Below, piece after piece: positions 1 to 32,000 of a stretch of 32,000 bases of DNA. Source of the DNA: Candidatus Electrothrix sp. GW3-4 (GTDB taxonomy: Bacteria > Desulfobacterota > Desulfobulbia > Desulfobulbales > Desulfobulbaceae). The DNA is taken from positions 2,610,001 to 2,642,000 of the forward strand of contig NZ_CP147990.1 of assembly GCF_037902255.1 (NCBI RefSeq), written 5' to 3'. Below the pieces are notes generated by a model. That model worked only from the letters and a program-made list of their open reading frames with translations. It ran no database searches and was not told where the DNA came from. The position numbers and the translations under genes are program-made. Positions within the stretch are counted from its first letter, which is position 1. Every line of letters starts with the position of its first letter.

Positions 1-629
1 GGAATGACCTCGGTAGGTACCTTTTCAGTGACCCCATCTGCCAAAAAGATGTACAGCTGATCTTTATTACGCAACAGCATGCGATAACACCCCCCGGCCC
101 AGTCTTCCGTCATCAGGGTCTGCTCGCCCTTCAGCCAAACCTTGACCCGTGGATACCGGGAAAAATCATTTTTCTGCTGTTCCCTAAAGTCCTTGAGCCC
201 CTCCTGCGAACCAAGGTAATAAAAGATGAAGAACAACAACAGGAGGTAGAGGGGCGAGCCCACAAGGGTAACGATCCAAAGCCATAATGGATGTTTGATC
301 ACCTTGACAGGTTCTCCCTCCTCCTCTCCAAGTGTGTCGGCCTGATCAACAATGGTCTTTTTCTTCCACAGCGAACGAAGAAAAAAGTAGAGCCCAATAG
401 TCCCAAAACAGGTCAGCAGCGCAGGGATATTCCCTTGAAGTACCCAGAGGCTATAAACAAACAGGGTATCCCTGGTGACTCCAAGCTCGGTCACATTGAG
501 ATGAAAGCAAGAAAAATAATGATAGGCATAGGACCACCCCGCTGTATAGAGCAGGGCCACCACAATACCGGTGATGGCCCCGGCATCAAGGAGGTCTGCC
601 AGCGGAAAGGGATTACTCTTGCTTCGCAT
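1..629 (-). CDS. Hypothetical integral membrane protein (3' end cut by window edge)
   Basis: Not in the ORF track because it runs off the window. Reading the minus strand from the ATG at 629-627 gives an open frame to position 1 (MRSKSNPFPLADLLDAGAITGIVVALLYTAGW...HPLWLWIVTLVGSPLYLLLLFFIFYYLG...). It has several hydrophobic helices and a GGGAGGG SD-like run just upstream. The start overlaps the preceding gene's end by 17 nt. Confidence 0.55.
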   Translation of the reverse strand, partial: MRSKSNPFPLADLLDAGAITGIVVALLYTAGWSYAYHYFSCFHLNVTELGVTRDTLFVYSLWVLQGNIPALLTCFGTIGLYFFLRSLWKKKTIVDQADTLGEEEGEPVKVIKHPLWLWIVTLVGSPLYLLLLFFIFYYLGSQEGLKDFREQQKNDFSRYPRVKVWLKGEQTLMTEDWAGGCYRMLLRNKDQLYIFLADGVTEKVPTEVI

Positions 630-1125
630 CGTTCCCTCCCCGATCAGGCAAGCCAGGCCCCATCATAGGACTCAAGACCTCAGTGGTTTGCAAAAACGAA
701 ATACAGCGCTTATCGTCCCTTGCCAGCTTCTCCCATCTTGCAGTGGGCTCAAAAAACTGGGGTGGCTCATCTCTAATGGAACAGGTATAGAAAAGAACAG
801 CATCTTCCTCCTGCGGAGTGATCTCGGTACAGATCCGAATGATGTCGCGGACTTTATGATGAAAACAGACCCGCTCCGCCTTGACCACCACCCACTCGGC
901 ATTGGGCGTCATCGGCTGGACATTGCCTTTCTCATCCTTGCAGGTGTAACTGGCCGCGCCATCCTGCGCCCCCTTGATCTCCACACAGTCTTCCTTCAGG
1001 ATCTTATCCTGCACATGGAGGAAGGCCACCTTATTGCGCTCTGCCAGGGCAGCCCCTGGCAGCAGCAGCCAGAGGGTTGTCAGACTGATTGCTGCAACCC
1101 ATGTTCTTCCGCGTCTTCTCATCAT
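613..1125 (-). CDS. Hypothetical secreted Cys-rich protein
   Basis: ORF 613..1149, trimmed to the MMRRRGRTWVAAISLTTLWLLLPGAALA-ERN start. This is a positively charged n-region, a hydrophobic core and an AxA cleavage motif, i.e. a signal peptide. The protein has several Cys residues. It lies just downstream of eno on the same strand. I recognise no family. Confidence 0.6.
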   Translation of the reverse strand: MMRRRGRTWVAAISLTTLWLLLPGAALAERNKVAFLHVQDKILKEDCVEIKGAQDGAASYTCKDEKGNVQPMTPNAEWVVVKAERVCFHHKVRDIIRICTEITPQEEDAVLFYTCSIRDEPPQFFEPTARWEKLARDDKRCISFLQTTEVLSPMMGPGLPDRGGNDAKQE

Positions 1126-1142
1126 GTCCTTGCCCCCCTCTC

Positions 1143-2417
1143 CTACCAAAAATACAGCGCCGTTGTTCCCAGCTCCTGCTCAATCTCCAACAACCGGTTG
1201 TACTTGGCAATCCGTTCACTGCGGCTGGCCGACCCACTCTTGAGATGTCCTCCATCCATTGCCACGGAGAAGTCTGCCAAAAAGGTATCCTCGGTCTCGC
1301 CTGAGCGATGGGAAAGAAAATAACGCCAGCCTGCCTCCCGACACATGCGGATGGCCTCAATAGTCTCGGTCACGGTGCCGATCTGATTGAGTTTGATCAG
1401 GACCGAGTTGGCAGTCCCCTCCTTGATGCCCCGAGCGATGTACTCGGTATTGGTGACAAAGATATCATCGCCCACCACCTCGATCTTGTCTCCGTATTGG
1501 GCGGTGAATTGCTGAAAGCCCTGCCAATCCTGTTCTGCCAGGGGGTCCTCCCAGGAGATGATGGGGTATTTTGCCAACCAGGAACCGGCCAGCTCAATCA
1601 ACTGGCCCCGATCCATCCTCCCTGCCCCGGAACGCTGCAGGTCATAGGCCCCATTTTCCTCCAAGGCAAAGGACGAGGCCGCGCTGTCCAGGGCCAGGGC
1701 GATATCCTCCCCAGGCCTATAGCCAGCCTGCTCAATGGCCTGGATGATGGTCTCCATGGCCTCTTCATTACTGGCAAAATTAGGGGCAAAACCACCCTCA
1801 TCACCGATCCCTGTGGACAGGCCACGCTCATTAAGGATTCCCTTGAGCACATGGAAGGTCTCGGCCACCGCCCGCAGGCCCTCACGAAAGCTGGGTGCCC
1901 CAATGGGCACGGCCATGAACTCCTGAAAGTCGACACTATTATCCGCATGGGCGCCTCCATTAACGATATTCATACAGGGGGCTGGCAGACGACGTACTCC
2001 GGCCCCACCCAGATACCGGTACAGCGGAAGACCAGCTGCTTGGGCCGCTGCCTTGGCAACGGCCATGGACACCCCGAGGATAGCATTGGCGCCCAATCGT
2101 TCCTTATTCCTGGTGCCGTCCAGGGCAATCATCTGCTGATCAATAAGGGCCTGATCAAAGGGATCCATACCGAGCAAGGCAGGGGCGATGAGCTGGCGGA
2201 CATTCGCTACGGCCTGGAGCACCCCTTTGCCAAGATAACGTTTCCTATCCTGATCACGCAGTTCAATAGCCTCGTTTTCTCCGGTGCTGGCACCTGAGGG
2301 AACAGAGGCCGAGGCCGAGATTCCATTATTGAGCTCAACAAAGACCCGCACCGTGGGGACGCCGCGTGAGTCGAGGATCTCCATGGCCTGGATTGCAGAA
2401 AGAGTCGGTCGAGTCAT
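1143..2417 (-). CDS. eno: Enolase (phosphopyruvate hydratase)
   Basis: MTRPTLSAIQAMEILDSRGVPTVRVFVEL..., ...SHRSGETEDTFLADFSVA... and full-length colinearity with enolases. AAGGAGG SD lies 6 nt before the ATG at 2417. The 22-codon extension in the ORF track (to 2483) runs into the upstream repeat and has no SD. Confidence 0.95.
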   Translation of the reverse strand: MTRPTLSAIQAMEILDSRGVPTVRVFVELNNGISASASVPSGASTGENEAIELRDQDRKRYLGKGVLQAVANVRQLIAPALLGMDPFDQALIDQQMIALDGTRNKERLGANAILGVSMAVAKAAAQAAGLPLYRYLGGAGVRRLPAPCMNIVNGGAHADNSVDFQEFMAVPIGAPSFREGLRAVAETFHVLKGILNERGLSTGIGDEGGFAPNFASNEEAMETIIQAIEQAGYRPGEDIALALDSAASSFALEENGAYDLQRSGAGRMDRGQLIELAGSWLAKYPIISWEDPLAEQDWQGFQQFTAQYGDKIEVVGDDIFVTNTEYIARGIKEGTANSVLIKLNQIGTVTETIEAIRMCREAGWRYFLSHRSGETEDTFLADFSVAMDGGHLKSGSASRSERIAKYNRLLEIEQELGTTALYFW

Positions 2418-2436
2418 CCTATTCCTCCTTATGATT

Positions 2437-2606
2437 TTATATGAAAGTGGTCGGTGAAGCCAACCAGGCTTCCCACCTTTCATGTTTTGTTATCCCTCCC
2501 CAGAAGGGGGAGGGATGGGTATTATATGAAAGTACCGACGACTCCTTGGAGTCGTTGATCACCTTTCATGCTTTGTTGTCCCGCCCAAGGCGGGCGGAAT
2601 GGGTGT
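2437..2606. repeat. Two tandem 85-nt units, each with conserved arms (ATGAAAG / CTTTCAT) and two hairpins whose stems differ but stay complementary
   Basis: Unit 1 is 2437-2521 and unit 2 is 2522-2606. Shared blocks are TTATATGAAAGT, CACCTTTCATG(T/C)TTTGTT(A/G)TCCC and ATGGGT. Hairpin A is GAAGCC-aacca-GGCTTC (2456-2472) versus ACGACTCC-tt-GGAGTCGT (2538-2555). Hairpin B is CCCTCCCC-agaag-GGGGAGGG (2494-2514) versus CCGCCC-aaggc-GGGCGG (2581-2597). Confidence 0.85.
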
Positions 2607-2669
2607 TTATAATATAATATCAAGGGATAATCCTAAGACCGATACGGCGACAAAACAGCACAATAAGAC

Positions 2670-3524
2670 TTAGGTCATAAGGACCTCGGGCAGGGGATAG
2701 CCAGGGTCCCTCCCCCCCCAGTTCAGCTTATTACGAAGAATATCAAAATAGCCCTTATGCGGGGAACTGATCAGACGTAATGGCTTGGCCGCAGCCTCAA
2801 GAGAAAGAAAATCATTGGCATGCATGGTCCAGCCAAGGCGACCATCCACCATGATCTTGACATTGGTGGAGGGCGGGGCCAGTTGGGCAGTAACCCGGGT
2901 TTTTGGAGAGAGAAGAACCGGTCGGGATTCAAGCATGAAGGGACAGATCGGGGTCACGATGAGGGTCTGGAGTTCGGCATGGGCAAGGGGACCGCCTGCG
3001 GAGAGATTATAGGCCGTGGAGCCGGTAGGGGTAGAGATAATCAGGCCATCTGCCTTATAGGTGGTGATGTATTCCCGGTCTGCCCAGCAGCCCAGCCGCA
3101 TCATCGGCTCGGTGCTGCCCTTGACGATCACCACCTCGTTCAGGGCAAACATGGGGGGGCCAGCAGACTCGCCATACTCATCCAGGAGCTCAGCCCGGAG
3201 CATCATCCGTTCCTCAATGGTGAGCCCGCTGTTGAGGATTTCTTCCAGGGCCTGATACATCTCCTCGGCAGCCACTTCGGTGAGAAAACCAAGGTTACCG
3301 AGATTAATGCCAACCACCGGGATGCCGTGCCGGGCTGCCTGATCTGCCACATGCAATAAGGTGCCGTCACCACCCAGGATGGTCAGCATATCCATTTCCG
3401 GATCAATCCGATCCAGTTCTGCCTTTATTGAACGTCTTCGATACCAATCTGCCAGTTCCCGGCCCACCCGGAGAACCTCTGGCGAGTCCTTACGGGTGAT
3501 GATCCCGGCATAGCGAATATGCAT
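2670..3524 (-). CDS. nadK: NAD(+) kinase
   Basis: Carries the GGDGTLL motif (ILGGDGTLLHVA), NLGNLGFLTE and a C-terminal beta-sandwich pattern typical of PpnK/NadK. Length is 284 aa. Confidence 0.9.
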   Translation of the reverse strand: MHIRYAGIITRKDSPEVLRVGRELADWYRRRSIKAELDRIDPEMDMLTILGGDGTLLHVADQAARHGIPVVGINLGNLGFLTEVAAEEMYQALEEILNSGLTIEERMMLRAELLDEYGESAGPPMFALNEVVIVKGSTEPMMRLGCWADREYITTYKADGLIISTPTGSTAYNLSAGGPLAHAELQTLIVTPICPFMLESRPVLLSPKTRVTAQLAPPSTNVKIMVDGRLGWTMHANDFLSLEAAAKPLRLISSPHKGYFDILRNKLNWGGRDPGYPLPEVLMT

Positions 3525-3551
3525 ATTGTGTTTATCCGTCGCCCACAGGAC

Positions 3552-4364
3552 TTATTGCCCAAAGGACTTGGAACGCTCGGTTGCCGCCTCCACAGCGGTC
3601 ATAACCGTACCGCGCAGGCCCCCTTCTTCCAGAGCCTGAATCCCGGTAATAGTTGTACCGCCGGGCGAGGTTACCTTACCCTTGAGTACGGCGGCGGGCT
3701 CTCGGGTCTCCAGGGCCAGTTTGGCAGAACCGTACAGGGTCTGGGTCGCTAATTGCTCAGCCACTGGACGCGGAAGTCCAGACAGCACCCCACCGTCGAT
3801 CATGGCCTCAAGAAAGGTAAACACATAGCCTGGACCAGAACCACTCAAGCCGGTGACGGCATCAAGGAGATTTTCCGGCACTTCGATGCAGGTACCCACA
3901 GCGGAAAAAATCTCCTGGGCAATCTCCATGTCCTCCTGCCGGATATTTTCATTACCGCTCATGGCTGAAGCACCGGCCAACACCAGGGCAGGAGTATTGG
4001 GCATCACCCGGATAACACGCATATTCCCACCAACAACCTGTTCTATGCAGGAAAGAGGAATACCGGCAGCAATAGAAATAAGAAGATGATCATTCGTGAT
4101 ATGAGCACTGTACTGCCGCAGAACCGGCTCCATAATCTGTGGTTTTATCGCAAGAATGACAACCTGGCTCTTTTCCGTGACCTCAGCAGGTGTTTCCACG
4201 GCATTAACCTGATAGGTCTTATTAAGATATTCACGCCGCCGCATCATAGGCTCGGCAACAGTGATGTTGCCCGCCGCTGTTATCCCTGACTCTATCATAC
4301 CGCGAATCAGGGCTTCCCCCATCTGGCCTCCGCCAATCATGCCTACAAATAATGTTTCCTTCAT
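3552..4364 (-). CDS. proC: Pyrroline-5-carboxylate reductase
   Basis: N-terminal Rossmann motif MIGGGQMGEAL, RVMPNTPALV and VTSPGGTTITG motifs. AAGGAG SD lies before the ATG at 4364. Length is 270 aa. Confidence 0.9.
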   Translation of the reverse strand: MKETLFVGMIGGGQMGEALIRGMIESGITAAGNITVAEPMMRRREYLNKTYQVNAVETPAEVTEKSQVVILAIKPQIMEPVLRQYSAHITNDHLLISIAAGIPLSCIEQVVGGNMRVIRVMPNTPALVLAGASAMSGNENIRQEDMEIAQEIFSAVGTCIEVPENLLDAVTGLSGSGPGYVFTFLEAMIDGGVLSGLPRPVAEQLATQTLYGSAKLALETREPAAVLKGKVTSPGGTTITGIQALEEGGLRGTVMTAVEAATERSKSFGQ

Positions 4365-4910
4365 GGCTTCTCCTTATTTCTCTTCTCTCTACAGAATAAC
4401 AAAACTATAAAATCCACCCCAGGGGAGGTGGCTTTCCAGGACGACATAAACCGTTCTTTCCCTCTGAGGGGAAGGTATCGAACTGCGTGCTTTCTCAACA
4501 ATGCATTCCACAGCAGGAGGGCTATCCCAAATATTCGCCGTATTTTTTCGTCATCATACCAGCATATGAAAAAAAATCATCTCTCAATTACAGGAGCTGC
4601 TGAGAATAACCAGAGAAAAAGGTCCCCCAAAAAACCAGGGATACCCATAAAAAAACTATATTTCCAAAGGATCCTCCCTCCTTCTTTCGCCTTGAAAAAA
4701 ACTCACAAAAATATTACCATTCACTTGTTAAATTTATTGTACGTCCTTGTCCCTATGGCGGATCATCGGCACTGTCAACACAGAAGGCGCTCAGCTTGAA
4801 CCACTGCTTGCTTTAATCTGCCCAGATAATGCGTCAATAATGCACAACACACCATCCCGTTACTCAGCAGGAAGGAGGGGGGCATCCCCCTGTTAACTCA
4901 TAGGAGAAAC

Positions 4911-5795
4911 ATGAAGAAAATTCGCAAAGCTGTTATTCCTGTAGCCGGACTCGGCACCAGATTTCTACCGGCAACCAAGGCAATCCCCAAAGAGATGCTC
5001 ACCATAGTGGATCGCCCAACGATTCAGTACATTGTCGAAGAAGTGGTGGCCTCTGGAATAGAAGAGGTGATCCTGATTACCTCGGAAGGAAAATCGGCCA
5101 TTGAAAATCATTTTGACTATAATTATGAGCTAGATACCATCCTGAAGGAGAAAAAAAAAGATGCCTTACGAAAAGAGCTGGCCCAGACCTCTTCTCTCAT
5201 TGATGTTGTTTCAGTTCGCCAGAAAGAACCACTTGGTTTAGGACATGCCATCTGGATGGCTCGTAAGGTAGTGGGAGAAGAACCCTTTCTGGTCCTGCTG
5301 GGTGATGACCTTGTGCGCAGCCAAACCCCGTGTTGCCGGCAAATGATTGACCTCTATGAGCAGGTCAACGAGTCTATTGTGGCTATCCAACACGTCCCCA
5401 TGGATCAGACCTATCAGTACGGTATTGTTGAGGGAGAAAAGACCCATCTTGACCGCACTTACAAGGTAGAGCGGATGGTGGAAAAGCCAGCGCCAGGAAC
5501 CTCCAACTCTGATATGGCCATTATCGGACGCTATCTCCTGATGCCGGAGGTCTTTGCAGCCCTGGGGAAAACCAACCCTGGCCATGGCGGGGAGATCCAG
5601 CTGACCGATGCTCTCCAGTCCCTTACTGCTCAACGCGGCATGTATGCCTATGAGTTTGAGGGAAAACGCTATGATGCTGGAGACAAGTTGGGTTATCTCA
5701 AGGCGATTATCGATATTGCCATGGATCACCCCACCCTTGGTGAACCCCTGCGGGACCATATCACCTCTGTCTGTACCTGCGATAAGCACGGCTGA
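4911..5795 (+). CDS. galU: UTP--glucose-1-phosphate uridylyltransferase
   Basis: KAVIPVAGLGTRFLPATKAIPKEMLTIVDRPTIQYIVEE signature. AGGAGA SD upstream. Length is 294 aa. Confidence 0.9.
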   Translation: MKKIRKAVIPVAGLGTRFLPATKAIPKEMLTIVDRPTIQYIVEEVVASGIEEVILITSEGKSAIENHFDYNYELDTILKEKKKDALRKELAQTSSLIDVVSVRQKEPLGLGHAIWMARKVVGEEPFLVLLGDDLVRSQTPCCRQMIDLYEQVNESIVAIQHVPMDQTYQYGIVEGEKTHLDRTYKVERMVEKPAPGTSNSDMAIIGRYLLMPEVFAALGKTNPGHGGEIQLTDALQSLTAQRGMYAYEFEGKRYDAGDKLGYLKAIIDIAMDHPTLGEPLRDHITSVCTCDKHG

Positions 5796-5818
5796 TTGAT
5801 ATTCCGGCGACAGCCGCT

Positions 5819-8350
5819 ATGACCCTCTATGAAGTTGCTGTCGCCGCCCCTGTTTTCGGGAGTCTGACCTATGCGCAACCGGCTGACCTCACGATCTCCT
5901 TGCCGGTCGGCGTTCGGGTACTGGTCCCCCTGCGCAACCGCTTTATCACCGGCTATATCCTGGCGGCTCTGCCTTCCCCTCCAGACCTCCCTTATCAGAT
6001 CAAACCCATCTTTGAACGACTTGACCCGGCACCTCTTTTCCCAGAACAGCTTATCCCCTTTTTCCGTTGGCTTGCTGACTATTACCATTATCCATTGGGA
6101 GAGGTCATTCAGACCGCCCTCCCCTCCGGCCTCCGGGCCGGTTCCGGGCACGAGATCATCCTGACCGAGCTGGGGCACCAACAACTCCCCTCCGCACTGA
6201 CTTCCCTAAAAAACAGGGTCGCCTGGATGGACCGCTTACTGGCCCAGGGAAGGCTCTTACCAGGAACGGTAAAGACCATCCGAACCAAGCCCGCTCTACA
6301 GACCCTGTTGCGCACATGGCAAGCAGAGGGATGGATCAACATCAATGAAGTAATCGTCGCTCCCAAGGTCAAGGAAAAAACCGAAACCGTGGTTCGACTG
6401 GAGAATGAACTTCAGGAGTACCTCGCCCTGCCCCAGAATTACCAGGCAGCCGCTGAAGAAGGGCCTGGAGAAACGCTCCTTCCATCCTCCCCCTTAGTTG
6501 AGGGACTAAAAAAATCTGAACGCAAGACCCTGGATCTCTTCTTCCAGCATTGCAAGGGGCGCCCAACCCTGCCTCGCGCCGAGCTGACCCGACAATATTC
6601 CGGGGCAGGCAAGGCCCTTCACCGTCTTGCAGCAAGCGGCCTGATCAGCCTTGCAGAGCAACGGGTCTACCGGGACCCCTTTGGCAAGGTGCCCCCTTTC
6701 TTCCCAAAGCCGAAATCTCTGACCCCGGAGCAAGACCAGGCCATTGGCACGCTCAAGGAAGCACTTGATACGAATGGATTCCAACCCTTCCTACTGCATG
6801 GCGTAACCGGATGCGGAAAGACCGAGGTCTATCTCCAGGCAACAGAATACTGCCTCAACAAGGGAAAATCTGTACTGGTCTTGGTGCCAGAGATAGCCCT
6901 GTCATCCCAACTGGAGGGACATTTTTATTCTCGTTTCGGGGACACCCTGGCCATCCTCCACAGCGGTATCTCACGCGGAGAACGCTTTGACCAATGGCAG
7001 CGGATTCTTCAAGAAAAAGTACGTATTGTTATCGGGGCCCGTTCAGCGGTCTTTGCTCCACTTGCCGAGCCCGGCTTGATCATCGTTGATGAGGAACATG
7101 AAGCAGCCTATAAGCAAGACGATGGCCTTCGCTATAACGGGCGTGACATGGCCGTGTTACGGGCAAAGTTTGCCGATTGCCCGGTCCTCCTTGCCTCGGC
7201 AACCCCCTCTGTGACCAGTTTTTATCATGCTGAACAGGGAAAGTATCGTCTTCTCAGCATGACAAAACGGGTCCTTGATCAGGTTATGCCTAAAGTGAGC
7301 ATTATCGATCTCCGCGAAAAAAAACGGGCGCAGAAGAACGCCTTTTTTTCCAATCAACTCCTCACTGCCGTACAGGAAAATCTGGCGAACCAGCAGCAGA
7401 GCCTGCTTTTTGTCAATCGCCGTGGTTATGCTGCTTTCATGCTCTGTCGGGACTGTGGTTACATCCTCCAGTGTCGCCACTGTAAGGTCTCTCTCACCCA
7501 TCACCAAGGCGCGAACCGTTTACTCTGTCATTACTGCGGCTATTCAACAGCACCGAATCTTGTCTGCCCAGATTGCGGCTCCAGCTCAGTTATTGGCCTG
7601 GGGGTGGGTTCGGAACGAATTGAACAAGAGGTGCGCCAACTCTTTCCCAGCGCTGGTGTTGCCCGGCTGGATAGCGACACAACAAGGGATCGCAAGGCCT
7701 ATCTGCGCATTTTAGACCAGGTACGCAACCATGAGGTGGATATTCTGGTTGGTACACAGATGGTGGCCAAGGGACTCCATTTCCCAGCAATGACCTTGGT
7801 GGGTATCGTCTGGGCAGACAGCGGACTCGGAATTCCCGATTATAAGGCGGCGGAACGTTCCTATCAGCTCCTCGCCCAGGTCACGGGAAGGGCGGGACGA
7901 GGCCAATACCCAGGCCGGGTCATTATCCAGACCCATCAGCCACAGCATTATGTCATCGAATTCGCTCAATCCCATGCATATACAAAATTATATCGTCAGG
8001 AGCTGGCGCTTCGACAAGCCCTTACCTATCCGCCTTTTGGTCGACTGGTGAATATCCGTTTTAGTGGGAAACAGGAAGAAGAGGTAAAAAAAACAGCACA
8101 TGCGACTGCGGCCTTTTTTCGATCAGTGATCGCTGCGCATACAACAACATATAACCAGGTAGAAATCCTGGGGCCAGCCCCTGCGCCCTTATCCTTGATA
8201 CGACAACACTTTCGCTGGCAATTATTGCTCAAAAGCAGCATACCTAAATTTCTCCATCAGCTTTGCGACTTGCTTTTGAAAGAAAAAAGAATAAGTTACG
8301 GGAAGGGGGTCAGGATAGCAATTGATGTGGACCCAGAAAATATGCTGTAA
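5819..8350 (+). CDS. priA: Primosomal protein N' (replication restart helicase PriA)
   Basis: Walker A GVTGCGKTEVY, a DEEH box, and the Cys-rich zinc-binding insert CRDCG..CRHC...CHYCG...CPDCG. Length is 843 aa. Confidence 0.9.
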   Translation: MTLYEVAVAAPVFGSLTYAQPADLTISLPVGVRVLVPLRNRFITGYILAALPSPPDLPYQIKPIFERLDPAPLFPEQLIPFFRWLADYYHYPLGEVIQTALPSGLRAGSGHEIILTELGHQQLPSALTSLKNRVAWMDRLLAQGRLLPGTVKTIRTKPALQTLLRTWQAEGWININEVIVAPKVKEKTETVVRLENELQEYLALPQNYQAAAEEGPGETLLPSSPLVEGLKKSERKTLDLFFQHCKGRPTLPRAELTRQYSGAGKALHRLAASGLISLAEQRVYRDPFGKVPPFFPKPKSLTPEQDQAIGTLKEALDTNGFQPFLLHGVTGCGKTEVYLQATEYCLNKGKSVLVLVPEIALSSQLEGHFYSRFGDTLAILHSGISRGERFDQWQRILQEKVRIVIGARSAVFAPLAEPGLIIVDEEHEAAYKQDDGLRYNGRDMAVLRAKFADCPVLLASATPSVTSFYHAEQGKYRLLSMTKRVLDQVMPKVSIIDLREKKRAQKNAFFSNQLLTAVQENLANQQQSLLFVNRRGYAAFMLCRDCGYILQCRHCKVSLTHHQGANRLLCHYCGYSTAPNLVCPDCGSSSVIGLGVGSERIEQEVRQLFPSAGVARLDSDTTRDRKAYLRILDQVRNHEVDILVGTQMVAKGLHFPAMTLVGIVWADSGLGIPDYKAAERSYQLLAQVTGRAGRGQYPGRVIIQTHQPQHYVIEFAQSHAYTKLYRQELALRQALTYPPFGRLVNIRFSGKQEEEVKKTAHATAAFFRSVIAAHTTTYNQVEILGPAPAPLSLIRQHFRWQLLLKSSIPKFLHQLCDLLLKEKRISYGKGVRIAIDVDPENML

Positions 8351-8390
8351 GATAAAAAGAGAAAAAAAAGAAACACCCCGAAACGGGGTG
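8351..8390 (-). terminator. Intrinsic terminator oriented for the minus strand
   Basis: The minus strand reads CACCCCG-TTT-CGGGGTG followed by TTTCTTTTTTTTCTCTTTTT. On the plus strand the same hairpin has no downstream U-tract. Confidence 0.6.
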
Positions 8391-8672
8391 CTCTGTCCAA
8401 CTATAAAAATACCCCGGTAGGAAAAAAAAGGAGGAGTAAACCTACCGAGGCATAGGGTTGAACCTTATGATGCTTATTACGTATAAAAAACGAGCTCAAT
8501 ACATGCCCCGGCAGGAAAAAAAAGGAGGAGTAAACCTGCCGGGGCATAGGGTTGAACCTTATTTACAGAGAGTCTCAGCGGAGCTAACTGCCCCGGCAGG
8601 AAAAAAAAAGGAGGAGTAAACCTGCCGGGGCTATAGGGTTACGCACCCTATGCTATATATAAAAAAGGGGGA
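8352..8672 (-). ncRNA. Candidate ~300-nt small RNA with three anti-Shine-Dalgarno-like (UUUACUCCUCCU-run) hairpin loops; strand assignment tentative
   Basis: The minus-strand-only terminator at 8351-8390, the minus-strand TATAAT at 8683-8678, the absence of a credible CDS and the three structured repeats support this call. The ends are guesses. Confidence 0.35.
8412..8653. repeat. Three copies of a two-hairpin unit (10-bp GC stem with a ~20-nt A-rich GGAGGAG loop, then a small ATAGGG/CCCTAT hairpin)
   Basis: Copies lie at 8412-8467, 8506-8562 and 8591-8653. The stem is CCCCGGCAGG/CCTGCCGGGG in copies 2 and 3. Copy 1 has CCCCGGTAGG/CCTACCGAGG, a compensatory C:G to T:A swap. Confidence 0.9.
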
Positions 8673-8677
8673 AATAA

Positions 8678-8706
8678 ATTATATTTATTCAGAACCCTGT
8701 TGCATC
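8678..8706 (-). promoter_or_regulatory. Possible sigma70-type promoter for the candidate sRNA
   Basis: A perfect TATAAT lies at 8683-8678 on the minus strand. Only a weak -35 (ATGCAA/GATGCA) sits 16-17 nt upstream. Confidence 0.3.
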
Positions 8707-9106
8707 TCCGCTTGAACAACTTGCCACTCTCTATCTTGACGTTGTTTTCGCATTTATAAATGCTATATTCATGCCACTTTTTCTTGTTTCTGCTGGCTTA
8801 TTCTAATTTCTTGTAATGACTACCCTAAAACAGGAACAAGAATCTTTGCCAATAACACTTCTTTTTCATTACCGCCGCAAAACGCGTAAGTTTTATCCTT
8901 ACCCAGATACCAGCCGGGTAAAAAATACCCAATCGTCCTCTGATATTCCACCAATAACGATTCCAGCACAAGATTTTCGAGCTATCTTTTGACTTGTCCT
9001 CCTCTGATAGAGTAAACTCCATTTTCAGAAGTCAGGAAAGACCATTCCACCTTGCAAGCAGAAATACAACCAACTGATTATAAAAACAAAAAATACCAAG
9101 AATAAC

Positions 9107-10978
9107 GTGTCAGAACATCAATACGACGAATCGAAGATCAAAACCCTCAGCTCCCTGGAGCATATTCGTAAACGCCCCGGCATGTACATTGGTCGGCTCG
9201 GTAATGGGTCCGACCCTGATGACGGTATCTACATCCTCCTCAAAGAGGTGATAGATAATGCTGTGGATGAATATATTATGGGCCACGGCAAACAAGTGGA
9301 TATTTCTATCGAAGAAAATGGCCGCTGTCGCGTTCGAGATTACGGACGCGGCATTCCCTTGGGCAAGGTTGTAGAGTGTGTTTCTGTTATCAATACCGGG
9401 GCCAAATACAACACTGATGTCTTTCAATTTTCCGTAGGACTCAACGGAGTAGGAACTAAGGCTGTGAATGCCCTTTCCTCGCAATTCACCGTCTGTGCCT
9501 TTCGGGAAGGAAAATTCAAAAAAGCCATCTTTGAGCAAGGCACGCTCGTAAGTGAGGAAGAGGGAGAGGCTGATGAAAAAAACGGTACGCTGATAGAATT
9601 TCTCCCTGATGCCGAGTCCTTCCCCAAATACTCTTTTGACATGGATTATGTCGATCAGCGTTTATGGCGTTATGCCTACCTCAATGCGGGCTTAACGCTC
9701 TATCTTGACACACCACCCCCAGAGGAAGACGGAGAAACCAGCAAGCCCGCAAAGAAAAAATATCATTCTGCCAAGGGGCTCCTTGATCTGCTGCAAAAGG
9801 AACTGGGTGATAAGGGAATCTATCCCCCTATACAATCTTCAGAGACCGCTCTCGAATTCGCCTTCACCCACACCGATGATTATAGCGAGACCTATTATTC
9901 CTTTGTCAACGGAACCTATACCTCAGAAGGAGGCACCCATCTCTCGGCCTTTCGCGAAGGAATCCTGAAAGGAGTCAATGAGTTTTCAGACAAAAAATAC
10001 ACGGGAAAAGATGTACGAGACGGGATTGTCGGTACTCTTGCCGTTAAAGTACAAGAACCAGTTTTTGAATCGCAGACCAAGAATAAACTGGGAAATACCG
10101 ATGTAAAAGGATGGATTGTCAATGCCATTCGCGAAGCAGTTGCGACCTATCTCTATAAATATCCAGAGAACACAGAACTCTTCATGGATAAGGTCCAACG
10201 CAACGAACGCATCCGCAAGGAGTTACAATCTGTGCGTAAGGAGGCAAAGGCAAAGGCAAAAAAGGTTGCCTTCAAGATTCCACAGCTCAAGGATTGCAAA
10301 CACCACCCTTCCCGGCAAAATTCCTCAAAAAAAGGGCAAGAAAATATGATCTTTATCACTGAGGGGCAGTCCGCTGCTGGCTCTATTGTCTCCTCACGTG
10401 ATCCTATGACCCAGGCCGTCTTTTCCCTTAAGGGAAAACCCATGAACGTCTTTGGCCAACGACTTGACATCCTCTATAAAAACGACGAGATGTATTCTCT
10501 CATGCGGAGCCTAAATGTCGAGGATTCCATCGCCGACCTGCGTTTTGACAAGATCATTCTGGCAACCGATGCGGACGTGGATGGGCTGCATATCCGCAAC
10601 CTGCTTCTCACCTTTTTTCTTCATTATTTTGAGGCATTGATCAAACTCGGTCATGTCTACATCCTGGAGACGCCTCTTTTTCGCGCTAGAAACAAAAAGA
10701 AGACCATCTACTGCTATTCTGATCAGGAGAAAGAGGAGGCGATCAACGCCTTGAAGGGACGGGGCAACGCAGCTTCAGTAGAAGTTACCCGTTTCAAAGG
10801 ACTCGGGGAGATTTCACCACCGGAGTTCAAGCAGTTCATCGGCCCGGATATGCGAATTCAGCCTGTCCGGCTGGATAGCTTATCTGAAGTCGGTCAGGTG
10901 CTCAGTTTTTACATGGGAAAAAACACGCCTGACCGTCGTCAGTATATTATGGAACATCTGGTCTTGCGACCAGCATGA
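9107..10978 (+). CDS. parE: Type IIA DNA topoisomerase subunit B (ParE-like by length; GyrB family)
   Basis: Motifs present: HIRKRPGMYIG, EVIDNAVDE, DYGRGIP, GLNGVG, QTKNKLG, the Toprim EGQSAAGS and DADVDGLHI. At 623 aa it lacks the long GyrB insert. It uses a GTG start and has no obvious SD. Confidence 0.85.
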   Translation: MSEHQYDESKIKTLSSLEHIRKRPGMYIGRLGNGSDPDDGIYILLKEVIDNAVDEYIMGHGKQVDISIEENGRCRVRDYGRGIPLGKVVECVSVINTGAKYNTDVFQFSVGLNGVGTKAVNALSSQFTVCAFREGKFKKAIFEQGTLVSEEEGEADEKNGTLIEFLPDAESFPKYSFDMDYVDQRLWRYAYLNAGLTLYLDTPPPEEDGETSKPAKKKYHSAKGLLDLLQKELGDKGIYPPIQSSETALEFAFTHTDDYSETYYSFVNGTYTSEGGTHLSAFREGILKGVNEFSDKKYTGKDVRDGIVGTLAVKVQEPVFESQTKNKLGNTDVKGWIVNAIREAVATYLYKYPENTELFMDKVQRNERIRKELQSVRKEAKAKAKKVAFKIPQLKDCKHHPSRQNSSKKGQENMIFITEGQSAAGSIVSSRDPMTQAVFSLKGKPMNVFGQRLDILYKNDEMYSLMRSLNVEDSIADLRFDKIILATDADVDGLHIRNLLLTFFLHYFEALIKLGHVYILETPLFRARNKKKTIYCYSDQEKEEAINALKGRGNAASVEVTRFKGLGEISPPEFKQFIGPDMRIQPVRLDSLSEVGQVLSFYMGKNTPDRRQYIMEHLVLRPA

Positions 10979-11040
10979 GTCGTAGAATATCAGTTTTTTT
11001 ATAGAGAGTGCAACTGAGCTGAAAAAATCCTCTATGCCCT

Positions 11041-11487
11041 CTAAAGAATATCAGCCCAATTTTTCAATTCCTTAAGGTTTAACCGATGAGGGAAAAAATA
11101 TATCATCTCACCGTCAAGCTTTAAAAAATCATTCACTAGAAACTCCCTGCTCACCTCGGCGGGATGAATAGCCTTACATAACAATGCGGTCTGCAGAAAA
11201 GAGAAACTCTCAAGTTTCATAGCAAGGAACTCAAGCGCGATTCCTTCTTCAGTCACCCGGGAAACCGAACCAATCGCACGAATCACATTTTTTTCATACA
11301 ATGCAGACTGTTTCAAATCAATTATACAGAGGTCGCCAATAGCTTGGTCAAAATCCCCCTCAATCAATATTCCACTGAGGCTTACATTATTCACAAAACT
11401 TTTATATTCGTTTACGTGGAACTTAAGATGCACGGCCCACAGGATGCCCACTCGTGAAAATCGACGATTGTTTATATTTTTCATCAT
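11041..11487 (-). CDS. PilZ-domain (c-di-GMP binding) protein
   Basis: The N-terminus has RRFSR (RxxxR), followed 21 residues later by NVSLSG ([D/N]xSxxG). This is the canonical PilZ motif pair. Length is 148 aa. Confidence 0.7.
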   Translation of the reverse strand: MMKNINNRRFSRVGILWAVHLKFHVNEYKSFVNNVSLSGILIEGDFDQAIGDLCIIDLKQSALYEKNVIRAIGSVSRVTEEGIALEFLAMKLESFSFLQTALLCKAIHPAEVSREFLVNDFLKLDGEMIYFFPHRLNLKELKNWADIL

Positions 11488-11669
11488 GTAAAAATCCCCT
11501 TACAACAAAGGCGATGGATTCTCCCATTGAGACCCACTGAATGTATGCGTTCCTTTTGCGATGTTGAGCGTATTTTCTGTAACGCAAAAATATATACTGC
11601 AAGGACTACCACAAACACCACAAATTCAAGACACAGGCCCTCCACAACGTTCACAAGTGTTCAAACTCA

Positions 11670-11709
11670 CGGGCATGAAAAGTAACGGGTGCCCTGAATG
11701 AGTCACCCG
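11670..11709 (-). terminator. Possible intrinsic terminator after the 110-aa gene
   Basis: The minus strand reads CGGGTG-loop-CACCCG followed by TTACTTTTC. The stem is short and the loop is large. Confidence 0.35.
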
Positions 11710-11751
11710 ACATTTTCATATAAAACGAAGGGCAAAAGCAAGAAAGACAGC

Positions 11752-12084
11752 TTACACCATGATATACTCTTCTTTAATCATATTATCAATAAAATCAAGA
11801 ACAAAATTTCGTTGTTCAGGTGTAGCCCAGTCAATACAGGAACAGCGTATATTACGAGAGCTACGTACGAGAAACTCAATACGAGCCTCTGTTTTTTCTA
11901 AAATAACAGAAAAATAGAACGGGCCGCAATCAGGATGATTCAGCTGGGGGGGAGCCAGCAACTCCTGAGGCAGTTCAAGCCAAAAAACACCTTCTATGGG
12001 CCCTGACTTTAAGATCCGTTTCAGATAACTATCCAGGTTATCATGCTCAAGAAAAGAAAGCTCATCTATTACAAATTGACGCAT
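11752..12084 (-). CDS. Hypothetical protein (110 aa)
   Basis: Clean ORF with a GGGG SD-like run upstream. It has the same orientation as, and lies 88 nt downstream of, the preceding gene. I recognise no family. Confidence 0.55.
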   Translation of the reverse strand: MRQFVIDELSFLEHDNLDSYLKRILKSGPIEGVFWLELPQELLAPPQLNHPDCGPFYFSVILEKTEARIEFLVRSSRNIRCSCIDWATPEQRNFVLDFIDNMIKEEYIMV

Positions 12085-12172
12085 ACTGACTACCCCATAA
12101 TATTTACAATAAGATTAAAAAATCAAAAAACCAAATCAAGAAAAAAGACCTTCCAACAGAAGCATCCTTTCC

Positions 12173-13054
12173 TCACTCTCCAGAAGGACGGACAATATTA
12201 TACACATGCCTGAGATCATAGGCATGATACCGCGCAGGCTCGCCACGCCCCTCTCCCCCATAGCTCAACATCAGCCCTCTTTGCTTCTCATAATCGAGCC
12301 AATCTATAAAAATAGCGCTGTGCCGAACCTCTCGGTACTCATGATTAATATAAAATAACCAATCACCGGGCCGAATCAGCTCCCTCTCAGCATACTCGCC
12401 ATCCTCTTGCTCCCCAGAAAAAACGACCTGTCGTTTTCCTTCAGGATATCCTGATCGGCTATATACGGCATCCACATAATTCCAGCAACCGCCTTGAACG
12501 ATCTCTCTGTTTTCCAGGCTCATCTCCCGCCCGGTTTGCAGAATTTTCAGTGCCGGAGAATCTGCTTTTTTTTCAACTTGAAAAAGAGCGCTCAAGATGT
12601 CCTGATCATACACCTTACCACCCTCTTTTTTTTCTCTTTCTCTGGGTGGCATTTCCAGTTCAACGACAGGCTCTTCCTCGCTGACAGTCTTTGCTCCCTC
12701 CTCTGACACATCCTCAACCTCGGGGAAAAGCGACGAGACAGATGCATCGACAAGACCAGAACCTGTCTCGTCAAGGGGCGGTCTTTCCTGGTCGATGAGC
12801 ATAACCGTTTTCATCCCAAGAGGACCTCCCCCTCGTGACTCATCAGCGACGTGCTGTCCATCCACCAACTCTATAACCGGGGGTATAAGCGGCTGAACCG
12901 TCACAACTGCCGTTGAGTCAGAACCGTTAAGAAGGAACTCTGCTGAATCCTGCCCATCAGAAACAGGCCATTCATCCTTGAGAACTTTCCATATCAGTAA
13001 AAAAACACTCACCAACACTATCACTATAAGTCCGACCGTTATCACCCGTTTCAT
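12173..13054 (-). CDS. Membrane-anchored protein with C-terminal NlpC/P60-like (papain-fold) domain
   Basis: N-terminal TM helix KRVITVGLIVIVLVSVFLLIW, then an acidic linker. The C-terminal pattern GGCWNYVDAVYSRSGY...RPGDWLFY...RHSAIFIDW matches the Cys...GD(L/W)xF...H(V/S)xI layout of NlpC/P60 peptidases. I take the ATG at 13054; a GTG at 13060 is an alternative start. Confidence 0.55.
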   Translation of the reverse strand: MKRVITVGLIVIVLVSVFLLIWKVLKDEWPVSDGQDSAEFLLNGSDSTAVVTVQPLIPPVIELVDGQHVADESRGGGPLGMKTVMLIDQERPPLDETGSGLVDASVSSLFPEVEDVSEEGAKTVSEEEPVVELEMPPREREKKEGGKVYDQDILSALFQVEKKADSPALKILQTGREMSLENREIVQGGCWNYVDAVYSRSGYPEGKRQVVFSGEQEDGEYAERELIRPGDWLFYINHEYREVRHSAIFIDWLDYEKQRGLMLSYGGEGRGEPARYHAYDLRHVYNIVRPSGE

Positions 13055-13367
13055 GACCACTCACCCTGAGTTGCTCAATCAGCTGAAGCTACCAAGTATC
13101 GAAGATATGACATCCGCTCCCCCTCCAAAATTTGATATTACTCATGCGTAACATCAAAAGATACATCATACATCCTGGCCACAACCATAACTATAGCACA
13201 AAACTGAATAATTTCGGTAATAATTCTTACTCACGGACAAGAATATTCACCTCTTCCCCCCTGACAGTCACTGCATATGGCTCAAGATGCAAGGGTGCAG
13301 GAGGCTCAATAAAATGAGGAAGGGGAAAGAAAAAAGGAAAAAGAAGGTGCTGATGCGGGAGAAAAAA

Positions 13368-16094
13368 TTATTTCTTCGCAGGTAATTTCACCTGTTGATG
13401 AGGATAAATAAGGTCAGGATTGGCAATCTTATTTTTCTTGGCAACATCAGGATAATTAAAACCGCTGCCAGTATATTGCTCAGAAATCTTCCAGAGCGTA
13501 TCTCCTTTACTCACGGTATGATAAGTCTGATCTGACGTGCCATACAGAGGAGACATCGGTGGTCTTTTTTTCTGCTCAACATGCACGGGCTCTGTAAAAG
13601 AGATCGCCTCACCTGGTGTCTTACCTGTTGCCTTGCCAGCTTCTACAGCAGGGACTCCATCACCTGACCCTGCCACAGCAGGAATCCCTTGTTTCGTGGC
13701 GCGGCCCTCTTCAAGATCTCCACCTTGCTCTATCGGCTGAGCCAAACTTCCTGTCTTGGCGACCTCCTTAACGACATCCCCCTGCCCTTTCCTAACGATA
13801 TCCGAAGAAATATCCTGGGAAAGATCCACAACCGGGACAGCCTGCCTCTGCTCCCCTCTCTTTCCTTCACTCTTGGCCGGGCCTGTCTCAGGTTCATTGG
13901 AGAGTCTTGCCTCCCTGTCCCTCCTTAATACTGACGTACCACTCTCCCGAGCATGCTTCCCCCCCAGGTCTTCCCTATCTGTTCTTGCAGCAAGGGGAGC
14001 AACTCCCGAATCCTCAACAGGCTCCTTCTCCCTTATCACGGCAGTCTTGTGAGAAAGGTCGTCAACTACATGCTGTTGGGAAACTGCCTTCTCCTTGTCG
14101 TTTTCCTCACGAACATCCCTGGCAAGACCCTCTTCCGTCTCTCCCAATTCCTGGCCTTCCATTCCCTCCTCTTGCGTCACAGCATTTTCTGAAACATCCT
14201 TTCCTACAACAGTCTTTGGAGCAAGTTCTCTCTTTTCAAAAAAATCCTCCACAGGAATCGCCGCTGTTGACTGCTCAAAAATTGCTTGACCAGGGTGACC
14301 AGACGGAGTCCCTTGCCCCTCTTGCCCAACCCCTTTCTGGTCTGCCAATACCGATTCAGATTCTGGAAAGGCAGACGGATGCGCAACCAGCTGTTCAGGC
14401 ACCTTCTCCGGGATATCCTTTTCTATTCGTCCATCCCCTTCCCTCTTCTCAAAGGCTCCATCCAGAACCTCAGGAGCGGCTTGCTGATTATTTTCTAACC
14501 GAGGAGGATCGGATTTGATATTTTTTCCACGGAAAACTTCTTGATTTCGAAAGACAAAAAGCCAAAGAAAAAACCCTGCAAAGAGGACCAGCAATAAGAA
14601 GAGCATCCACAGCCTGAAACGCCTGCTCTCCTGAGCTTGCGGTGGGGGAAGCGGTTCCGTTTCTACCTCATGTGCTGCATCCTGAAAAAGAATATCCCGC
14701 TCTCTCTTCTTTATTTTATCAAGTTTCTTTTTAATCTTCCTCGGATCTGGGGATAAGAGAGGGGGGAATTGAACCTGCTTAACAAAATCAGCAGGCGCCA
14801 AAGCCGGGGATAAGGTCTCCTGTTCTGTTCCAGAAAATTGCCGAACAAACTCTTTGAGCTCAGAAAAGGTACCTGCCTCTTCAGGAAGGCTCCAATCCTC
14901 GGATAATAAAGCGGCGTCTTCCCAATCCTGCAACTGGCCAGGAGGCTCCAGAGAGAAATTTTTCTCCTCCCTCCCTCCGACAGCCTCAACATCCGGGCTC
15001 ACCGCTGTTTTTACTCCTTCTTCCCTTTGGCTATCAGCCCCTTCGCTGGAATCAGTCTGTTTTTTGACATCATTTTCGGCTGTTGGTGAAGAAGAAAAGC
15101 TGCCATTTTTTTTAAGATCCGAATGAGCCCCGTGCTCTTCATCATTCAGGAAAAGGTCAGCAGGCACCGCATGAGCTGACGTAAAAGATGCCAGCCCCTC
15201 TCCTACTGGCGCCTCTATCAACTTATCACCACCAGCGCTTTCTTCCTGCTCTTCCGGCTTATCAACATGACCATCTTCATCCTTCCGAGAAAATGCAGTG
15301 GCCAAGGAAGATTGCAGCAGGGCATCCTGTTCCTCAGTGAACATGAAAGCAGGAAGATCTGATGGGACGCCATTGTCATCTGTTTCCTCGAGGTCCTCAC
15401 CTTCTTCCTGAAGCAAAAAAGCATCATCATCCTGTAACGAAGTCTGGGACACTACCAAGGAGTTTCCAGTCGGAACAAGAGACTGGCCTTCATCCAGAGA
15501 GGATGCATACTCCTTTTCACCTCCTTCCCCTTCTTTCGGCGTATCAGGGCGATGGATATCTTTTTGCTCCTTCTTGTGATGAAACGCTGTGAGCAAGGAG
15601 GATTGCAACAGTTTTTCCTGTTCTTCAGTCAGCGAGACAGGTACATCCTCCCCCCTGGACTCTGTTTGCTGACACTCCTCAAGGCCATCCCCGAGGTCAG
15701 CAAGGGAGGGGGACGCCCCTTGCTTATCTTCTACACGATCAAACAAATCATCGTCTTGGCCCGATTCGGCAGCAGACGGCTGCTCGTTCTCCTCAAGAGA
15801 ACTCGGCAGAAGAGTTTTTCCATCTGAACCACTGTCGCTTTGACCTGCTCGGTTCGCGTCTTCAATATCAAAAAATTCGTTAAAGAAACCGTCGTGTTCA
15901 GCCGTACTCGCGAGAAATCGGTCCTCTTTACCCCGTGAAACAACAGACTGTTCCTCATCACCTTGCAGAAGCGTTCTATCCACTTCCGATAGAGCTCCCG
16001 ATCCCCCTTGAAACCCGAAAGAAGCGTCTGATATTTCAGAAACAGAATTGAGTTCCTGCCCCCCCTTGCTTCTCGTCGACTTCAGACCTATCAT
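13368..16094 (-). CDS. Large acidic single-pass membrane protein with C-terminal LysM domain (inverted FimV/HubP-like layout)
   Basis: 908 aa. Residues 1-490 are highly acidic and low-complexity with repeated TEEQ(D/E)xLLQSSLxTAF motifs. The TM helix is FRLWMLFLLLVLFAGFFLWLFVF (nt 14550-14618). An acidic E/K/G-rich region follows. The terminal YHTVSKGDTLWKISEQY...NPDLIYPHQQVKLP is LysM (nt 13380-13523). Confidence 0.8.
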   Translation of the reverse strand: MIGLKSTRSKGGQELNSVSEISDASFGFQGGSGALSEVDRTLLQGDEEQSVVSRGKEDRFLASTAEHDGFFNEFFDIEDANRAGQSDSGSDGKTLLPSSLEENEQPSAAESGQDDDLFDRVEDKQGASPSLADLGDGLEECQQTESRGEDVPVSLTEEQEKLLQSSLLTAFHHKKEQKDIHRPDTPKEGEGGEKEYASSLDEGQSLVPTGNSLVVSQTSLQDDDAFLLQEEGEDLEETDDNGVPSDLPAFMFTEEQDALLQSSLATAFSRKDEDGHVDKPEEQEESAGGDKLIEAPVGEGLASFTSAHAVPADLFLNDEEHGAHSDLKKNGSFSSSPTAENDVKKQTDSSEGADSQREEGVKTAVSPDVEAVGGREEKNFSLEPPGQLQDWEDAALLSEDWSLPEEAGTFSELKEFVRQFSGTEQETLSPALAPADFVKQVQFPPLLSPDPRKIKKKLDKIKKRERDILFQDAAHEVETEPLPPPQAQESRRFRLWMLFLLLVLFAGFFLWLFVFRNQEVFRGKNIKSDPPRLENNQQAAPEVLDGAFEKREGDGRIEKDIPEKVPEQLVAHPSAFPESESVLADQKGVGQEGQGTPSGHPGQAIFEQSTAAIPVEDFFEKRELAPKTVVGKDVSENAVTQEEGMEGQELGETEEGLARDVREENDKEKAVSQQHVVDDLSHKTAVIREKEPVEDSGVAPLAARTDREDLGGKHARESGTSVLRRDREARLSNEPETGPAKSEGKRGEQRQAVPVVDLSQDISSDIVRKGQGDVVKEVAKTGSLAQPIEQGGDLEEGRATKQGIPAVAGSGDGVPAVEAGKATGKTPGEAISFTEPVHVEQKKRPPMSPLYGTSDQTYHTVSKGDTLWKISEQYTGSGFNYPDVAKKNKIANPDLIYPHQQVKLPAKK

Positions 16095-18255
16095 TTTCCC
16101 CTTTCCCTTTCCGAAGGATTGAGACCAGGGTAGAGGTCATCAAATGATCCTGTTCTTCTGTTAACAGGACAGATGCCGCCTCCAGAGTAGCAGCATCTTC
16201 CCTTGTCGTCCCCTCCCCCCCCTCATGCGAGGGGACAGAGTCCTCTTCATGAAACGCAGTCTCTACGGCACCTTCTTTTTTCTTTACAACATCCTCTTTC
16301 GGTTCAACAGCATCCAGGACATCGAAAGCCGCTTTACCCTTCCCTCCCTGGTTTACCGTCCTTAATCCATTAGCCAACTCATCTTCTTTATGGCTGAGCA
16401 AAGCGGCCACAACAGATGAAAAGGTTTCCCCAGATTCCTCACCGATCCCAGCAAGCTCCTCCGGTTCCTCGATAAATCCAGAAGAACCAGCGTTCTTATC
16501 TGATTCACTCTCCTCCGACTTGTCTGTTTTCCGACTCAGCATTGATGCCACGACAGACTGCACCAGGGTATCCTGTTCTTCTTCCGCAAGGAGAACCGAA
16601 GCATTCCTTTCCAGATCCCAGTCATCAACAGGACCCTGCCCCTTGGAGAGAACATGCCGCTCTGGAGGGATAATGCCCTTGTTCTCAGATGAAATCAGGC
16701 CCCCTTCTTCGGCACCTTCCTCCCCATGAAGAGATTCCCTTACAAACGAGTCATCGGGTGCAAACCTTTCTTCGGCAGGCATTCTCAGCTCACTCTTCGG
16801 GTTAACGCCCTTCTCATTTTCATTTACCAGAGGGAGCAGATCATCTGAAAAGAAAAACAACTTGCGCACTTGCTTATCATCAAAACAGGTCGTCAGGGCC
16901 AGGATATTGAGAATCAGGCCCACCCGACTGGCCACGGGATAACAGCCATACACGGAAGAGTGCGGAGCAGTAAAGGGCAATGCACGCTGTTCGCTGACAG
17001 TAAGCGTCCGTTTTCCAAGAACCTCTTCAACCAAAACCAAGACACGCAGGTCGCCGTTACAGACCTGGAGCAGCTTCCAATTGGGGGTAGGATGGGATTC
17101 CCGCCCAAAACATCGGGCTGGGTCAAGAACGGGTAATAACTCATTCTGGTACAAAGTGACACCGGCAACAAGTCCTTTGCTACCTGCCAGACGCTGGCAA
17201 TGAGTGAAGGGGAGCGTATCCACGACCTCAACATCAGGCAGGGCATGAATCATCTTGTAAAGGGTAAACTCGACGATATCGACCGGCTGCTTACCAAATA
17301 CGGACGCAAAATGGCGCTCTGACTTCAAATTCGGGGTTATGACCTGCGAATGTATCTCATCCGGCGGCTGAGCAAGCAGCGCCCTGAAATCAAGCACAGA
17401 AATGATCTTTCGATCAGAGAGAATAGCGTTCTGCCGCCAGTCAGATCGGACCAGCACGGGTAATGGGGCAAGGGTCACAGAATCAGCAGACAAGGTTCCC
17501 TGATCACCATCAACGACAAAGGCGAAGCCCTGCCCTTCAACAGTGCCAATAAGCCATTTTTCCTCTCCACCTTCTCTCTCAGATGGGAGCTGTAAATATT
17601 CCCTGATGTCAAGAACGGTGAGGACCTGCTCACAGTACAGGGTCATTCCTTGCACAAAGGCAGGCAGAAGCGGGAGAGTAGTTAACGCACCAGGAGGCTG
17701 TGCCTGCTCCGAAACAAAATAATCGACTGAGGCAGCAAACGATTTTTCCTTGCAGGTAAAAACCCTGAAAGAGGTCAACGAGGGCGTGCTTTTCCCTTTT
17801 AGTAAGGGAAGATGCAACTGCGGAGCCGGGGGAGTATAGCCAGCAACAGAGACCTGGCGATGGACTTCCCGGATATTGATCAGAGGGACAAGTTTTCCGC
17901 CAAGCTCTACACAGCTGTCTATAAAGGGTGTTTGCAGGTAGACAGGAAGAGAGAAAACAGCCGTGGAAGGTAGCTGCACCTTGCCCTTTTCCTGTTCCAC
18001 AACAAAGCTGACTGAAAGATCATGACCCGCAGGAACGAGCACAGGATATCTTCTGGCCCTGCGGACAGGAGCAAGCCCGAGACAGTACGAGAGATCTGCC
18101 AGGCTGACCGGATGCGCCCCCATCATGGCGATAGCGGTCACGGCGCTGTTATTGTCTGTCAACCAATGGATACTCTGTTCTTCATGAGAAAGAACATCCT
18201 CTTTCCAGACACCGCAACGAAACCCGGCAAGGTCAAGCAGCAGAAGCTCTCTCAT
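16036..18255 (-). CDS. Protein with three tandem CheW-like modules and an acidic C-terminal tail
   Basis: The modules are at about aa 4-133, 164-297 and 326-458. Each shows the CheW layout, for example ELLLLDLAGFRCGVWKEDV...VTAIAMMGAHPVSLADLSYCLGL...YPVLV...SFVVEQ...GGKLVPLINIREV when aligned by eye to E. coli CheW. I take the ATG at 18255, which has a GGAG SD 6 nt upstream. The ORF track begins at a GTG at 18261. Confidence 0.7.
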   Translation of the reverse strand: MRELLLLDLAGFRCGVWKEDVLSHEEQSIHWLTDNNSAVTAIAMMGAHPVSLADLSYCLGLAPVRRARRYPVLVPAGHDLSVSFVVEQEKGKVQLPSTAVFSLPVYLQTPFIDSCVELGGKLVPLINIREVHRQVSVAGYTPPAPQLHLPLLKGKSTPSLTSFRVFTCKEKSFAASVDYFVSEQAQPPGALTTLPLLPAFVQGMTLYCEQVLTVLDIREYLQLPSEREGGEEKWLIGTVEGQGFAFVVDGDQGTLSADSVTLAPLPVLVRSDWRQNAILSDRKIISVLDFRALLAQPPDEIHSQVITPNLKSERHFASVFGKQPVDIVEFTLYKMIHALPDVEVVDTLPFTHCQRLAGSKGLVAGVTLYQNELLPVLDPARCFGRESHPTPNWKLLQVCNGDLRVLVLVEEVLGKRTLTVSEQRALPFTAPHSSVYGCYPVASRVGLILNILALTTCFDDKQVRKLFFFSDDLLPLVNENEKGVNPKSELRMPAEERFAPDDSFVRESLHGEEGAEEGGLISSENKGIIPPERHVLSKGQGPVDDWDLERNASVLLAEEEQDTLVQSVVASMLSRKTDKSEESESDKNAGSSGFIEEPEELAGIGEESGETFSSVVAALLSHKEDELANGLRTVNQGGKGKAAFDVLDAVEPKEDVVKKKEGAVETAFHEEDSVPSHEGGEGTTREDAATLEAASVLLTEEQDHLMTSTLVSILRKGKGENDRSEVDEKQGGAGTQFCF

Positions 18256-18356
18256 AATCACTCCATTCAGTGGAACACAGGTTCTCCAGCTTTTTTATCC
18301 ATCGCATTCCTACTCGCGAAAGAAGAGCAGGGGCAGCGAGTTCTCGTTGTCGCTTA

Positions 18357-19373
18357 TTATTTTCTGATTCTGTCTCTGGAAATGACCAACAGGAGATCCT
18401 CTGCCGTCACAGGATACTCGGCATCAGGATTAGGGAGAAAGGCCCCGGCCCTTCCTTTCTGAATACCAAATACCGTGACATTATGCTCTGTCTTCATGGC
18501 AACAAAGACATCCAGGAATTTTTTCCCAGCCATTTCAACAGGAACTGGCATGGAGTAGAGCTCATTACCATAGCGACTACTCAGCAACTCGGTGACAACC
18601 CTACTGATACCGTGGTCTGAAGCAGCGCTGGCTATCAGGTGGCTGCTCAACTCACTCCCAATAATAATCTCATCTGCATTGGCGCGAAGACAATGGGGTT
18701 CATGCCTTTTATCTACCAGCTCAACCACACTATAGACCTCTGGATTCATACTTTCAATGGTCAGAGTGGTGAGCACGACCTTAGCGTCGCGGGCCGTGGT
18801 CTCTGCCGCATCATCGCCCAACACAATAATCGTCTGTGCCTTTTTCAGATTGGCCTTTTCCAAGGTTTCCTCACAAACCACCCCCCGAATAAAAAGCAGA
18901 TTGGGATCATCAACCGGTATTTCTTCAATATCCGCAACAAGAACCACAGAGGTCTGTTCGGTCTGGACATCAGCCCGCAGCTCCTTGAGAATCGCCTTTG
19001 CCCGATGGTTCCACTCGCAAATAATAATATGATCTTCAACTGTTGAAGGGCACATCCCCCTGTTCTCCCTCATCTTCCTGCTGATTAATATCGTGGCAAG
19101 ACCTGCACTGAGCATACCGAGCAGGCCTATACCGAAAAACATAACAAGCACGGCCAGCACGCGGCCTGCTGGTGTTGCTGGCGATATATCGCCGTATCCC
19201 ACTGTGGTCAGGGTGACAATGCTCCACCAAAGCCCGCTGGCAAAGGAGACCTCCGGTTCAAACCAGGCGATCAACACACTGCTCACCAGAACAATTGTAA
19301 AAATAACAGCAAAGAGATACAACAGATTCTCTCGCTGGAGAAAAAGATAGAGCTGCTTCAGTCTTTTCTTCAT
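18357..19373 (-). CDS. Two-TM potassium channel with cytoplasmic RCK/TrkA domain
   Basis: Selectivity filter TLTTVGYGD flanked by two hydrophobic helices. A Rossmann-like HIIICEWNHRAKAIL segment and a TrkA-C-like C-terminus follow. Length is 338 aa. Confidence 0.85.
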   Translation of the reverse strand: MKKRLKQLYLFLQRENLLYLFAVIFTIVLVSSVLIAWFEPEVSFASGLWWSIVTLTTVGYGDISPATPAGRVLAVLVMFFGIGLLGMLSAGLATILISRKMRENRGMCPSTVEDHIIICEWNHRAKAILKELRADVQTEQTSVVLVADIEEIPVDDPNLLFIRGVVCEETLEKANLKKAQTIIVLGDDAAETTARDAKVVLTTLTIESMNPEVYSVVELVDKRHEPHCLRANADEIIIGSELSSHLIASAASDHGISRVVTELLSSRYGNELYSMPVPVEMAGKKFLDVFVAMKTEHNVTVFGIQKGRAGAFLPNPDAEYPVTAEDLLLVISRDRIRK

Positions 19374-19396
19374 CGCCTCTGCTTATCGTTTCCTTA

Positions 19397-19735
19397 TCAT
19401 TTCTTTTGGGCGGCGGCTTTCTTTTTCACCGTTTTGCTCCTGGCCTTTTTGGGGACCTTTTTCTTCTCTCTCTTCTTCTCTCTATCATAGGGGCTCTCCA
19501 CCTCATAGAGTTTACCATTAATCGTCAGATCCAGGTCCCCGTCGTCTTCAAAACGATAGCCAAAGGGAACCGAAGCGGAAATACCATAGCGGTTCAGCGT
19601 GTACTGCTTTCCCTGATAGGTAATAACAACCTGATTTGGAGAAGTATATTTTGCCGAAAAAGGACGACCAGGTCCGCAGCTCGCAAGAAAAAGCCCTACC
19701 CCTATACCCAATGTCAGTATCTTCTTTCCCTTCAT
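19397..19735 (-). CDS. Small lipoprotein with Lys-rich C-terminus
   Basis: Trimmed to MKGKKILTLGIGVGLFLASCG, which has the lipobox LASC. GGAG SD lies 5 nt upstream. The tail is KKREKKKVPKKARSKTVKKKAAAQKK. The stop is 23 nt before the K+ channel start. Confidence 0.7.
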   Translation of the reverse strand: MKGKKILTLGIGVGLFLASCGPGRPFSAKYTSPNQVVITYQGKQYTLNRYGISASVPFGYRFEDDGDLDLTINGKLYEVESPYDREKKREKKKVPKKARSKTVKKKAAAQKK

Positions 19736-19944
19736 TTCACTCCGCGAAAATGGTGAGTTGCTGTGGAATACCTGTATGGTCATGGTAACGTACCTTCTGT
19801 GTAGAGTACCATTTACGCCCAGCAAAATGAACTTTTTTCTCATCACCCAAGGAAAGATGCTGAAAGAGTGGACTAAATAAGGTACAAGTGAAGCGATGAG
19901 TCTAAAAGTACTTCGTCTGTTTTCCTTCCCACCTGTTCTTCATT

Positions 19945-20793
19945 ATGAAAACCAAATACGATAGCGGCTCGCTGTACATTGTGGCAACGCCCATAGGCAA
20001 CCTTGCCGACATCAGTCAACGCATGCAAGAGGTTCTTTCTTCTGTGGATCTTCTTGCCTGCGAAGACACCCGTCATACTGGCAGGTTACTGACCCATATG
20101 GGCATTAAGGCCGATCTGACCAGCTACCACCGGGACAATGAGCAGCAAAAAACAGCCTATCTGCTCAATAAACTCGGCGACGGGCTGGACATTGCTCTGG
20201 TCTCTGATGCGGGCACCCCAGGGGTCTCTGACCCGGGTGCGATTCTGGTTCGGGGAGCACGTCAGCAAGGCATCCCTGTCGTCCCCATCCCCGGCCCCTC
20301 AGCCTTGGCAGCAGCCCTTTCTGTTTCTGGGCTGCAAGAATCAGGCTTTTATTTCGGTGGATTTCCAGCAGCCAAGAAGGGCGAGCGGGCCAAGCAATTC
20401 AATGCACTCAAGGCCTTTAACTGCCCCTTGATCTTTTATGAGGCCCCCCATCGCATTCATGCGACCTTAAAGGACTGCCTCCGCATCTTCGGAGATCGGC
20501 AGGCCCAGCTCTTCCGGGAGCTGACCAAGCTCCACGAAGAACATCTCTCTGGCCCTCTTTCCATGCTTATCGAACGCACCAGCGGCAGGGTACGGGGTGA
20601 ACTGGTCCTTATTATCAACGGCTACACTGAACCCCAAGAGGAGCGGCCAGAAGCCCTTAATGAGTTAATCATCTGGTATCGGGATAAGGGCAAGACCTCA
20701 CTCAAAGATGCGGTTCGGCTTATTTCCCGGGACCTGGATATCCCCCGCTCAAAGGTCTATCGCCAGGCATTAGCTGTATGGAAAGATGAATGA
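19945..20793 (+). CDS. rsmI: 16S rRNA (cytidine1402-2'-O)-methyltransferase
   Basis: LYIVATPIGNLADIS...VDLLACEDTRHTGRLL signature. Length is 282 aa. Confidence 0.9.
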   Translation: MKTKYDSGSLYIVATPIGNLADISQRMQEVLSSVDLLACEDTRHTGRLLTHMGIKADLTSYHRDNEQQKTAYLLNKLGDGLDIALVSDAGTPGVSDPGAILVRGARQQGIPVVPIPGPSALAAALSVSGLQESGFYFGGFPAAKKGERAKQFNALKAFNCPLIFYEAPHRIHATLKDCLRIFGDRQAQLFRELTKLHEEHLSGPLSMLIERTSGRVRGELVLIINGYTEPQEERPEALNELIIWYRDKGKTSLKDAVRLISRDLDIPRSKVYRQALAVWKDE

Positions 20794-20842
20794 CCCGTCA
20801 ATAACATAACGAAACGTTACCATTAACAGATTAAAAAACAGT

Positions 20843-23800
20843 ATGAAATCTCTCGGTATATGCGCTGGTGCTTCCAGCATCTCCTTAGCAGGACTTGAAC
20901 AGAACGCCACAGAAAGAAAGCTTCTTTTTACTCAATCCCGGGCCCATGACGGTAACCCAAGAAAGGTGCTGCGGGAGATGCTGGGGCAGCTTGAAGATCT
21001 TCAGCAATACAGGATTGCGGCCACCGGACGAAAGTTCAGAAATATGCTCAACTTCTCCGGCATTGCTGAGCCCGAGGCCGTGGAGCAGGCGACTGCGTTC
21101 CTCCTGCCCCCGGATCATCCCTATCGGGTGGTAATCAGTGCCGGTGGTGAGACCACCATGGTCTACCATCTGGATGAGGACGGCAGGGTGAACGAGATCC
21201 ACACCGGCAATAAATGCGCCTCCGGCACCGGGGAATTCTTTCTCCAGCAGCTGGGCAGGATGTCGGTCACTCTGGATGAGGCAGGCGAGATGAACCTGCC
21301 GGAAAAACCCCACAAGGTCTCCGGGCGCTGTTCCGTATTCTGCAAGAGTGATTGCACCCATGCCCTGAACAAGGGCGTCCCCAAGGACCAGGTGGTTGCT
21401 GGCCTATCGCGAATGATGTCGGGCAAGGTCATGGAGCTCCTCAAAAAACTCCCCAAGGATGCGGTGATGCTGGTGGGTGGCTGTGTAGACAATCAGGCCA
21501 TGGTCCATTATCTGCAAGAGGCCATCCCCGATCTGTACATCCCGAAAGAAGCTGCCGCCTTTGAGGCCTTAGGTGCGGCACTCTGGGCGATGGAGAACAA
21601 AGCCCAACCCTTCATCTCACTGGATGCCATCTTCACCGACCAGCAGGCTGGCCTGGCCACCCTGCCTCCGCTCTCTGCCTGCCAGCATCTGGTGCATTAC
21701 AAGAATCAGGAACGAGGCATTGCTGAAGAGGGTGACAAAGTCATCCTCGGTCTGGATGTGGGTTCAACCACCACTAAGGGCGTGCTTATGCGGCGGAGCG
21801 ATAAGGCCATTATTGCTGCCGAGTACCTGCGCACCAACGGCGATCCCATCGAGGCCTCAAAGAATGTCTACCAAAGCCTGGCAGATCAGGTCAAGGTACC
21901 TCTTACTATTGAGGGCCTGGGAGTGACCGGCTCTGGCCGCCAGATCGCTGGTCTCCATGCCCTGACCGACGGGGTGATCAATGAGATTGTGGCCCATGCC
22001 ACGGCAGCGGTCCATTTTGACCCGGAAGTGGATACCATCTTTGAGATCGGGGGCCAGGATGCCAAGTACACCTATATCACCAACGGGGTGCCCAGCGACT
22101 ATGCCATGAACGAGGCCTGCAGTGCAGGCACCGGCTCCTTTCTCGAGGAGGCGGCCAAGGAGAGCTTGGGCCTGGCAGTGACCGAAATCGGCGACACCGC
22201 CTTCCGGGCCACTGCCCCGCCCAACTTCAGCGACCAATGCGCGGCCTTTATCGGCTCAGACATCAAACGCTCGGTCCAGGAAAACGTGCCCCTGGAGGAT
22301 ATCGTGGCCGGACTGGTCTACTCCATTGGCATGAATTATAACAACCGGGTCAAGGGCAACCGGCCAGTGGGCAAGAAGGTCTTTGTCCAGGGCGGGGTCT
22401 GTTATAATAAGGCCGTGCCAGCGGCCATGGCCAGCCTGACCGGCAAAGAGGTGGTGGTCCCCTCAGAGGCCGGACTCATGGGGGCCTTTGGCGTGGCCCT
22501 GGAGGTGGAGCGACGCATGGAACAGGGCCTGCTTAACTCCCAGGAGTATGATCTCCAGGAGCTGATTGCCCGGAAGGTGAAGTACGGCGAACCCTTCATA
22601 TGCGGTGGCGGCAAGGACTGCGACCGAGGCTGTGAGATTTCCCGGATCCGGATCAAGGACAAGGTCTATCCCTTTGGCGGCATCTGTAACCGCTACGACA
22701 ACCTGATCCATAACCGTAAGGTCCAGACCGAGGACCTGAACCTGGTGATCAAGCGGGAGCAGCGGGTCTTCCGCGATCTGGCGCCTGCCGCCCCGACAGA
22801 TACCCGGCCCACCGTGGGCATGAACCGCTCCTTTCTCCTCAACACCTACTTCCCCTTCTTTAATGCCTTCTTTGCCGAGCTTGGTTTCCGCCTCACCCTG
22901 CCCTCCAAGGAAGATCCCAAAGGTACGGATCAACAGGGGGCAGCCTTCTGCTATCCGGTGGAGATTGCCCATAATTACGCGGCAACCCTACTGGCGGAAA
23001 AGCCCGACTATATCTTCCTGCCCCATCTCCGGGGCCTGGATATGGGTGAGCCGGACATGACCTCCTGCACCTGTGTCTTGGTCCAGGGAGAACCCTATTA
23101 TCTGCGCACCGCCTTTCCGGCCCTGAGCCCTGCTGGTCGGGTGGTTTCTCAGGTGATTGATTTCTCCAAGGGCAATAGCGCAGATACCGAGGCCTTCCTG
23201 GAATTAGCAGGAAACATGGGCATTGATCCGGCCGAGGTAAAGGATAAAGTAACAGCAGCCCTGAAGGCAGCAGATGCGTCGCAGCAGGCCTTTACCCAGG
23301 ATATCCGCGCAATGGGCAAACAGGCCCTGGCTGCCCTGGAGGCGACCCCGGAACAGTTCGGCACTGTGGTCTTCGGGCGTCCCTATAATGCCTTTACCTC
23401 AGTAGCCAATAAGGGCATTCCCGCCAAATTCGCCAGCCGGGGCATCGCGGTGATCCCCTTTGATATGCTGCCCTATTGGGAGGAGCAACTGGCTGAGGAC
23501 GAGAATATGTACTGGGCAATGGGCCAGATCATCCTCAAGGGGGCCCGCTTTGTCGAGCGGCACCCTCAGCTCTTTGCTACCTATATCACCAACTTCTCCT
23601 GCGGCCCGGACTCCTTCCTGGTCAGCTTCTTCCGGGATATGATGGGGCGCAAGCCCTCCCTGACCCTGGAACTGGATAGTCATACCGCAGATGCGGGCCT
23701 GGAAACCCGGATCGAGGCCTTTCTCGACATCATCCGCTACTACCGGGAGATCCAGAAGAAGGCCGCCTCTGTCCAGGTTGAAGAGCAGGTATACCGTGCT

Positions 23801-25126
23801 GCCACCCTTGAGGAACAACACGGCGTCACCGGGGTCCGCACCTCCAATGGCCACTGGCTGCCGCTGACTGACCCCAAGGTCCGCCTGCTCGTCCCGGCCA
23901 TGAGCCGATATGCCACCCCCTTGCTGGCTGCCGCCTTCGGAAGGGTCGGTATTCGGGCCGAGGCACTGCCGCCTGCGGATAAGGAAGTCCTCAAATTAGG
24001 TCGTGGTCATGCCTCGTGCAAGGAATGCCTGCCCCTGCAGACTACGCTGGGATCTCTGCTCAACCGGGTCAAGGCGCGCAAAGAGGATGAGGTGCTGGTT
24101 TACTACATGCCAGGTGCGGACGGCCCCTGTCGCTTTGGCCAGTATTATGTCTATACCAACAGGGTGCTTGAACAGCACAAGATTACAGACACAGCGGTGT
24201 TTACCCCCACCTGCACAAACGGATATCAGGGGTTGAACGATGCCTTTCTCCGGGCGGCATGGCGGGCGGTGGTGATCGGCGATCTCTTTGATGAGATGTG
24301 GTCGACTGTGCTGGCCGGAGCCGAGAATCGGGAGGCAGGCCTGCAGGTCTTTCATGAAGAGTTCAAGGCCATCACAGCGGTCATGCATCGGCGTTGGCCT
24401 GTAATTGCAAGCCAGCTCTCCAGGTCTGCGGCCCGCCTGGGCCGGATCCCCCTGAAGATGCCCTACGAACAGATCCCCAAGGTCTCCCTGATCGGCGAGA
24501 TCTACGTGCGCCACGACCCGATCTCCCTCCAGAGCCTTATCGAATCGCTGGCTGACCGAGGCATTATTGTCCGTACAGCATCAATCAATGAATGGCTGAA
24601 GTATACTGATTGGCTGATTCAAGAGGAGATCGAAGGAGAAGGGCCAACAATGGGTTCTGCTCTGCGGGGGCAGATAAAGAGATACTTTGACAGCGCCATC
24701 CGCAAACGGCTGGCTGCTTCAGGGCTGTTCTTTTATGATGGGCCAGCACCGGTCGAGCCGATCATTGATGTGGGCAAGAACTTCATCTCCCCTTATCTCA
24801 CCGGGGAGGCCATCCTCACCGTGGGCTCGGCCATGCACGAGATCCTCCATCCCTCCTGCGGCATCATCTCCATTGGGCCCTTTGGTTGTATGCCCTCCCG
24901 GGTGGCCGAGGCCGTGCTGAGCGAGAAGTTCACCACCACGGAGAAGCGGGTCCAACTCAACGGGGAGGGGGACCGTTGGCAGCCCATCTTAGAAAAGGAG
25001 CGCAAGCTGCCCTTTATCGCCATAGAGACCGACGGCAACCCCTTTCCGCAGCTCATCGAGGCCCGGATGGAAGCCTTCTGTCTCCAGGCAGAACGCTTGA
25101 ACGAGCAGATGCTGGCGTGTCAATAG
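20843..25126 (+). CDS. Acyl-CoA dehydratase activase-related fusion protein (two BcrAD/BadFG-type ATPase domains plus large C-terminal domain)
   Basis: Two actin-fold ATPase starts are present (LGICAGASS; ILGLDVGSTTTKGVL). Cluster-ligand contexts are CASGTGEFF / SGRCSVFCKSD and CSAGTGSFLEE. A ~750-aa C-terminal region typical of the long 'CoA-substrate-specific enzyme activase' fusions follows. Total length is 1427 aa. Confidence 0.8.
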   Translation: MKSLGICAGASSISLAGLEQNATERKLLFTQSRAHDGNPRKVLREMLGQLEDLQQYRIAATGRKFRNMLNFSGIAEPEAVEQATAFLLPPDHPYRVVISAGGETTMVYHLDEDGRVNEIHTGNKCASGTGEFFLQQLGRMSVTLDEAGEMNLPEKPHKVSGRCSVFCKSDCTHALNKGVPKDQVVAGLSRMMSGKVMELLKKLPKDAVMLVGGCVDNQAMVHYLQEAIPDLYIPKEAAAFEALGAALWAMENKAQPFISLDAIFTDQQAGLATLPPLSACQHLVHYKNQERGIAEEGDKVILGLDVGSTTTKGVLMRRSDKAIIAAEYLRTNGDPIEASKNVYQSLADQVKVPLTIEGLGVTGSGRQIAGLHALTDGVINEIVAHATAAVHFDPEVDTIFEIGGQDAKYTYITNGVPSDYAMNEACSAGTGSFLEEAAKESLGLAVTEIGDTAFRATAPPNFSDQCAAFIGSDIKRSVQENVPLEDIVAGLVYSIGMNYNNRVKGNRPVGKKVFVQGGVCYNKAVPAAMASLTGKEVVVPSEAGLMGAFGVALEVERRMEQGLLNSQEYDLQELIARKVKYGEPFICGGGKDCDRGCEISRIRIKDKVYPFGGICNRYDNLIHNRKVQTEDLNLVIKREQRVFRDLAPAAPTDTRPTVGMNRSFLLNTYFPFFNAFFAELGFRLTLPSKEDPKGTDQQGAAFCYPVEIAHNYAATLLAEKPDYIFLPHLRGLDMGEPDMTSCTCVLVQGEPYYLRTAFPALSPAGRVVSQVIDFSKGNSADTEAFLELAGNMGIDPAEVKDKVTAALKAADASQQAFTQDIRAMGKQALAALEATPEQFGTVVFGRPYNAFTSVANKGIPAKFASRGIAVIPFDMLPYWEEQLAEDENMYWAMGQIILKGARFVERHPQLFATYITNFSCGPDSFLVSFFRDMMGRKPSLTLELDSHTADAGLETRIEAFLDIIRYYREIQKKAASVQVEEQVYRAATLEEQHGVTGVRTSNGHWLPLTDPKVRLLVPAMSRYATPLLAAAFGRVGIRAEALPPADKEVLKLGRGHASCKECLPLQTTLGSLLNRVKARKEDEVLVYYMPGADGPCRFGQYYVYTNRVLEQHKITDTAVFTPTCTNGYQGLNDAFLRAAWRAVVIGDLFDEMWSTVLAGAENREAGLQVFHEEFKAITAVMHRRWPVIASQLSRSAARLGRIPLKMPYEQIPKVSLIGEIYVRHDPISLQSLIESLADRGIIVRTASINEWLKYTDWLIQEEIEGEGPTMGSALRGQIKRYFDSAIRKRLAASGLFFYDGPAPVEPIIDVGKNFISPYLTGEAILTVGSAMHEILHPSCGIISIGPFGCMPSRVAEAVLSEKFTTTEKRVQLNGEGDRWQPILEKERKLPFIAIETDGNPFPQLIEARMEAFCLQAERLNEQMLACQ

Positions 25127-25197
25127 GGAGAGAGGCCGTCACCGCGCCTACGGTGCGGATCAGGATGTTGGTGGAGGAGTAGGGGGCCGGGGCGTTT

Positions 25198-25225
25198 GTA
25201 GGGGCACGGCGTGCCGTGCCCCTAC
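25198..25225. repeat. REP-like perfect palindrome GTAGGGGCACGG-cgtg-CCGTGCCCCTAC
   Basis: 12-bp arms with a 5' GTAG and 3' CTAC, lying 26 nt upstream of the STAND NTPase start. Confidence 0.8.
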
Positions 25226-25250
25226 GCCATGACAACCGCAGGGGACGGTA

Positions 25251-27296
25251 ATGACGGATAACCGATTCGAGAACAGGGACGGCGACCAGAACATCGGTCA
25301 GGGTGATGGTGCCGTGGGCAAGCAGATTAATGACCACAGAACGACCTCCCAGGCCATCGACGGCAATGAGAACATGGCCGCAGGTAGGGACATCAACATA
25401 ACCAATAATCATTACCCGCCCGCCTCTCCCAACTCTCCCGCCTCTCGCAACCTCCTTCCGAGCGAAGACGCGGTCTTCCTTTACCGTGAAACCGAACTGG
25501 CCTGGCTGGATGAGCAGCTGCACCCTGACCGGGTGGTGGCGGTTTGTGGACCCGGCGGCATGGGCAAGACCTCCTTGGCTGCCCGATCCGTGCGCAGGCT
25601 TCCTGCTGACCGCTTCCCGGACGGGATCATCTTTCACACCTTTTACCATCAGCCGAACACGGCTCAGGCGGTGCAGACTATTGCCCTGGCCCTGCATCTG
25701 CCTGTACAGGGGGATGTGCAGCAGCAGGTGGCTGCGGCCCTGGGGAGCAGGCAGGCATTGCTGATTCTGGATGGGGCTGAGGAGGCGGACGATCTCCCGG
25801 CTGTGCTGGGCCTGCGCGGGCGATGCGGAGTGCTGATCACCACCCGGAAAAAGAGCGACTGCGGGCCGTTGCGCCTGGACCTGCAACCCCTGCCGGATGA
25901 GCAGTCCGAGGATGTGCTGCGGGCCTGGGGCGGGGAGGCCGGGCAACAGGATGCCATTGAGGAGATTGCCGAGCTGCTGGGTGGCTGGCCCGTGGCCCTG
26001 CGCCTGGCCGGGCATTATCTGCACAGCAGGGGTGAACCTGCAACAGACTACCTGCGCTGGTTGGAGGAGGAGCCGTTCAAGGAGCTGGGGGAGAGTGAGG
26101 AGCACCAGCGGGATAATGCGGCCCTGCTGCTTGCGCGGAGCACGGCCCAGGTGGGAGAGAATGCCCGCCTTGTGCTGGGGCTGGCAGGTTGCTTGGCCTA
26201 TGACCTACTGGCGACTGCGCCCATGATTGCCCTGCTGGAAGACGATGAACGCCGCTGCCGCAAGGCTGTGAACGAGCTGGTCAATTACGGCCTGCTGGAA
26301 CGCCGGGACGACCGCCTGCACATAGGCCATGCCCTGATCCATGAGTACGCGGCCCGGAACTTGCCCCTGAGCACAGAGGCCCTGGAGCGGGTGGCTGGCT
26401 ATTATATAGGGTGGTGCGAGGAACAGAGTGCAGCCGGTGTACCGGGCTATGTCCTGCTGGATGATGAGCGGGCGCATTGCCTGCGGCTGATTGCGGCTTG
26501 CCTGGATGGGGAACTGTGGCAGGAGGTGCAAGGCTTGGTCGGGGCGATGTGGGAGTATCTTGATCGGCAGGGCTGGTGGACAGAACGCTTGACTGCCTTG
26601 GAAATACGACTTGATGCGGCCCGCAAGGTTGGCGACCGCAAGAATGAAGGCTGGTGCCTGAACAGTTTGGGCTACACCTGCGCTAATCGCGGGGAGAAGG
26701 ACCAGGCCCTGCACTGGTATGAGCAATGCCTGCCTCTATGGCGTGAGCTGGGAGAGCGCAAGGAGGAAGGCGTGACCCTGAATAACATGGCCGAGATTTA
26801 TCGGCAACAAGGCAAGTACGAACTGGCTTTGGAATATTTTGAGCAGAGCCTGAGCATCTTGCGAGAGGTCGGCGACCGGGAGGGGGAAGGTGTGACCCTG
26901 AATAATATCGGTTCGCTTTATTGGGTACAGAAGAAGTATGATGAAGCCCTGTCGTATTATGAGCAGAGCCTACCTATTCACAGAGAGGTTGGCAATAAGA
27001 TCGTGGAAGGCATCACCCTGAACAACATTGCCGCTATCTATGCTGCCAAGGGTGAGCCGGGCAAGGCGGTGGAGTATTACAAGAAAGACTTGGCGATATG
27101 TCGAGAGCTGGGTGACCGGGCCGGAGAAGCGGTAACCTGCTGGAACATCGGCCTCACCTATGAAGATATGGGCGACCTTGCCCGGGCTGAGGAACACATT
27201 GCCCTGGCCGTGGAGATTGCAGAGCAGATCGGGCATCCTTCCTTGGAGAAATACCGCACATACCTGGAACGGCTGCGGGCCGCGCGGCGAATGTAG
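25251..27296 (+). CDS. STAND NTPase: short N/G/Q-rich N-terminus + NB-ARC domain + TPR repeats
   Basis: Walker A GPGGMGKTSLA, Walker B LLILDGAEE, VLITTRKK (TTR), and the GLPL-like GGWPVALRLAG. The C-terminus has 6 or more ~40-aa TPR units (LNN(M/I)(A/G)xIY...Y.EAL.YYEQSL.I.REVGD). Length is 681 aa. Confidence 0.85.
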   Translation: MTDNRFENRDGDQNIGQGDGAVGKQINDHRTTSQAIDGNENMAAGRDINITNNHYPPASPNSPASRNLLPSEDAVFLYRETELAWLDEQLHPDRVVAVCGPGGMGKTSLAARSVRRLPADRFPDGIIFHTFYHQPNTAQAVQTIALALHLPVQGDVQQQVAAALGSRQALLILDGAEEADDLPAVLGLRGRCGVLITTRKKSDCGPLRLDLQPLPDEQSEDVLRAWGGEAGQQDAIEEIAELLGGWPVALRLAGHYLHSRGEPATDYLRWLEEEPFKELGESEEHQRDNAALLLARSTAQVGENARLVLGLAGCLAYDLLATAPMIALLEDDERRCRKAVNELVNYGLLERRDDRLHIGHALIHEYAARNLPLSTEALERVAGYYIGWCEEQSAAGVPGYVLLDDERAHCLRLIAACLDGELWQEVQGLVGAMWEYLDRQGWWTERLTALEIRLDAARKVGDRKNEGWCLNSLGYTCANRGEKDQALHWYEQCLPLWRELGERKEEGVTLNNMAEIYRQQGKYELALEYFEQSLSILREVGDREGEGVTLNNIGSLYWVQKKYDEALSYYEQSLPIHREVGNKIVEGITLNNIAAIYAAKGEPGKAVEYYKKDLAICRELGDRAGEAVTCWNIGLTYEDMGDLARAEEHIALAVEIAEQIGHPSLEKYRTYLERLRAARRM

Positions 27297-27318
27297 GGGC
27301 GACCGGCCGGTCACCCGT
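27293..27318. repeat. REP-like element GTAGGGGCGACCGG/CCGGTCACCC
   Basis: GTAG followed by an imperfect GC palindrome. Its TAG (27294-27296) is the stop codon of the STAND NTPase gene. Confidence 0.65.
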
Positions 27319-27363
27319 ATGGAATGCACCGGGTGGTAATGGTCGGGAATATCGTTGGGCAGG

Positions 27364-27426
27364 GTAGGGGCAGGTCCCCGTGCCTGCCCTGTATGTTTCC
27401 GGGTAGACACAGGGGTCTACCCCTAC
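27364..27426. repeat. REPIN-like doublet 1 (two inverted GTAG-REP units, 11-nt spacer)
   Basis: GTAGGGGCAGGTCCCCGTGCCTGCCC, then tgtatgtttcc, then GGGTAGACACAGGGGTCTACCCCTAC. Each half is itself a 7-8-bp hairpin. Confidence 0.8.
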
Positions 27427-27454
27427 GGGGTTGTGTTGATTCATCGCCGGGGGC

Positions 27455-27517
27455 GTAGGGGCAAATCCCCGTGTTTGCCCGTGATGGTTCTGGGTAGACA
27501 CACAGGTCTCCCCCTAC
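27455..27517. repeat. REPIN-like doublet 2
   Basis: GTAGGGGCAAATCCCCGTGTTTGCCC, then gtgatggttct, then GGGTAGACACACAGGTCTCCCCCTAC. It lies 91 nt after doublet 1. The stem CAAA/TTTG covaries with CAGG/CCTG of doublet 1. Confidence 0.8.
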
Positions 27518-27543
27518 AGGTGGTTAAATATTACCCGGTTGGG

Positions 27544-27643
27544 GTACAGGGCATCGGCCCTTCTGCCCTGAAGGAACATGGATGCCACCCGATTGCAACG
27601 CGCCGGGTGGTCATCGCAGGGGCACAACGCACCGTGCCCTTAC
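27544..27643. repeat. Two degenerate REP-like hairpins
   Basis: GTACAGGGCA-N10-TGCCCTG (27544-27570) and GGGGCAC-N8-GTGCCCTTAC (27619-27643). Confidence 0.45.
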
Positions 27644-27667
27644 AACATTGCGCAACAACTCAACACA

Positions 27668-28630
27668 ATGACCGTCAAACAAAAGACCCTCTGGCCGATT
27701 CACGCCATGATGCTGCTCTGCGCCGGGCTGGTCTCCACCTCCTTCACGGTGAGCAAGGCCATTACCGATGCTATGGACCCGGCAGTCCTGACCCTGCTGC
27801 GTTTCGTTATCGCGGCTCTGCTCTTTCTGCCCTATATCCACTCCAAATATGGGCTGCATCTGCCGGAGAGAAAACGCCTGTTCGGCTATGCCTGCATCAG
27901 CTTCACCCTGACCGGCTTTTTCTGGCTCATGTTCCTCGCCATGCGCTCCACCACGGCCCTGAACACCGGGGTGATCTTTACCCTGGTGCCGAGCATCTCG
28001 GGCCTGTACAGCGCTGTCCTGCTCAGGGAACGATTGGGACGCCACCGGCTCATGGCCATGCTGCCTGCCACCCTGGGCGCGGTTTGGGTCCTGTTTCGCG
28101 GCAGTCTGAGCGAGCTCCTGGCCTTTAACCTCAACCCCGGCGACCTGCTCTTTTTCAGCAGCTGCCTGCTCATGGCCTTCTATACCCCCCTAGTCAAATT
28201 CTTCCACCAGGACGAACCCATGACGCTGATGACCTTCTGGATCCTGGTCACAGGTACGGGCTGGCTCCTGCTCTTTTGCGGCTACCAACTGCCCGCTATG
28301 GCCTGGGAACAGGTGCCGCTCCGGGTCTGGGGTGGCATCATCTACCTCTCGGTCTTTTCCACCATCATTACCTTCTTTCTCAGCCAGCTCTGCACCCTTT
28401 CCCTCGGGCCAACCAGAGTCATGGCCTATAGTTATCTCTATCCGCCCTTCATCGTCCTGATAGAATGGGGCCTCGGCCATCCCCTGCCCTCGGCCCGGAT
28501 CATACCCGGCGTGGGGCTGATTATTGCAGCCATGTTTCTTGTTCAGCAGGGGGCAGAGGACCTTGTCCTCCTCAAGGGATGGAGGAAAGGAGCAGCAAAG
28601 GAAGGGGAAAAGGAAGGGGAAGGGAGGTAA
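27668..28630 (+). CDS. EamA/DMT-family transporter
   Basis: About ten hydrophobic helices with the two-fold EamA pattern. I trimmed the ORF to the ATG at 27668 (MTVKQKTLWPIHAMMLLCAGLVSTSF) because the ORF-track extension reads through REP-like repeats. Confidence 0.75.
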   Translation: MTVKQKTLWPIHAMMLLCAGLVSTSFTVSKAITDAMDPAVLTLLRFVIAALLFLPYIHSKYGLHLPERKRLFGYACISFTLTGFFWLMFLAMRSTTALNTGVIFTLVPSISGLYSAVLLRERLGRHRLMAMLPATLGAVWVLFRGSLSELLAFNLNPGDLLFFSSCLLMAFYTPLVKFFHQDEPMTLMTFWILVTGTGWLLLFCGYQLPAMAWEQVPLRVWGGIIYLSVFSTIITFFLSQLCTLSLGPTRVMAYSYLYPPFIVLIEWGLGHPLPSARIIPGVGLIIAAMFLVQQGAEDLVLLKGWRKGAAKEGEKEGEGR

Positions 28631-28712
28631 ACAAAAAGGGCAAGGCTCAGGGCGGCTGCGGACCACCTACCGCCCTTGCCTGCCCCGGATCTCTGAGGAC
28701 CGGGAAGATACG

Positions 28713-29120
28713 CTACTTGATACCCCTCTCGTTAAAATAGCTGCTGTACTTCTGATCAGAGCCCTTGATGTGGTTTTGCAACCATTTGCTGAGAAACTGC
28801 AGGACCTGGACAGAGACCGTGGCCCTGCCCGCATCAAACTCCTCTTTAAACTCAGTGACCTTTTGGACAAAGGCCACATGCTCTTTCTTATGCTCAACAG
28901 CATGGGGGTACCTCACCTGCTGGAAATACCTCTCCTCTCTCTGAAAATGGGAGGCCGTGTAGCTGATCAACCCATTCAGGATCTCGGCGAGCACATCCTT
29001 ACCGTGTCCCGCCTTCATCGCGTCGGTGAGTTCATTAACCATCTCCACCAGTCGTTTATGCTCTTCGTCAATCTTGGCCACATTGACACTGAAGCTGTCA
29101 TTCCATTTGATTAAGCTCAT
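28713..29120 (-). CDS. Hemerythrin-like metal-binding protein (bacteriohemerythrin)
   Basis: MSLIKWNDSFSVNVAKIDEEHKRLV...SHFQREE...HKKEHVAF...WLQNHIKGSD carries the H/E/D iron ligands in canonical order. AGGAGG SD lies 5 nt before the ATG at 29120. Length is 135 aa. Confidence 0.85.
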   Translation of the reverse strand: MSLIKWNDSFSVNVAKIDEEHKRLVEMVNELTDAMKAGHGKDVLAEILNGLISYTASHFQREERYFQQVRYPHAVEHKKEHVAFVQKVTEFKEEFDAGRATVSVQVLQFLSKWLQNHIKGSDQKYSSYFNERGIK

Positions 29121-29329
29121 CACACCTCCTCTTTTGGTTTCCCGGCCCCTTAAGGACCATAATATATAGAGCAAGTATACCTGGTTCCCAGGGAACAAGA
29201 TAGGATCTTTTCTCTCTCCTGCAAGGAACTCCCAGGAGGAAAAGGGCACGAGTACCCTCCTGGCAAGCAGGCTGAGGTCATTTCTCGAACGCAGGAAAGG
29301 ACGCCGTGCTCTCAATGCCCACCCTGCTC

Positions 29330-30796
29330 TTACTCTTGCTTTTGCTCTTGCTCTTTAAGGAGTGCCAACAGCTGGGCATGGATATTATCAAAGCCACCGT
29401 TGGAGAGAATGGCAACAACATCACCGGGCCGGACCTGCTCGCCAAGAAAGGCAAGGATCGCCGTTGTATCCGGGAAATATGCAGCAGGGATCCCCTGCTC
29501 ATGCAGGGCAGCTGCCAGTTGGCAGGAGGAAAACTGCTCAGCAGCAGGGACATTGGCCAGGGGCACGATCTCCCGCACCAGGACCTGATCCGCCCCGCTG
29601 AAGGCCTGTTCGTACTGCTGCTGAAAGACCGCCCGCCGACTGGAGTTGGTGCGCGGCTCAAAGACGATGAGCAGGCGTCGGTCCGGCCAGGCCAGGCGCA
29701 GGGCCTGCACCGTCTCCCGGACTGCGGTGGGATGATGGGCAAAGTCATCAATCACGGTGATACCGTTGACCTCTCCCCTGATCTGCTGGCGCCGCTTGAT
29801 CCCCTCAAAGGAGGCTAACCCTGCTCTGATGGCCTGCTGGTCGATTCCAAGATGATCCATCAGGGCAATCACGGCCAGGGCATTGAGGCCATTATGACGA
29901 CCCGGCATGGGCAGGGTAAACTCCTCAAAAAGGAGGCCGTCCTTATAGGCGGCAAAGGTGGAGCTAAGCCCGGTCACGGCGAGATCACGCAACTGCCAGC
30001 GACAGTCCTTGCCCATGCCGTAGCTGAGCACCGGGGCAGAGCACTGGTCTGCAATCTCGGCAACCACAGGATCATCCGTGCAGGCCACCAGGACCCCATC
30101 CGCAGGAATCAGGCCAACGAAACGGACAAAGGAGGCCTTGATCGTCTCCAGATCAGCAAAGATATCTGCGTGGTCAAACTCAATGGAGGTCAGGATGGCG
30201 CAATGGGGTCGGTAATGGAGGAACTTGGAGACCTTATTAAAAAAGGCCGTGTCGTACTCATCCCCTTCCACGACAAAGAACTCTCCCTCACCCAGGCGAT
30301 AATTGCGGCCAAAGGCCTCAACAATCCCGCCGATGAGAAAACCAGGTGAGCAGCCTGCCCGATGCAGGGCCGTGGCCAGCAGGGAGGAGGTGGTGGTCTT
30401 ACCGTGGGTTCCGGCAACGACCAGGGACTTCTTGGGTGCTTCGCCGCCGAGGAAGAAATGACCCAGGGCCTGGGGCATGGAGAGATAGGGGATAGCCAAC
30501 TCTGCCAGTCGCTGGGCCTCCGGGAACACAGCCTGGATCACGTTGCCGACAATGACCAGATCCGGGCAGAGCTCCAGGTTCTCTGGCACATAGCCCTGCA
30601 TAACCTCGATGCCTGCCTGGGCAAGGAAGTCGGACATGGGCGGGTAGACATTCTGATCCGAGCCCGTGACCCGGTAGCCGCTCTCCTTGAGCATGCCAGC
30701 AATGGCGGCCATGCCAGTGCCGCAGACCCCCATGATATGGATATGGTGGATGCTCTCCGGCACCGTATTGAGCTGTGGGTCAAGCAGGGCGGTCAT
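29330..30796 (-). CDS. mpl: UDP-N-acetylmuramate:L-alanyl-gamma-D-glutamyl-meso-diaminopimelate ligase (murein peptide ligase)
   Basis: HIMGVCGTGMAAIAGMLKESGYRVTGSDQNVYPPMSDFL, the GTHGKTTT P-loop, and Mur-ligase middle and C-terminal domains. Length is 488 aa. Confidence 0.85.
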   Translation of the reverse strand: MTALLDPQLNTVPESIHHIHIMGVCGTGMAAIAGMLKESGYRVTGSDQNVYPPMSDFLAQAGIEVMQGYVPENLELCPDLVIVGNVIQAVFPEAQRLAELAIPYLSMPQALGHFFLGGEAPKKSLVVAGTHGKTTTSSLLATALHRAGCSPGFLIGGIVEAFGRNYRLGEGEFFVVEGDEYDTAFFNKVSKFLHYRPHCAILTSIEFDHADIFADLETIKASFVRFVGLIPADGVLVACTDDPVVAEIADQCSAPVLSYGMGKDCRWQLRDLAVTGLSSTFAAYKDGLLFEEFTLPMPGRHNGLNALAVIALMDHLGIDQQAIRAGLASFEGIKRRQQIRGEVNGITVIDDFAHHPTAVRETVQALRLAWPDRRLLIVFEPRTNSSRRAVFQQQYEQAFSGADQVLVREIVPLANVPAAEQFSSCQLAAALHEQGIPAAYFPDTTAILAFLGEQVRPGDVVAILSNGGFDNIHAQLLALLKEQEQKQE

Positions 30797-31017
30797 GAGA
30801 ATCCCTTGGCCGATTTCCTGAGCGCATTAAAACCCCGCTTGTAATGCTCCTCAAAATTACCCGGGGTCACCCGGCCAATTTCAATAAACTTGACCACGAT
30901 CTCCTTGGTCGCCTTTAAGATCGACTCATGGGTGATCGGCCGACTATCGGGCTGTTTTTTCTGCTGTTCACTCATGGTATGCATAAAAAGGGGGATATTC
31001 TCGTTCAACCCATCCAT
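30793..31017 (-). CDS. Small hypothetical protein translationally coupled to mpl
   Basis: Its TGA overlaps the mpl ATG as ATGA at 30796-30793. The start is uncertain (M1, M12 or M15) and there is no clear SD. The segment ILKATKEIVVKFIEIGRVTPGNFEEHYKRGFNAL weakly resembles the N-terminal region of Ros/MucR regulators but lacks their zinc finger. This resemblance is unverified. Confidence 0.45.
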   Translation of the reverse strand: MDGLNENIPLFMHTMSEQQKKQPDSRPITHESILKATKEIVVKFIEIGRVTPGNFEEHYKRGFNALRKSAKGFS

Positions 31018-31154
31018 AAAAAGGACAACGGGGCAAAAAAAGCCCCTGTCACCACGAAGAAGGCCAATCCAGTCAGAGTAACAGGGGGACTCACACAGGA
31101 AAAACCGTCAGGCACTCCCTGGGAAGACATTATTCTCATCTCAGAGCACTCTGC

Positions 31155-31787
31155 CTAGTTCTTGGCCAAGGCGTTAAAGTCAATGGACTCAGCAAACTTC
31201 AACATCATCTCTTGCTCGACCCCATGCCCTTTGATAGTGACCATAAAGCGGCTGGCCACCACGATATCAATCTCACCCTTTCGGTCCTTATCATCGTATT
31301 TGATCATGGCGCGTTGGCGGCTGATGGTCTTAATGATCCCGCCAGCAGCCCCGGCAAACATGGGATTATTGAGCATGGTCATAATGGATTGCAGCACTGG
31401 CGAGTCAGAGACGATCTCAATGGAAAGAGTGGCTCCCTTGTCCGTGTAGTAATCACGACTCACGGTCACTCCACCTCCAAAAACGGCTGTACCCAGGGCC
31501 TGGGCTGTGGCGGGTTTGGCCTGCCATCCGCTTAATGGCTCGGGCAATAAGGCCTTCATCCGTTCACTTCTTTTCTGGCGGATGAGCTGGGTGGCATAAT
31601 CCAGGTTAGAGATGGCCCCGGCAAACTCACCGAGTTTATACTGTTTAACCGCCTCTTGAACGGTTGTCAGCACATCATCAGCTTCTTCTTGAGACTCTTG
31701 AGAAAAGACAGGTTGCGAAAGGAAGCAGGTAAGAAAAAAGGATAAAATTATAAAAGGATTAAGGCGGATTATTTGTTTTTTCTTCAT
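31155..31787 (-). CDS. Hypothetical secreted/periplasmic protein
   Basis: Trimmed to MKKKQIIRLNPFIILSFFLTCFLSQPVFSQ-E, a signal peptide. Length is 210 aa. I recognise no family. Confidence 0.6.
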   Translation of the reverse strand: MKKKQIIRLNPFIILSFFLTCFLSQPVFSQESQEEADDVLTTVQEAVKQYKLGEFAGAISNLDYATQLIRQKRSERMKALLPEPLSGWQAKPATAQALGTAVFGGGVTVSRDYYTDKGATLSIEIVSDSPVLQSIMTMLNNPMFAGAAGGIIKTISRQRAMIKYDDKDRKGEIDIVVASRFMVTIKGHGVEQEMMLKFAESIDFNALAKN

Positions 31788-32000
31788 TATGTTCTCTGGT
31801 TTCTGAGGGCCGGGAGCTGTTCTTTTCCTTATTATGTGATACCAACCCCCAGGGCCCCTGTCAAGCTGGAACAGCGGCCCACATCCCTTACCTGATGGGC
31901 TGTTCAGCCCTCCAATATCATCCCCGCAGGTTCTCTGCTGAAACACCTCAGGACAGCTCTTCGTCCTCATCCTTATCCTCGTCCGTACAGGAGCTCGGCA

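Follow-up and report, generated by a model that had tools for sequence, protein, structure and literature searches.

A candidate regulatory RNA with repeated anti-Shine-Dalgarno-like hairpin loops in cable bacteria

The closest described counterparts of the locus reported here are the cuckoo/αr14 RNAs (NfeR1, SmelC397) and the CcsR1-4 RNAs (RSs0680a-d) of Alphaproteobacteria. Cuckoo/αr14 RNAs are built from two to four hairpins that all present a CCUCCUCCC loop; experiments have shown that they silence mRNAs at the ribosome-binding site (RBS), their motifs being redundant. The RNA of the cable bacteria has in common with both groups a set of adjacent hairpins that repeat one anti-Shine-Dalgarno (anti-SD)-like pyrimidine loop motif; sizes also overlap, cuckoo loops measuring 9-27 nt and cuckoo hairpins 24-50 nt. 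Beyond this the systems diverge. The phylum is different (Desulfobulbales cable bacteria as against Alphaproteobacteria), and no Rfam family resembles the cable-bacteria RNA, whether by sequence or by covariance model. The cuckoo motif CCUCCUCCC is absent from the cable-bacteria loops, whose UUUACUCCUCCU8-9 shares CCUCC/CUCCUCC with it, but where, unlike in cuckoo, CUCCUCC is followed by a U-run of 6-9 nt. Cuckoo stems vary, whereas those of the cable bacteria are homologous and conserved from unit to unit, as would fit a recent tandem duplication; cuckoo RNAs occur as several scattered copies, the cable-bacteria RNA as one locus per genome with 1-6 units; and the promoter is of the sigma-54 type rather than RpoH- or LsrB-dependent, as for cuckoo/CcsR.

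Loops of a related kind are found in the Listeria LhrC1-5 RNAs and the streptococcal csRNAs, where UCCC or CCUCC-type motifs in loops (those of terminator hairpins included) pair with the SD, and where the genes are tandem siblings. Homology to LhrC is absent, its model scoring 17 bits (E = 9.4) where the threshold is 110 bits. Staphylococcal RNAIII, which is cited in PMC4615179, likewise has C/U-rich hairpin loops that pair with SD regions. Relative to RNAIII, LhrC and the csRNAs, the cable-bacteria loops are longer and hold the full 7-nt SD complement, with the siblings fused in one predicted transcript.

Cable bacteria cannot, to our knowledge, yet be grown in pure culture, and our literature searches on cable-bacteria sRNAs or RpoN returned no paper on regulatory RNA in these organisms. 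What we describe is a candidate regulatory RNA, delimited by a predicted promoter, start, body and terminator and found in every matching cable-bacterium genome, and open to a direct check in metatranscriptomes already available or in enrichment cultures. It would represent a design—one anti-SD motif repeated over adjacent hairpins—that arose independently outside the Alphaproteobacteria, in a second phylum, and would trace an evolutionary path from the terminator hairpin of an mRNA to a free-standing, amplified regulatory RNA once the open reading frame (ORF) was lost.

Tandem hairpins and their strand

The stretch of DNA analysed (‘the window’) comprises 32,000 nt of Candidatus Electrothrix sp. 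GW3-4 (NZ_CP147990.1, positions 2,610,001-2,642,000), and all coordinates given here are those of the window. Read along the minus strand, from upstream elements to terminator, the features of the locus are:

8916-8930, both strands: perfect palindrome GGGTA-N5-TACCC, ~140 bp upstream of the -24 element; candidate upstream activator site
8801-8855, minus strand: conserved upstream block TTATTGGCAARGATTCTYGTTCCTG...CATTACAAGAAATTAGAA, between palindrome and promoter
8761-8776, minus strand: predicted sigma-54 type -24/-12 promoter TGGCATGAATATAGCA; sole TGGCAY-N5-TNGCW match in the 32 kb window
8699-8750, minus strand: variable leader, holding a non-conserved 22-codon ORF (8753-8685)
8653-8698, minus strand: leader hairpin AGGG..AAUAAAU-loop-AUUUAUU..CCCU, then CCCCCUUUUUUAUAUAUAG (RNAalifold, 11 sequences)
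8633-8651, minus strand: small hairpin AUAGGGU-GCGUA-ACCCUAU, 7 bp, directly 5' of the first anti-SD hairpin
8590-8631, minus strand: anti-SD hairpin 3 (5'-most in the RNA); 11-bp perfect stem 8590-8600/8621-8631, 20-nt loop UUUACUCCUCCUUUUUUUUU
8503-8547, minus strand: anti-SD hairpin 2; 13-bp perfect stem 8503-8515/8535-8547, 19-nt loop UUUACUCCUCCUUUUUUUU
8409-8453, minus strand: anti-SD hairpin 1 (3'-most); stem of 13 bp in which one pair is a compensatory swap and another a U·G wobble, then UAUUUUUAUAG
8361-8393, minus strand: intrinsic terminator GAGCACCCCGUUUCGGGGUGUUU plus U-run; predicted 3' end of the RNA

At the centre of the locus are three direct repeats of ~60 nt (8409-8468, 8503-8562 and 8589-8648), each a GC stem of 11-13 bp with a loop of 19-20 nt; on recomputing stem arms and loops, we recover the three repeats and hairpins at the positions given in a preliminary description of this DNA. 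Shuffles give a chance expectation of 0 matches for the 39-nt repeat core, and the region folds far more stably than its shuffled counterparts on both strands (z = -6.6 for plus, z = -10.9 for minus). The compensatory swap (C-G to T-A) that had been noticed in copy 1 is present, within a stem (8409-8421/8441-8453) of 13 bp that is 85% complementary on the plus strand and whose C-A mismatch on that strand turns into a U·G wobble when read as minus-strand RNA. Our covariance model matches all three units on the minus strand: 8575-8651 for hairpin 3 (73 bits), 8490-8564 for hairpin 2 (93 bits) and 8396-8470 for hairpin 1 (89 bits), with the GUUCAACCC motif at 8557-8549 and 8463-8455 in the latter two. 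The hairpins sit next to one another without a multiloop, three in the window and 1-6 in relatives. A small ATAGGG/CC(C)TAT hairpin, previously thought to follow each stem, is kept beside the 5'-most unit (9 of 11 aligned Electrothrix-type sequences) but is not conserved beside the others; the conserved sequence at this site in relatives is GGGTTGA(A/G)C.

Across 43 distinct units, compared over a 13-bp helix, 98.2% of the helix is paired, values as high as those observed being reached by none of 500 shuffles, while slid-register controls give a paired fraction of only 28-57%. The preliminary description had made its case depend on structural conservation in relatives; we see compensatory double changes at 8 of the 13 helix pairs, with 11 of the 13 variable. 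Covariation thus shows the body of the RNA to be a short leader and three tandem hairpins, with GC-rich stems of 11-13 bp and pyrimidine loops of 19-20 nt.

The same stems also reveal the strand. Read as minus-strand RNA, the 43 units contain 53 G·U cells and 10 mismatches; read as plus-strand RNA, 6 G·U cells and 57 mismatches of the A-C type. Because the non-Watson-Crick cells are mostly G·U in the minus-strand reading and mostly mismatched in the other, it is the minus strand, the one already favoured, that gives the structured RNA, and both the promoter and the terminator signals lie in the same orientation. On the plus strand the loops would read A8-9GGAGGAGTAAA, with tandem GGA motifs, and an RNA exposing such GGA/SD motifs (A8GGAGGAGUAAA) could be imagined as a sponge for CsrA/RsmA or a decoy for the 30S subunit. 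This we consider highly improbable, in common with the notion of a dispersed REP/MITE-type repeat: the 57 A-C-type mismatches against 6 G·U cells contradict the CsrA-sponge reading entertained earlier, promoter and terminator both belong to the minus strand, and a dispersed repeat is at odds with a single locus per genome, complete chromosomes included.

On the minus strand the loops read UUUACUCCUCCU(6-9), the UCCUCC and the U-run (6-9 nt) being invariant in 43 of 43 units. As the loop stays fixed while 11 of the 13 stem pairs vary, it is under selection as a sequence. Its UCCUCC core copies the CCUCC anti-SD core of 16S rRNA and is the complement of the SD, bearing out the description of the loops as anti-SD-like. 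Beside every hairpin there is also a conserved G(U/C)UCAACCC motif; this and the long U-run go beyond SD pairing, and may serve processing or the binding of a protein. Several Electrothrix species have UUUGAUCCUCCU6-7 as their 5'-most loop, nearer to the 16S rRNA tail GAUCACCUCCUUU.

Such details bring to mind another role for the minus-strand RNA, that of a protein sponge or decoy whose tandem pyrimidine loops titrate a protein rather than bind mRNAs; candidates would be Hfq or ribosomal protein S1 (U-rich/pyrimidine binders), or else some factor, or a toxin of the RNase type, that recognises the 3' tail of 16S rRNA. Neither the loop U-run nor the flanking G(U/C)UCAACCC is needed for SD pairing, the 16S-like 5'-most loop also counts in favour, and sigma-54-driven multi-site sponge RNAs exist, CrcZ being one. 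Two papers (PMC12274833, PMC12620021) describe toxins that cleave 16S rRNA at its anti-SD. The invariant core is, however, an exact SD complement, none of the examined genomes shows a candidate protein gene linked to the locus, and documented analogues with loops of this kind act by base-pairing, independently of Hfq (NfeR1); we therefore regard a sponge as possible, but on the unlikely side.

Predicted promoter, leader and terminator

Upstream of the hairpins, a sigma-54 element with the right orientation and spacing (TGGCAC-N5-TTGCW) is found in 16 of 18 loci, the remaining two being cut off. Since the conserved promoter is this -24/-12 element at 8776-8761, transcription is predicted to start at ~8750 and the RNA, ending with the terminator at 8361, would be ~390 nt long, a revision of the ~300 nt first put forward. 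That shorter estimate had taken a TATAAT (8683-8678) as the promoter; the hexamer is present, but is neither conserved nor among the calls of our promoter scan. It spans the loop and 3' arm of the conserved A/U leader hairpin, and because the loop differs in L003, L005 and L007, it does not constitute a conserved -10 box. The leader hairpin has no covariation among the 11 sequences (RNAalifold), its stem being constant and only its loop varying.

The palindrome GGGTA-N5-TACCC occurs once in the 32 kb window, against 0.05 sites expected (the symmetry of the site makes it match either strand), and recurs once or twice at a similar spacing from the promoter, on its upstream side and ~115-145 bp away, in L002, L004, L005, L008, L009, L010 and L014. 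We infer that it is a candidate site for a sigma-54 enhancer-binding protein; neither rpoN nor an AAA+ activator gene lies within the 32 kb window. The block between palindrome and promoter, near-invariant in seven Electrothrix-type loci and recognisable in L003, may be a regulator site or an IHF-type bending site, the likeness to IHF (TTACAAGAAATTA vs WATCAANNNNTTR) being one judged by eye only. A -24/-12 promoter, an upstream activator site and repeated modules are also features of the sigma-54-dependent RNAs NrsZ, CrcZ, Qrr and GlmY; with them the cable-bacteria RNA has in common the repeated modules and the predicted promoter, and the palindrome is its candidate for the activator site. The modules themselves are different: in CrcZ they are A-rich sites for Hfq/Crc, in the others seeds of an unrelated kind, and anti-SD loops are not known from any of these RNAs.

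The variable leader is probably a remnant of a 5' UTR and a deleted ORF (see below). Both genera have an AACGTAARAG motif at an offset of +32/33, counted from the -24 element, and the leader of L005 retains an SD, an ATGAAT and a premature stop. We considered and rejected a conserved small ORF: the 22-codon ORF (8753-8685) is without an ATG in L018 and others, and the other short ORFs span the repeats.

At the 3' end, a terminator scan identifies on the minus strand a stem at 8393-8371 with 10 pairs (6 G-C) and a U-run to 8361. The preliminary description had noted a minus-strand terminator here, and its assignment to the RNA locus is strengthened by its retention in nine other Electrothrix-type loci (L003, L005-L007, L013, L015, L016, L018 and the metagenome locus L019), the stem in L005 being altered yet still paired as a compensatory variant. 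On the plus strand, the scan gave no terminator after priA.

Distribution, neighbours and proposed origin

Searching 185,579 species genomes for a 24-nt pattern of loop and adjoining stem yields 17 loci, all from cable bacteria or Desulfobulbaceae metagenome-assembled genomes (MAGs); the carriers are restricted to Ca. Electrothrix, Ca. Electronema and related MAGs. A pattern scan of metagenomes returns 21 matches, five of them true loci of the same type, again all from cable bacteria, and 16 of them chance matches without stems, so that all 22 loci, genomic and metagenomic, come from cable bacteria. Each genome, including three complete chromosomes, has a single locus with 1-6 tandem units, and a covariance model search of ~200 kb of DNA found no copies outside the arrays. 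Given one locus per genome, the element is not a dispersed REP/MITE, the scattered copies feared in the preliminary description being nowhere in evidence. It is not a CRISPR array either: the segments between units are themselves repeated (L016, L013), cas genes are absent, and the tracrRNA model stays at 19 bits, its threshold being 70 bits. Rfam searches of the whole window at gathering thresholds, and of 8300-9110 at E <= 10, gave chance-level matches only, none of them to a family of the cuckoo/αr14/CcsR type. This is a candidate RNA gene not described before, specific to cable bacteria and matched by no Rfam family.

In 17 of 18 genome loci, the window included, the locus lies between priA and a 623-aa GyrB-like (gyrB/parE-like) gene, both on the plus strand, a count in which five fragments show only one of the two. 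This setting, and the want of a plus-strand terminator after priA, would suit a cis-antisense or transcriptional-interference role, in which the sigma-54 transcript opposes plus-strand read-through between priA and the gyrB/parE-like gene by collision or pairing. It is a very unlikely one in our judgement: in L017 the gene and hairpins are elsewhere, away from priA; in Electronema there is no overlap, the U-tract ending at the priA stop codon; and interference leaves the invariant loop, the stem covariation and the varying copy number unexplained.

The earlier remark that no minus-strand coding sequence lies upstream holds for this genome, but in Electronema the hairpin forms the 3' end of a protein-coding mRNA. 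There, the matching sigma-54 promoter and hairpin flank an ORF of 160 aa encoding an orphan secreted protein, with the -24/-12 element ~40 nt upstream of the ATG and the hairpin 25 nt past the stop codon, followed by a U-run (CAUCUUUUU or UAUUUUUUU); from this position and the U-run, the hairpin is the terminator of the gene. In L017 the hairpins stay with the 160-aa ORF although priA is not nearby. As for the protein itself, tblastn detects no counterpart in the window or in the Electrothrix loci, Pfam gives no match, a homologue search gave only 20 orphan matches, and its AlphaFold model (pLDDT 53) is too poor for a fold search.

In Electrothrix, decay of the ORF is clear, while the promoter, the palindrome, the hairpins (2-6 copies) and a separate canonical terminator are retained. 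As read from these sequences, ORF loss and hairpin multiplication appear to have taken place in Electrothrix: the hairpin would first have served a sigma-54-driven gene, encoding an orphan secreted protein, as its 3' UTR terminator, as it still does in Electronema, and deletion of the ORF with multiplication of the hairpin to 2-6 copies would have produced a stand-alone regulatory RNA. Regulatory RNA elements in the 3' UTR of protein-coding genes have precedents in CpxQ, SroC and the UCCCCUG motif of the icaR 3' UTR. The Electronema element resembles these in occupying the 3' UTR and terminator of its gene; it is unlike them in that one genus appears to have lost the coding part, so that there the parental promoter would drive the former 3' UTR alone.

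The same observations could be taken more simply, the hairpin being only a terminator or 3' stability element of the Electronema gene and the Electrothrix locus a decaying pseudogene with no role in trans. While its place 25 nt past the stop with a U-run after it, and the evident decay of the ORF, both agree with this, a terminator has no need of an invariant loop of 19-20 nt, and the loop is fixed across two genera while the stem varies. A U-run follows only the last hairpin of each array, the internal copies being without one; and it is after loss of the ORF that promoter, palindrome, hairpins and a separate terminator have been conserved and the hairpin amplified to 2-6 copies. We consider a terminator alone to be unlikely.

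Proposed action on translation

With its conserved, covarying hairpins and its minus-strand promoter and terminator signals, the locus conforms to the non-coding regulatory RNA originally proposed. Going by these conserved signals, transcription would begin from the sigma-54-dependent promoter at 8776-8761, probably activated from the upstream palindrome by an enhancer-binding protein, and would end at the terminator at 8393-8361. The exposed loops would then pair with strong SD regions (of the AAGGAGGAG type) on mRNAs, occluding ribosome binding and so repressing translation, with several loops acting redundantly or additively as in the cuckoo/αr14 RNAs. By analogy with these, the invariant UCCUCC loops probably pair with strong SD sites and block the translation of other genes. 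For the explanation as a whole—a single minus-strand non-coding RNA gene of ~390 nt with a sigma-54 promoter, repression by SD pairing and an origin in a 3' UTR—we see an even chance of its being correct.

Candidate target RBSs (AAGGAGGAG or AAAGGAGGA, 5-7 nt before an ATG) are present in the cable-bacteria loci, and duplex energies predicted between the loops and start regions of the window are on a par with the values for a generic 16S tail. No specific target could be singled out in ~200 kb of DNA, the search not being discriminating, and ungapped complementarity with G·U allowed proved hopelessly non-specific as a predictor in 32 kb. The loop is complementary to nearly every strong SD, and there is therefore a problem of specificity. 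A bolder reading makes of the RNA a multivalent mimic of the 16S 3' tail and a sigma-54-switched global brake on translation unique to cable bacteria; this is a long shot. If it were true, the induced RNA would compete with the 30S subunit for every strong SD, or serve as a decoy for some factor or toxin recognising the 16S tail, and the proteome of filament cells would be reprogrammed, perhaps between those that oxidise sulfide and those that reduce oxygen; the RNA would, in addition, clearly exemplify a 3' UTR element that has survived the loss of the gene it belonged to.

Hairpin array downstream of priA

The 756-bp non-coding gap between the priA stop codon and the gene for a GyrB/ParE-like protein contains three direct repeats of ~60 nt, each forming a hairpin with a GC-rich stem of 11–13 bp and a loop of 19–20 nt; the loop reads A8-9GGAGGAGTAAA on the plus strand and UUUACUCCUCCU(6-9) in the minus-strand RNA. 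The preliminary description of these repeats and hairpins, and of a terminator-like hairpin on the minus strand, proved accurate, all being present where it had placed them. The repeat core has a chance expectation of zero in shuffled sequence, and folding of the region against shuffles gives z = -6.6 for the plus and -10.9 for the minus strand.

Features of the window (position, strand, description)
5819–8350, plus: priA (PriA domains by Pfam)
8393–8361, minus: terminator-like hairpin, then U-run
8409–8468: direct repeat, copy 1
8503–8562: direct repeat, copy 2
8589–8648: direct repeat, copy 3
8455–8463 and 8549–8557: G(U/C)UCAACCC motif, reading GGGTTGAAC on the plus strand
8685–8753, minus: apparent ORF remnants, with 5' UTR/SD-like AACGTAAAAGA at the Electronema offset from the promoter
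8776–8761, minus: sigma-54 type -24/-12 element TGGCATGAATATAGCA, canonical spacing
8916–8930: perfect palindrome GGGTAAAAAATACCC, ~140 bp upstream of the sigma-54 element (0.05 expected)
9107–10978, plus: GyrB/ParE-like gene, 623 aa
11041–11487, minus: PilZ-domain protein
16036–18261, minus: protein with three CheW-like domains
20843–25126, plus: BcrAD/BadFG activase-type protein, 1427 aa
25251–27296, plus: NB-ARC/NACHT and TPR STAND-type protein

As far as we can see, the PilZ, CheW-like, BcrAD/BadFG-type and STAND-type neighbours are unrelated to the RNA.

Scanning one genome per species (185,579 species) with AAAAAAGGAGGAGTAAACCTNCCG returned 17 loci, all in Ca. Electrothrix, Ca. Electronema or Desulfobulbaceae MAGs, with exactly one locus in each matching genome, three complete chromosomes included, and 1–3 exact matches per locus; when read through, the loci hold 1–6 tandem units per genome (45 in total, window counted). 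A looser metagenome scan added five true loci of the same kind, the other 16 matches being stemless and due to chance. With a covariance model derived from the units we see 56 strong matches in ~200 kb, all within arrays, those in the window being the three known units only; this confinement, and the single locus per genome, led us to reject a dispersed repeat. The species representatives scanned do not include the genome of the window; the nearest PriA there is 78–80% identical. The sole public contig with an identical PriA (L001; Logan SRR28154588, 5919 bp) ends ~95 nt past the priA stop, inside hairpin 1, probably an assembly break due to the tandem repeat.

Strand, promoter and predicted extent of the RNA

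With 43 distinct units aligned, pairing in the 13-bp helix stands at 98.2%, and 8 of the 13 pairs have two-sided changes that keep pairing; none of 500 column shuffles matched the observed values, and in a control with the 3' partner slid by 1–3 columns pairing falls to 28–57%. The stem varies at 11 of 13 pairs, and every one of the 43 units has the same UCCUCC and the same bases over most of the U-run; conservation therefore concerns sequence in the loop and structure in the stem. Taken as minus-strand RNA, the non-Watson-Crick cells of the stem comprise 53 G·U wobbles and 10 mismatches, and a cruder count agrees with this bias. The wobbles are spread over nine different pair positions, so do not represent a single inherited event, and their one-sided excess identifies the minus-strand RNA as the selected structure, bearing out the strand initially favoured. 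The alternative once offered, a plus-strand sponge for CsrA, is contradicted by the same cells, which on that strand become 57 mismatches and only 6 wobbles, and we reject it.

The sigma-54 type element, 130 nt upstream of the first hairpin on the minus strand, has no second match to its pattern in the 32 kb. It is found in the same orientation in 16 of 18 loci (variants TGGCACGTTTTTAGCA, TGGCACGAATATGGCA and TGGCACAGATTTCGCA), and in the other two the retrieved DNA ends too early to include it. The palindrome recurs at similar distance in seven other loci, from both genera; judging by sequence, it is a candidate activator site. Conservation in Electrothrix extends to the minus-strand terminator, of which one relative's locus (L005) has a compensatory variant. 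A U-run follows only the last hairpin of each array, internal hairpins being without one, consistent with transcription through the whole array into a single RNA. With predicted ends at ~8750 and ~8361, this RNA would be roughly 390 nt long; its predicted fold, at -146.7 kcal/mol (z = -8.1), leaves the three loops open. The preliminary description had instead proposed ~300 nt, transcribed from a TATAAT at 8683–8678: this hexamer falls within a conserved, A/U-rich hairpin of the leader, across its loop and 3' arm, and since that loop differs in L003, L005 and L007 it is no conserved -10 box. Promoter and length are thus revised to the sigma-54 element and ~390 nt, whilst the reading as an sRNA with anti-SD loops stands; that this is a conserved, structured, sigma-54-driven minus-strand RNA we regard as very probable.

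The Electronema gene and the proposed origin of the Electrothrix RNA

In Electronema-type loci (L002, L004, L009, L010, L011, L014, L017), the same promoter is followed ~40 nt on by the start codon (ATG) of a 160-aa ORF whose N-terminus has a signal-like segment. Because the hairpin lies ~25 nt past the ORF stop codon and is followed by CAUCUUUUU or UAUUUUUUU, it is, on its sequence context, the terminator of this gene.

The ~160-aa ORF in Electronema-type loci (all minus strand; coordinates re-oriented so that hairpins appear as in the window)
L009: 4003–4488
L014: 6074–6559
L004: 6491–6970
L011: 1557–2036
L010: 6875–7363
L017: 7587–>8000

A Pfam search found no domain in the protein, its AlphaFold model is poor (pLDDT 53), and its homologues number only 20, none of them named and almost every one belonging to Electronema; the family, confined to Ca. 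Electronema and close MAGs, has 4–5 conserved Cys, an invariant GLLLQLP motif and a C-terminal Q(E/G)S. The 8 kb retrieved around the L017 array yielded no priA, yet there two hairpins still accompany the ORF, for which a cis-antisense role does not account.

By tblastn there is no trace of the ORF in the Electrothrix loci, window included. Their leaders, however, carry AACGTAARAG at +32/33 from the -24 element, the offset of the Electronema 5' UTR and SD; L005 has, downstream of the promoter, AAAGAGGG-N8-ATGAATGAACTGAACAG and then an early stop (Electronema counterpart ATGAATACTGCACAG); and all Electrothrix leaders show CAACAGGGTTCTGAATAA where Electronema has ...CAGGGTTCCTGA, which encodes the family's invariant C-terminal Q-(G/E)-S-stop. 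Together these matches suggest that the ORF was deleted and its 3' UTR hairpins kept, and we infer that in Electrothrix the ORF was lost and the hairpin amplified; the opposite direction, ORF gain, is a possible alternative. That the hairpins are purely a terminator, or a pseudogene, is unlikely given the loop invariance, the amplification of hairpin copies and the promoter and palindrome retained after the apparent ORF loss.

Proposed mode of action of the loops

The invariant UCCUCC, sitting in a large open loop atop a strong stem, includes CCUCC, given in PMC6288834 as the anti-Shine-Dalgarno core of bacterial 16S 3' tails. Cable-bacteria genes in the fetched loci have strong extended SDs, e.g. 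CAAGGAGGAGAACATG and CAAAGGAGGATTCCTATG, both perfect 9-nt loop complements, and the duplexes predicted in the window between loop and RBS roughly equal those of a generic 16S tail in stability. The loops would pair with the SD regions of mRNAs and so block ribosome binding; such occlusion, argued from sequence and analogy, is the best-supported reading, and we give it roughly an even chance. The analogy is with the αr14/cuckoo RNAs of Alphaproteobacteria, for which such action has been demonstrated by experiment and which comprise 2–4 hairpins. Those described with three carry an identical CCUCCUCCC motif in each; one motif can functionally stand in for another, and the RNAs silence mRNAs of ntrB and of transporters at the RBS (PMC10746234). 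They closely parallel the Electronema arrangement. The cable-bacteria RNA would work as they do, but membership of that group is rejected, since defining motif, model similarity and taxonomic range all fail. No Rfam family matches the RNA, and our literature search found no paper on regulatory RNAs of cable bacteria. We read it as a putative multi-hairpin anti-SD regulatory RNA, distinguished by its control through sigma-54, its restriction to one locus, its amplification in tandem and an origin that can be traced to an mRNA 3' end.

Saying this, room should be left for protein binding or a decoy role, as SD pairing does not account for the long U-run of every loop, the G(U/C)UCAACCC motif or a variant loop. 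The motif is conserved and single-stranded; in Electrothrix and Electronema alike (all units of L002–L019, L024, L029, L035 and L036) it lies, on the RNA strand, 3–4 nt 5' of each hairpin, and may serve for processing or for protein binding. Within the 3'-most unit of Electrothrix a downstream GUUGGAC can pair with it. The variant loop, UUUGAUCCUCC (UUUGAUCCUCCU6-7) rather than UUUACUCCUCC, occupies the 5'-most unit of several Electrothrix arrays (L007_4, L015_4, L016_6, L018_4) and is even closer to the 16S rRNA tail GAUCACCUCCUUU than the usual loop.

Some Electrothrix species, the window's not among them, have an extra small minus-strand gene between the RNA upstream region and the GyrB-like gene (L007, ~3900–4650 in oriented coordinates, and L015); it starts MNNCTISPRHSAARKTITGLFALAAMLTCLFCAGT..., has a strong GAGGAG RBS and, in L007, lies between the conserved block upstream of the promoter and the GyrB-like gene.

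Follow-up and report, generated by a model that had tools for sequence, protein, structure and literature searches.

A frameshifted gene in Candidatus Electrothrix encodes a triple CheW-like membrane protein with a C-terminal LysM domain, a candidate wall-anchored scaffold for chemosensory arrays

To our knowledge, the positioning of chemoreceptor arrays is understood in only a few model systems, the ParC/ParP/HubP system of Vibrio and others that involve membrane curvature or stochastic nucleation. In the Vibrio system a LysM-anchored acidic membrane protein, HubP, is tied to the arrays via the CheW-like ParP, whose gene has an adjacent parC and a che-cluster context. Members of the FimV/HubP family combine a periplasmic LysM domain with one transmembrane (TM) helix and a long acidic region in the cytoplasm (PMC12918733). 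CheW-like domains tether arrays, and multi-CheW proteins form special arrays (bioRxiv 10.1101/2022.05.07.491035 and.491037; PMC11940527). CheW.III (Vass et al.) is a single polypeptide with three CheW-like domains in tandem, is soluble, is defined as being without any other detectable domain, and is presumed to be a specialized scaffolding protein rather than a plain substitute for CheW; it has been associated with chemosensory systems of the F9 class (in V. cholerae, the cytoplasmic cluster I arrays with DosM). According to the sole systematic survey that we found, multi-domain CheW proteins are experimentally almost unexplored.

The locus described here is in a 32,000-nt stretch of Candidatus Electrothrix sp. 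GW3-4 (NZ_CP147990.1), which we refer to as the window and to whose positions all coordinates refer; the features discussed below are all on the minus strand. The original prediction was of two overlapping genes, and two ORFs with an overlap of 59 nt are indeed present: ORF A (739 aa; 16036..18255), which encodes the triple CheW-like head and the first 280 aa of an acidic linker, and ORF B (908 aa; 13368..16094). The assigned ATG of ORF A at 18255 agrees with the N-terminus of its orthologs (MRELLL) and has a GGAG Shine-Dalgarno sequence 5 nt upstream, while a GTG at 18261 gives a mechanical version of 741 aa. The frame of ORF B is open for just 14 codons upstream of its ATG. The apparent gene pair is, however, one frameshifted gene (13368..18255), of which ORFs A and B are the two halves, split by one extra G. 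The site of this +1 frame change is a G7 homopolymer (C7 on the plus strand; 16059..16065). Deletion of a single G from the run produces an ORF of 1628 aa, the closest ortholog being 1627 aa in length; the ortholog alignment is continuous over the ORF A/ORF B junction, and the 1-nt insertion is seen in no ortholog. The reading of two ORFs is therefore a consequence of the frameshift, and their overlap (16036..16094) is an artefact of it. The extra G may be either a real disruption or an assembly error. An Rfam scan of the whole window gave no match, and a scan for promoters and terminators was uninformative, with terminator counts close to the shuffle expectation.

The link between the triple CheW-like part and the acidic, TM and LysM part is firmer than was predicted, since the two are a single polypeptide in nearly all relatives. 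Both parts are in one ORF and one frame in seven other cable-bacterium loci, of the Electrothrix type (L003 and L006–L011), and also in L012–L014 and L016–L018 (Nitrospirota and Gallionella), the single ORFs of the orthologs having lengths of 1301–1627 aa and the same order of parts: three CheW-like domains, acidic linker, TM helix, periplasmic linker and LysM domain.

We consider it improbable that the ORFs are two truly separate, co-operating genes for a soluble triple CheW protein and a LysM membrane protein, joined for instance via TEEQD-type helices. They are separate in the window sequence, the ATG of ORF B is preceded by a G-rich stretch resembling a Shine-Dalgarno sequence (AAAGGGGAAAATG), and the same motif is copied in both halves, yet a split at the G7 site occurs in no ortholog, the break coincides exactly with the G7 run, and taking out one G re-establishes the ancestral frame, homology carrying on across the site. 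As judged from the sequence, moreover, the motif copies are merely consecutive repeats in a single linker. A recurrent split at one place was also considered and rejected: the ortholog in Electrothrix AR5 likewise ends just past motif 3, but this is a different event, as the DNA downstream is unrelated and there is no change of frame.

The location of the frameshift in a homopolymer raised the idea of a phase-variable (contingency) gene, in which slipped-strand mispairing at the G7 tract toggles the anchor. The 32-kb window has six G/C runs of at least 7 nt, and three of them are in this gene, a mild enrichment that is attributable to its Gly/Glu-rich coding; the G7 tract is conserved in no ortholog, and long G/C runs are rare or missing there. 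Seven G residues are also short for a phase-variation tract. We rejected the gene as a contingency locus and regard this explanation as extremely unlikely.

The intact gene represents a family of 273 representatives at the 50% identity level (E ≤ 1e-30). Nearly all of the best 150 of these 273 cover the profile end to end, that is, all three domains, and among the listed proteins of at least 600 aa a C-terminal LysM domain was found in 129 of 146, a TM helix in 125 of 146 and both features in 120 of 146. Family members carry pipeline names such as [quoted passage not shown]. We found no description or characterization of the family in the searchable literature, in agreement with the earlier view that this is not a described system; the family is widespread. 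It shares with CheW.III the three tandem domains, but these are joined to an acidic tether, a TM helix and, at the C-terminus, a LysM domain, and the family is encoded outside che clusters at the loci examined. The CheW.III architecture was rejected for this protein because a TM helix and LysM domain accompany the three CheW-like domains. Some other copies are truncated (L004/L005 and L024) or frameshifted (L015), and together with the frameshift in the window this suggests that some lineages may be able to do without the gene.

ORF A as a whole matched the Pfam CheW model (PF01584) in three stretches, with an E value of 1.1e-25 and a score of 90.3 bits (cutoff 23.5). In an AlphaFold2 (AF2) model of residues 1–479 (pLDDT 92.1, pTM 0.90) the same strand/helix pattern occurs three times and the inter-domain linkers are ordered, and the head is predicted on this basis to have the two-subdomain beta-barrel fold of CheW. 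Consistent with this prediction, the top 18 Foldseek matches in the PDB were all to CheW or CheA-P5 (E values of 2.6e-10 to 9e-7), with target-normalised TM scores of 0.63–0.81 for CheW-sized chains and an rmsd of ~2.4–4.6 Å for most of the best matches; CheW and CheA-P5 were the only PDB folds matched significantly. These results uphold the prediction of three CheW-like modules, and no CheA, CheY or MCP domain was found in ORF A, also as predicted. A tblastn search of the head against plasmids returned nothing.

The three domains are mutually very different (14–18% identity), each being conserved by position across the family. D1 (residues 1–135; 17851..18255) is the most diverged and when scanned alone was under the Pfam gathering score (19.1 bits, E = 0.001); in the AF2 model it has the same fold pattern as the other domains (pLDDT >90), and its residues H30, C58 and C115 hardly vary among family members. 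D2 (residues 160–297; 17365..17778) is the nearest to canonical CheW in sequence, with 41.3 bits to PF01584 when scanned alone (E = 1.5e-10) and a PDB profile match to the CheW 2qdl (2.4e-16). D3 (residues 322–458; 16882..17292) had a similar score alone (41.2 bits, E = 1.6e-10, PF01584) and has a YGCY motif that is near-invariant in the family.

We compared the domains with the receptor and ring contacts of CheW using the residue lists in PMC13098124. In alignments at 13–19% identity, the receptor-contact groove (L20, I33, V36, I39, V105 and V108) is largely kept in D3, where the equivalents of L20, V36, I39, V105 and S106 are hydrophobic in most of 70 sequences, and partly kept in D1, which has E/D at the V105 position, while D2 has R and D in place of L20 and V105. 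The ring strand of the I65/P67 type (G-x-[ILV]-[LV]-P-V-x-D-L) is retained in D2 and D3. The fold is the one that forms CheW-only hexameric rings and CheA-P5/CheW rings, and D2 and D3 conserve the strand of the E. coli V58/I65/P67 contacts; unlike in those rings, the three domains here are covalently linked, highly divergent from each other and lack Arg62. The latter residue (E. coli numbering, NLRG motif) has been tied to receptor/kinase coupling in CheW (PMC3828127; PMC13098124). It is replaced by G, C and Q in D1, D2 and D3 of the window's protein, and across the family the position is mostly D/G/E in D1, D/N/R/G in D2 and D/E/N in D3; Arg is seen there in only 9 of the 70 sequences for D2 and is not one of the usual residues of D1 or D3. 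Since Arg62 is missing, the head is probably a scaffold and not a coupler of kinase control.

The head is followed by the acidic tail of ~280 aa that had been noted in ORF A (residues 460–739), which is disordered, and in the repaired gene this is part of a cytoplasmic linker of 733 aa with a pI of 4.3 and 23% D+E. Linkers in the family are likewise acidic (mean 23% D+E) and vary in length from 111 to 721 aa. A Pfam scan of both the cytoplasmic and periplasmic linkers found no domain. Copies of a short motif are present in both ORFs. Copy 1 (LLAEEEQDTLVQSVVASMLSRK; 16528..16593), a half-motif (FSSVVAALLSHK; 16387..16422) and copy 3 (LLTEEQDHLMTSTLVSILRK; 16108..16167) have predicted helices at residues 558–574, 612–621 and 700–717, respectively, the last with a pLDDT of 85 amid disorder; copies 4 (SLTEEQEKLLQSSLLTAFHHK; 15573..15635) and 5 (MFTEEQDALLQSSLATAFSRK; 15282..15344) are in ORF B. 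Near the membrane there is a cytoplasmic juxtamembrane block (FSELKEFVRQ...DPRKIKKKLDKIKKRERDILFQ; 14682..14867) that is conserved in the Electrothrix-type orthologs. Both linkers are much longer in the cable bacteria, where the four to five conserved amphipathic helices of the cytoplasmic one look like docking motifs for additional partners. The TEEQDxLL form of the motif presumably recalls the CheY-binding peptide of FliM/CheZ, in a register that is off by one residue, and we make no claim from it.

The remainder of ORF B has the layout that was predicted. There is a single TM helix (FRLWMLFLLLVLFAGFFLWLFVF; residues 493–515, 14550..14618) and no signal peptide, and the basic residues N-terminal to the helix indicate an N-in, C-out topology. 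It is followed by an acidic periplasmic linker of 343 aa (13521..14549), as compared to a family median of ~65 aa, and by a C-terminal peptidoglycan-binding LysM domain (PF01476; residues 859–905, 13380..13520) with an E value of 4.8e-10 and 39.7 bits (cutoff 20.9). All NCBIfam LysM-type matches in ORF B were under their cutoffs.

This protein therefore has all of the listed FimV/HubP features in reverse order, with the opposite topology and a CheW-like head, so that the mirrored layout described earlier is correct. The proposed likeness to FimV/HubP holds for the logic of a LysM domain, TM helix and acidic region, but not for homology: the FimV core and C-terminal TPR domain had no NCBIfam match at E ≤ 1 in either ORF and none in the Pfam linker scans, and we rejected membership of that family owing to the lack of the TPR domain and the opposite topology. 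In stator proteins of the MotB/PomB type, too, the N-terminus is cytoplasmic, there is one TM helix, and a peptidoglycan-binding domain at the periplasmic C-terminus immobilizes a machine (PMC11940527). Their domain has an OmpA-like fold and they have an ion channel partner, whereas the protein here has a LysM fold, lacks such a partner and is not homologous to them.

A protein that spans the membrane, with an outer domain that binds a ligand and an inner domain from a signalling family, might be a sensor rather than an anchor, its LysM domain reading the state or fragments of peptidoglycan and its head modulating a chemosensory pathway. We consider this highly improbable: the protein has a single TM helix and no HAMP, dimerization or other transmitter module, and the variable disordered linkers, of hundreds of residues on each side of the membrane, make conformational signalling implausible.

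Our main reading, to which we assign a probability of roughly 0.45, is that this single-gene bitopic inner-membrane protein is a scaffold for chemosensory arrays, anchored to peptidoglycan and provided with an acidic tether. The intact protein has a rigid cytoplasmic head of three different, anciently diverged CheW-like domains, then the long disordered tether, the TM helix, a periplasmic spacer and the LysM domain. The LysM end would bind peptidoglycan in vivo and fix the protein to the cell wall, and the head would dock on the tips of chemoreceptors or insert into an array's ring lattice of CheW and CheA-P5, through the hydrophobic groove in D3 and perhaps D1 and the ring-contact strand in D2 and D3. 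The acidic tether would then hold the array in a defined position and at a defined spacing from the membrane, so that this one polypeptide would be functionally analogous to the HubP-ParC-ParP tether. The logic is the same as in Vibrio, but the Vibrio chain consists of several proteins, and here the whole chain would be a single protein, which has three CheW-like domains instead of one and LysM at the C-terminus; neither the window nor the regions around the related genes contain a ParC ATPase. Points against an array scaffold are the lack of che/ParC neighbours, the loss of Arg62, the charged D2 groove, the E/D at the V105 position of D1 and the truncated or frameshifted copies of the gene, and the groove equivalences in its favour are from the alignments at 13–19% identity mentioned above.

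A bolder version of this reading, which we hold to be doubtful, is that the family is an unrecognised self-contained wall anchor for arrays whose three specialised CheW-like domains would be a ready-made arc of the CheW/P5 ring for insertion into the lattice, with the repeated amphipathic helices of the giant acidic linkers in cable bacteria recruiting partners, so as to form a HubP-like hub on a CheW head. If the scaffold reading is true, a CheW-type head tied straight to peptidoglycan would mean that arrays can be positioned in a novel and very simple way, and would provide a concrete function for multi-domain CheW proteins. Family members occur frequently in environmental Nitrospirota, Gallionella and cable bacteria and may therefore be relevant to how microbes of sediments and of the iron cycle carry out taxis.

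The predicted role in pole or array anchoring is kept conditional here: no chemotaxis gene adjoins the members examined, and Arg62 is missing in all three domains. No CheA, MCP, CheY, CheR/B or ParC genes were found in the window or beside nine non-Electrothrix family members, and there were no che genes within ~10 kb at any locus examined. As had been predicted, there is no ParA/ParC gene in the window, and a ParP-like context was rejected for lack of ParC; ParP has an N-terminal region for interaction with ParC, whereas the protein here begins with a CheW-like domain. All-against-all clustering of the ORFs of 20 loci showed conservation of the neighbourhood within the Electrothrix clade and not beyond it, the sole neighbours common between clades being scattered GGDEF/EAL genes. 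These adjoin the family gene in the Gallionella and Nitrospirota loci, and in the window a PilZ gene is two genes downstream.

Such neighbours, along with the absence of che genes, the loss of Arg62 from all three domains and the polar or charged groove of D2 (and partly D1), would fit a head that has been repurposed, the protein being a wall-anchored hub for non-array partners (c-di-GMP, PilZ, type IV pilus or cell-envelope machinery) and the CheW fold a helix-binding or oligomerising module; the syntenic NlpC/P60-annotated neighbour in Electrothrix would fit as well. We regard this as unlikely, though the least so of the alternatives, since the neighbours are not conserved across clades, all significant structural and sequence matches are to chemotaxis CheW or CheA-P5, and D3 retains the receptor-contact hydrophobics. 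GGDEF/EAL genes are in any case plentiful in genomes of this kind. The array-scaffold reading thus remains the one that we favour. The syntenic set of the Electrothrix clade consists of a K+ channel, a 115-aa ORF, a 295-aa protein, a 110-aa ORF and a ParE-like topoisomerase.

The object of interest in the window is a widespread, unstudied single-protein architecture that is frameshifted here, not a gene pair. The locus was originally predicted to hold two separate overlapping genes, here ORF A (16036..18255, minus strand) and ORF B (13368..16094, minus strand), which overlap by 59 nt. Homologs of ORF A are found in Candidatus Electrothrix (cable bacteria; 52-66% identity), several of them combining CheW and LysM in a single protein. 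The CheW-like head, linker, TM helix and LysM domain are encoded in a single frame (1301-1627 aa) in seven other Electrothrix-type loci, and the Nitrospirota and Gallionella orthologs are also single ORFs (~790-920 aa). The frame changes in the window at a run of seven Gs (G7, 16059-16065), at which ORF A is read as ...CAA GGG GGG GCA... and ORF B reads the identical bases one position later. Deletion of one G produces a 1628-aa ORF, the closest ortholog being 1627 aa, and when eight orthologs were aligned with MAFFT, similarity was unbroken across the junction (window, ...EVDEKQGG/QELNSVSEISD...ASFGFQGG, versus ...IHEEPEGEQEINSVLDKSQ...EALGFSS in the Electrothrix-type locus L008). Based on the G7 frame change, the restored ORF and the homology across the junction, we attribute the split to a 1-nt insertion, either a homopolymer assembly error or a recent mutation. 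The remaining long homopolymers of the window break no gene. The frame upstream of the ORF B ATG is open for only 14 codons, and we consider a true two-gene module very improbable. Since the G7 tract was not found in the orthologs, programmed frameshifting is unlikely, as is a phase-variable gene.

The domain content proposed originally was confirmed in every part. ORF A starts at an ATG at 18255, with GGAG 5 nt upstream and an N-terminus, MRELLL, that is common to all orthologs. Pfam CheW (PF01584) matched ORF A in three stretches (1.1e-25), and separate scans of the three thirds gave 19.1, 41.3 and 41.2 bits for the consecutive CheW-like domains D1, D2 and D3, respectively. A profile of this region matched CheW among solved structures (best 2.4e-16). 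An AlphaFold2 model of residues 1-479, based on a 70-sequence alignment, had a pLDDT of 92.1 and a pTM of 0.90, with the strand/helix pattern repeated three times and ordered inter-domain linkers, and its only significant Foldseek matches in the PDB were CheW and CheA-P5. The remaining ~280 aa of ORF A are disordered and acidic. ORF B continues with an acidic N-terminal part of 492 aa, one TM helix (residues 493-515), an acidic stretch of 343 aa and a C-terminal LysM domain (PF01476, 4.8e-10). A basic patch N-terminal to the TM helix and the absence of a signal peptide place the head in the cytoplasm. The product is thus a bitopic protein having a rigid head of three CheW-fold domains in the cytoplasm, an acidic disordered tether and a periplasmic C-terminal domain of the peptidoglycan-binding type.

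A profile of the triple-CheW head, searched exhaustively, identified 273 representatives (50%-identity clusters, E<=1e-30), and nearly all of the best 150 aligned to the profile end to end. Of the retrieved proteins, 146 are 600 aa or longer; a C-terminal LysM is present in 129 of these, a TM helix following the head in 125, and the two together in 120, the others being mostly short or truncated. Family members carry the pipeline name [quoted passage not shown], and our literature search found no published description of the 3xCheW-TM-LysM architecture, in keeping with the initial view that this was no described system. The cytoplasmic linker of the family is acidic (mean 23% D+E) and 111-721 aa long (median 264), with no conserved motif found apart from the basic patch that precedes the TM helix. 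The median length of the periplasmic spacer is ~65 aa. The cable-bacterium proteins are at the extreme of both length distributions (733 and 343 aa, respectively, in the window). Only cable-bacterium versions (6/158 proteins) have the amphipathic repeat LLTEEQDxLxxSxLxxxLxRK, of which the window gene has five copies, including one half copy, split three to two between ORF A and ORF B. AlphaFold predicted helices at exactly these segments within otherwise disordered sequence. A high-pLDDT helix within disorder typically marks a binding motif that folds conditionally, and the third motif (16108-16167, minus strand; ORF A residues 700-717), a predicted helix with pLDDT 85 in a region below 40, suggests a candidate folding-upon-binding docking site. 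It presumably resembles the CheY-binding peptide of FliM/CheZ only superficially, its register being off by one residue.

D1, D2 and D3 differ from one another and from canonical CheW. They share 14-18% identity with each other and 13-19% with CheW of E. coli, Thermotoga and Thermoanaerobacter, and each has its own conserved residue set family-wide, which indicates an old specialized triple rather than a recent triplication. Contact positions listed in PMC13098124 were transferred from E. coli CheW by alignment, the equivalences being approximate at 13-19% identity. On these equivalences, D3 has hydrophobic residues at receptor-contact positions L20, V36, I39, V105 and S106; D1 keeps most of the receptor-contact hydrophobics, with E/D at V105; and D2 has R at L20 and D at V105. 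The G-x-[ILV]-[LV]-P-V-x-D-L strand, source of the V58/I65/P67 ring contacts, is kept in D2 and D3. Arg62 of the NLRG motif is a conserved CheW residue tied to receptor/kinase coupling (PMC3828127); its position is occupied in the window by G (D1), C (D2) and Q (D3), and in 70 family sequences mainly by D/G/E, D/N/R/G and D/E/N, respectively. This loss fits a purely structural role for the head. Residues H30, C58, C115 and C438 (YGCY) (window 16882-18255, minus strand) are invariant or nearly so in the same 70 sequences, with C115 (D1) and C438 (D3) at the E. coli CheW L134 position.

From domain logic, we suggest, at a probability of roughly 45%, that this protein is a peptidoglycan-anchored scaffold that fixes the position of the chemosensory array. 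LysM would immobilize the protein on the sacculus, while the CheW-like head would bind chemoreceptor tips and/or enter the CheW/P5 ring lattice, so that the wall-anchored protein would set where arrays sit, combining in a single polypeptide the functions of the HubP-ParC-ParP chain of Vibrio. The main alternative, in which the head has come to bind partners other than arrays, is favored by the non-canonical grooves and by the lack of che neighbors, yet we consider it rather unlikely. A sensor acting from LysM to CheW is also unlikely. No CheA, MCP, CheY, CheB/R or ParA/ParC genes were found in the window, the last as originally noted. Damaged copies also occur: in GCA_016744835.1 (L004/L005 5549) a stop lies ~90 aa past the TM helix with no LysM before the next gene, in Electrothrix AR5 (L024 5759) a stop immediately after motif 3 is followed by unrelated sequence, and in one Nitrospirota MAG (L015 12244-12543) LysM and head are in different frames. 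These copies, the missing Arg62 and the lack of che context argue for caution regarding array anchoring. The proposed anchoring module is supported in its domain features, but not as a gene pair; the architecture offers a clear, testable way into array positioning and into what multi-CheW proteins do.

FimV/HubP-type hubs have a LysM, a TM helix and an acidic region (PMC12918733). The suggested likeness to them extends to these three features, but the window protein has no match to the FimV TPR/core domain and its topology runs the other way. The use of a CheW-like domain as tether would be shared with ParP, although ParC is lacking, and the multiple CheW domains are shared with CheW.III, an architecture linked to F9 systems and V. 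cholerae cytoplasmic arrays; however, CheW.III proteins by definition have no other domain and are encoded in che clusters. As membership fails on these differences in all three cases, we file the protein as a variant of the multi-CheW scaffold and the wall-anchored hub, belonging to neither, and not as a categorically new system.

No conservation of neighbors across clades was found. Within Electrothrix, synteny covers an upstream K+ channel together with a membrane-anchored protein of 295 aa, a 110-aa ORF and a ParE-like topoisomerase. The 295-aa protein (12173-13060, minus strand), directly downstream and syntenic in six Electrothrix-type loci, has an N-terminal TM helix and no Pfam or PDB sequence match. 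Its Candidatus Electrothrix laxa ortholog is named "NlpC/P60 family protein" at NCBI and a Cys/His pattern (GGCW...PGDW...RHSAIF) is discernible by eye; it may be a cell-wall hydrolase adjoining the LysM protein. Two genes downstream of the CheW-LysM gene is a small PilZ-domain protein of the c-di-GMP-binding type (11041-11487, minus strand; Pfam 5.9e-6), with an ortholog only in L008 among the compared loci. Genes for PAS-GGDEF-EAL, REC-GGDEF and GGDEF-EAL proteins directly adjoin the family gene in two loci from Gallionella and one from Nitrospirota (L016 2695-5112; L017 361-1353 and 7178-10336; L013 13557-15848). Such neighbors may reflect a connection to c-di-GMP or be fortuitous. Elsewhere in the window, four A8-A9 tracts (at 8362, 8422, 8516 and 8601) occur in the 757-bp AT-rich intergenic region (8351-9106) that separates priA from the ParE-like topoisomerase gene. 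A 1427-aa protein (20843-25126, plus strand), in which two BadF/BcrA/BcrD-type ATPase domains are fused to a DUF2229 CoA-enzyme-activase domain, is syntenic across Electrothrix loci, and a STAND-type NTPase (NB-ARC/NACHT/AAA_16) with C-terminal TPR repeats (25251-27296, plus strand) lies near a hemerythrin-domain protein (28713-29315, minus strand).
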